DNA of 64,000 nt, taken from NCBI GenBank assembly GCA_964016885.1, contig OZ024741.1:165726001-165790000 (forward strand). The letters run 5' to 3'. The position numbers were made by a program, and so were the translations under genes. The notes below the pieces were generated by a model. The model was given only the letters and a program-made list of their open reading frames with translations. It was not told the origin of the DNA and did no database searches. This document shows, piece by piece, positions 1 to 64,000 of the stretch. Each line of letters opens with the position of its first letter. Position 1 is the first letter of the stretch. This DNA is from Eledone cirrhosa. Lineage: Eukaryota.

Positions 1-205
1 TGCTAAAATGCACCCGGTACAGTCTGTAAAGAGGTTGCTATGAGGAAGGGCATCAAGCTGTAAAAACCATGCCAAAAAATAGAATGTATGAAGTTGTGTT
101 CTTTCGACCCAACTAGGAGGGCAGTCACTCTGCATAAAGACTCAAATCTGTGATGACCTGTCTGACACATGCCAACATAGTGGGTTATAAATGATGATGA
201 TGATA
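1..205 (+). mobile_element. Degenerate RTE-type 3' end or RTE-tailed SINE fragment
   Basis: Contains ctgtaaagaggttgctatgaggaagggcatcaagctgtaaaa, similar to the RTE 3'UTR at 3470-3515, and ends in (GAT)n. Confidence 0.6.
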
Positions 206-634
206 ACAGGTGATAAAGTTGATAGAGACAGAAAGTGTTACATATTCAATTCAGTCAATTTGTATGTATACCATTATCATTGATATTATAGAGATCACAG
301 AGATTGATGGGGCAGGGAGAATTAACAATAAACAGAAAACATGAGAAAAGTGTCCTTTACATTGATGTATATACAAATTAGACTGGGGAGAGGAAGGGGG
401 ATGGAAGGGTGAGGAGGGAGATGGGGAACAGAAGAAGAACAACAAAAAGGAAGAGGTGGGAATGGGGAGGGGTAGCTGCTGTGTTTGTATGAAGGACCAA
501 CAACAGAGAAAATAAATACAAAATAAATTAAAGGGATATATATATATAACAAAGGAATTGTGGTAAGGAACCAGATGGAGTGTAACGCACCAAAGTACTC
601 AATACTTAGGGTAGTAGAGTGGGTCATACTTGTT

Positions 635-671
<37 letters not shown>

Positions 672-759
672 ATATATATCTATATATATATATGTATATA
701 TATCTCTATATATATATGTATATGTATATATATGTATATATATCTATATATATATATGT

Positions 760-1478
760 ATCATCATCATCATCATCATCATCAGGTTTAGCGTCCGTGT
801 TCCACGCTTGCATGGGTTTGGACGGGGGTTTTCCCACTTGAGGCAAGAGTGGTTGTCTTGCTCGCATAGGACTGTCTGGCGGGTTTTCTACAGTTGGATG
901 CCCTTCCTAACACCAACCACATTTACAGTGTGGGGCTGGGAGGTTTTTACCGTGTTGCCTACACGGCCACATTACAGCGTGGACTGTCTGGCGGGTTTTC
1001 TACAGCTGGATGCCCTTCCTAACACCAACCACATTTACAGTGTGGGGCTGGGAGGTTTTTACCGTGTTGCCTACACGGCCACATTTACAGCGTGGACTGT
1101 GTGTTTTTTGTCGTGACACCTACACGATCTCATTTGTTTCGGCCTGGATGTTGTGGGACCAACATAACTTTACATTGAAAGGGGCGGTGTGGAGGGACGG
1201 GGGTGTGTTTTGATAGAGGTGCCTACTGACTGTAGTAGGTTTTTACTTTGTATTTAGGTAAGGCGGGTCTTCTCTATTACTGAGTACCGCCAAAGGTCTC
1301 GGTCCAGTGACATTGTCTTGGAGAGGTGTAAGCGTGTGAGGTCGGAATTTATCAGCTCGTCCCATGTTTTTCTGGGTCTGCCTACTCCGTGGCTACCGTC
1401 TATCTTTATTGCCCTGCACTTTGTTATACAGCTGTCGTCTTTCATGCGCATCACGTGACCATACCATGAAAGACGCAT
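760..1478 (-). mobile_element. 5'-truncated RTE LINE copy (ORF C-terminus, 3'UTR, (GAT)n tail)
   Basis: Minus-strand peptide RLSWYGHVMRMKDDSCITKCR...VIEKTRLT nearly matches the C-terminus of ORF 1484..3238. (CAT)n at 760-785; ~110-bp internal duplication at 870-1090. Confidence 0.93.
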
Positions 1479-1527
1479 GATATATGTATATGTATATATA
1501 TATATATATGTATATATATGTATATGT

Positions 1528-3238
1528 ATGGGAGAAAGACAGTCTCCCCCATATCGACCCAATAGAGGGACCAGCAGTGTTAGTCGAGGGGAGTATAATA
1601 AGTAAGGCAATCAAGGATATGAAGACGGGTAAGGCGGCTGGGCCTTCGGAAATAGTTGCTGAGATGCTGAAGGCATCTGGCACGGTGGGACACACCATGG
1701 TCACCCGCATAGTTAACCAAGTCGTACAGAATGGGGTTGTTCCGAAGGACTGGCATAGCAGCATCATCGTTAACTGTTATAAGGGTAAAGGAGACGCCCT
1801 AGATAGGAGTAACTATAGAGGCATTAAATTAATCGACCAGGTCATGAAGGTCACGGAAAAAGTAATAGCGCAACTAATCAGAGAGAGAATTGACCTAGAT
1901 GAAATGCAGTTCGGGTTTGTGTCAGGCAAAAGTACCACGGACGCTCTTTTCATAGTACGACAACTACAGGAGAAGTACCTAGCTAAAGGTAAACCCCTCT
2001 ACTTAGCTTTTGTCGACTTGGAGAAAGCCTTCGACAGAGTCCCCCGCTCCATTATCTGGTGGGCTCTTAGAAAACTAGGCGTTGACGAATGGCTTGTGAG
2101 GGCTATACAAGCCATGTATAAAGAAACAGTCAGCAAGGTTAGAATTAACAACGAATATAGTGAAGAGTTTAGCGTAAAAGTTGGCGTCCATCAGGGCTCT
2201 GTTCTCAGTCCACTACTATTTATTATTGCCCTTCAGGCTATAACAGAGGAGTTCAAGACAGGCTGCCCATGGGAACTCCTATACGCAGACGACCTGACAC
2301 TCATAGCGGAATCAATGGCCGAGCTAGAGAAGAAATTCCAAACATGGAAGCACGGCCTAGAGTCAAAAGGACTTAAAATTAACCTGGCTAAGACCAAAGT
2401 TCTAGTTTGTAGGAAAGAAAACAAGGCGGCGGTCCCTTCTGGGAAATGGTCGTGCTCGGTGTGTAGGAAAGGCGTAGGTAGAAACTCCATTTTATGTCCT
2501 AAATGCAAAGTATGGGTGCATAAAAGATGTAGTGGGATCACAGGTAAGCTAACTAAAAACATAGATTTTACATGTGGCCGGTGTTCTGGTGCAATAAGTA
2601 GCAGCAAGTGCCCACAAAATACTAGCTCTTTCAATTGCGCAGAGGGTTCTATAGAAATAGTGGACAGCTTCCGTTACCTGGGCGATAAAATCAGCAGTTG
2701 GGGAGGGTGCTCTGAAAGTACTGTAGCTAGAGTCAGAACTGGTTGGAAAAAGTTCAGAGAGCTTATACCACTATTAGCTGCTAAAGGGTTCTCCCTAAAA
2801 ATGAAAGGCAGGTTGTACGATGCCTGCATACGAACAGCAATGCTGCATGGCAGTGAGACCTGGGCATTGTGTGCAGAGGATATATGCAGACTAGAGAGGA
2901 ACGAAGCTTGCATGCTCCGCTGGATGTGTAACAGTAATATACGTGAACGGCAAAGCATAAACGAACTAAGGAAAAAATTAGAGATAAGAGGGATCAGATG
3001 TTGTTTACTCGAGAGAAGGCTACGTTGGTATGGACACGTGATGCGCATGAAAGTCGATAGCTGTATAACAAAGTGCAGGGCAATAAAGATAGACGGTAGT
3101 CACGGAATAGGCAGACCTAGAAAAACCTGGGACGAGCTGATAAACTCCGACATCACACACTTACACCTCTCCAAGACAATGTCACTGGACCGAGACCTTT
3201 GGCGGTACTCAGTAACAGAGAAGACCCGCCTTACCTAA
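1528..3238 (+). CDS. RTE non-LTR reverse transcriptase (N-terminally truncated) with embedded PHD-like finger
   Basis: Motifs NYRGIKL, QFGF, AFVDLEKAFDRV, GVHQGSVLSPLLF, LLYADD, FRYLG, RRLRWYGHVMR, GRPRKTW. The ORF-track ATG at 1484 lies in microsatellite and is not a real start. Confidence 0.93.
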
Positions 3239-3638
3239 ATATATAGTAAAACCTACTCCAGCCAGTAGGCATCTCTAACAAAATACACCCCGTCCCACCA
3301 CCACCACCACCACCCCATCCACACCACCCCGTTCTATGTAAAGTTATGTTGGTGCCGCGCCATCGAGGCCGAAACAAATGAGATCGTGTAGGTGTCACGA
3401 CAAAAAAACACACAGTCCACGCTGTAATGTGGCCGTGTAGGCAACACGGTAAAAACCTCCCAGACCCACACTGTAAATGTGGTTGGTGTTAGGAAGGGCA
3501 TCCAACTGTAGAAAACCTGCCAGACAGTCCTATGCGAGCAAGACAATCACTCTTGCCTCAAGTGGGACTACCCCCGTCCAAACCCATGCAAGCGTGGAAC
3601 ACGGACGTTAAACGTTGATGATGATGATGATGATGATG

Positions 3639-3640
<2 letters not shown>
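1528..3640 (+). mobile_element. Young 5'-truncated RTE-clade LINE
   Basis: Uninterrupted RT ORF, 3'UTR at 3239-3615, (GAT)n tail at 3616-3640, (TA)n-type tracts on both sides; no endonuclease domain (truncated). Confidence 0.95.
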
Positions 3641-3670
<30 letters not shown>

Positions 3671-3769
3671 GTATATATATGTATATATATGTATATGTAT
3701 ATATATCTATATATATATATGTATATGTATATATATATATGTATATGTATATATATATATGTATATGTA

Positions 3770-3826
<57 letters not shown>

Positions 3827-3872
3827 GTATATATATGTATATATGTTTATGTATATGTATATATATGTATAT
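3641..3872. repeat. (TA)n/(TATG)n microsatellite, representative of dozens in the window
   Basis: Direct sequence; such tracts produce the spurious YIYIY ORFs. Confidence 0.97.
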
Positions 3873-3873
3873 A

Positions 3874-4213
3874 TGGAGGCACATGGCTTAGTGGTTAGAG
3901 CATTGGCCTTGCTATCGAAAGGTTGTGAGTTCAATTCTCAGACCGGGTGATGTGTTGTTTCCTTGAGCAAGACACTTTATTTCACATTGCTCCAGTTTAC
4001 TCAGTTGTAGAAATGAGATGTTAGGGACTGGGGTCCCTATCATTCGACTGCAAAGTGGTCGTGGAGGTGCCACGGCAAAAAACACGCAGCACTCACTGTA
4101 AATGAGGTTGGTGTTAGGAAGGGCATCCAGCTGTAGAAATCAAGCCAGAATCAGTTCCTGTCCCACCCTTGCAAGCAGGGAAAAGTGGACGTAAAATGAT
4201 GATGATGATGATG
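3874..4213 (+). mobile_element. tRNA-derived SINE family A (CORE/Meta-like centre, RTE tail)
   Basis: A box tggcttagtgg, B-box-like gagttcaattc, central ccttgagcaagacacttta, tail shared with the RTE 3'UTR, (GAT)n end. Confidence 0.9.
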
Positions 4214-4426
4214 ATATATATATATATGTATATATATATATATGTATGTATAAATATATATATGTATATATGTATGTATGTATATATATATATGTATATA
4301 TGTATGTATGTATATGTATATATGTATATATGTATGTATGTATATGTATATATATATATGTATATATATATGTATATATATATATGTGTATGTATATGTG
4401 TGTGTGTGTATACGTGTATATATATA

Positions 4427-4458
<32 letters not shown>

Positions 4459-5110
4459 AAAGAATTCTTCCCCATATGAAACCATAGGGAGATCTATATA
4501 TAAGCTATCTCGTTTATATTTCCATAATTAGTGTTTTTTCTGAATATTAATATATAATATTACTCCTCTGAGAGATTTCTCTCATTGAGATGTTTAAGTA
4601 TCAGAGACTAATTAACCTTTAATTAATATTAAACTGCTCCTTAATTTGTCGAGCCGTACCAGATTGCCGTTAGGCTACTACTTCAAGCGACATTATAAGC
4701 CAGTCAAGTAGTTCTAATATGCATGGTTTTATTCCACCATGCTGCCTTAACAAAGGAAACAATATGTATTATATCTTGTTCAATTTCTCTTAGTTCTTGA
4801 AGAATTAAACTCCTGTGAAGAGTATGGTGGTTTCTTCAATTACTGGTAGTTCCAATAATAATTCTTCCCCATATCAAACCATATATGTATATAAATTGTG
4901 TATATATATATATGCATAAAAGCACCTACTTCACATTGTAAATGTGGTTGGCATTAGGAAGGGCATCCAGCCATTGAAACCTAACCAGAAACAATTCTGT
5001 ATGAGTAAGACAGTCATCTGATTTGACTTGTCTCCCAACAGAACAACTTATATAACCCATGCTAGCATGGAAAAATGGATGTTAAACAATGATGATGATG
5101 ATGATGATGA

Positions 5111-5151
<41 letters not shown>

Positions 5152-5153
<2 letters not shown>

Positions 5154-5490
5154 GGCACATGGCTTAGTGGTTAGAGCATTGGCCTTGCAATCGAAAGGTT
5201 GTGAGTTCAATTCTCAGATCGGGTGATGTGTTGTTTCCTTGAGCAAGACACTTTATTTCACATTGCTCCAGTTTACTCAGCTGTAGAAATGAGATGATAG
5301 GGACTGGGTTCCCTATCATTCCACTGCAAAGTGGACGTGGAGGTGCCACGGCAAAAAAGCACCCAGCACTCACTGTAAATGAGGTTGGTGTTAGGAAGGG
5401 CATCCAGCTGTAGAAATCAAGCCAGAATCAGTTCCTGTCCCACCCTTGCAAGCAGGGAAAAGCGGACGTAAAATGAAATGATGATGATGA

Positions 5491-5492
<2 letters not shown>
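5152..5492 (+). mobile_element. SINE family A copy
   Basis: Near-identical to 3874-4213; flanked by (TA)n on both sides. Confidence 0.9.
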
Positions 5493-5534
<42 letters not shown>

Positions 5535-5959
5535 TATATACTATATATATATAATTTCAAATGAAGAGAGTCAAGGTTTTCAAACATTTCTATACAGGTG
5601 TTAAGTTTACATAAATATGCAAACAACAAATCAATCAGAAACAGTTAACAATTATTTACACAATACATAAATACCTGTGTATCATCAGGATTATAAAAGG
5701 GGATAACCACATCTCTAGACTCTCTTATAACTCAGCTGACTTTCATCAGAGTGCTCAATATTTATTTCAATGGAGATCTGGCTATATTGACATATGAATG
5801 AATTAACATAAAAAAACTAACTCTGTTTCTTATATTTTATATGTTTTCTTCATTCAAACCTGCATTATCATGGTTTTCCAACTTCGAATTGTTGATAACA
5901 TTGTGTTTATAGCAAAAATTTTAACAATATTATCTCGCATAATATGACTACATAGACCC

Positions 5960-7240
5960 AACTTGGTCAATATAAATCACACTTAAACTGAACAATTGTT
6001 CACTATTGAATAAGATGTCAAATACTAGTAATTATAGCAATAATCACAAACCTGAGGTAATGCAGAACACACAAGTTATGGGAACAACAAGTATAAAAGA
6101 AATAACAGTAACAAAGCAAACAATGTAATGACCTTAACAACGGACACATCCTGAATAGGCCTGACTTAAACCATAAATCAAAGGTTTATACAAGTAACAG
6201 TAGACTAAAACTTAACACTTTAAACTATAACTACCTCAGACTTAAATTAGGTTACCCACTGCCAGGAAATATTAAATTTTCTCTCAGGAAATTCAATATA
6301 TGGTTTGACCCACTATTAAGTAAACACATCACCTAATACACCAAAACTATTTTTTTATATCCTGGCGAAATATTTCCCTCCAAGCCACTGTTACTATACA
6401 ATACTTAATAAGAATACTGTAAAAATATCTTGCTCTACTACTCCTAATCTAACCAACTACTTAATGTCTAGTAATAATATGAAAATAATTGTTTCTACTT
6501 TTAGCACAAGGCCAGCAATTACCCAGTGAATTACTGGTACTTTATTTTATCGACCCCATAAAGATGAAAGGCAAAGTTAACCTCGGCGGGATTTGAACTG
6601 AGAATGGCAAGGGCCGTAACTCTATGCGTCAAAGCATGGCATCCGACCCTCTACCGATACTGCTAATCCAATAATGTTCAAAGATAGTACTAACCAAGTA
6701 ATATAGAAGTAAGAGGTCGTCCCAGCCACAATAATTGAAACTTCCACACAATGATCCATTGTAAGGGTCCTAACCCTAATAATAACTAAATATCTAACAG
6801 AAAACTGTAACTGTAGAAACCCTTTGACCTGTCCTTTAACAGTAATTGTCTAACTGATAATATAGTTTATATATTTACTATATATAAACTATATTATCAG
6901 TTTTACTATATATACATATACTAATAACAAGGTATATATAGGAGCTACCTCAAATAGCTTTCAATCTAGATATTATATTCATCGTCACTCTTTTAAGAAG
7001 AAAAAACTATGTAACACAACCTCATTAACCCTTTATGTGTGGGACCTGAAAGAGGCCAATATATAAAACTCTATTAATCGAAAAATTCTTAAAATTGCCC
7101 AATGATTCCAGCCTGGAAACTGAAGGTGTAATTTGTGCCTCATGGAATGCCTCTCAATTTTAAAGTCTAACTTCGTTCTCCTAAACAGAAAACCCGAGAT
7201 TCTTTCTACCTGCCCACAAAAAAGTTCCCAATTTACTATA
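5960..7240 (+). pseudogene. Decayed Penelope-like element (Neptune-type) RT thumb/linker and GIY-YIG endonuclease
   Basis: Manual translation gives RKFNIWFDPLLSK..KYFPPSH..LNKNTVKISCSTTPNL (~6285-6460), NCNCRNPLTCPL..CLTDNIVY (~6803-6870), KVYIGATSNSFQSRYYIHRHSF..YVWDLKE (~6929-7055) and CNLCLMECLSIL..LLNRKPEILSTCP (~7127-7215). Stops and frameshifts present; a SINE is inserted at ~6486-6670. Confidence 0.85.
6486..6670 (-). mobile_element. tRNA-derived SINE family B (Nin/Inv-like domain, (ATT)n tail)
   Basis: Reverse complement closely follows the family consensus gagttcaaatcccgccgaggttaactttgcctttcatccttacggggtcgataaaataaagtaccag. Confidence 0.88.
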
Positions 7241-7637
7241 GTAAATATTAAATTTGTGTTGCTCACTGAACCTTAACCACATAATAGTTAACATATTAGT
7301 AATAAAATATAACTAAAACCTTACTAGTCTTAATCTATAGATCTCCCATTATTAAACAAGTTTCTAACCCAAACACTCTAATATAATAATTATTATCATA
7401 ATAAAATTAAGCCTTTCTCTTTCACTAATTCTTAACAAATTTAAGTAACACTTCTTAATGGTAAATCAATAATACCTTAATAGCTCTATTTCAAAGGCCA
7501 CTTAATATTTTTTACTACCCCAAACTAGTGTATATACATCTCCTCTTCCTTTCTTATTTAATCTAGTATTACTTATCAGCACACGTTACAACCCACTATG
7601 TGATGTTTTTATGTTTATGGGTGTGCACACATTTATA

Positions 7638-7693
<56 letters not shown>

Positions 7694-8419
7694 TATAAGT
7701 GTGTGTGTGTGTGCAGATACATATTTTGGTGGGTCGATATGTGTGGTGTAAGTGTATATTGATAATTATTTTAACAATAAACTAAACATACTGACCTCAA
7801 AATTAAATAGCAACTAAATTGTTTATGTTTATTTTTATTAGTCCTTTAAGCTTTACATGAACTTCCTCACACTTAATTACATTAACGAAATATGGCTGAA
7901 TATTCTTATAAAGTTGCATTTTGGGACTTAGGCAGATTATAATGTATATCCCTAATTCATAAGTGTAATGATATACGAGGCCATATATGAGTTAATATAT
8001 ATATATGTACACATGAGAACACTATTTTGCTTATGTAAGCCATAGTAAGAAACTACTGTCGTATAATACCTTAAACGAACACTTCTAACAACAAAGTGAT
8101 CCTTAATCATTAATTTATTACATAACATAATTATAAATAACCATGCTCGAAAACAGGGCAAAAATTAAACAGGCTTCTAAACGCCGCTCTGTAAAATTAC
8201 ATAACTTTTCTGATTTAAATTTGCCTCAATAAATGCTGTTTATTATCAACTCATATTATATTTTATACTCCTTGAGCGAGTAACTGGACTAATAGAAGTA
8301 TATACTTACCTATTGCATATTAATGCAAAAACTAATTATTTTTGTGACCTCTGGACTACTTTGCTTCTCTCTCAGTATGTTGTTTAAATGAAATAATAGT
8401 AATATTAATAATAATAATA

Positions 8420-8890
8420 ATTATTATTTCTACTTTTGGCACAAGGCCAGCAATTATTCCAGTGCATTACTGGGATAATTGCTGGCCTTTATTTTATCGA
8501 CCCCGTAAGGATGAAAGGCAAAGTTAACCTCGGCGGGATTTGAACTCAGATCATAAAGGGCCGTAACTCTATGCTGCAAAGCATGGCGTCCGACCCTCTA
8601 CCGATACTGCCAATCCACCGCATAATAATTGTTTCTACGTTTTGGCACAAGGCCAGCAATCCACTGCATAATAATAATGATGGTTTCTGATTTAGGCAAA
8701 AGGCCAACAATTTGGGGGAGGAGAAAGTCGATTAAATTGACCCTAGTGCATTACTGGTACCTTATTTTATCGACCTTGTAAGGATGAAAGACAAAGTTAA
8801 CCTCGGCAGGATTTAAACTCAGATCATAAAGGGCCATGACACTAAGCATGGTGTTTGACTCTCTACCGATACTGCCAATCTACCACCCTT
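8420..8890 (-). mobile_element. Cluster of SINE family B copies
   Basis: Two near-full copies plus an isolated tail, same orientation, separated by (AAT)n. Confidence 0.88.
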
Positions 8891-9379
8891 ACTGCCCTCA
8901 TAATAATAATAAGATGCACTGCCTTTTACCACAGCCCCCAAAACACTTCTTCACTATATTTACCACCTTGTACCTCTACTCTGCTTTGCTTGCCTATATT
9001 CAACATTTGATAATGCCAACGTTCTTGATATAGGTATTTGGTTAAATTCAATGCTTTTTGATAATTCCTGATGATATGCAGGTATTTATGTATTATGTAT
9101 TGTGTAATTAATTTTTAATTGTTTCTGATTGATTTGTTGATTGCATATGTATGTAAGATTAACACCTGTATAGAAATAATTTAATTTGAAAACCTTGGTT
9201 CTCATAATTTTAAATATTTATGCACTGCTACCCTCACTTTCCTCAACAGCAAGAACTTTAACCTTGGGAGAATATTTCGATTGTTTTGAATTTCTTACAT
9301 GCTGAAAACCTTAAGGGCATATTGAACTTTTCTCAATTTACTGAAGGTAATAGTGGAATATTCCATTATAATCACTTAT

Positions 9380-9922
9380 ATCATCATCATCATCATTTTA
9401 CGTCTGCTTTTCCCTGCTTGCAAGGGTTGAACGAGTCCTATTCAGCACAGCATCTTATCACAGTCCTTCGTCATCTCTTCCGTGAGTTTCAGCGATCTGA
9501 AGTCTGCTCTCACAACCTCCGCCCATGTTTTTCGTGGTCTACCTCTACTGCGTCTTGCTTCTACCGGGATTTCTTGGCACTTCTTTACCCAACGGTCATC
9601 CTCCATGCGCATCACATGTCCATACCATCTCAGCCTTTTCTCCTGCACACAACTTATCCCTCTTATACCCAGTTTCTTTCTCAACTCGTCTGTGCTTGGT
9701 CGTTCACGCACATTGACATTGCACATCCAACGGAGCATGCTTGCTTCATTCCTCTCCAGCCATCACATATCCTCTGCAGTTGCTGCCCATGTCTTACTAC
9801 CAAGCAGCATCGTGCATCTCACACAGGCATCATATAACCATCCTTTCGTACGCAGGGAGAAACCCTTCTTTGTCAACAGAAGAAGCAGCTCCCTAAACTT
9901 ATTTTAACCCGTCCTTATTCTA
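9380..9922 (-). mobile_element. RTE LINE 3' remnant, second family
   Basis: ORF 9442..9738 MLRWMC...LRWYGHVMR...GRPRKTW; short 3'UTR; (CAT)n at 9380-9396; 5' end abuts (TA)n. Confidence 0.9.
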
Positions 9923-9949
9923 GATATTATATATATATAATTCTTTAGG

Positions 9950-10700
9950 ATTGCACATGTGGGACACATTCCTCATCACTCTTACTAAATCTGAAATTAG
10001 AGAGACACATACAACACTTCATCCACCACATGCAGTTCTCTGGCTACAATCAGAGAGACAGAATCAGAGTCAAATGGACAAAGATTGTAGAAAATTATGC
10101 AAATGGAGCTTGTCTCCTGTATATGAGAACATTTTGGAATTAAGAAGAAGACTAATAAAGTGAACTCGTGGTATGATATCAATCAATAGCAGAGTGTAAT
10201 GTTCGTAAATGCAATCCCCAGAGGTAAACTAGCTTAGAGATTTAGAAGGGCTCTAGACAAACAAATATTAAATATCCAGATAGTTGAGACACCAGGTATT
10301 CCCATAAAAGCCTAATTAGTAGAACATATCCTTTTGGAAAAAAAAACCTTGCACTGATAAGCAGTGCATAGTCTACAAATTAAGCCCTTAAATTAACTAC
10401 AAACTAGGAACATAGTATATAGCATAAGATGTACCGAGGGACAGTGTAGAAATAAGGACACAACTTACATAGGTGAGATAGCCGTAGAATAGGAGAAAGT
10501 ATAAATGAACACTCGTGAGAACTCCAATAACATGCCAAAATGGAACATGGGGGAACACTAGAGAACATAGAAAAAATTATATCCACACAAAGAAAAGACA
10601 CAATGCTCCGACAGCTTACACAAACAACACACATAAACAAACTCCAACCAAATTTAAAACAGAAAACATGAGTGCAATAGCAACAACATGACAACTACTA
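9950..10700 (+). pseudogene. Decayed Penelope-like element, second lineage (GIY-YIG remnant)
   Basis: Manual translation gives MFVNAIPRGKLA*RFRRALDKQILNIQIVETPGIPIKA (~10199-10312) and RNIVYSIRCTEGQCRNKDTTYIGE..SRRIGESINEH (~10406-10513). Confidence 0.7.
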
Positions 10701-11573
10701 ATTAAGAACAAGATAAAGACATACAGGGACACACAAGAACCAAACTAATTAAGAACAAAATAAAGACATATAGAGACACAAGAACTAAACTAATAAAACA
10801 AACCAGACACACACAGATAGAACAAGCAACCAGCTAGTGACAAATAAATAAATGTGTAAACAAATGAACACACATGTACACACACACACGGATATAATGC
10901 AAGTGCAACCCAAATACACAGCACACAACACACAAAAACATGATGGTGTAGGACAGAATAAAGGAGAGGCACAAAATAACAAATTAGTCACTGAGGAGGT
11001 CACAGAATGTGTGATGAAAGAGCTTTGACAATAAATAAACAACCATAGTTATTAAACCAACCAGCTGGAAATTTGTAATAAGTTGAAGTGAAAACCAACA
11101 AGTGCATGTGTTTATATTGGCAGCATGACCCTGCCAAAGTATAACAATATATATATATATAAAGGAATTATAAAGATTTGCCAAGAGGGAGGAAAATAAA
11201 TTTTGGCAATTGATTGTTATGAGGTAGACAGATATTAGATAATCATAGAAGTAGCACGGTGAGGTGTTGAGATGATGGAATCAAAGGTTATTTTCTGTTT
11301 TCATATGGAGAGCTAACTGTGAAACATTGATTGGGCGGACATATTGAAATTGCCAAAAATGATATGGAGATAAGGCGACAGAAGTTTTTATCTTAAACTA
11401 TAAATATTTATTTCAGACTGACTGTGCTTTACATTGACCAAACTATATCTTGTCTAGATTATATGGGAAGTGTGTCAGTGTATATACAAATGTGTGTGTG
11501 TGTGTGTGTGTGTACAAAGATATATATATATTTATGTGTGCGCCTACTCTTTAATAAACATGTGTGAATGTGT

Positions 11574-11611
<38 letters not shown>

Positions 11612-12032
11612 TTTTGTGCCAAAGTATATACAAACATGTGTATGTGCGTGTGTAAAGGTGTATACAAACATGTGCATATATATGAATGTATATATAAACA
11701 TATTTGTGTGAATGTGTGTATATATAGAATTTTGTATATTGTGCACGTGAATGTGTATACAGATGTGTATTTTTGTGTTTATAAAAACATATTTGTGTGT
11801 TTGCCGAGATATACATATATTTAAAAACCAATGAGAATATATTGATTTCTTACTGAAGTAGAAGATCAATAAGTGAGGTGTGTAGGTAATTGCACCAATC
11901 ACAGAATATTAATATGAATTATTTCATAAACCAAACAGGGATGAAAGGAGAAGTTAACTCTGGTAGGGTCTGAACTTAGGATCAAAACAAACAAGAAGAA
12001 ATACAATAATAATATAATATACAATACATATG

Positions 12033-12064
<32 letters not shown>

Positions 12065-12402
12065 ACCTTCGTCCTTTCCAACAAGAAATGCTCCTGTTGA
12101 TTCAATCAATGAAACTTCCTCCTCATGAAATGAATATGTAAGTGGTTGAATATGCCACAGACAAGTGCACTTTTAATGTAATTCTCAGGAAGATTCAGCA
12201 TGACAATGCGTAACAAAGCTGGCCCCTTGAATTACAGGCACAATTTATTTTTGCTAGCTGAGTAGACTGAAGCAATGTGAAGGCCTGTAGCTTAGTGGGT
12301 AGGGACTTTAGCTCAAGATCATTGTGAGTTGCATGCCTGAGCCAGGCAGTACATTAAGTCCCAGAGCATGATGCTTTATTTCATATTACTCCAGTTCATA
12401 TA

Positions 12403-12753
12403 CAGTTGTCCCCCGCTATTCATGGGTGTCATGTTCCTAGAGCACTCGCGAAGAGTGAAAAACTGCGAATATTGGACATGGTCCATAAAAATGCCTATAA
12501 ATGTCAAAATATAACATAAAAAAGAAGGCGCATCTTATGTGAAGGAGCGTACAATAGGCCAGCAAATATGGTATATTGTTATTAATAATTTAGTATTAAA
12601 AAAATATATATTGCCACATAAAAAGCCATAAGAAAAATTGCAGAAAATATTTACGATTCCGTGAATATATGGTTGTTTCTACGAAAAATTATTAGTTAAG
12701 TCCTAAGGAAAAATGCACAAATAACCAGGGCTGCGAATGTCGGGGGTACACTG
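12403..12753. mobile_element. Tc1/mariner (Tigger/pogo-like) MITE nested in an old SINE
   Basis: TA|cagttgtcccccg...cgggggtacactg|TA; interrupts a degenerate SINE head at ~12283-12400. Confidence 0.75.
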
Positions 12754-14228
12754 TATAAAACACAGGAGATTTCTTCTAAAGTGAGAGAATGAGGAAGAAT
12801 CAACCCCAGTATTGAACTGATACTTCTTTCATTGATATTGAAAGGATGAAAGGCAAAGTAGCACTCAGTGGGAGTTTGAACACAGAGCATAGAGAGCCAT
12901 AATTAATATTGAAAAGTATTCTATCCAAATTCTAATGATTGATTCCACTGGTTTGTTGCCTCAATAATCAAAAGGTCTTAAAGTCAACTTGGCAAAGACC
13001 AAAGTTCCAGTTCCAGATCCCTTCTGGGAAATGGCCCTGCTCAGTGTGTAGTTTTAAAGTAAGGTCCTTAATTCTTAATGTGATGAGGTCACAGTGCTGT
13101 TTTGCACTTTTGAGAATGTCTTACTAATGTGGTTTTATGTTATACAGGAAATTAAAATTTAAATACTATTCAACACTGTCCACTACACCTAGATATTAAT
13201 AATATATCCTACTAATGCATTAATCAGGTTACAACTTAATTTACCATTTACAAATACTTTGTTTTAATACTTTTGACCAACCATTCATTGTTTTGGTTTG
13301 TTTTTAATTAACTATATATTTCCTTGTAGTTGGAAAACATTATGTATTTTTTAAATAAACATAATTAAACAAGGCAGTCTAGTTGATGATTGCCTACCAA
13401 CAGCTGCTTAAATGAAATAATAAATATGGTTGCTGCCAATTGAATCAATACAGATTGTTTGATGATATTAGTAACACCACTATATGATCAAGGCAATAAC
13501 CTAAAATAGACTGTTCCACCTAGATATAAACATGTAACATATGGTACAGTTCATCACTATTATGAACTGTTCTACTTTTTGAGAACTAGGTGACATGTAA
13601 AGGACATGAGATTGTATTTTAAGAGTTATTTTCAGTTTAACATTTTTATGACTGTATTTCTAATAAAATACACTCTATTTCAATTAATTAATGAACAATT
13701 TTGAGAGATTTACTAAAATTTTTAATCATGAAGATTTGAAATAAATGAAATAGTTCTAGTCCTACTTAAAATATGGTTCTTATGTTACGTTAGAAGACTT
13801 TAATTTAAATAGAGCTCTTTAAAATGGGTACTATTGTTTCAAGATGGCATCCTTACGACACCATAAAGAGTTAAGGTCTTTTAAGCTTCTTAATGAATAT
13901 CTCTTCAAAGAAGATATTCTTGCAGATAAAATATCGATGTTAAATGATCTAAACATAAAAATATGGAGGAAAATACAAGAAACAACATATTAAAATTTGG
14001 TTATAAACCAAAAGCTAACAGCAATTACTACTATGTGGCACCTTCAGCAAGAACTTTCTAGTATAGTCTTGAACTGACCAATGTCTTATAAAGGGAACTA
14101 GGGAGAAAGAATCTGTGCAGAAGGCCATTGTGGTTATATTATTATTATTATTAATGCACTGGGGTAATTGCTAGCCTTGTGCCAATAGTAGAAACAATTA
14201 TTATTATTATTATTATTATTATTAAGAG

Positions 14229-14500
14229 CAGTGGATTAGCAGTAAAGCATCGGACACCAAGCTTCATGACACAGAGTTACGGCCCTTTACGTTCTGAGTT
14301 CAAATCCTGCCCAGGTTAGCTTTGCCTTTCGTCCTTACGAGGTCGATAAAATAAAGCCCCAGTAATACACTAGGGTCAATTTAATCAAATTTCCCCAACT
14401 CCCAAATTGCTGGCCTTGTGCCTATAGTAAAAACAATTATCATTAATGCACTGGGATAATTGCTGGCCTTGTGCCAAAAGTAGAAATAATAATTATTATT
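14229..14500 (+). mobile_element. SINE family B copy with extra isolated tail
   Basis: Family B consensus; isolated tail copies at ~14152-14210 and ~14444-14500. Confidence 0.85.
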
Positions 14501-14584
14501 ATTGTTAAGACATATATACCCAAATCATATCAAAGTATCAACAAAACGTTTCAAGATTGATCATAGATTATATATGATTTAGAG

Positions 14585-14896
14585 CAGCGCTACTTAAAGT
14601 GGTGGTCCGCGGACCGGTGCCGGTACGCAAGCCATCAGCTACCGGTACACGGCCAGTGTCCAGGCCATGCTAGGGAATCATTTGAACAATTTTTTTTATT
14701 ACTTTTTTATATGTTTTGATATTGTATTATTTGTTTACAAAATAAATAGGAGATAAAAAAATGGTCAACTATTATTATATTCATTATATATATCGTTTCC
14801 GGTATAAATTAATATTACTACAAAATATTAGCGGTACGTGGTACATTGAAAAAAAAAAATGCCGGTCTGCCACATCAGATAGTTTGAGAAGTACTG
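14585..14896. mobile_element. hAT (Charlie-like) MITE
   Basis: Perfect 8-bp TSD atttagag (14577-14584 and 14897-14904); imperfect TIRs cagcgctacttaaagt/agtttgagaagtactg. Confidence 0.88.
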
Positions 14897-15219
14897 ATTT
14901 AGAGTATCTACACTACATTCCTTAAAGTATGGTGTACTGTGTTGAATAACTGTCTTACTAGTCTCAATTAGTAAAATATATGTATGTAAACAGAAATAAT
15001 GAAAATAACAAAACAAACAGCACTGCACATGGAAGAAATATATTAGTTTAATGCTTGAAATAGCAGGAAGAGAGTCTCAACGTTTTGGAGACTAGTACTA
15101 GATAGAGTTGGAAATAGAAGATAAATAGAAGGTAAAGAGTGATAAGAGGAAGGAATAGGAAAAATGAGAAAATAAGACAAAAATTGGGAAGAAAAAACGT
15201 GTATATTCAGTCATATATA

Positions 15220-15970
15220 TCATCATCATCATCGTTTTACGTCCGTTCTTCCACTCTAGCATGGGTTAGACGGGTTGTCCTGTTGTGGGCAGTGTCTGGT
15301 TGGCTGACCTTGGCTTGCTAATATGGGAACTGATTCTGGCTTGATTTCTACAGCTGTATGCCCTTCCTAACATCAACCTCATTTACAGTGATTGCTGGGT
15401 GCTTTTTCGTGGCACCTACACGTCCACTTTACAGTGTGGGCTGGGTGTTTTTTTTGCCGTGGCACCTCAACGACCACCTTGCAGTGGGGGGGTGTGGGGG
15501 CATATTGTCTATATGCTTCAGCTTGTACCCATGGGAGGTCGGGTACTCTGTATTACTGCGTGACGCCAGAGGTCACGGTCGTGTGTCATCGCCTTTGAGA
15601 GGTGTAATTGGGTAAGGTCGGCTTTTATCACCTCATCCCAGGTCATCTTGGGTCTCCCCACCCCGCGGTTTCCATTGACTTCTAGTGCTCTGCACCTTTT
15701 TATGCAGCTGTCATCCTTCATACACATCACATGTCCATACCAACGCAACCGCCTCTCCTGCACACAGCATTTGATTCCTCTTATGCTCAGTCTCTCTCTC
15801 AATTCATTTATGCTTTGTCGTTCGCATATATTACTATTACACATCCATCGGAGCATGCAGGTTTCGTTTCTTTCTAATCTACGTAAGTCTTCCACCTTCA
15901 GCGCCCAGGTCTCACTACCATGTAACATCGCTGTTCGGATACACGCATCATACAGTCTGGCTTTCATTTT
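15220..15970 (-). mobile_element. RTE LINE 3' remnant, related subfamily
   Basis: ORF 15518..15967 is highly similar to the 1484..3238 C-terminus; (CAT)n tail; TA tracts at both ends. Confidence 0.92.
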
Positions 15971-16029
<59 letters not shown>

Positions 16030-16879
16030 GGTTGTGTAGCTTTTTTGTAGTGAATGTGGTTCAGGGCAAGGTAAGAAGAGTAAGCCATAAGGACCTGATA
16101 GGGAGAAGCTAGAATATATTAAAATATAATTAACGAGATAAAACTTCTTTAAAAACGGGGTACATATTGTGTTTTATTGTTTGTTTACCCCGCCGAGGTT
16201 AACTTTACCTTTCATCCTTCCGGGGTCGATAAAATAAAGTACCAGTAATACACTGGGCGATTGCTGGCCTTGTGCCAAAAGTAGAAACAATTGTTTGTTT
16301 ATATGTAGAAAGATGAGTGTGTGAGAGTTAATTTTAGAGTTAGAAATAGAATTAATGTTAGTATAGTTACTGTAAATGGTCACATAGCTACAGTCTATGA
16401 GCCTTGTACTGGGTTAGTATAGGTCACTTGATATATATATATTTGTATTAACAGTTTGACTTATTCATGCATTATCAGTGGTTTCAGAGATGTAAACATG
16501 TCTCTGAAACCATTGATAATGCAAGAACAAATCAAACTTAATACAAGTATTCTTAACTTCCTCATTATGTATGGATTGCTCTTTTCATTAATTTGTACTC
16601 ATATCGATAGTCGATCAACTTTCGTCAAATTGGACCGAGGAAACAATGTTTCCATTGGTCTTTCCAATTGCTAATACTATCTATTGAACTATCGGTCACA
16701 ATTCCCGGTAGAAGGAGCAACGTGAAATAAAGTGTCTTGCTCAAGGACATAACACATCACCCCCTCTCCCCACACACACACACACACACCCGGAATCGAC
16801 TCACAACTTCATGATAGCGAATCCAATTCTCTAACCACTCAGCCAAGCGCCTTACTCATAAATACATGTATATATGCGT

Positions 16880-17235
16880 GCATCATCATCATTTAACGTC
16901 CATTTTCCCCACACCTGCATGGGTTAGACAAGTTGTCCTGTTGTGAGCAATGCTAGGTCAGGTGACCATGTCTTGCTCATACAGAACAAATCCTAGCTTG
17001 GTTTCTACACATTTAGTGTGGTCTGGGTGCTTTTTGTCATGACACCTACACGACCACTTTACAGTGTGAACTGGATGTTTTTTGTCATGACACCTACGTG
17101 GCCACTTTACAGTGTAGACTGGGTGCCTTTTGTCATGACACCTACACAACCACTTTACAGTGTTGTCTGAGTGCGTTTTGCCATGTTACTGTCGCAACCA
17201 CTTTACAGTGTGGGCAGGGCGCTTTTTGTCATGTG
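16880..17235 (-). mobile_element. RTE 3'UTR remnant with expanded ~38-bp internal tandem unit
   Basis: About 5-6 copies of a cactttacagtgtg..ctgggtgctttttgtcatgacacctacac-like unit. Confidence 0.75.
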
Positions 17236-17849
17236 AGCTAGGTACTTTTTGTGCATGTATGTGTTAAGTACCACTTGTGCCTGTGGCGATGTTTGTTTAT
17301 GTTAATCATAAAGAAGACACCCCTTGCCTAGTGGATGAATAGATCCATAAGAAAAGATCAGCAGATCATTTAAAATTAAAAGAACATAAGAGTCAGTATT
17401 AGGAAGGTCATATGACTGCAGCATATTGCATCCCAAAGTCTCATCGAACCCATGGAAAAGCAGATGTAAAAATGACAATGCTGATGATGAGGATAGTGAT
17501 GATAACGATGTTCATGATGATGATGATGATGATGATGATGACATCAGCAAAATCCTACATCATTCTATTTTATAAACGATTCTTCCTAATTAGGAATATT
17601 GATCAATTTAGAGTAAACTCAGTATCCTGCTATTGCTTCTGTTGTAATTATCCTCAACTAAGCTCATAGTTGTTTTCATTGTTGTTGTTTTTGGCACACT
17701 ACCAAATCCATTTAAATCAACATGCTACACTGGACAAACTCATATTTTCACCACTCCTATCTATTTCTCAGTATTATTATATTCAAATTTATCATAATGT
17801 AATTGTACTTATGCAAAACTACTTTAGTGCACAACTACCTTGATCATGA

Positions 17850-18230
17850 AATGTGAGAGTCCCTAACGAAAAAAATAATTGTAATAACAGTTGATCATTA
17901 TAGATAATTGAAGTGGATTGCGGTGGATAGGCAGTATTGGTAGAGGGTCGGACAACATGCTTCGTAGCATAGAGTTATGGCCCTTTGAGGTCTGAGTTCA
18001 AATCCTGCCGAGGTCAACTTTGCCTTTCATCCTTACAGAGTTGATAAAATAAAGCACCAGTAATGTACTGGGATAATTGATGGCCTTGTACCAAAAGTAG
18101 AAACAATTGTAGATAATAGTCAAGAAAATTGGGTAAATTACCTAAGGATAATTTAACCAATTTTCTCAACTATTATTTATAGTGAACAACTGTTATTACA
18201 GTTATTTTGTGTTTGGAACTCTCACTTTCT
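17850..18230. repeat. Fold-back element with a SINE B inserted in its left arm
   Basis: gtgagagt..aaaataattgtaataacagttg vs caactgttattacagttatttt..actctcac; inner hairpin at ~18113-18177; SINE at ~17910-18108 flanked by tagataat duplication. Confidence 0.7.
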
Positions 18231-19749
18231 AAATTTCTAGCACTCCCAGTGCTTTAATAATTCATAAGTTTTTTTTTTTTTTCCCATTTTGATCATGTTT
18301 TTTCTCCCCTTTAGCATAAGAGAGCATTCGAGAACTGTTTAAATTGTAATAATCACACCCAATATTAATGTAATTGAAGTAAAATCTCTTACCCAGACAA
18401 AAGAAATTATAGAAATAGATTATTCATAGAGCAGACTTTCATCTATATGCAATGTAGCAGAAAGAAGCAATAGACAGTCTACAGGGCTTGGTATGTTAAG
18501 AGAACCTCTTTGTAAGAGATAACAATAAAGATTTCTAATATTCTTTTTCTTCTTCATTATGGATTGGCAGTATCAGTAGGGAGTCGGACACTATGGTTTG
18601 CAGCATAGAGTTATGGTCATTTATGGTCTGAGTTCAAATCCCGCCGAGGTTAACTTTGCCTTTCGTCCTTATGGGGTCGATAAAATAAAGCACCAGTAAC
18701 TTACTGGGGTTGATTTAATCGACCCCCCCCCCCCCCCCCAAAAAAAAATAACTGGCCCTGTACCTATATTAGAAATCATTATTGTTTTGTCTATGAGAAT
18801 AATTCATCTCAAGGTCTCCAGCACTGGAAGAAACTATCAAACTATCTTCAAAACAAAGAACTGGTCTCAATGTTTGCAACAGAGTGAACTGCACAAAAGG
18901 CACCCGAAAGCCATAGCAGAGTTTGAACTCAGAATGTAACCAGTTGTAACCAATACAGTATGGCATCTCATCCAATGCTCTCACAAGCTGTTGTTCTGGA
19001 ATGGGTCTTTAATTTAATGACTTTGAAAGAATGAAAGACAAAACTAGATTTGGAAGAATTTGAACTCAAAGCACTGAGAGTCAGAACAAGTACCACAATG
19101 CAGTTTGCCCTACACTAACAATTCTGCCAATTTGCCACTGCATATGGAAACTAGTTATGATATAAATACTAAAGTGAAGTACAAAATACCAAAACATTTC
19201 ATAGAGAGATGGCTCAGATTATCAAGAAACTGTATTTCATTCATAACACTTTTACTGGAAGGACTCTTATTGTCATTCAAATATTGGTGCTTGCCTTCTG
19301 AACTGGTTGCTGATTGAACAGAGGAAATATATGATAGAGACTGCTCTTTAGTTATGTTAAGAACTTCTGTAGCATTGGTGCTATGATAAAATACACCCAG
19401 TACACTCTTCAGTGTTGCTGTTTTTTGGGGGGTGGAGGAGGGTCATTTAGCCATAGAATCATACTAAAAAAGTAGAACACATATTTGAAGCATAACACAC
19501 AACTTAACTAGAAGTGCAGTAATTCTAAATAAAATTTTACTTGAACCATAACAACTCCTCCAACCCATGCCAAGCTGATATAAAATGATAATGATGATGA
19601 AATCTAAGAGAACCTACACAAAAGGGGAGAATAAATAATATCGAATATACTGAAAATTTGAAGTATCTGTTAGACACGCAGTGACTAACAACAGAATGTT
19701 TTAAGTTTGCGTGTCTGACATATATGCGTAGCTTGTGAATATCAAATTC

Positions 19750-19938
19750 AAGGGGCGTTTCTGACCGTGGAGATCGCCATTCATGTTTTGTAATGTATCG
19801 TCTTATTGGCTAATCAACCAACAAGAGTAATTGTTGCTCAAAAGCATCCACCATTTTGTTTATTTATCGTTTCGCTTTCGAATCTTCCTCCTGTATTTCG
19901 TCATTTATCATCAAAATATTTTTCTCGTTTTGGTAAGT
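19750..19938 (+). promoter_or_regulatory. Candidate Pol II promoter, non-coding first exon and splice donor
   Basis: Locally CpG-rich unique sequence; ATTGG (inverted CCAAT) at 19805; YY1-like ccaccatttt at 19848-19857; consensus donor G|GTAAGT at 19932/19933 followed by very AT-rich sequence. Confidence 0.45.
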
Positions 19939-20030
19939 TATATTGTTAATTTATATATGATTTTTTTTTATTTATATTAACTATTTTTTTTTTCAGTTCG
20001 TTATAACATGCTTATAATATTGGTTGTATC

Positions 20031-20190
20031 ATATTTACTTGTATATTTGTCCATGTTCGTTTTATGTTAGATTATTTTATTATTATTATGTTAGACTATT
20101 TGTATGTAATATTTACTTGTATATTTGTCCATGTTCGTTTTATGTTAGATTATTTTATTATTATTATGTTAGACTATTTGTATGTAATAT
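20031..20190. repeat. 78-bp tandem duplication (2 copies)
   Basis: atatttacttgtatatttgtcc... starts at 20031 and 20109. Confidence 0.9.
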
Positions 20191-20438
20191 TTAATTTTTA
20201 TTAATTCAACTATAACAATTATTATGTAAAATATATTTATTTAATATTGATTGTTTTTTTGTAGTTGTTTATATTAAAAGTTTGAAAATATTTTTATACA
20301 TTTTACAATAATATTTATAAGATCATTTATAAAATAACAATTATATAATCTAATTACATTACAACGATATTATTATTATTTATTATTAATATATATCATG
20401 TTTAACTAGAGTTATTAAAGCGTTGCCTTAAAAAGATA

Positions 20439-20716
20439 TTAAACTAGACCTGAAAAATGTGCAAGCTCAAAAGAGCCACAGAATGTTATAATAAACCTTC
20501 AAAAGTGTGGGACTAGAGTTATTGCTCAAAAATATTGTAATCATTATCTATCGTACATTGTGGCATCCTTTATAAAAATATCACAATAAATACATCTAGA
20601 GTGTACGATAGATAATGATTACAATATTTTCGAGCAACAACTCTAGTCCCACACTTTTGAAGGTTTATTATAACATTCTGTGGCTCTTTTGAGCCTGCGC
20701 ATTTTTCTAGTTTAAT
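20439..20716. repeat. Fold-back/MITE-like long inverted repeat
   Basis: ~110-bp arms (gaaaaatgtgcaagctcaaaagagcc...tatcgtaca / tgtacgata...gagcctgcgcatttttc) with a ~40-bp spacer. Confidence 0.88.
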
Positions 20717-20907
20717 TTGTTTAGTTAATAATATAAACATCTTGCACTTACAATGCTATTCATATTAAAGCAGAAAAATATCTGTTTAACTTATAAATCA
20801 ACAAATTACAGTTGAAATAACATCTGGGGAGGATTAAAAGATGTTGACCCTTTTGATACCAACCTGCACAAAACTGTTGCTGTTTCTTTGAAACAAAACC
20901 ACACATT

Positions 20908-21133
20908 TTAACCCTTTAGCATTTACATTACTCTATATTTACTATTCTATTTTCACAGTAAACACTTTATCCCACATAATTATCTCATATAATATCGAAT
21001 CTACCTGATTTTGATATTTATTTTGAGAACAATACTTTAACATAGGTATGAGCAGCCAGTTACAGCCAGTTTGAACAGAAAGAGGTGACAGAATTCTGGC
21101 CAGATATGGCCAGTTTAAATGCTAAAGGGTTAA
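20908..21133. mobile_element. piggyBac-type MITE (~225 bp) nested in an older TTAA-type MITE (~20845-21297)
   Basis: TTAA|ccctttagcattta...taaatgctaaaggg|TTAA. Confidence 0.85.
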
Positions 21134-21845
21134 AGGACTCCTACTTTAAACCATCCAAGATAATTTTATATAAAAACATTTTATGTTAAAAATACCATCT
21201 TAATGAAATAAAAATTATAATAAATATTTCCAAAATTCTTCATTAATTAGTTAAAATACAAAGTATTTTATCAGAAATCTGATAACAAAAATGTTAATAC
21301 CGTAAATATCACAGTATCAGTTAAATAAAACCAATTTGTCTTTTTTTGTCTTTTACTCATTAATTTGTAAAGTATGAGTAGTACTCACTGTTATTAAAGA
21401 ATCTTTCTACAAGCTAAGAGAGCAACTACGTGGTCACTCAGCCAGTTAGAAATAGCAGCTAAATCTCCCTCAAATTACATCTTACCTTAAAGGTTTCTAC
21501 ACTGTGTGTCACAATCTGTAGGTGTTGCAAAATAAAGTCAAAAGTGATCAATTTTTACAAATATTTGGCTCTGAAGTATATTTGAGATCTGACAACTCTG
21601 CATACAATTTCATGACACATGACTGGTAACATGTGATATAATATTTAATAATTTTATTTATTTATCAACCAGTTCACCCTGTAAGGTGGTCATGCTGATG
21701 CCATGTCAAAAAGTCTCCGGTCCAACGGGTAAGATGGTCAAGCTGGTGCCTTTACAAAAAGCACCAGTCCATTCTGTAAGGTGGGAGTGCTGGTGCCATT
21801 AAAATAACAGCTTTCTCATTATTAAGCTGTTGTTTCAAACATAAC

Positions 21846-22081
21846 TTAACCCATTAACATTTAAACCTTAAACCAGCCATATCCAGCCAGAATTCTCTCA
21901 CCACTTTCTGTTCAAACTGGCTGTAACCAAATGCTTATATTGATGTTAAGGTAGTGTCTTCAAAATAAATAATATCAAAATCTCATAGATTCAATATCAT
22001 GTGAGATAATTATGTAAAGTAAAACCTTTACAACGAAAAATATAATAGTAAATATAGAGTAATGTAAATGCTAAAGGTTAA
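21846..22081. mobile_element. piggyBac-type MITE copy
   Basis: Same family in opposite orientation; ttaaccc...ggttaa termini. Confidence 0.82.
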
Positions 22082-22749
22082 GAAAAATTCTTATATAAGA
22101 TGGTGGAAGGTTTTTAGATAAATATAAACACTTTAAAATTAACAGCTCTATCATGTAGGACCAGGGGCATTTTCAAGCGATTTGGTATCAAAAGGATTAA
22201 GTATAGGGGAAAACTTAGGCAGGGAAATAGTTTGTAGAGGACCAAGATGAGTGGAAAAAGTAGAATGAAAAAAAATGACTATTCATATAAGAATTTATAT
22301 GAGAAAGATGGACAAATACTCTTTTACTGGTCTCAATCATTAGACTGTGGCCAGGCTATTAATCCATATTTTAGATGTCTGTTTCAGAGACTTGAAGAGA
22401 ATAGAATATGTAGTAGTAGTAGTAGTAGTAGTAGTAAATGGTGGAGGAGATAGTAGTAGTGGTGGTGGTGGTAGTAGAAGTAGTAGTTGGCTGTAGATAG
22501 AGCATATTTTTTTGAAACAAGATGGAACTAACTAGACTGTGGCTAATTGTAGGTCAATTGATTATATTTGGTTGAAAATATATTTTAATTAATTAGTGAT
22601 GTTGGAAGGGGAGAGAAGAATTATGTTTGATTACATCTGGATTGTTTAGATAAAAAATAATTAAAGATAATATAACAAGTAAATATTTATTACTGTTTTA
22701 TTTAGTTAGGTGGGAGGAGCCCAGATAGCAGCATTCGTACAAGATATAT

Positions 22750-23092
22750 ATCATCATCATCATCATTTCATTTTACGTCTGCTTTTCCCTGCTTGCAAGG
22801 GTGGGACGGGAACTGATTCTGGCTTGATTGCTACAGCTGGATGCCCTTCCTAACACCAACCTCATTTACAGTGAGTGCTGGGTGCTTTTTTGCCATGGCG
22901 CCTACACGACCACTTTGCAGTGGAATGATAGGGACCCCAGCCCCTATCATCTCATTTCTACAGCTGAGTAAACTGGAGCAATGTGAAATAAAGTGTCTTG
23001 CTCAAGGAAACAACACAACACCCGGTATGAGAATTGAACTCACAACCTTTCAATTGCAAGGCCAATGCTCTAACCACTAAGCCATGTGCCTC
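22750..23092 (-). mobile_element. SINE family A copy
   Basis: Reverse complement of the 5152-5492 type. Confidence 0.9.
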
Positions 23093-23103
23093 TGTTTACC
23101 TTT

Positions 23104-23214
<111 letters not shown>

Positions 23215-23458
23215 TATTATATCCTATTACTCTAAGGTACAACCTTAATGAGTGCTTTGCTGCACATTCCAGACTGTATATCGTTAGCTTGGCCACACCC
23301 AAAGCTTCGATTTTACTGAACTTCCATTTGTATATATATATAATTCATCGCCGCTATATATATATATGTATGTAAAAGGTAAACAGAAATAACAACACAA
23401 TCGGTACAGTATATAGAAGAAATAGATTAGGTTAACACTTGAAATAACAGGAAGAGTG

Positions 23459-23494
23459 TCTTAACGTTTCGGACACTAGTCCTTCATTAGAAGA
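23459..23494 (-). ncRNA. Minimal type-I hammerhead ribozyme motif with one core mutation
   Basis: Minus strand reads tctt-CTAATGA-a-ggac tagt gtcc-GAAA-cg-tt-aaga. Confidence 0.6.
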
Positions 23495-23591
23495 AAGAAT
23501 GATAAATAAGATAGATTGAAGAGAGGAGCAGAGTGGAATTGGAAAAAATGTCTTTAGATAAAAATAACAGGTCCATTCATGTTGACATATA

Positions 23592-23668
23592 TAGGGTGTC
23601 CCCAAAAATGTATAAACACTTCAACAGCAGATAACTCAAATGTGTATGTATTTTGGGGGGAGACCCTG
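23592..23668. mobile_element. Very short Tc1/mariner MITE
   Basis: TA|tagggtgtccccaaaa...ttttggggggagaccctg|TA. Confidence 0.6.
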
Positions 23669-24695
23669 TATAGATTACATATTTGGTAAATAAGTGAGGC
23701 TATAGAAAACAGTTGTTCATGAAGAGTATATTACACATCATCATTTAACATCTATCTTCCCTGATAGGAAAGGGGTGGACTGAGTCAGTATTTAAGAGGA
23801 ATTATTAACCTCTCAGATAGGTTGGGGGCCTGCATCTTGTTTACATACATTCTTGTGTTCTGCTGAGTGCATTTTATTGTGGCACCAGCATTAGGAAGGT
23901 TGTTATATCATTGCATTGACACAGTTGAAGAGACCTTCTATCCCATTATTTCACAGATTTTCTATGGCTGGATGACCTTCCTGTCCTCAACCACTTTACA
24001 GAGTGAATTGGATGTGTTTGTCATGTAGACCACCAAAACTACGGAGGTTATCATGTCTTTGACATAACTCAAGAGTTCTTCTGACTTTTTGTTTAGCAAA
24101 TAAGTTAGGCCATAGAAAATAGTCTGTAACATTAGATTGAGCATAGTGAATTGGCAAAGTCATCAGGGCACTGGATAGAATGGTTTACAGTATTCTTTCT
24201 GGCTCTCTGCACATCGAGATCAAATCCATCTAAGGTCAACCTTGCCTTTTGTCCCTTCAAGGTCGATTATTCTCTTTCTCTCTCTCTCGCTCACTCTCTG
24301 TATATATATATATATATCTTACTCAGGAAAATCTCAGCTGTGTTCAAACCTAGAGAGGGATGGGTTCATCTTTGTTTAAATGCTCAAAGGTTATGCAGAA
24401 CATCAACTATCTGACAGGTCTCAGAAGGCCAGCAAATGTTGTAGACACTGCTCCTTCTATCAGATCTAACAAATGAATAAAGAAGTGGGGAGGGAAAAAA
24501 ACCAGTGACTTTACAATAAATAAGGCTCTGAACCTCAAAAAACAGACACATGAAGACAAGTAAAATATAGTTTTCAACAAGCAAAAACTGCGCCTTGTAC
24601 AACCTTCATTGGCTATGTCACCACAAACAACTTCCCACTTAGATTCTTTACAACCTGATAAGAAGAAGGTGAATATTTCCTAATATACAACTGTC

Positions 24696-24935
24696 TTAAC
24701 CCTTTAGCATTTTAACCAGCCATATCAGGCCAGAATTCTCTCATCTCTTTCTGTTCAACCTGGCTGTAACCAGCCACTGATACTGATATTAAGGTATTGT
24801 TCTCAAAATAAATAACACCAAAATCTCATAGATTGGAAATTAAGTGAGATAATTATGCATGGTAAATTTTTACCATGAAAATATAACAGTAAATATAATA
24901 GTATATATAGAGTAATTTAAATCATAGAGGGTTAA
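24696..24935. mobile_element. piggyBac-type MITE copy
   Basis: TTAA|ccctttagcatt...gaggg|TTAA. Confidence 0.82.
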
Positions 24936-25580
24936 ACTGATGTTATATAATTGAATCTAGTTAGTTTAGATTTTGCAGCTCAATTTGTGATATTTGTCAT
25001 TGTTTAACCCAATTGGTACAAAACAGCCCTAGTTCTAAAATAGAAATAAAACTGAGTTTTCAAGTTTTTATACTCATCTAAAAACCTTCCATCACAATTT
25101 AATTTAAGAACATTTATGTTATGTTCTAAACATCAGTTTAATAATGAGAAAGATGGTTATATTACTAAATAGCTCCAAATACATGGTTTTCAAAATTATT
25201 TGAAACACATAAGCAGTATTAGAAATATGCTAATGAAAAGGTTAAAAACAAATAAGTAAATTTTTACTATTTTTTTTACATTATTTTCCCAAAGTCCTCA
25301 ATGACATTATCTCATGGTACCCCTTGCAGACTCAACCAATTCATTTTCATTTCTAGATACATTTATAGCCTCTCAATTACAATCAAAACATTTAGCAAGC
25401 AGTAAATAGAGATTCGTTTTCTGAAATTATATCATCTTTCTATGGAATGAATACAGCTCTTGCAAAGCTGAAATCAATGTAAATAGCTACTCAACTTTCA
25501 TTTAAGTAATTTGAAGACAAGATAAACAATTGCAACACCTAGACTTAAGTCTTTGTAAAAATATATATATATATATATAT

Positions 25581-26020
25581 ATCATCATCATCATCATCAC
25601 CGTTTTACGTCCGTTCTTCCATGCTAGCATGGGTTAGACAGGTTGTCCTGTTGTGGGCAGTGTCCGGTCGGCTGACCTTGTCTTGCTCATACGGGAACTG
25701 ATTCTGGCTTGATTTCTACAGCTGGATGCCCTTCCTAACACCAACCTCATTTACAGTGAGTGCCGGGTGCTTTTTTGCCGTGGCACCTCCACGACCACCT
25801 TACAGTGTGGGCTGGGTGCTTTTTTGCCGTGGCACCTCCACGACCACTTTGCAGTGGATTGATAGGGACCCCAGTCCCTATCATTTCATTTCTACAGCTG
25901 AGTAAACTGGGGCAATGTGAAATAAGTATCTTGCTCAAGGATTCAACACATCACCTGGTCTGAGAATTGAACTCACAACCTTTCGATTGCAAGGCCAATG
26001 CTCTAACCACTAAGCCATGT
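25581..26020 (-). mobile_element. SINE family A variant with a longer RTE tail
   Basis: Family A head and centre joined to a tail matching 15220-15480. Confidence 0.88.
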
Positions 26021-26059
26021 ATATATACATATATATTTCTTCACTCAATAATAGTAATA

Positions 26060-26800
26060 ATAATAATAGTTTCTGCTATAGGTACAAGCCAGCAATTTGA
26101 AGGGAAGAAGAAAGTTCATTAAATCAACCCCAGTGCATTACTGGTGTTTTATTTTATCGAGTCCGTAAGAATGAAAGACAAAGCTAACCTCTAATAATAT
26201 TGTTTCTACTTTTGGCACAAGGCCAGCAATTACCCAGTACATTACTGGTACTTTGTTTTATCGACCCCGTAAAGATGAAAGGCAAAGTTAACCTTGGCGA
26301 GATTTGAACTCAGTCCGTAAAGGGACGTAACTCTATGCTAGAAAGCATGGCGTCTGACCCTACTGATACTGCCAATCCACTGCCCTTCATTCAATAATAA
26401 TAATGCTTATATATTTGGCACAAGGCCAGTAATTAGAAGGGGATAGCAAAGTCGACCTCAGTGCATTACTGGTACTTTATTTTATCAACCCCCATAAGGA
26501 TGAAAGGTAAAGCTAACCTCGGGAGAGTTTGAACTCAAAATATAAAGTGCCATAACTCTATGCCGCAAAGCATGGTGTCCGACGCTCCAGCGATAATGCC
26601 AATCCACCACCCTGATAATAATAATAATAATGTTTCTACTTTTGGCACAAGGCCAGCAATTATCCCAGTGCATTATTGGTACTTTATTTTATCAACTCCT
26701 GTAAGGATGGAAGGCAAAGTTAATCTCGACGGGATTTTAACTCAGACCATAAAGGGCCGTAACTCTATGCTGCAAAGCATGGCGCCCGACCTTCTACAAT
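26060..26800 (-). mobile_element. Head-to-tail cluster of four SINE family B copies
   Basis: Repeated ggcacaaggccagcaat...cagtgcattactgg units separated by (AAT)n. Confidence 0.88.
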
Positions 26801-27081
26801 AATAATAATTCTTTAAAATAGGTTACTATTACAGCAGAGGACAAAATGCCTTGCAGTATTTGTTCCAGTTCTGAATTGAAATCCCTCCAAGGTCACCCTT
26901 ACAGGCTCAATAAAATAAAGTTCCAGCTCTCTGTATTCAGATTTCATATCCTTAGGTAATAGACTTAATCTGTAGTTCAGTTTAACACCACTCCCTGGCA
27001 TTGGGTGACTTTAGAGAAGTCCATGGGCCCTCAACTCCTGATTGAATTGTAAAGGTGCCCTTATGATATGATATATCATAC

Positions 27082-27265
27082 GGTGGAGTATCGGTAGAGG
27101 GTCGGACGCCATGCTTTTACGCATAGAGTTACGGCCCTTGCCATTCTGAGTTCAAATCCCGCCGAGGTTAACTTTGCCTTTCATCCTTACGGGGGTCGAT
27201 AAAATAAAGTACCAGTAATGCACTGGGGTAATTGCTGGCCTTGTGCCAAAAGTAGAAACAATTAT
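27082..27265 (+). mobile_element. SINE family B copy (young)
   Basis: Near consensus; flanked by a ttatgatatgatatatc duplication. Confidence 0.88.
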
Positions 27266-27461
27266 GATATGATATATCTTAGGCATTTAAACTTAGTGGA
27301 TCCGATCGCTCTCCAGGCCAGAACACAACTGATATAATCCAGAGAAAGGGGAACAGAGAATGTGAGAAAGAAATGTAGAGGAAGAATTAGCCTCACCAAC
27401 TTCTCATGAAAGGCAAGCTGACTCAGAGCTCAGAGAGCCAAAACAAATACCACAAAAGATT

Positions 27462-29217
27462 CACCATGTAACAAACATTTTTTTTTCTCTGTTCCTGGCT
27501 TGTAATCACTTTTTTGTGTTGCTTAGGTCCCAAATAAATTAAAAAGAGTGCTATTAAACAGTTAAAAGTTTGGGTTTGTAAAATGTCTAAGCTATTCACT
27601 AGAATTATTTGTATGCTGGATTTTATGTTATATGTTATGTTAAATGATTTTTTTTATATATGTTTCATGTTAAATTAAAATTATAAAATAAAGAGTAATA
27701 CCTAAAGAAAATTATAAAGTGCAATAAAGTATAAAATTGTTAAAAAGTGGATTAAAGATATTTATTGATACTGGGGTACCAGAAAAAGTTCCTCACTTCC
27801 CAAACCAAAAAGAAGTCAATGACTTGGTCAGGGATATGGGTCTGACCAAGTCCAATACAGAGCTATTCGTCTCCAGGATGAAGCAGTGGAACTTAATCAA
27901 GGAGGAAGTGCAGGTGACAAGTCAGAGAAGTCGACAAACCTTTCTCAGGCTTTTACACTCTTAGGGATGGCCTCTGCTTCTGCGATGATGTGCCTGGACT
28001 GTTTGATTTTATTGGGGTGCCGCTTGTGCCTAAGGAGTGGCGGCTATTTATAGACAGTTCCACCACAAGTTTGAAGGCTGTCCTCTCCCACAATGGAAAC
28101 AAGTTCCCAACACTGCCCCTAACTCATTCAGTCTGCCTGCAGGAAGATTACTACAGTCTGAAAGTCCTCTGGTAAGCTCTGCAATACAACCAGTACAATT
28201 GGGAAATCATTGGAGACTTCAAGATGGTGGCTTTCCTGATTGGACTCCAAGGAGGCTTTATCAAATTCCAATGCTTTCTCTGCCTTTGGGACAGCAGAGC
28301 CACCTCTGACCACTACAAAAGAAAAAACTGGGAGCAGCGAACAGAATTTGTAGTTGGGACCCGGAACGTCATGTGGGAGCCACTGGTTGATCCCAGGATT
28401 GTGCTCATGCCGCCACGGCACATTAAGTTGGGGTTGATGAAGCAGTTTGTGAAGGCTCTCAACCAAGAATCAGCCGCTTTTAAGTACCTTCTTGAGTTCT
28501 TCCCCAAGTTATCTGAGGCCAAAATCAAAGGTGGAATTTTTGTTGGACCTCAGATAAAGAGTTCTCCAATAAGCTCAATAGCATTGAGAGAACAGCATGG
28601 AACTGTTTCAAGGCAGTTGTTAAGGGCTTCCTGAGCAACTACAGAGCTGAAAACTACCAGCAACTGGTGCAGGATCTGATAAAGGCTTTTGGCGCCATGG
28701 GATGCAGGATGTCGCTTAAACTCCTTATGTTGGACGCTCACCTGGAAAAATTCAATGACAATATGGGTGCCTACTCAGAAGAACAAGGCGAACGATTCCA
28801 CCAAGATGTCAAAGAGATAGAACGGAGGTACCAGGGCCACTACAATGAAAAATGATGGGGGACTATATCTGGGGGCTAGTGCGGGAATGCGACCTGAACT
28901 ACAACCGCAAATCCAGGAAATCCAGTCATTTCTGACGTGTATAAGTTGCTTTATAAGAGTTATTTGTTTTTACTTGTTTGCTTTTGATAAGCTTGTGAAA
29001 TAAAATAAATATATACTCTGTTGATTTAATTATATGAACTGATAAATTTTTTTTAAATGTGTTTTTTCTTGAAAAATATGAAAATTTCGAAATATCAAAC
29101 TCCTGACCACAAACCCACACTTCTGATTAAATAATAGTGTTTTTTTTATAATAATGGGATATAACAAACCAGTAAATGACACTTAGAACTGGGGAACAAA
29201 AAATATGTTACACGGTG
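27462..29217 (+). mobile_element. Internally deleted CMC-Chapaev3-type DNA transposon
   Basis: Left end caccatgtaaca and right end tgttacacggtg (CAC...GTG termini), the right followed by TTA; encloses the transposase remnant. Confidence 0.75.
27770..28935 (+). pseudogene. Chapaev3-type transposase pseudogene
   Basis: Motifs NDLVRDMGLTK, WRLFIDSS..SLKAVL.HNGN, IIGDFKMV.FL.GLQGG..CFLCLWDSR, PP.HIKLGLMKQFVKAL, SEEQGERFHQD..ERRYQG, spread across frames with a stop and frameshifts. Confidence 0.85.
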
Positions 29218-29904
29218 TTATGCTCTAATTATTCAGCAGTAATTATAATTGTTTCTACCTTTGACACAAGGCCAGCAATTATCCCAGTGCATTACTGGTG
29301 CTTTATTTTATCGACTCCATAAGTTAACGTCGGCGGGATTTGAACTGAGACTGTAAAGGGCCGTAACTATGCTGCAAAGCTGTAATTATAATGCTCTAAT
29401 TATTCAGTCAGAATTGTTGTCTTTAGAAGAGTCCATGCTGTTGCAAATGGGTCGTGGGTAGTTTTCTTCCCTACTTGACTAAACAGTAAAAGGTCAATAT
29501 TTTCATAGAATTAACTGCAATATATTACTGGTACATACTTTATCAAACCATCATGAAACAATGTTAGTGAAATTTACATTAAAACTATAGAAGGAACTAA
29601 AGAAGAAATTCAATGCTGACAGACATTATATTAAACATTAACTTTACAACCGACTTACTGCCCTCAATATTTTGATAGCATAATCTAGTCTCTGAGAAAA
29701 GTAGATAATACGATGGAAACAGAACTGAATATATGTAAGTGATATTGTAATTTCTCCCTCTTTACAAATAAATTAGATATAAAGAACATTAACATGTCAT
29801 GGCTGAACTCATAATTATATAAAAATCAGTTTTATAGGCTTCTATGATAGCAATCAGTTCTATATACTTCTCTGATAACAATCTGTTTTAAAATGATTAT
29901 ATAG

Positions 29905-30080
29905 CTAGTGGCAACCTCTGCCGTGCAGATGTGCCATCTTTTCTCTCTCTCTCTGCTTTCATACTGCTACTACAGGGACCTTTGCTCCACAGAGTAAACT
30001 GATTTCACTCATCCCTCCTCTCGTTGGCCTATGTGTACTCCCCGCCTACACAGCTCCCTCCACATACTAATCATCTCATT
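29905..30080 (+). mobile_element. Possible CR1/Jockey-type LINE C-terminal remnant
   Basis: Translates to ..LSYCYYRDLCSTE*..SLIPPL, resembling the SLFYRYY.G.CS.EL...PP motif. Confidence 0.4.
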
Positions 30081-30463
30081 TTTTCTTCCGCAGAACCTTT
30101 GTTTTTAAGAATTCTCACCTTTGAATATTTTTCCTTAAGTTGTCCACTTGTATTTATCCTTTTAATAGCAACCTAATCCACCCCCAAAACCACCTCTATG
30201 GAACAAAACCAACTATTTAAAAGAGTTCCAATTTTAAAATCTTGCAAATTAATTTTATATGAGAACCTTTTGTTACATTACAAATATTATCTTAAAGAAA
30301 ATTATTTCAGTAAACTCCTCCAAATTTTACATTTACTAATCCAAATTTAGTGTATTTTATTGTAAATTTTGTAACAAAAGGGTTATACCAATTACTAGTC
30401 ACAGGTGGAGTAGTTATTGCAAAGGCTATTATCATAACTCCAGACCAAAACCAATTATTTTGT

Positions 30464-30692
30464 TTAACCCTTTAGCATTCACATTACTCTATATATACTA
30501 TTATATTTTCATGGTAAAGGCTTTATCTCACATAATGATCTCACATAATATCGAATCTATGAGATTTTCAAAGTATTTATTTTGAGAACAATACCTTAAC
30601 ATCAGTTTGAGTGACCAGTTACAGCCAGTTTCTACAGAAAAAGGTAGAGAATTCTGGCCAGTTTTGGCCGGTTTGAACATTATAGGGTTAAA
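30464..30692. mobile_element. piggyBac-type MITE copy
   Basis: TTAA|ccctttagcatt...ataggg|TTAA. Confidence 0.82.
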
Positions 30693-31054
30693 TGCTTATA
30701 AAATGGGAGAAACATACATATTTAAATCTGACATCAATGTTGCTTCCACGACATATATAAACCAGTCTCTGGTCAACTAGATTTTAACTACAAGTTAGCC
30801 AAAATCAGCTCTGTTTTAAAAGATTCCTATTTAAATTAGAATCTTTCAACATAATTTTATTTAAAAACAATATGTTAAGTTACTATTTTAGTAATGAAAT
30901 AATTGATAATTTTAGTAAATCTCTCAAAAGCTGTTATTGAAATAGAGTATTTTTCATAAAAAATAGTTATGAAAAAGTTAAGTGGTTAGGAGTGATCTCA
31001 AATTGAGTCACTCATAGACGAGGTGGCTGTCAAGGGGCTCGCAATCATGAAGAG

Positions 31055-31340
31055 TTTAAGTCTGTTTTAAGCCAGAAGGCTCGTTAGGCCAGTGCTTATC
31101 CCAGTTTCATGGCATGAAGCAACTGAGAGTACAAGACTTCCCCCCTGGACAGGACACCAGTCCATCGCAGGGTTAAACCCCCAGCTATTGCTGGCACTCA
31201 TTTTCAGCTGAGTATACTGGAGCAACGTGAAATGAAGTGTTTTGCTCAAGAACATAACACGCAACCCAGCCTAGGAATCAACCCCACAATATTATGATCA
31301 TAAGTCCAACACTCTTACCACTAGGCCACACGCCTCCATA
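31055..31340 (-). mobile_element. Full-length tRNA-derived SINE family C (Meta/V-like segment)
   Basis: 13-bp TSD caatcatgaagag (31042-31054 and 31341-31353); minus strand has an A box, ttgagcaaaacacttc centre and ccctgcgatggactggtgtcctgtccagggggg. Confidence 0.85.
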
Positions 31341-31377
31341 CAATCATGAAGAGACTGTTAAAACTAATCAGCATCAG

Positions 31378-31502
31378 ACATCACGCACTAGAGATGATTG
31401 AGGATGGAAGGGATGATGACGTCACACACTAGAGATAACTGAAGATGGAAGGGGTGATGATGTCACACACTAGAGATGACTGAGGAAGGAAGAGGGTGAT
31501 GA
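31378..31502. repeat. 41-bp minisatellite, 3 copies
   Basis: tcacacactagagatgactgaggatggaaggg..gatga repeated. Confidence 0.85.
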
Positions 31503-33237
31503 AAAACTACAGAAAACAGCATCTAACATTCAATACGCATGTGTACACAATCTACATACGTATACACATACGCGTCAGTCTGTTGAAACAAATTCTAGTG
31601 ATAGTATAGATAGCAATAGGAAACACATCATCAGAGTTTAAAACTAAACTTCTGAAAGAGTTTGGAAATGTAACAATTTTTTTTTTTAATCTAGGAAAAA
31701 CTAAATGTAAAATATATATATTTTTTTAAATCATCTTCATTTATCCCTGCATGTTATAAAGGACAACTAAAAAAGTTGGCACCAGGATGAACAACTGGCT
31801 GTAAGATATTGCCATGGTGAGTATGAAGTGTGTCATAAAACTAACCCCTGATTTAAAAGGGAAAATGGTTTTAATACTTTTGATATCCAACTGTCTGAAA
31901 CCGCCCTTAGTTCTATGATACAAAAATGTTTATTTTCAATTGGTTACATCATCATCATCATCGTTTAACGTCCATTTTCCACGCTAGCATAAAAACCTTC
32001 CATCATAATTTTATGTAAGAGCCTTTGTTAATTTATATTCCAAAAAGAGAAATGCAGTTATATTACTAAATTCTTTCAATTTTTCATTATTTTCAAAATT
32101 ATTTGAAAATTATAGTGTATTTTATTAGAAGTATGGTAACAAAAGGTTTAAAATGCTTGTTGCTGTTGTATGATCATCATCATCCTTATCATAATTGTCC
32201 TTATCATTGTCCTCATCTTTATCATGCCTATCTTCATCATCATCTTCCTTATCACCATCATCACTGTCTACTTCCACATGCATGTGTATATTTTTAGTAA
32301 TAATCTGATAAAGATAATTTTTCCATTCAAAAGAGTATGTCTTTCCAGAGCTGAATCATATTTTACACATTTTTTCCATATATTTTTTATTAATTGTCAA
32401 AGAGTAAAACATAAATTTTAACTATTTCAGACAAAATTTATTGAAATCAATTATTCCATTTGTTGCCTGACACCCGAACCATATTTCATCATCCTCTTTT
32501 ACTAAAGAAAGAAATAATAAAATAATTTTAAAAGTTGTAGAATTTGTGATATCAAAGCTGCTACTCTACTATATAGCTTGATAACTGAGATAAAGTGAAT
32601 GCTCCATACCAGAGAGATAATTAGTGGTTCCATGTTAATTAAATTTAATGAGCACAGCTGAACTGAAAGGACATCTGGAAATTTAAACATATCAAATGTT
32701 GGTTGAAATAAAAAATGACAAGAGAGAGGGGGGGGGGAGACAGACAGAGTAATTGTAGTTTCTGACTATGTGTATGTCCATATATGTATGTGCTTCCCTA
32801 TTAAATGAAACAAATACTATCTTACATGTAAATTTGCCTTATCTGATAAACTAAACATACACACACCACACACATCAATGAAAACATACATACCTAAATG
32901 CATGCACACAAACACATAAACACAGACACATATACTCAAACGTTGATTTCTTATCAAATGACAAATTACAATTTCACCAAAAACATTGGAATTCCCCTTA
33001 TATTATTCCATTCACCACATTTTATATTTATTTTGTAAAATAATAATAGACAGGCATTTGTGAGTTGCCCTGTATGTACATATGATACAATGAGAAAAAT
33101 AAACTGGGAGTTTCCGCAATCTGGAAATTCCACAGATTAATTAGAAAAAGTCATCAAGTATCAATATGACATTTTAAGTTATATATATATAAACATAAAT
33201 AATATATACAGTATTTAATTACTTGCAAAATAAACTG

Positions 33238-33239
<2 letters not shown>

Positions 33240-33273
<34 letters not shown>

Positions 33274-33570
33274 TACCGTTTTACGTCCGTTCTTCCATGC
33301 TAGCATGGGTTAGACGGGTTGTCCTGTTGTGGGCAGTGTCTGGTCGGCTGACCATGCCTTGCTCATACAGGAACTGATTTGGCTTGATTTCTACAGCTGG
33401 ATGCCCTTCCTAACACCAACCTCATTTACAGTGAGTGCTGGGTGCTTTTTCGTGGCGCCTACACGTCCACTTTACAGTGTGGGCTGGGTGCTTTTTTGCC
33501 GTGGCACATCCACGACCACCTTGCGGGGGGGGGGGGGCATATTGTCAATATGCTTCAGCTTGTACCCATG
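33240..33570 (-). mobile_element. RTE 3'UTR remnant
   Basis: Near-identical to 15220-15533; long (CAT)n. Confidence 0.88.
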
Positions 33571-34916
33571 AATAAATTTATCAAATGACAGAAACTATCA
33601 AAATGGAATATTTTACTTATAATTTAAAGATAAACAATTTTGTACAGTATAGCTTTAAAAAAACATTTCCATACTAGAACGGACGTAAAACGATGATGAT
33701 GATGATGATATATATATGAAGAAGAGAATTGGCTGTGTAGTTACTAGATAAGGTATGCTTAAAAATAATTTTCTACTTTAGGCACAAGGCCAGCAATCAT
33801 ACAGTGCATTACTGGTACTTTATTTTATCGACCCCGTAAGGCAAAGTTAACCTCGGCAGGATTTGAACTCAGATCGTAAAGGGACATAACTATGCTGAAA
33901 AGCATGGCGTCCGACCCTCTACCGATACTGCCAATCCACCGCCCCTTAAAAATAATAAGAAGTAAGCAAGAATGGGAGAATTTTTCCTCATCAGTTGTTT
34001 GCTGGGGGTCTCAGATATTTCTACGCATTAAAGACAAGATATCTACCCCCAGTGCGTTCAATAACTAGGTAAGTTATTGGGAAAACAAAGGAGGGAGGGA
34101 AAGAAAATATAGCATAACAGAAGGGAAAAGGGAAGAAAAGAGAAAAGAGAAAAACAGCGATTAAAAGCGAAAAAAACGGGAAACAAGAAACCGAAGAGTG
34201 TGTGAGCAGCTTGAAGAGAGAAAATTCAAGTCCACGACGATTACTGAACATAAGTTCTAGATTGTGCGGACGAGCAAAAAGACACGCCTGACCCCTGCAA
34301 GTGTGAGTGAGAAAAGGAGTGCTAGAGGGTCAGGCGAGGGAAACAATGAGGTGCTAGCACGGAGAGGGTGAGTGAAAGTGAGAGAAAGAAAGAGGGGGAA
34401 AAGAAGATAGCAACAAAATAGGTAGGTAGAAGGAGAGAGAAGACGGATCACAGCGAAACATGATAAAATATATGGAGAATAGGATTGGCTGTGTGGTTGC
34501 TAGTTAAGGTATGCTTAAAAATAAGAATATATATAACAAATTTAATATAGAAATGGCTTCTACAGGACTAGAACGGTTTCATTCAAAGGAAATCATTTCA
34601 TGATTTCCTTCAAGTAGAGCAGTTCTAGTCCTGTAGAAGCCATTTCTATATTAAGTTTGTTATATACACTCTACTAATGTATTGAGTACCTTACTTACTG
34701 TGGTTACCCCCAATTGGACGTGGGACGTGTGTGTGTGTGCACGTGTGCGTGCGTGCATGTGCGTGACACAATAGTAAGTCAGATTTACAGCTTGTTATGA
34801 AACTTTATTGCATATAACAACTGTTTCCATATAAATCAGCTCCGATTTGATCAGGCAATCGGATCCTGATTCTTAATCAACACCTCTTCAGATATGTGAT
34901 ATATTATAAAGAGCCA

Positions 34917-35007
34917 GGACCCTGATGGTTGAGCTCCTGCTATTTCCACAGCCAGTTCCAATCTGGAACTGGCTGTTGAAATGGCAAGAGCTCAGCCATC
35001 AGGGTCC
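34917..35007. repeat. 44-bp-stem GC-rich hairpin
   Basis: ggaccctgatgg...ccagttcca-atc-tggaactgg...ccatcagggtcc; 2 mismatches and 2 G:U pairs on the + strand. Confidence 0.9.
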
Positions 35008-35245
35008 CAACACTTTATAGTATGGCTATACTCTACTATCCCAAGTATTAAGTACTCTGTTGAGTAATGGTCTAATCAATTTCTAACTGAATCCATCCTG
35101 ATATATATATATATGTATATGTATATGTATGTGTGTGTACATATATATATAACTCACTCGATATGCAAATTAGGCTGCTAGAGCCGTTAATATACATAAG
35201 GAAAGTATATACTTTCAAACATTCAATCATCTGACAGGAAGGTAT

Positions 35246-35288
35246 ACGATGCTGACGATAGCTAATAAGCTTGAAACTGGTTCATCGT
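35246..35288 (+). ncRNA. Minimal type-I hammerhead ribozyme motif
   Basis: acgatg-CTGACGA-t agct aata agct t-GAAA-ctgg-tt-catcgt; 6-bp stem I, intact core boxes. Confidence 0.68.
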
Positions 35289-35629
35289 TCCTTTGTCAAT
35301 GTTGAACAAAAGGGGGATGATGGTTGCCGAACACTGTACGGAGTAATTTGGGCTGTTTGTTTACAAACAAACCGAACGTTATAATAAATGTTCGGTAAAC
35401 CCATATGTACATATATATATCTGTGTGCATGTATGTATATACATACTACTGTACGTCTGTCTACATATATGTATGTACGTATACATACTTATATTTAAGT
35501 ATCAGCCGTACTAAGAGTGAGAAATGAAATTTTGTTTCATTCTTTTCCATATATATATATAAATGAAGTAATTCCGTCGGAAAAGTCCAGGAAAAAAGAG
35601 TGCTCTATGTAGGTAACAGAGCTTAATGG

Positions 35630-35778
35630 TATGTAATAAACAACATAAGGCAATTATTTCATTTACCAGTGGTTTCTTAAAAGCAAAAAAATGTTGCTTT
35701 CAATGATTGAAAGCAAAATTTTTTTGCTTTTAAGAAACCACTGGTAAATGAAATAATTGCCTTATGTTGTTTATTACA

Positions 35779-35780
<2 letters not shown>
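35630..35780. repeat. 151-bp near-perfect palindrome
   Basis: 75-bp arms, single central base at 35705, one mismatch. Confidence 0.95.
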
Positions 35781-35846
<66 letters not shown>

Positions 35847-35849
<3 letters not shown>

Positions 35850-36575
35850 GTGTATATATATATAAAGACAAAGTTTTCTGTATGTGTGTGTGGACAATTT
35901 TTAATGAAGGCTCATATATTCTAAACCATTCATGCAATTTCTTTGAAATTTTTTACAGAGCTTCTCCTTGCACAAAACCTGTACATGATCTACAAAGGCT
36001 TTCACAAATCGATATTGGAGCTTTTGGAGACATTAAAAAAATGTTGGTTATTTATGTCAATATCCGTGATTAAGTAAGACAAGAGTTATCTTTCGTAATT
36101 TGGCTCATTCGGATTTTAATTTACTCTTTCTACTTGATACCAAATGTACGCTTCCTTGAGATATCATTTTGTATATTTCACAACCAGCAATTTCTAACAG
36201 ATTACTAAGTTAAGTTATAGATTTGACGTATAATTTATCGTTTCAAGCTTGATGTTCATACATTAAGTGATGTCATAACCTTTACAATATTATGCTTTGT
36301 ACATAATAGTGTCTATTATTCACTTCACTTCTCTATATCATGATGCGCTTTTACTGTTGTCTAAAAAATGTATACCTAGACTGGATTTCTGTTGATACAT
36401 GGTATAACGGATGACACCGAGCTCACATATTAATTATTTCGCTGGAATAGTGCCTAAGGTTTTCATGTTTACATAAAGTACGTTTTTCTTCTATGTATTC
36501 AAATTTACTTTGTTTAGTTTAATGAGCTACATCGAAAGCTACTTGAACCGTCCAAAGGACGGGTAGTTTAGCTAG
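35847..36575 (+). mobile_element. Non-autonomous Helitron
   Basis: 5' A|TC..tatatataaa; subterminal hairpin ccgtcc-aaa-ggacgg (36548-36562); 3' CTAG|T at 36572-36576; no TSD. Confidence 0.72.
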
Positions 36576-37099
36576 TATATATATATATGTAAACTAGTAT
36601 ATATATATATGTAAACACAGTAAGTAAGGTACTCAATATATTAGTAGGGTATATACAAAATTTAATATAGAAATGGCTTCTCGGGACTAGACAGTTTCAT
36701 TTGAAGGAAATCATCAGGAAAGCCTATATATATAAATATATATAATATTATTATACTCTGCTCCAAAGGAGCATAGAGTGCTCAACCAGCATACCACCAA
36801 TGGACGCATCCAAGCAGCTTTACTACAAATATATATATATATATGTCTTTGCACCTTTCATTGAAAGGTGTTTTTAACACAATTCTATAGAAAATGTTTA
36901 GAAATCATACTGTAATTTTTTCTATTGCATTTGATTTCACCTTCCATCTCCAAAAAGCATCGAAGACTCACAAATTCTGATCTTTTGTGAAAAATTTCAA
37001 ACAGTTGTAATTGGTTATTAAATTTTCCTCCAAAAGACATAGCACACCTGGAACCATCAATCTAAGAGGACATATTTTCTATAAGGGACAAACCAATTT

Positions 37100-40000
37100 T
37101 ATAACTTTGTGATGGTGTTAATGTTGGTCGTGTTGATGATGTTGGTGGTGGTGTTGGTGGTGGTGGTGGTGGTGTTAGCGGTGGTGGTGGTGGTGGTGGT
37201 GGTGGTGGTGTTAGTGGTGGTGGTGGTGGTGTTGATGTCGGTGGTGGTTTTGATGTCGGTGGTGGTGGTGGTGGTGGTGTTGATGTCGGTGGTGGTGGTG
37301 GTAGTGTTGATGTCGGTGGTGATGTCGGTGGTGGTGGTGGTGGTAGTGTTGATGTCGGTGGTGATGGTGTTGATGTCGGTGGTGGTGGTGTTGATGGTGG
37401 TGGTGTTGATGTCGGTGGTGATGGTGTTGATGTCGGTGGTGGTGGTGTTGATGGTGGTGGTGTTGATGTCGGTGGTGATGGTGTTGATGTCGGTGGTGGT
37501 GATGTTGATGGTGGTGGTGTTGATGTCGGTGGTGATGGTGTTGATGTCGGTGGTGATGTCGGTGGTGGTGGTGGTGGTGGTGGTGTTTATGTCGGTGGTG
37601 GTGGTGTTGATGTCGGTGGTGGTGGTGTTGATGTCGGTGGTGGTGGTGTTGATGTTGGTGGTGGTGTTGATGTCGGTGGTGGTGGTGTTGATGTTGGTGG
37701 TGGTGTTGATGTCAGTGGTGGTGGTGTTGATGTCGGTGGTGGTGGTGTTGATGTCGGTGGTGGTGGTGTTGATGTCGGTGGTGGTGGTGTTGATGTTGGT
37801 GGTGGTGGTGTTAATGTCGGTGGTGGTGGTGTTGATGTCGGTGGTGGTGGTGTTGATGTTGGTGGTGGTGTTGATGTCGGTGGTGGTGGTGTTAATGTCG
37901 GTGGTGGTGGTGTTAATGTCGGTGGTGGTGGTGGTGTTGATGTCGGTGGTGGTGGTGTTGATGTCGGTGGTGGTGGTGTTGATGTTGGTGGTGGTGGTGT
38001 TGATGTTGGTGGTGGTGGTGTTGATGTTGGTGGTGGTGGTGTTAATGTCGGTGGTGGTGGTGTTGATGTCGGTGGTGGTGGTGTTGATGTTGGTGGTGGT
38101 GGTGTTGATGGTGGTGGTGGTGGTGTTGATGTCGGTGGTGGTGGTGTTGATGTCGGTGGTGGTGGTGTTGATGGTGGTGGTGGTGTTGATGTCGGTGGTG
38201 GTGGTGTTGATGTCGGTGGTGTTGATGTCGGTGCTGGCGGTGTTGATGTCGGTGGTGGTGGTGTTGATGTTGGTGGTGGTGGTGTTAATGTCGGTGGTGG
38301 TGGTGTTAATGTCGGTGGTGGTGGTGGTGTTGATGTCGGTGGTGGTGGTGTTGATGTCGGTGGTGGTGGTGGTGTTGATGTCGGTGGTGGTGGTGTTGAT
38401 GGTGGTGGTGTTGATGTCGGTGGTGATGGTGTTGATGTCGGTGGTGGTGATGTTGATGGTGGTGGTGTTGATGTCGGTGGTGATGGTGTTGATGTCGGTG
38501 GTGATGTCGGTGGTGGTGGTGGTGGTGGTGGTGTTTATGTCGGTGGTGGTGGTGGTGGTGGTGGTGTTGATGTTGGTGGTGGTGTTGGTGTCGGTGGTGG
38601 TGGTGTTGATGTCGGTGGTGGTGGTGTTGATGTTGGTGGTGGTGTTGATGTCGGTGGTGGTGGTGTTGATGTTGGTGGTGGTGTTGATGTCGGTGGTGGT
38701 GGTGTTGATGTTGGTGGTGGTGTTGATGTCGGTGGTGGTGGTGTTGATGTCGGTGGTGGTGGTGTTGATGTCGGTGGTGGTGGTGTTGATGTTGGTGGTG
38801 GTGGTGTTAATGTCGGTGGTGGTGGTGTTGATGTCGGTGGTGGTGGTGTTGATGTTGGTGGTGGTGTTGATGTCGGTGGTGGTGGTGTTAATGTCGGTGG
38901 TGGTGGTGTTAATGTCGGTGGTGGTGGTGTTGATGTAGGTGGTGGTGGTGTTGATGTCGGTGGTGGTGGTGTTGATGTAGGTGGTGGTGTTGATGTAGGT
39001 GGTGGTGGTGTTGATGTCGGTGGTGGTGGTGTTGATGGTGGTGGTGGTGTTGATGTCGGTGGTGGTGGTGTTGATGTCGGTGGTGTTGATGTCGGTGCTG
39101 GTGGTGTTGATGTCGGTGGTGGTGGTGTTGATGTTGGTGGTGGTGGTGTTAATGTCGGTGGTGGTGGTGTTGATGTCGGTGGTGGTGGTGTTGATGTAGG
39201 TGGTGGTGTTGATGTAGGTGGTGGTGGTGTTGATGTCGGTGGTGGTGGTGTTGATGGTGGTGGTGGTGTTGATGTCGGTGGTGGTGGTGTTGATGTAGGT
39301 GGTGGTGTTGATGTAGGTGGTGGTGGTGTTGATGTCGGTGGTGGTGGTGTTGATGGTGGTGGTGGTGTTGATGTCGGTGGTGGTGGTGTTGATGTCGGTG
39401 GTGGTGGTGTTGATGGTGGTGGTGGTGTTGATGTCGGTGGTGGTGGTGGTGTTGATGGTGGTGGTGGTGTTGATGTCGGTGGTGGTGGTGTTGATGTCGG
39501 TGGTGTTGATGTCGGTGCTGGTGGTGTTGATGTCGGTGGTGGTGGTGTTGATGTCGGTGGTGGTGGTGTTGATGTTGGTGGTGGTGGTGTTAATGTCGGT
39601 GGTGGTGGTGGTGATGCCGGTGGTGGTGATGTCGGTGGTGGTGGTGTTGATGTCGGTGGTGGTGGTGTTGATGTCGGTGGTGTTGGTGTTGATGTCGGTG
39701 GTGATGGTGTTGATGTCGGTGGTGGTGGTGTTGATGTCGGTGGTGGTGGTGGTGATGTCGGTGGTGGTGGTGTTGATGTCGGTGGTGGTGGTGTTGATGT
39801 CGGTGGTGGTGGTGTTGATGTAGGTGGTGGTGGTGTTGATGTAGGTGGTGGTGGTGTTGATGTAGGTGGTGGTGTTGATGTAGGTGGTGGTGGTGTTGAT
39901 GTCGGTGGTGGTGGTGTTGATGTTGGTGGTGGTGGTGGTGGTGTTGATGTCGGTGGTGGTGGTGTTGATGTCGGTGGTGGTGGTGTTGATGTAGGTGGTG

Positions 40001-43000
40001 GTCGTGGTGTCGATGTCGGTGGTGGTGGTGTTGATGTAGGTGGTGATGGTGTTGATGTCGGTGGTGGTGGTGTTGATGTTGGTGGTGGTGGTGGTGTTGA
40101 TGTTGGTGGTGGTGGTGGTGTTGATGTTGGTGGTGGTGGTGGTGTTGATGGTGGTGTTGGTGTTGATGTTGGTGGTGGTGTTGATGGTGGTGTTGATGTT
40201 GGTGGTGGTGGTGGTGTTGGTGGTGGTGTTGGTGTTGATGGTGGTGGTGGTGGTGGTGTTGGTGGTGGTGTTGATGTTGGTGGTGGTGTTGATGTTGGTG
40301 GTGGTGCTGGTGTTGATGTTGGTGGGGGTGGTGGTGTTGATGTTGGTGGTGGTGTTGATGGTGGTGTTGATGTTGGTGGTGGTGGTGATGGTGGTGGTGG
40401 TGTTGGTGGTGGTGTTGATGTTGGTGGTGGTGGTGATGGTGGTGGTGGTGTTGATGTTGGTGGTGGTGGCGTTGATGTTGTTGGTGGTGTTGATGGTGGT
40501 GTTGATGTTGGTGGTGGTAGTGGTGTTGATGGTGGTGGTGGTGGTGGTGTTGGTGGTGGTGGTGGTGTTGATGTTGGTGGTGGTGGTGGTGTTGATGGTG
40601 GTGGTGGTGTTGATGGTAGTGGTGGTGTTGATGGTGGTGGTGGTGTTGATGGTGGTGTTGATGTAGGTGGTGGTGGTGTTGATGTTGGTGGTGGTGGTGG
40701 TGTTGATGTTGGTGGTGGTGGTGGTGTTGATGTTGGTGGTGGTGGTGGTGTTGATGTTGGTGGTGGTGGTGTTGATGTTGGTGGTGGTGGTGGTGGTGTT
40801 GGTGGTGGTGGTGGTGTTGATGTTGGTGGTGGTGGTGTTGATGTTGGTGGTGGTGGTGTTGATGTTGGTGGTGGTGGTGGTGTTGATGTTGGTGGTGGTG
40901 GTGTTGATGTTGGTGGTGGTGGTGGTGTTGATGTTGGTGGTGGTGGTGGTGTTGATGTTGGTGGTGGTGGTGGTGGTGTTGATGGTGGTGGTGGTGGTGT
41001 TGATGGTGTTAGTGATGGGTGTTGACAATTATGATGGCTAGCTAGGTTGTTGATAGTAATATTAATGGTGGTGGTGGTAGTGGTAGTATTGCTGTTGTTG
41101 GTGGTGGTGGGTGTTGACAGTGATGGTGGTGGTGGTGGTGTGTGGGTGTTGACAGTGATGGTGGTGGTGGTGGTGTGGTGGGTGTTGACAATGATGGTGG
41201 CTAAGTTGTTGATGATGGTGGCTAGATTGTTGATAGTAATGTTGGTGGTGGTGGTGGTGGTAGTGGTGGTGGTGGTGGTGGTGGTGGTGGTGGTGGTGGT
41301 GGTGTTGGTGGTGGTGGTGGTGGTGGTGTTGCTGTTGTTGATGGTGGTGGCTAGATTGTTGATAGTAATGTTGGTGGTGGTGGTGGTGGTGGTGGTGGTG
41401 GTGGTGGTGGTGTTGCTGTTGTTGATGATGGTGGCTAGATTGTTGATAGTAATGTTGGTGGTGGTGGTGGTGGTGTTGGTGGTGGTGGTGTTGGTGGTGG
41501 TGGTGGTGGTGGTGGTGGTGGTGGTGGTGGTGTTGGTGGTGGTGGTGGTAGTGGTGGTGTTGGTGGTGGTGGTGTTGGTGGTGGTGGTGGTGGTGGTGGT
41601 GGTGGTGGTGGTGGTGTTGCTGTTGTTGATGATGGTGGCTAGATTGTTGATAGTAATGTTGGTGGTGGTGGTGGTGGTGTTGGTGGTGGTGGTGGTGGTG
41701 TTGGTGTTGGTGGTGGTGGTGGTGGTGTTGGTGGTGGTGGTGGTGTTGCTGTTGTTGATGATGGTGGCTAGATTGTTGATAGTAATGTTGGTGGTGGTGG
41801 TGGTGGTGGTGGTGGTGGTGGTGGTGTTGCTGTTGTTGATGATGGTGGCTAGATTGTTGATAGTAATGTTGGTGGTGGTGGTGGTGGTGTTGGTGGTGGT
41901 GGTGGTGGTGGTGGTGTTGGTGGTGGTGGTGGTGGTGGTGGTGGTGGTGGTGTTGGTGGTGGTGGTGGTGCTGGTGGTGGTGGTGGTGGTGTTGCTGTTG
42001 TTGATGATGGTGGCTAGATTGTTGATAGTAATGTTGGTGGTGGTGGTGGTGGTGTTGGTGGTGGTGGTGGTGGTGGTGGTGTTGGTGGTGGTGGTGGTGG
42101 TGGTGGTGGTGGTGGTGGTGTTGGTGGCGGTGGTGGTGGTGTTGCTGTTGTTGATGATGGTGGCTAGATTGTTGATAGTAATGTTGATGGTGGTGGTGGT
42201 GGTAGTGGTGGTGGTGGTAGTGGTGGTGGTGGTGGTGGTGGTGGTGTTGGTGGTGGTGGTGTTGATGTAGGTGGTGGTGGTGGTGGTGTTGGTGGTGGTG
42301 GTGGTGGTGGTGGTGGTGGTGTTGCTGTTGTTGATGATGGTGGCTAGATTGTTGATAGTAATGTTGGTGGTGGTGGTGTTGGTGATGTTGGTGGTCGTGG
42401 TGCTGGTGGTGTTGCTGTTGTTGATGATGGTGGCTAGATTGTTGATAGTAATGTTGATGGTGGTGGTGGTGGTAGTGGTGGTGGTGGTAGTGGTGGTGGT
42501 GGTGGTGGTGGTGGTGTTGCTGTTGTTGATGATGGTGGCTAGATTGTTGATAGTAATGTTGATGGTGGTGGTGGTGGTAGTGGTGGTGGTGGTAGTGGTG
42601 GTGGTGGTGGTGGTGGTGGTGTTGCTGTTGTTGATGATGGTGGCTAGATTGTTGATAGTAATGTTGGTGGTGGTGTTGGTGATGTTGGTGGTGGTGGTGG
42701 TGGTGGTGGTGTTGCTGTTGTTGATGATGGTGGCTAGATTGTTGATAGTAATGTTGGTGGTGGTGGTGGTGGTGGTGGTGGTGGTGGTAGTGGTGGTGGT
42801 GGTGGTGGTGGTGTTGGTGGTGGTGGTGGTGGTGGTGTTGGTGGTGGTGGTGTTGATGTAGGTGGTGGTGGTGGTGGTGTTGGTGGTGGTGGTGGTCGTG
42901 GTGGTGGTGGTGTTGCTGTTGTTGATGATGGTGGCTAGATTGTTGATAGTAATGTTGGTGGTGTTGGTGGTGGTGGTGTTGGTGGTGGTGGTGGTGGTGG

Positions 43001-43260
43001 TAGTGGTTGTTGACAATGATGGTGGTGGTGGTGGTAGTGGTGGTGGTGGTGGTAGTGGTGGTGGTGCTGGTAGTGGGTGTTGACAATGATGGTGGTGGTG
43101 GTGGTGGTAGTGCTGGTAGTGGGTGTTGACAATGGTGGTTGTGGTGGTGGTAGTGGGTGTTGACAATGATGGTGGTGGTGGTGGTAGTGCTGGTAGTGGT
43201 GGTAGTGGTGGTGGTGCTGGTAGTGGGTGTTGACAATGGTGGTTGTGGTGGTGGTGGTGG
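37100..43260. repeat. 6.2-kb (GGT)n/(ACC)n-derived compound satellite
   Basis: Domains with sub-units gttgatgtc(ggt)n, gttgatgtt(ggt)n, gttgctgttgttgatgatggtggctagattgttgatagtaatgtt(ggt)n and tagtgggtgttgacaatgat. Confidence 0.95.
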
Positions 43261-43587
43261 TTTAAAATTGAAAAGAAGTCAATGGGAGGTGTCTGATTTA
43301 ATCATGAATAATGAATTACAATTTCTTTTCAATATTGTATTGTCTTCTTCATATATATTGAGGGTCCTTGGTTGGTGCTTCTAGTTGGAGGGGTTGTATA
43401 TACAGGCTGAGATGTCGATAAAATGATGGGTGGGGGAGACAGAGTCAAGGAGGAAGAGATAAACAGAGAGAAAACAGGTGGTGAGAGAGAGCGAGTGTGA
43501 CATATATATATAGAGAGAGAGAGAGGGAGAGAGAGAGAGAGGGGTGAGTGGCATATATATATATATAGAGCGAGAGAGAGGGGGAGT

Positions 43588-43623
<36 letters not shown>

Positions 43624-43657
43624 ACTCCCCCCCCCCTCTATATATATATATATATAC

Positions 43658-43744
<87 letters not shown>

Positions 43745-43750
43745 GGGGTG

Positions 43751-43791
<41 letters not shown>

Positions 43792-44281
43792 GAGAGAGTG
43801 AGAGAGAGAAACAGAGATAAAGATTAAATAGTGAAACTGAAAGAGGGGGGGAGGGAGAGAGAGAGAGAAGTAGCCAGAGTGTGAAATATACAGACAGAGA
43901 GAGTGACAGAGAGAAACAAAGATACAGTGAAAGGTGGACATAGGAGAGAGGGGGGGGGGGGGGGGGGCAGAGTAAGAATGGGTAAAAGAATAAATGAGAA
44001 AAAAATCCAGTTAAGCTGTATTGTAATTCTTTGTCAATTTAACAGTCAGTTACCATTCTCTCATAGATTTCAAACAAGTGGACAAGTGGATTTGGTAATA
44101 GAAAAAAAAATTGATTTATCCATTGGTTTTGTTTTTGTTCCTGGTGCCAACCAATTGTCACAAAGTGGCATCAATCTTTTTTCTTTTTTGTGACAACACA
44201 TTTTAATAAAATCTCACTGAAGATTATATATCTTAAATTCTCCTCCCCTCATTCACCAACCACCATATATGCCCCATTATA

Positions 44282-44314
<33 letters not shown>

Positions 44315-44327
44315 TGATATATATATG

Positions 44328-44668
44328 GAGGCACATGGCTTAGTGGTTAGAGCATTGGCCGTGCAATCGAAAGGTTGTGAGTTCAATTCTCAGACCGGGT
44401 GATGCATTGTTTCCTTGAGCAAGACACTTTATTTCACATGGCTCCAGTTTACTCAGCTGTAGAAATGAGATGATAGGGACTGGGGTCCATATCATTCCAC
44501 TGCAAAGTGGTCGTGGAGTGCCACGGCAAAAAGCACCCAGCACTCACTGTAAATGAGGTTGGTGTTAGGAAGGGCATCCAGCTGTAGAAATCAAGCCAGA
44601 ATCAGTTCCTGTCCCACTCTTGCAAGCAGGGAAAAAGCAGACGGAAAATGAAATGAAATGATGAAATG
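44328..44668 (+). mobile_element. SINE family A copy
   Basis: Matches 5152-5492; TA flanks. Confidence 0.9.
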
Positions 44669-44859
44669 ATATATATATATACATATATACATACATTAAT
44701 AGTTTAAATAAAACCAAAGAGTTAATTCCTTAACTCTTTGGTTTTATTTAAATAGCTTTGTGTGACCCTCATTGCATTGAGCTTAAAACACCCTGTATAA
44801 TTACTCCCATTAATATTATAACTATATTATAATATTAGTACTAGTATCATATATATGAG

Positions 44860-45390
44860 ATTGCTTTGGTATGGACATGTGATGCATATGAAGGATAATA
44901 GCTGCATAAAAAGTTCAGAGCGTTCAAAGTCGATGGAAGCCTTGGAGTGGGGAGACGCAAGAAGACTTGGGATGAGGTAATAAAAGCTGATCTTGTCCAC
45001 TTGCACCTCTCAAAGGCAATGGCACAGGACTAAGATCTCTGGTGTTACGCAGTAATATAGAAGACCCAACTTCCCACAAGTACAAACCAAAGCTGAAGCA
45101 TATAGGCAGTATGCCCCCTCCCATTGTAAAGTGGTCGTGTAGGTGTCATGACAAAAATCACCCAGTCCACACTGTTAAGTGGTCGTGTAGGCGCCATGGT
45201 AAAAAAGCATCCAGTACTCACTGTAAATGAGGTTGGTATTAGGAAGGGCATCCAGCTATAGAAATCAAGCCGAAATCAGTTCTGAATGAGCAAGACATAG
45301 TTACCTGACCTGGCATTGCCCACAACAGGACAACTCGTCTAACCCATGCTAGCGTGGAAAAATGGACGTAAAACGGTGATGATGATGAAC
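44860..45390 (+). mobile_element. Decayed RTE 3' remnant
   Basis: WYGHVMHMKDNSCIK remnant, 3'UTR and (GAT)n tail. Confidence 0.85.
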
Positions 45391-46475
45391 CAATAACTCT
45401 TCATGGAGTCATAAAGGTGGTGTAGTGACATAGTTTGTCTTGGGCATTTCAAACATGGTGGAGCCCATCTCTTTCCAGGTCAGATCACAGATCATTTTGC
45501 CCATATAAGAAGAGAGTGATAAAGAGGAGGAATCCACCCCAGTACGGGCCTGGTACTTTTTTTATTGACAAAAGGATGACAGGCAACGTTGATTCCAGCA
45601 GAATTTGAACTCAGAAGAAAGAGAGCTGGAACGAATACTGCAACACATTCAATCTGATGTTATAACAACTCTACTAATTCACTGCCCTATCATACTGGAA
45701 TCATGTGGTTGTGAAATACAGCTGTGCCTGCATTTATCAGTACTGAATTTCTACAGATGATTGTGTGAACTATGACCACAGATTTGACTACAACAGACGT
45801 TTGCTATGCCAGTAAATGTTCAGTCTCTCTCTCTCTCTTTCTCAATATTAATATTCTTCAATCAAGTCTAGTATATGACAGTCCCTCTAGTATAGGAATA
45901 CCTTGTAAAGTATTAGTGTTGGCGCCATAATAAAATGCACTGCACTCAGTTCACTCTGTAAAGTGGTAGTGCTGGTGCCACAATAAAATAAACCAATTCT
46001 GTAAGGTGGTTAGCATTAGGAAATCTATCTAGCCATAGAAACTATAGTAAATATAGAATATAACAAGTAAGCTGAGTCATTGCAACCTAACTGGTCTTGG
46101 ACTATGACAACCCATTCAACCCATCTCATTGTAAAAAGTGGACATAAAATGATGATGACATGAAAAATGCTGCTCTGAAGATTATATTTTAATTCTTCAT
46201 CTTTCACCAACCATCATATATATATATATGACCTATCATTTTGTAACATTAAGTTACAGCCTCACCTCCTCCCACCCCTCTCTCCAATATTAATATTCAA
46301 TACAAAACATTTGACAAATTTATCACAAGTAATAACTAGTATAAAAGCCATTCATTGTAATAGAGGCCGCTAATAAAATATAAAATAAAATCTCATGCAG
46401 GTTCTATTCTGAGAGAGCAATCAATCATTGTTAAATGCCATAAAAACATATACACACACACACACATATATACAT

Positions 46476-46506
<31 letters not shown>

Positions 46507-47144
46507 CATATACACGCACACATATATAAATATACATACACACACACACACACATATATATACACACGCATATATATATACACACATACATGCACACATA
46601 TATATATATTCACACATACACGCACACATATATACACGTACATGCACACATATATACACACATATATACACACACACACGCACACACACATATATATATA
46701 AATATATAAAACGGTGATGATGATGATGAGGATATAAAAGCAAAAAAAAATATTTATTAGAAACCAATCAATATATTAGCATTCAATTTCCTGCAAAACT
46801 TTACAAAACCAAAACATGGATGACAGAAAAAAAGTCAAACAAAATATATGTAAAATATTTGTTTTTATGTCATATAATTATAAATTCTTATATTTTAGTT
46901 TGTTGTTTCCCCTTGGAGAAAATGATGACAAAAAAAAATGTTTAAATAGAATAAAAATGTTGATTGTCTTTTGTAGCTACATTTTTTTCCTATCATAATC
47001 CTTTATCTATATATTAGAAATTACTAACTCTACAATTAAGAATAGTGAATATAAACTTCATGCATGTTGTTTGGGAGTGGGTTATGAAATTACTAGGTTA
47101 TGATGTGGCCATTTGAATCATGGGTTAGCATATCACTCATCAAT

Positions 47145-47520
47145 TTGGCAGTATCAGTAGAGAGTCGGACGCCATGCTTTCTAGCATAGTTACGTCCCTT
47201 TACAGTCTGAGTTCAAATCCCGCCGAGGTTAACTTTGCCTTTCATCCTTACGGAGTCGATAAAATAAAGTACCAGTAATGCACTGGGTAATTGCTGGCCT
47301 TGTGCCTAAAGTAGAAACAATTATATACACTGTAACTTAATGTTTGTTAAATAGTTAACCATCTGTTTGGTAGTGAATTGGCAGAGTTGTTAGAACATCA
47401 AATAGAATGCTTCACAATGTTCATTCTGGTTCTCTATGCACTGAGTTCAAATCCCATAATGGTCAACTTTGCCTTTCATCCTTTCAAGGTTGATAAATAA
47501 AGTAACAGTTAAATAGTGGG
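47145..47520 (+). mobile_element. SINE family B copies (one young, one old)
   Basis: Family B consensus. Confidence 0.82.
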
Positions 47521-48633
47521 TAAATGCTTCCTCTTTATTCATCTGAATTTTCCCTTGCTTTTCCTTTCTCTATTTCTCTGGAAGGAATTACCTGTGTTCC
47601 AATCAGGATAGAGATAGGCTCTGCCTGGTTTAAAATACCCAAGCCATATGTAATGACAGCACCATTATGCCTCCCTCAGAAGTTAAGGGTCCATGGCATA
47701 GCAAATATTTGTTGTAGACACAGCTGTGGTCATAGTTTACACAATCATCTGTAGAAATCCAATACTGATAGATGCAGGCATAGCTTTATGGTTATAAGAT
47801 GCACTTCCCAATCACATGGTTCCAGGTTTAACCCCAAAGCACAGCACGTGGGGGTAAGTGTCATCTCTAACCTCAAGCTGATGTGCAAGTAAATCTGGTA
47901 GACAGAAGCTGTGTAGAGGAACATTGTATATATTCATTCACTTATTTATTTATGATACATCTCATTGTATTGTTATTGGGATTCTTTGCCCTACGATTAA
48001 ACCTATACTCTAAGGCAAAGAACTGTGATAATAATTGTTTCTACATTTGGCACAAGGCCAGCAATTTGAAGGGAAGGGGAAAGTTTATTAAATCGACCTG
48101 AGTGCATTACTAGTACTTTATTTTATCGACCCCGTAAGGATGAAAGGTAAAGCTAACCTTGGCAGGATTTGAACTTAGAATGTAAAGGGTCGTAACTCTA
48201 TGCTACGAAGCCTGGTATCTGATGCTTACTGATACTATCTACACTCACCTTTCTTAAATATAGAGTGCTAAGTTGAATAATGGTCATAACTAGTAACATC
48301 TTTCTCTCTCTCTCTCTCATATATATATAATGTTTATGCCGGGTTCAATTGAGGTTAATCACAGTAAGTAGGGTACTCAATACATAGCAGAGTATAAATA
48401 TTTAATATAGAAAGGGCTTCTACAGGACTAGAAGTGATTCATTCGGGAGAAATAAGTTGATCATTAAATCAGACCAAGGAAACAATGTTTTCATTGGTCG
48501 TTCCAATTGCTAATACTATCTATCGGTTGCAACTCCAGATAGAAGGAGCAACATGAAATAAAGCGTATTGTCCAATATATATATATATAAAGTTAAATAA
48601 AAGTCAAATGATTAAAATTTAGCTTCGTTTATT

Positions 48634-48688
48634 ACTGCTATATATATTTCAATGACAGCCATCTTTGGCTGTGACCTCTTCAGGCAGT
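48634..48688 (-). ncRNA. Minimal type-I hammerhead ribozyme (copy 1)
   Basis: Reverse complement of the 49974-50028 motif; one stem II G-C to G-U change. Confidence 0.8.
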
Positions 48689-49973
48689 TTGAATTAGTAT
48701 GGTATAGACAAGTACATATGTTGTTTAGGTGTATGATATTGTCAATACTCTGATATGCCCAGTTCCTTGTTGGGTTGTTAATTCACTGGGGAACTGGAGT
48801 CATATGAATTCAAACAAATGAATTTCAGTGTCACAGGTCCCCTTCTCCTCTCATTGGTCAGTTATTAGAACATTCCTCATTCTAAGTGTTGTTATTGTTG
48901 GAATTAGCTTAAAAATTGATAAAATGGTAGAAGGGACAAGGTGTTAAAGGAAGAAAATAACAAAAAAAGTGTCAAACTTCCCATTGTTCAGTTCTGAGAG
49001 CATTCCTCAGTCAGAAGTCTATAGGATTCTTTCTGGGGTGAGGCTCCCTGTAGTGTTTTTGCCTGCTATTGTTCAGTACATTTGACCTCCACCATTATTT
49101 TGGTACTGTTGTTGTTGTAGTGGTCAGCTTATATCTTGCTGCTGCTAACAATTTAGAAGTATCCAGTTTGTGTTTTTTCTTCATCCCTCCCGCCACCATC
49201 GTAGTGGTGGTGGTGGTGGTGGGGGGGGGGGGTCTTTCATGTATATGAAGAAATATAAGGCAATAAATGAAGAAAACAGAAAATAAATAAATAATATAAT
49301 AAAATAATTAATATAATTTGTGTAATTTGAAAATAAATAAATAAATAAATAGAGAATAAAGAATAAAGAGTAAATGAGAGATTGGTGAAAAAGTAATGAT
49401 AATGTATATGGAGAAGTGAGAAATAATGTAGGATAAAGTGTGTGTGTGTGTGCTATAACCAATCTCAAGGTCAGAATATGTTGGATAGATTGGTATGATA
49501 CAAGATGTTAAGATGAGATATTCAATGTGTTTGTGTTATAATCTATCTCAACTTAAAATAAATATAAAGTGATACAGTGAAGAGGGCAGAAAACATAACA
49601 AATTAATAAAGAGAAATCAAGATTTAAGATTGGAACTTGAAAGTCAGAAATCTGGTAAATTAAAAGTGTTTGTGTTATAGATGTTGGCCAAATTATTATG
49701 GCTGTGTCCGATTCTATCTCTAGGCTATCATGGTGTCTGCTCCGCCTGGTTTCTCCAACTCCAACAATAACAACACTTAGAATGAGGAATGTTCTAATAA
49801 CTGACCAATGAGAGGAGAAGGGGACCTGTGACACTAAAATTCGTTTGTTTGAATTCATATGACTCCAGTTCCCCAGTGAATTAACAACCCAACAAGGAAC
49901 TGGGCATATCAGAGTATTGACAATATCATACACCTAAACAACATATGTACTTGTCTATACCATACTAATTCAA

Positions 49974-50028
49974 ACTGCCTGAAGAGGTCACAGCCAAAGA
50001 TGGCTGTCACTGAAATATATATAGCAGT
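49974..50028 (+). ncRNA. Minimal type-I hammerhead ribozyme (copy 2)
   Basis: actgc-CTGAAGA-ggtcacagcca aaga tggctgtcact-GAAA-tatata-TA-gcagt. Confidence 0.82.
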
Positions 50029-51504
50029 AATAAACGAAGCTAAATTTTAATCATTTGACTTTTATTTAACTTTATTTTACACTATTCCGGAGTAACCAAA
50101 CCAACCTGCGCACTTCGTCGAGTGCTCCAGCCTGCATACTGAGGTGTTGGTATACAACCAACATAAACTCAAAATCTATATATATATATATATAAATTTC
50201 ATTATATATAAATATGTGTATATATCTCATGTGTGTGTGTATACACATATTTATAATTCCTTTGAGAAACCTATGAATATTAACCTCTTCTTTTTCTCTT
50301 CTCTTAAAATTGGAGATTTTGTGTCAACAAATTTGACCTTAGACAATATTTGTGGACAGGAATGTTCTCCAACATGTCCTGTTGCTTGTCACACTTCAGC
50401 AATGACCATTAAGCTTTTCATTACTGTAATTCTAATGAAATACAGTGTCAATGTGTTTTATTTAATTTCTAAAATAATCAAATATTTTCACTAGAAAGCT
50501 GATATTTAGAACATTACTTCACAACTGTCTCCAACTGATCCGTAACCAGCCAAGGACATGAGCTTAGCTGGTCATGGATCAATTGGAGACAGTGGAAAGA
50601 GTGTTTGAGGACTTTGTCCCAACGACCCTCGCAGGAATAAGTGGGCAAAGAAGAAGAATTTCACAAACATTTCTTAAAATAATGATGAAAAGTTTTATAA
50701 AGATAAATATTTTAAAGTGATTAGTTTTATATCATAAATCCAGGGTAATTTTAGGCAGTTTAATGTCAAAAGAACAATTATGTCTAGAGCAAGCAGGGAA
50801 CCAACATTCGGTGCTACCACGACACCAGTATTTAATCCCACACATACAAACACAAACATACATTCACATGCATAAGCATATACATAAAAACACTCATCCA
50901 CAAACAAACATACCTACACAAACACACACACACACACACAAACATAGAAACAGATTCATTCATATACATATCAAACAAAAGCCAACCCTACTTGTAGTTA
51001 ATTAATAAAACTGTTACCATTGGTGTTTAATTAATAGTTAATTGAAATATTTAATGAATTCAATATACATTTAAAAGAAATAAAAATTAATAATTGGAAA
51101 TATTATCATAAAGAGAAGTTGAAATATTACTAGATGTTAAACATATATAAATTACATATATAGAACATACATATATATATACATATTTTGTTCTTTTACT
51201 GGTTTCAATAATTGGATAGCAGTCATGCTGTGGTAACAACTTCAAGAAATTTAGTCCATCATAACAGACACAAACAGCGTTTTTATTGTTTTCTCAAGTT
51301 TGATGATCATTTTGTTGAACTGCTAAGCTATGGGACATAAACAGTAAATGTAAACACGGACATGAAAACACACACACACACACAGCAATAATAATTAAAG
51401 AGACCAAAATATTTATTCTGCGTCTACTGATTGATTTTTCTCTGTTTTAGAAGATCCCGTAAAAGGATGAAAGCAGCGATTATTTGCTTAAACTTTAATC
51501 TGTA

Positions 51505-51920
51505 CTAATAATTGTTTCTACTTTTGGCACAAGGCCAGCAATTACCCAGTGCATTACTGGTTCTTTATTTTATCGACCCCCGTAAGGATGAAAGGCAAAG
51601 TTAACCTCGGCGGGATTTGAACTCAGAATGGCAAGGGCCGTAACTCTATGCGTCAAAGCATGTCGACCAACCCTCTACCGATACTGCCAATCCACCACCC
51701 TCTGTACTAATAATGATTTCTACTATAGGCACAAGGCCAGAAATTTGGGGGAGGGAAAAATCAGTTAAATCGACCCCAGTGCATTACTGGTGCTTTATTT
51801 TATCGACCCTGTAATGATGAAAAGCAAAGTTAAACTCAGAAAGATTTTATGTCAAAACGTAAAGGGCCGCAACTCTGTGCTGTGAAGCATGGTGCCCGAC
51901 GCACTACCAATACTGCCATA
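51505..51920 (-). mobile_element. Two SINE family B copies (short and long form)
   Basis: Family B consensus; tctgtactaataat duplication around the first copy. Confidence 0.87.
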
Positions 51921-52212
51921 ATATATATATCTACACACACAACAGACTTCCACACAGTTTCTGTTGCCAAATTTCATTCACAAGGCATGTACCAGCCTTA
52001 GGCTATAGTACAAGACACTTGCCCAAGGTGCCATGCAGTGGAACTGAACCCGAAATCACATGATTGCAAAGCAAACACATTTCACACACACACACAATAG
52101 GTATGTATATGTATGTATGTATTCATAAAATTCGTTGTAAAAGGATGAGGGTGTTATGTTTGCATGTGTGTGTATGTGTCAGTTTATTGTGAATGTCTTC
52201 ATATCAATAACA

Positions 52213-52440
52213 TTTAACTCTTTAGCATTTAAACCAGTCATATCCAGCCAGAATTCTCTCACTTCTTTCTGGTCAAACTGGCTATAACAGGCCACTCAAA
52301 ATTATGTTATGGTATTGTTCTCAAAATATATATCAAAATCTCATAGATTCGATATTATGTGAAATAATTATGTAAGTTAAAGCCTTTACTGTGAAAATAT
52401 AATAGTAAATTTAGAGTAATATAAATGCTAAAGGGTTAAA
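52213..52440. mobile_element. piggyBac-type MITE copy
   Basis: TTAA|ctctttagcatt...aatgctaaaggg|TTAA. Confidence 0.82.
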
Positions 52441-52609
52441 GCAGCCAGTAACACTTGTTTATGTCCTGCATAAACAACATCTTTCATTTGGTGGTGGTGA
52501 TGATGAGGATATGTAAGGCTGAGTGAAAAACATACTAACTAAATAAAACAGCATCAAAATATATACATAAAAATTAGGTCAATAATGTTTTTTTTGCATT
52601 ATATTATAG

Positions 52610-53027
52610 TTGGTGAATTGGCAGTATTGGTAGAGAGTCAGACATGCTTTCCAGCATAGTTACGCCCTCTTTACAATCTGAGTTCAAATCCCGCCTAGGT
52701 TAACTTTGCCTTTCATCCTTACGGGGTCGATAAAATAAAGTACCAGTAATGTACTGGGTAATTTGCTGGCTTTGTGCCAAAAGTAGAAACAATTATATTA
52801 TAGTCCAACAGGTGGATTGGCAGTATTGGTAGAGGGTCTGACGCCATGCTTTGCAACAAAGAGTTACGGCCCTTTATAGTCTGAGTTTAACTTTGGTTAA
52901 CTTTGCCTTTCATCCTCACGGGGTCGATAAAATAAAGTACCAGTCACACACTGGGGTCGATTTAATTGACTCCCCCCCCCCCAAAAAAAAAAATTGCTGG
53001 CCTTGTGCCTATATAAGAAAAAATTAT
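52610..53027 (+). mobile_element. Two tandem SINE family B copies
   Basis: Each is followed by attatattatagtccaac. Confidence 0.87.
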
Positions 53028-54242
53028 ATTATAGTCCAACCCAGAGGAACAGAGGATGTAAAATAATGATAATTACCATATATACTTGAATATATGCCAA
53101 GGAATAATGTGACCAAAAAAAAAATCGATGGTAAAATGAGGGGGGTAGCTTATATTCGGGGTCAATATTTTGACAATTTTCCCTAACTTTAAATTCTACC
53201 TAAATAAGATGCTGAAATATCTGGAGTGATTATTTTACAATGAAACACTGTTTTTTTTCTACATTTACTATATCATGTGTGTTTTATTTATGTATTGCAT
53301 AGAGAACATTCCCAAGAAATTTTTATTTCAACTTTTTATTACATAAATATCCTCTACACATATACACATACACACATACACACACGTACTTGTGTGCTGA
53401 CTGTTTTTCTCTGTAACTTAATTATATTTTTTCATTCAATCTTGTTTTGTTTTATTCCACTTTCCCTATCTTTTTCTTGCTCTGCTTCTCCTCCCTCTCT
53501 CTCTCTCTTACTGTCTATTCCTCCCCCTTCTATTCTCAATCCTTATACTGCATTCTATTGGTTGATCTCTTTCAACTATTCTCTATTCATTTCGATCTCC
53601 CCCTGGTGGTTTTAATGATCTCCATAATGGTTAAAAAAATCTTTTTTTTAAATAATACCTTAAACTAAAAATATATCTCCATTTCTTTATATTATATTAA
53701 TTTACAATTTTCTCATGCTTTTTATTTCCTCATTACAAAGAAATAATTTTTTTTTTTTTAATGTGGGAGGAGGTTGTCTTATTTTCACATGGGGCTTTTG
53801 TCCGTAGTGAATTTGTGAAACAAAAACTATACTCTAAACGACACTTAAAACATTTTAAATATCAAAATATTAAAACTTATACCAATCCACCTGGACTAAA
53901 GTATGACTGAACTTAGATTCTTTGAGAAAGAACATAGCTGCTTATTTCATATGCTACAAATAGCCACAATATCTAAAACCTTTAAAATTAGTAAAAAATT
54001 CTTGAAATTCAAAGAAATAACGACTGCACAATAGATTAGGGAAATTTCCTTTTCATCACAACCTTACAGCCGGGAAATTGGCTGATCCTAAATGAAATCA
54101 AAATTAAGAAAAAGAGACAATATGGACTTATATATATACATACATACATACAAACATGCACACATGCATACACTGTATTACTGGTAAAAATATATATGGA
54201 TTTTCCATTTTCTGCTGATCTATGTATGAATTATTATCATCA

Positions 54243-54930
54243 GCACAGTTACATCCCTTTACGGACTGAGCTCAAATCCCGCCGAGGTTAACTTTGCCTT
54301 TCATCCTGACGGGGTCGATAAAATAAAGTACCAGTAATACCCTGGGATAATTGCTGGCCTTGTGCCAAAAGTAGAAACAATTATTAACTGGAGTGACAGA
54401 CTTGTTAGAATGTCGGACACCCTGCTTCGCGACAGAGAGTTACAGCCCCTTATGTTCCGAGTTCAAATCCCACCAAGGTTTAGTTAACCTTTCATCGTTA
54501 CGGGGTCGACTAAATTAAGTACCAGTACCATACTGGGGTCGATTTAATCAAATTTCCACTGCCCCAAAATTGCTGGCCTTGTGCCTATAGTAAAAATCAT
54601 TATTATGGCAGTGTCGGTAGAGGGTCGGACGCCATGCTTTGAATTACCTTGCCATTCTGAGTTCAAATCACGCCAAGGTTAACTTTGCCTTTCATCCTTA
54701 CGGGGTCGATAAAATAAAGTACCAGTAATGTACTGGGTAATTGCTGGCCTTGTGCCAAAAGTAGAAACAATTATTAACAATCAATGACAGGAGATTAACA
54801 GAAACATTACAGTGTCGGGCTAAATAGCTTACAACATTTGTTTGAGCTCTTTATATTTTGTGTTCAAATACCTCCAAGGTCAACTTTGTCTTTCATCCTT
54901 TTGAGGTCAATAAAATAAAGGACCAGCAAA
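54243..54930 (+). mobile_element. Cluster of 3-4 SINE family B copies
   Basis: Head-to-tail family B units. Confidence 0.86.
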
Positions 54931-57206
54931 GAAACTAATATTAACGTCAAGAAATGGAAGACATTTCATAATATCGTGGATCCTCTGTCACTTTCAACAA
55001 TGAACATTCAGTTTTTTGCTCAACCAAATATCTAGTTCATGAATTAGCATTTAATTGGTTGAGTATTCCATAGATAGATGCGTACATAACATCATTTTTA
55101 AGTTGAATCATTGTGACAATATGTACGAAGGCTGGAACATTGAATTACAGGTACAATCAACTGATAGGCTTCTACACAGTTGCTGTTTACCCAATCTCAC
55201 AAACAAACCTTGGGTTGACACAAAGCTATGGTAAAGACACTTACCCCCAATGCCATGCAATGAGATTGAACCTCTTTATCTTTATCCAACACTAGGTAGG
55301 CCTATGGCCTGTCAGTCCAGAAGTTCCTCCAGAACGAGATCTTCTCTTTGTTTTTTGTTAGCAAATTTATTTTCCATTGCCGGCTTGCAAGGCCTGTTGC
55401 GAATAATGCTACCAATGTTGTCCAAGGGAAAGGCAAAGGCTGATACAATTAGACACTAATGTATCACCCAGTCTAGGAATCAAACTCACAACTTCACAAT
55501 TGAGAATCACACTATCTAATCCCTAAGCCATGTGCCCTTACAACCCAAGGACTAATGATTACAAAGCAAAACTTCTTAACCATCCCACACTTCACAATAT
55601 GTGGTAAACTTGATGGTAAAGTAATAAAAGAGATAACATATCAAACTACCAACATCAGCTGTAGGTATTTCATTGGAGTGGTGGTGGTGGTGGTGGTGGT
55701 GGTGGAGTGTCTCTGAGTTGAATATTTAGTTCTATATGCTTTAGTTACCAAACACAGGTAGCATAGAAATATTACTTGTAATATAGCCTGCTGTAATACC
55801 CAATGAAATATAACACTCCCTCAATTTATTAATGCCATAAAATAGAAGAACACACATACAGATATATATATATATATATCATCTAACCTCTCTGTTAACA
55901 AGGGTTGGATGGGTTGTCAGAGATCAAATCAGTATTCGAGTGGAGCTACTGACCACTCAGATGAACCGGGAGCCTGCAACTCATGGTCCCGGGTTCTAAC
56001 AAATGCATTTCATCATGGCACCAACACTAAGGAGATTGCCAAGTCTCTTACACAGCTTAAGCAACCTCCTAATCCTTTGTTTGGGAGGTGTTCTACAGCT
56101 GGACGCCCTGCTTATCACCAATAACTTTATAGGGTGTACTGGGTGCATTTATCACATAGATTACCAACACTAGGGAGATTGTCATATATCTTTGAGATGG
56201 TTAAAGGGCAATCCCAACTCTTTGTGTGGCAGGTTTTCTACAAGCGGAATGCCCTTCCTATCATATATATATTAAAAGATGTATGCTAATAGGCTACATA
56301 GATTTATTTAAAGACAACCTAAGTAAACTGAAAGCTAAATGAACTTTTGAGACATCAGGTTCAAACTATTGTTATATCATGATTTAACGTCAGTTTTCCC
56401 AGTTACACTATCAAATAAATCATTGGAAGATGATAAAGTCTCTTAAAGGGATTTTATAGTACACAAATCTTATGTGAAATCAAAGATCAAGCTAAAGTTC
56501 TCATATATGTGCATATGTGTGTTTATTAAAATCCCCTAAGTGACAGAGTAAGATGGAGACATATTTCCTTTCAACCAAGACATTATCATATTATCAATTA
56601 GACATTCTATATGGACACCATTCTATCAGTAGTTTAAGCTCACACAGAAGATTACACTGCTGCGTAGATGAGATGTCAGACAGGAAAGGTTTGTAAATGA
56701 AGAGATTAAGAATAAAAGAAAGATATAGATTAGGTAGATCAATTTGTTAGTGAACACATCAAAGTCTTCATTAGAATCAATAAGATGTTGAAAAATGATA
56801 CGTATACTGGAGATAAATCTGATAATATATTATCTGACTGAATAAGAGGAGGCACATGACAGTAACTGATGTATGTATATGTTGCTTAGATGTTCAAAAT
56901 AGTGACATATAATATTTTACTTGGAAAATGGGACGACTATCATCTCTTAGAGGTCAATACTTTATTACCAATTTTAAATGAGAAACTTGAAACATTAGTG
57001 TTTGATTTTATAACATATGTACACTTGAAACTAGCCTCTCATTTCAAAGTGAACATTAGAGAGGTTAAGTAATCATAGATGATGAAAACACACTCATTAC
57101 ATTTACTTTTCAACAAACACAAAGTTTCATTGAAAATTACTGATGTATTACATTGAGAAAGTCAGAATGTTAGGTGGAACAATATAAATATATATATATA
57201 TATATA

Positions 57207-57507
57207 TGGAGGCACATGGCTTAGTGGTTAGAGCATTGGCCTTGTAATCGAAAGGTTGTGAGCAAGACACTTTATTTCACATTGCTCCAGTTTACTCAGC
57301 TGTAGAAATAAGATGATAGGGACTGGGGTCCATATCATTCCACTGCAAAGTGGTCGTCGAGGTGCCACGGCAAAAAAGCACCCAGCACTCACTGTAAATG
57401 AGGTTGGTGTTAGGAAGGGCATCCAGCTGTAGAAATCAAGCCAAAAAATCAGTTCCCGTCCCACCCTTGCAAGCAGGGAAAAGCGGACGTAAAATGAAGA
57501 TGATGAT
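57207..57507 (+). mobile_element. SINE family A copy with internal deletion of the B-box region
   Basis: ggttgtgag is joined directly to caagacac, consistent with tgag microhomology. Confidence 0.87.
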
Positions 57508-57689
57508 ATATATATGTACACACACACACATATATATATCAGTATTCTGTATTCAAATATTACACAAGTTGACTAAGTTTTTCATCCATAAAATAAGTGC
57601 AATAACATAATGAATATTACTTAAATTATTATTATACCCAAAATATAGATAGCCTTAAATAATACAGTTGGGACTGACATTAAATACAC

Positions 57690-58470
57690 TGTTGAATGGG
57701 TGACAATTGTTGGACGAAGAAGTACCAAGAGATACCAGTGACAGGAAGCTGCAGTAAAGACCAAGGAAAATATGGGCAGAGGTGGTTAGAGCTGATCTCA
57801 AAACACTGAACCTCAGAGGAGATAATGAAGGAATGCAACAAGTGGAGGCAGGCTGTGCTGGAGAAAACCCGTCTAACCCATACAAGCATGGAAAAACAGA
57901 TATATCATCAACATCATTTAATGTCCATCTTCCACGTTAATATGGGTTGGATGGTTTTGTTCCACTTGATGCAGGATTAGTTGAGAGACCATGTCTCACT
58001 CGTACAGAACTGTCTCTGGCAGGTGTTCTATGACTGGATGCCCTTCCTAACACTAACCACATTTACAGTGTCGACTAGGAGCCTTTTTACTGTGTCTCCT
58101 ACACGACCACTTTACAGTGTGGACTGGGTGCTTTTTGTCGTGACATCTACACAACCTCTTTACTATGGACTGGATGTTCTGTGGTACCAACATAACTTTA
58201 CTGAGAAAGGGTGGTGTTGGTGGAAGTGGGAGGATGGAGTAGGGTGTGTAGGGTCGGGTGTATATTGGGTTAAGAGGTGCCTACTGACTGTAGGTTTAAG
58301 TTTGTATGCAAGTGCAAGAGAAGGCAGATCTTCTGTACAACTGCATAGCGCCAAAGATCTCGATCCAGTGACATTGTCTTAGAGAGGTGTGAGTAAGGTC
58401 AGTTTTTATCACCTCGTCCCAGGTTTTTCTTGGTCAACCCACTCCATAGCTTCCATCAATTTTGATGACG
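57690..58470. mobile_element. Tail-to-tail pair of decayed RTE 3' remnants
   Basis: + copy ~57690-57900 (RPRKIWAEVVRADL) and - copy ~57905-58470 meet at gatatatc. Confidence 0.75.
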
Positions 58471-58749
58471 ATAATACAATGAGAAAGGACTTTAATTACA
58501 GCTATACCCGAGATATAATAGCCTTATTTCCCCCTGTCAGAATAATCAAATATTTAGGGTGGTGCAGATGGCTAAAATTATACAACATTATAGAAGAGTA
58601 ACTCATATAATTCTTTCAGTGTTAACATTGTCCTTCACCTTCACAAAGTCAATAATATCTGTACCAGTAATATGGTTGTGATACAATAACATATGCTATT
58701 CTCCTAAATAAGTAATGGCTTTCTACTTCATCTAAAAACAAATCAATAC

Positions 58750-59260
58750 TCTTCTCTTCTTCACCTACTTATTCCTGAGACAATCATGGGGGCAGAGTCC
58801 TCAAACACTCCTTCCAGCAGGTCCTGTCAGAAGCAACCCTCTCCAACTGATCTGGCTGAATTCCCAAGCGACACCAGCCATGTTCATGGATGTTAGCCAA
58901 CCATCTTGCAAGGGGTTTACCCTTGGGTCTCCTGCCGGTTGGATTTTGCCCATAAAATCTGTCCAGCAATTCCTTTCTGAGACATTCTAACCACATCCCC
59001 ATAGTATCAGAGCTGTGATCCATCAATTCGGAGAAATAGCAGCTCTAGCTGAAGTAACTCTCTGATCTCAGAGCTACGCACTCTGTCAAGTAGCGTTACT
59101 CCAAAGACCCTTCAGAGGAGCCCCATTTCAACCTCTTGTATTCACAATCACATTCTTTCAGTCATTACCCAAGATAAGGGTTGGGATGAATACCAAACTG
59201 AAGATAGCTAGTTTAGCTTTTACACTTACCTCCCATTTGACTACCAAATGCTGAATCTGG
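58750..59260 (-). mobile_element. Decayed LINE of a distinct RTE family
   Basis: Minus strand ..PTGRRPKGKPLARW..LERVASDRTCWKECLRTLPP and RVFGVTLLDRVRSSEIRE. Confidence 0.75.
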
Positions 59261-59280
59261 AACTACATCAATTCTTACAC

Positions 59281-59516
59281 TTCACCCTTTAGCATTTAAA
59301 CCGGCCAGCATTTATCCAGCCAGCATTCTCTCACTTTTTTCTGTTCAAACCAACCGTAACTGGCTACTCATACTGATGTTAAGGTATTGTTCTCAAAATA
59401 AAATAACATCAAAATCTCGTAGATTCAATATTATGTGAGATAATTATGTAAGATAAAAACTTTACCACGAAAATGCAATAGTAAATATAGAGTAATGTAA
59501 ATGTGAAAGGGTTAAT
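59281..59516. mobile_element. piggyBac-type MITE copy
   Basis: ccctttagcatt...aaaggg|TTAA. Confidence 0.8.
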
Positions 59517-59927
59517 TCAGCCTCCTGCCTTTCATCACTTGTGAACACGGCCCCAAGATACATGAGCTTCTCTATCTCCTTCAGTGGCACTCCATTCACA
59601 TGTATATATTAATTATCAAAAATAACAGTATACTGAATCATAAAAACTTTTGTAAATTATAGGTGCAATTCTGTGGACAATTTACATTGTTATACCATAG
59701 ATGGAAGCTTGTCTCTAAGGAGTTATGAAATAGATGGTTGTTTGATTCTAGACCAGATATGTCATCAATGGTTGCTTGTCTCTAGAGAAGTTATGACATA
59801 GACAGAAGCTTGTTACTAGACGAGTTATGACATAAATGGAAGCTTGTCTCTAAAGGAGTTATGACACAGATGGATAAGCTTGTCTCTGAAGAAGTTATGA
59901 CACAGATGAATAAGCTTGTCTTTAGAT

Positions 59928-60051
59928 CAGTGGTTCCCAAAGTTAATGATACTGTTATATTGCAACCATATAACAGTATTAGACTTGGGGTCCCCCCAAA
60001 AGTTTCTGAAACAAAGAGAGTTCCTCGTTTGAAAAAGTTTGGGAAACCCTG
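59928..60051. mobile_element. hAT (Charlie-like) mini-MITE
   Basis: cagtggttcccaaa...tttgggaaaccctg; imperfect 8-bp TSD ctttagat/ctctacat. Confidence 0.8.
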
Positions 60052-63000
60052 CTCTACATCAACCATGTCATCGATGTAAGCTTGTCTCTAGATCAACCAT
60101 GTCATTGATGTAACCTTGTCTCTAGATCAACCATGTCATTGATGTAAGCTTGTCTCTAGATCAACCATGTCATTGATGTAAGCTTGTCTCTAGAGCAACC
60201 ATGTCATTGATGTAAGCTTGTCTCTAGATCAACCATGTCATAGATGTAAGTTTGTCTCTAGATCAACCATGTCATTGATGTAAGCTTGTCTCTAGATCAA
60301 CCATGTCATAGTTGTAAGTTTGTCTCTAGATCAACCATGTCATTGATGTAACCTTGTCTCTAGATCAAGCATGTCATAGATGTGAGCTTGTCTCTAGATC
60401 AACCATGTCATTGATGTAAGCTTGTCTCTAGATCAACCATGTCATTGATGTAAGCTTGTCTCTAGATCAACCATGTCATAGATGTGAGCTTGTCTCTAGA
60501 TCAACCATGTCATAGATGTAAGTTTGTCTCTAGATCAACCATGTCATTGATGTAAGCTTGTCTCTAGATCAACCATGTCATAGATGTGAGCTTGTCTCTA
60601 GATCAACCATGTCATTGATGTATGCTTGTCTCTAGATCAACCATGTCATTGATGTAAGCTTGTCTCTAGATCAACCATGTCATTGATGTAAGCTTGTCTC
60701 TAGATCAACCATGTCATTGATGTAAGCTTGTCTCTAGATCAACCATGTCATTGATGTAAGCTTGTCTCTAGATCAAGCATGTCATTGATGTAAGCTTGTC
60801 TCTAGATCAACCATGTCATTGATGTAAGCTTGTCTCTAGATCAACCATGTCATTGATGTAAACTTGTCTCTAGATCAACCATGTCATAGATGTAACCTTG
60901 TCTCTAGATCAACCATGTCATTGATGTAAGCTTGTCTCTAGATCAACCATGTCATTGATGTAAGCTTGTCTCTAGATCAACCATGTCATTGATGTAAGTT
61001 TGTCTCTAGATCAACCATGTCATCGATGTAAGTTTGTCTCTAGATCAACCATGTCATTGATGTAAGCTTGTCTCTAGATCAACCATGTCATTGATGTAAG
61101 CTTGTCTCTAGATCAACCATGTCATTGATGTAAGTTTGTCTCTAGATCAACCATGTCATTGATGTAACCTTGTCTCTAGATCAACCATGTCATAGATGTA
61201 AGTTTGTCTCTAGATCAAGCATGTCATTGATGTAAGCTTGTCTCTAGATCAAGCATGTCATAGATGTGAGCTTGTCTCTAGATCAACCATGTCATTGATG
61301 TAAGTTTATCTCTAGATCAACCATGTCATTGATGTGAGCTTGTCTCTAGATCAACCATGTCATTGATGTAAGCTTGTCTCTAGATCAACCATGTCATTGA
61401 TGTAAGTTTGTCTCTAGATCAACCATGTCATCGATGTAAGTTTGTATCTAGATCAAGCATGTCATTGATGTAAGCTTGTCTCTAGATCAAGCATGTCATA
61501 GATGTGAGCTTGTCTCTAGATCAACCATGTCATTGATGTAAGTTTATCTCTAGATCAACCATGTCATTGATGTGAGCTTGTCTCTAGATCAGCCATGTCA
61601 TTGATGTAAGCTTGTCTCTAGATCAACCATGTCATTGATGTAAGTTTGTCTCTAGATCAACCATGTCATCAATGTAAGTTTGTCTCTAGATCAAGCATGT
61701 CATTGATGTAAGCTTGTCTCTAGATCAACCATGTCATTGATGTAAGTTTGTCTCTAGATCAACCATGTCATAGATGTAAGTTTGTCTCTAGATCAAGCAT
61801 GTCATTGATGTAAGTTTGTCTCTAGATCAACCATGTCATAGATGTAAGTTTGTCTCTAGATCAACCATGTCATTGATGTAAGCTTGTCTCTAGATCAACC
61901 ATGTCATTGATGTAAGCTTGTCTCTAGATCAACCATGTCATTGATGTAAGCTTGTCTCTAGATCAACCATGTCATAGATGTAAGCTTGTCTCTAGATCAA
62001 GCATGTCATAGATGTAAGTTTGTCTCTAGATCAACCATGTCATTGATGTAAGCTTGTCTCTAGATCAACCATGTCATTGATGTAAGCTTGTCTCTAGATC
62101 AACCATGTCATTGATGTAAGCTTGTCTCTAGATCAACCATGTCATAGATGTAAGCTTGTCTCTAGATCAAGCATGTCATTGATGTAAGTTTGTCTCTAGA
62201 TCAACCATGTCATTGATGTAAGCTTGTCTCTAGATCAACCATGTCATTGATGTAAGCTTGTCTCTAGATCAACCATGTCATAGATGTAAGCTTGTCTCTA
62301 GATCAAGCATGTCATTGATGTAAGTTTGTCTCTAGATCAACCATGTCATTGATGTAAGCTTGTCTCTAGATCAACCATGTCATTGATGTAAGCTTGTCTC
62401 TAGATCAACCCTGTCATTGATGTAAGCTTGTCTCTAGATCAACCATGTCATAGATGTAAGCTTGTCTCTAGATCAAGCATGTCATTGATGTAAGCTTGTC
62501 TCTAGATCAACCATGTCATAGATGTGAGTTTGTCTCTAGATCAACCATGTCATAGATGTAAGCTTGTCTCTAGATCAAGCATGTCATTGATGTAAGCTTG
62601 TCTCTAGATCAACCATGTCATTGATGTAAGCTTGTCTCTAGATCAACCATGTCATAGATGTAAGCTTGTCTCTAGATCAAGCATGTCATTGATGTAAGCT
62701 TGTCTCTAGATCAACCATGTCATTGATGTAAGCTTGTCTCTAGATCAACCATGTCATTGATGTAAGCTTGTCTCTAGATCAAGCATGTCATTGATGTAAG
62801 CTTGTCTCTAGATCAACCATGTCATTGATGTAAGCTTGTCTCTAGATCAACCATGTCATTGATGTAAGCTTGTCTCTAGATCAACCATGTCATTGATGTA
62901 AGTTTGTCTCTAGATCAACCATGTCATTGATGTAAGCTTGTCTCTAGATCAACCATGTCATTGATGTAAGCTTGTCTCTAGATCAACCATGTCATTGATG

Positions 63001-64000
63001 TAAGCTTGTCTCTAGATCAACCATGTCATTGATGTAAGCTTGTCTCTAGATCAACCATGTCATTGATGTAAGCTTGTCTCTAGATCAACCATGTCATTGA
63101 TGTAAGTTTGTCTCTAGATCAACCATGTCATTGATGTAAGCTTGTCTCTAGATCAACCATGTCATTGATGTAAGCTTGTCTCTAGATCAACCATGTCATT
63201 GATGTAAGCTTGTCTCTAGATCAACCATGTCATTGATGTAAGCTTGTCTCTAGATCAACCATGTCATTGATATAAGTTTGTCTCTAGATCAACCATGTCA
63301 TTGATGTAAGCTTGTCTCTAGATCAACCATGTCATTGATGTAACCTTGTCTCTAGATCAACCATGTCATTGATGTAAGCTTGTCTCTAGATCAACCATGT
63401 CATTGATGTAAGCTTGTCTCTAGATCAACCATGTCATTGATGTAAGCTTGTCTCTAGATCAACCATGTCATTGATGTAAGTTTATCTCTAGATCAACCAT
63501 GTCATTGATGTAAGCTTGTCTCTAGATCAACCATGTCATTGATGTAAGCTTGTCTCTAGATCAACCATGTCATAGATGTAAGTTTGTCTCTAGATCAACC
63601 ATGTCATTGATGTAAGTTTATCTCTAGATCAACCATGTCATTGATGTAAGTTTGTCTCTAGATCAACCATGTCATTGATGTAAGCTTGTCTCTAGATCAA
63701 CCATGTCATAGATGTAAGTTTATCTCTAGATCAACCATGTCATTGATGTAAGCTTGTCTCTAGATCAACCATGTCATTGATGTAAGCTTGTCTCTAGATC
63801 AACCATGTCATAGATGTAAGCTTGTCTCTAGATCAACCATGTCATTGATGTAAGTTTATCTCTAGATCAACCATGTCATTAATGTAAGCTTGTCTCTAGA
63901 TCAACCATGTCATTGATGTAAGCTTGTCTCTAGATCAACCATGTCATAGATGTAAGTTTGTCTCTAGATCAACCATGTCATTGATGTAAGTTTGTCTCTA
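60052..64000. repeat. 34-bp tandem satellite, ~116 copies, running past the window end
   Basis: Unit tagatcaaccatgtcattgatgtaagcttgtctc with a few recurrent variant positions; degenerate units at ~59695-59927. Confidence 0.97.

Follow-up and report, generated by a model that had tools for sequence, protein, structure and literature searches.

Penelope-like retrotransposons of the Hydra clade have been described by Craig et al. (2021; PMC8557442). The sections of that paper cited here define the clade's motifs (RWK, DKT, CxCx5C, CxxC, and CxH) and already describe inverted 5'-truncated copies, tails, (TA)n targeting, and hammerhead ribozyme motifs. Its supplement records a 5'-truncated inverted copy of Penelope-13_HM with hammerheads on both strands, as well as one Hydra family from octopus with a hammerhead unlike the one reported below. 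The same sections place a transcription start inside the Penelope pseudo-LTR, citing Schostak 2008. Dual minimal hammerheads on opposite strands, 100-700 bp apart, are described in the cited parts of Cervera and De la Pena (2014; PMC4209133), along with low, dimer-only activity of the minimal hammerheads of Penelope-like elements (PLEs) and a tentative circular-RNA model. The cited parts of Frangieh et al. (2024; PMC11167929), on the Poseidon element PAc of Anolis, describe a tail bounded by two internal reverse transcriptase (RT) start sites and extension on both strands, with uncut RNA serving as the main in vitro substrate. Sections of Cervera and De la Pena (2020; PMC7229834) characterize non-LTR retrozymes as non-coding elements made of 150-450 bp repeats that lie in tandem on one strand and bear canonical hammerheads. 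What PLE hammerheads do, and how inverted and tandem pseudo-LTRs arise, are treated as open questions in passages of PMC8557442 and PMC11167929. A search of titles and abstract openings in the open literature found no report of in vivo cleavage by Penelope-like hammerheads or of twin priming with inverted copies, and the main text of PMC13282606, in the portion consulted, mentions neither Hydra nor hammerheads.

Here we analyze a unit with two hammerhead motifs in a 64,000-nucleotide stretch of the Eledone cirrhosa genome, referred to as the window. With a probability of roughly 90%, the unit represents a single insertion, truncated and inverted at its 5' end, of a young autonomous Penelope-like retrotransposon of the Hydra clade into (TA)n, with a hammerhead in each arm and a likely origin from two cDNAs primed from both target strands on one uncut RNA. 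The element represents a new family of a known clade, and the window copy is a dead fragment in a published arrangement. The family is separated from Hydra-1_Obim because the hammerhead and the N-terminal protein sequence differ on comparison by eye; it may already carry a name outside the open literature covered here.

Architecture of the Unit

The unit is organized around an inverted repeat (48587-48905 and 49757-50075) with arms of 319 nt that are 99% complementary and 851 nt apart. The arms differ at 4 of 319 bases (49759, 49836, 49843, and 50010), in keeping with the young repeat of ~315 bp with few differences of the original prediction, and (TA)n tracts lie on either side of the unit, as had been claimed. 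The expected distance of ~850 bp between the arms was also correct, but there is no separate spacer: the sequence is 3' UTR of the element itself, reversed and joined to the left arm without a break. In other copies it adjoins the arm on the same strand, and upstream of it the sequence leads into a coding region. The unit in the window thus consists of 3' UTR plus pseudo-LTR in reverse complement, placed head-to-head with pseudo-LTR plus a 100-nt tail, between (TA)n (Table 1). Over 1179 columns the inverted arm is 97% identical to a natural copy (L031), and it begins ~140 nt past the ORF stop. A pseudo-LTR from a partial tandem, an inverted 5'-truncated copy, and a tail at one end are all present in the family; the inverted 5' copy was correctly recognized as a Penelope arrangement.

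A diverged 130-bp duplication lies within the element's 3' UTR (48849-48882 and 48979-49012 in the window); older copies seem to lack it, because their alignments break ~245 nt upstream of the cut. Dispersed SINE-like repeats surround the unit in both orientations (47145-47526, 48023-48241, 51500-51918, and 52598-52986), and some of them also interrupt copies of the element family elsewhere. A degraded remnant of another Hydra-type element is found at 6344-7213 (tblastn to P0026 residues 640-878, 30% identity, E = 1e-22) and is interrupted by a SINE-like repeat. The window further contains a 6.1-kb (TGG)n-type array (37125-43261; 75% matches, strong GC skew) and a 34-bp satellite (60052-64000; 116 copies, 95% matches) that runs off the window end.

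Table 1. Features of the unit in the window and location of the copy with an intact ORF
Feature	Position	Strand	Remarks
(TA)n target tract	48574..48586	.	Adjoins short (B) 3' end of inverted arm
Inverted 5'-truncated arm	48587..49752	-	~850 nt of 3' UTR (48906-49752) and pseudo-LTR region; ends at B site (equivalent to 50075)
Minimal type-I hammerhead motif, copy 1	48634..48688	-	Predicted cut after 48639
Head-to-head junction of two 5'-truncated arms	49753..49756	.	~4 bases outside either arm
Direct 5'-truncated arm	49757..50176	+	Pseudo-LTR region and 100-nt tail; ends at A site
5'-end pile-up site of family copies	49852..49859	+	Mode 49857, TC[A]TATG; likely transcription start (inferred)
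Minimal type-I hammerhead motif, copy 2	49974..50028	+	Predicted cut after 50023
Parts of hammerhead copy 2			Stem I 49974-78/50024-28; CUGAAGA 49979-85; stem II 49986-50011; GAAA 50012-15; (UA)n palindrome
B site, short 3' end of family copies	50075..50079	+	Likely second RT start site; inverted-arm ends
Tail	50080..50176	+	5' UTR sequence; full-length copies continue into ORF start; its end is the A site
(TA)n target tract	50177..50194	.	Adjoins A end
Copy L169	G000:C2:291935904-291944903		Intact 892-aa ORF at 4015-6693

The Hammerhead Motif

A type-I hammerhead descriptor matched the 64-kb window exactly twice, once on the + strand (CUGA at 49979, GAAA at 50012, H17 at 50023) and once on the - strand (CUGA at 48683, GAAA at 48650, H17 at 48639). 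Thirty dinucleotide shuffles produced one loose match and none at equal stringency. The type-I core CUGANGA/GAAA/UH is present with three stems: stem I is ACTGC/GCAGT, stem II has 11 positions with one C.C mismatch and an AAGA loop, and stem III is the palindrome UAUAUAUA, stable only between two molecules. The descriptor search and the reading of the stems together confirmed a complete type-I hammerhead in each arm, on opposite strands, and upheld its description as a minimal Penelope-type motif with palindromic stem III on the sense strand of a pseudo-LTR. Rfam detected no hammerhead family at E ≤ 1 in window positions 44000-55000. The stability of the monomer fold was unremarkable (z = -1.5 to -2.0). 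The dimer hammerhead fold was calculated at -37.2 kcal/mol versus 2 × -12.3 for the monomers, and an alternative non-hammerhead dimer fold scored better (-42.8). From its palindromic stem III, the hammerhead is predicted to act as a dimer.

The single difference between the arms inside the ribozyme, a change from G-C to G-U in the left arm, keeps the pairing as originally claimed but is no evidence of selection, because the allele is rare (T at that site in 1/134 sampled arms). Within the family, the evidence that the hammerhead is better conserved than its flanks was borderline (p = 0.05-0.14), and no two-sided compensatory changes were seen. Private mutations were flat at ~1.1% in the core, stems I and II, and the flanks, and stood at 0.4% in inner stem III. 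Contigs from 4 of the 6 listed sequencing runs yielded nothing beyond lists of variants.

The Full-length Element and Its Protein

A first look through the genome with the right arm and its 3' extension gave 1,660 candidates, the best 40 of which were 99-100% identical, and the family is young, as had been proposed. Exact genome matches numbered 2,754 for a 31-mer from the tail and 57 for the ORF start. The full unit is 4,141 bp long and contains an RT-endonuclease ORF, into which the arm and spacer sequence runs in other copies at 95-98% identity. ORF integrity was examined in 47 of the 57 exact ORF-start matches: one copy (L169, Table 1) has an intact ORF of 892 aa, and the other 46 are broken or partial. 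The window copy does lack an RT of its own, as predicted, but the further proposal of a non-coding, retrozyme-like family had to be abandoned in view of this ORF. The upstream repeat of L169 begins only ~90 nt past the hammerhead cut, and that copy therefore lacks the putative promoter site described below. Large internal deletions fuse the pseudo-LTR to the ORF region in six further copies (L155, L167, L170, L187, L189, and L112), which suggests frequent template jumps.

The protein was modeled from P0001, a natural 856-aa frame of a near-identical copy. The top six PDB matches of the predicted model were TERT structures (best E = 7e-10), and by this predicted fold the RT of the single ORF is closest to telomerase. 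Pfam assigned no family to P0001, and PDB sequence searches gave no relevant match. The Hydra-type motifs are present as RWK37, DKT120, CxCx5C752 (CNCRNPESC752), CxxC850 (CKLC850), and CxH878 (CRH878). The YIG, R, E, and N motifs of the putative endonuclease align with 11 relatives, and no cysteine pair was found by eye within the GIY-YIG core. Pfam GIY-YIG matches were weak (2 of 12 aligned members, best E = 0.002; none in P0001). From motifs and homology, the assignment of a C-terminal GIY-YIG endonuclease appears weak but consistent. A degenerate GIY-YIG domain in the arms was considered and rejected; six-frame translation revealed no ORF there, and the true ORF terminates ~1.26 kb upstream of the cut. 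Residues ~444-593 and 656-713 of P0001 are long, low-complexity, low-confidence inserts between the RT thumb and the endonuclease and are short or missing in relatives. An Octopus bimaculoides protein annotated as PH-domain-containing (P0025) matches 19% of the element ORF (E = 4.5e-20), and this gene model possibly includes transposon sequence.

Copy Ends across the Genome

The ends of family copies were read in 90 loci covering the first 91 listed tail matches on contig C1; because these are exact 31-mer matches from the first 120 Mb of one contig, the sample favors young copies. Three loci had no tail arm, leaving 87, and one mis-picked arm (L112) was left out of the 5'-end counts, leaving 86. 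Overall, the analysis covered ~200 loci and 9 junction positions.

Two fixed 3' ends were observed. Nearly all tail arms (85/87) end within 50173-50176, the A site, and (TA)≥4 lies within 40 nt of 78 of these 85 ends. An inverted partner arm is present in 54/87 loci, and 45 of the 54 end at the B site, at 50079 (41) or 50075 (4). The 5' ends accumulate at 49852-49859, where 24/86 tail arms (~1.3 expected) and 17/54 inverted arms begin; the commonest insertion is a ~540-bp hairpin running from 49857 to the A and B ends. An RNA start at ~49857 from a pseudo-LTR promoter is likely from this pile-up, and the modal base, the A of TCATATG, is one that we take to resemble an initiator. The predicted cleavage site is crossed by 78/86 tail arms, and uncut RNA is therefore the usual template. 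The stop at 49857 depends on arm length: first-pass arms stopped there in 24 cases and passed in 26, whereas arms longer than one unit stopped in none and passed in 20 (0/42 stopping in all; Fisher p = 5e-5). From these long arms, a circular or multimeric RNA is the likely template of the full-length copies.

A Probable Single RNA Template for Both Arms

In 98 inverted pairs, the two arms differed by 1.4% versus 3.5% in random pairs. Lineage-diagnostic alleles agreed in 246 cases and differed in 29 (45 versus 319 in random pairs), and 32 private alleles were common to both arms (0.4 in random pairs). Both arms of an insertion are thus likely to derive from one RNA, although variants shared between arms could also stem from gene conversion or from copying of the first cDNA. 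Among 29 direct repeats, 16 private alleles were shared (0.2 expected), with no recurring difference between the upstream and downstream repeats.

Of the 16 differences in one insertion (L139; G000:C2:330904121-330907155), 15 are A>G changes on the sense strand, and these 15 all lie upstream of the hammerhead cut. They affect 15/59 As upstream of the cut versus 0/50 downstream and include core A14 and the cleavage-site base. Eleven of the 15 fall in the overlap of the arms, and all 11 are present in both. An A-to-I-edited RNA was likely copied twice here and the changes fixed in DNA, in what is a single insertion. Rare variants as a whole were not enriched in A>G (1.94 versus 1.73 per 1000 for T>C), and the editing-like pattern is confined to this insertion: among 12 fetched loci (16 matches), two belonged to it, and the other ten were older or ordinary copies.

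Junctions at the Predicted Cut and Alternative Explanations

A genome-wide search for copies beginning at 50024 gave 18 matches, which reduce to 12 insertions once four point variants and one ambiguous match are removed and two matches from one insertion are counted together. Nine of these have a partner arm whose end likewise falls within 5 nt of 50024. Control positions starting with G or C yielded 2, 2, 2, 4, 3, and 4 junctions once variants, same-locus repeats, and same-insertion arms were removed, the junctions being classified from 10 upstream bases; those starting with TAAA yielded 13 (50031) and 11 (49935). Copy starts at the cleavage site had seemed sharply enriched (5-fold), but the 50031 control lessened the force of this result, and the 49935 control indicates that TAAA-starting sites run high anywhere. 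The excess is 3.6-fold over the G/C-start controls (p = 0.001), a class separated from the TAAA-start controls after the 50031 result was known, but just 2.0-fold over all controls (p = 0.04), and it is therefore suggestive only. Hairpin junctions were found near 50024 in 14 loci, 6 of which have both arms at 50024/25 and no TA left; for the control positions 49977 and 50035, there were 2 and 8 loci nearby, respectively, with no exact coincidence.

These copy ends are suggestive of cleavage by the hammerhead in vivo, at about even odds. The same element could instead carry a hammerhead that is never used in vivo, in which case starts at 50024 would be ordinary truncations and the 49857 pile-up an RT stop or the mark of a short master copy. 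Such an account is plausible, at somewhat less than an even chance. It draws on the wide variation of junction counts between positions, with TAAA-start counts as high as the 12 at 50024 itself, on the modest excess over pooled controls, and on a further cluster of hairpin junctions at 50028-50033 (8 loci); TCATATGA at 49855-62 is a palindrome favoring fold-back, and the cited parts of PMC11167929 report no RNA-seq ends at the Anolis cleavage site. Both high controls, however, have a microhomology-prone start, whereas the G/C-start controls are low and the partner arms at 50024 tend to end at the same place; ends at 49857 are likewise seen in arms that lack an inverted partner, and older copies of 85-90% identity show them too. 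A fuller scheme, in which twin priming at two internal sites copies a transcript from 49857 on both target strands, the hammerhead cuts in vivo (~1% of insertions begin at the cut), and full-length copies come from ribozyme-made circular RNA, is tentative and rather doubtful as a whole. Under it, full-length copies would ignore the 49857 stop and carry identical repeats because the circular RNA is copied more than once round.

Two other explanations bear on the nature of the unit itself. A non-autonomous, non-coding retrozyme, making small circular RNAs through its hammerheads and borrowing an RT, would agree with the fact that most copies are short and non-coding and that the ~540-bp hairpin prevails, copies that could be transcribed and remobilized in trans. 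The sequence nevertheless belongs to a coding element, of which it forms 3' UTR, pseudo-LTR, and tail and which has an intact ORF and 57 exact ORF-start matches. The genome-wide search with the arm, proposed earlier as a means of finding either tandem copies or copies next to a PLE RT, recovered the latter but hardly any short same-strand tandems: same-strand hammerheads lie <1 kb apart in 1/90 loci (736 bp), against opposite-strand pairs in 37. The family thus departs from retrozymes in two defining properties, being neither non-coding nor arranged in same-strand tandem repeats, and this origin is very improbable. Near-perfect inverted repeats are prone to conversion and misassembly, and the inverted repeat could have arisen by DNA rearrangement after insertion or by an assembly error rather than by retrotransposition. 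However, this architecture is found again in 54/87 independent loci, with both 3' ends unchanged and the junctions different, and the window arms, which are not identical (4 differing bases), terminate at two distinct fixed sites, so that this origin is the least probable of all those considered.

Discussion

Retrotransposition of a Hydra-clade element, the preferred reading, would proceed as follows. An RNA starting at ~49857 would be transcribed from the pseudo-LTR promoter, and the endonuclease would nick a (TA)n target. RT would initiate at a pair of internal sites separated by 100 nt, as it does in vitro for the Anolis Poseidon element in the cited parts of PMC11167929. Two cDNAs, copied from a single uncut RNA with one primed on each target strand, would be joined at their truncation points. 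The hammerhead, as a dimer, is predicted to cut only a small share of template RNAs, and full-length copies would be made from circular or multimeric RNA.

The window unit itself is an ordinary truncated, inverted Penelope-like insertion with the usual hammerheads, and opposite-strand hammerhead pairs, inverted 5' copies, tails, and (TA)n targeting have all been published already. What the family adds is its copy ends, which likely record the RNA start and, more tentatively, occasional ribozyme cutting. Very young, abundant, and with an intact ORF, it should be useful as a tool, and it yields base-precise predictions: an RNA start at 49857, a cut at 50023/50024, and RT starts at 50079 and 50176. 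If the twin-priming and circle reading is true, thousands of young copies constitute a genomic record of the Penelope cycle.

Relative to non-LTR retrozymes, as described in the sections of PMC7229834 cited here, the present unit resembles the metazoan examples in having a type-I hammerhead in a high-copy, low-GC repeat but differs in being an inverted fragment of a coding element. It shares with the metazoan PLE hammerheads of the cited parts of PMC4209133 a short helix I, a long helix II, and a palindromic helix III predicting dimer activity, as well as location in pseudo-LTRs and dual opposite-strand motifs in truncated copies. Those parts give no in vivo evidence, whereas in the present family a small set of copies begins at the predicted cut. 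Like PAc, as far as the cited parts of PMC11167929 describe it, the element has two fixed 3' ends separated by a tail, AT-rich targets, both-strand extension, and uncut RNA as the main template. It belongs to another clade, however; its hammerhead lies ~215 nt upstream of the ATG, whereas that of PAc overlaps the ATG, and its start sites, unlike those of PAc, lie within the 5' UTR, each with a short TA-like match to the target.

The closest relationship is to the Hydra clade. As in the clade generally, with Hydra-1_Obim and Penelope-13_HM as examples, a single ORF encodes an RT and a putative C-terminal endonuclease with the same five motifs, the targets are (TA)n, and a sense-strand type-I hammerhead with palindromic stem III lies near the 3' end. 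The inverted 5'-truncated copy with a hammerhead on each strand is likewise found in Penelope-13_HM. The unit of 4.14 kb exceeds the "generally <3 kb" given for the clade, a typical rather than strict size, because of its long 3' UTR (~1.3 kb) and the inserts in its ORF: with long low-complexity inserts, the ORF reaches 892 aa versus 619-806 aa in the aligned relatives. The tail is 100 nt long rather than the 30-40 nt of the Hydra clade, and compared with the hammerheads of that clade, stem II is longer and stem III is pure (UA)n.
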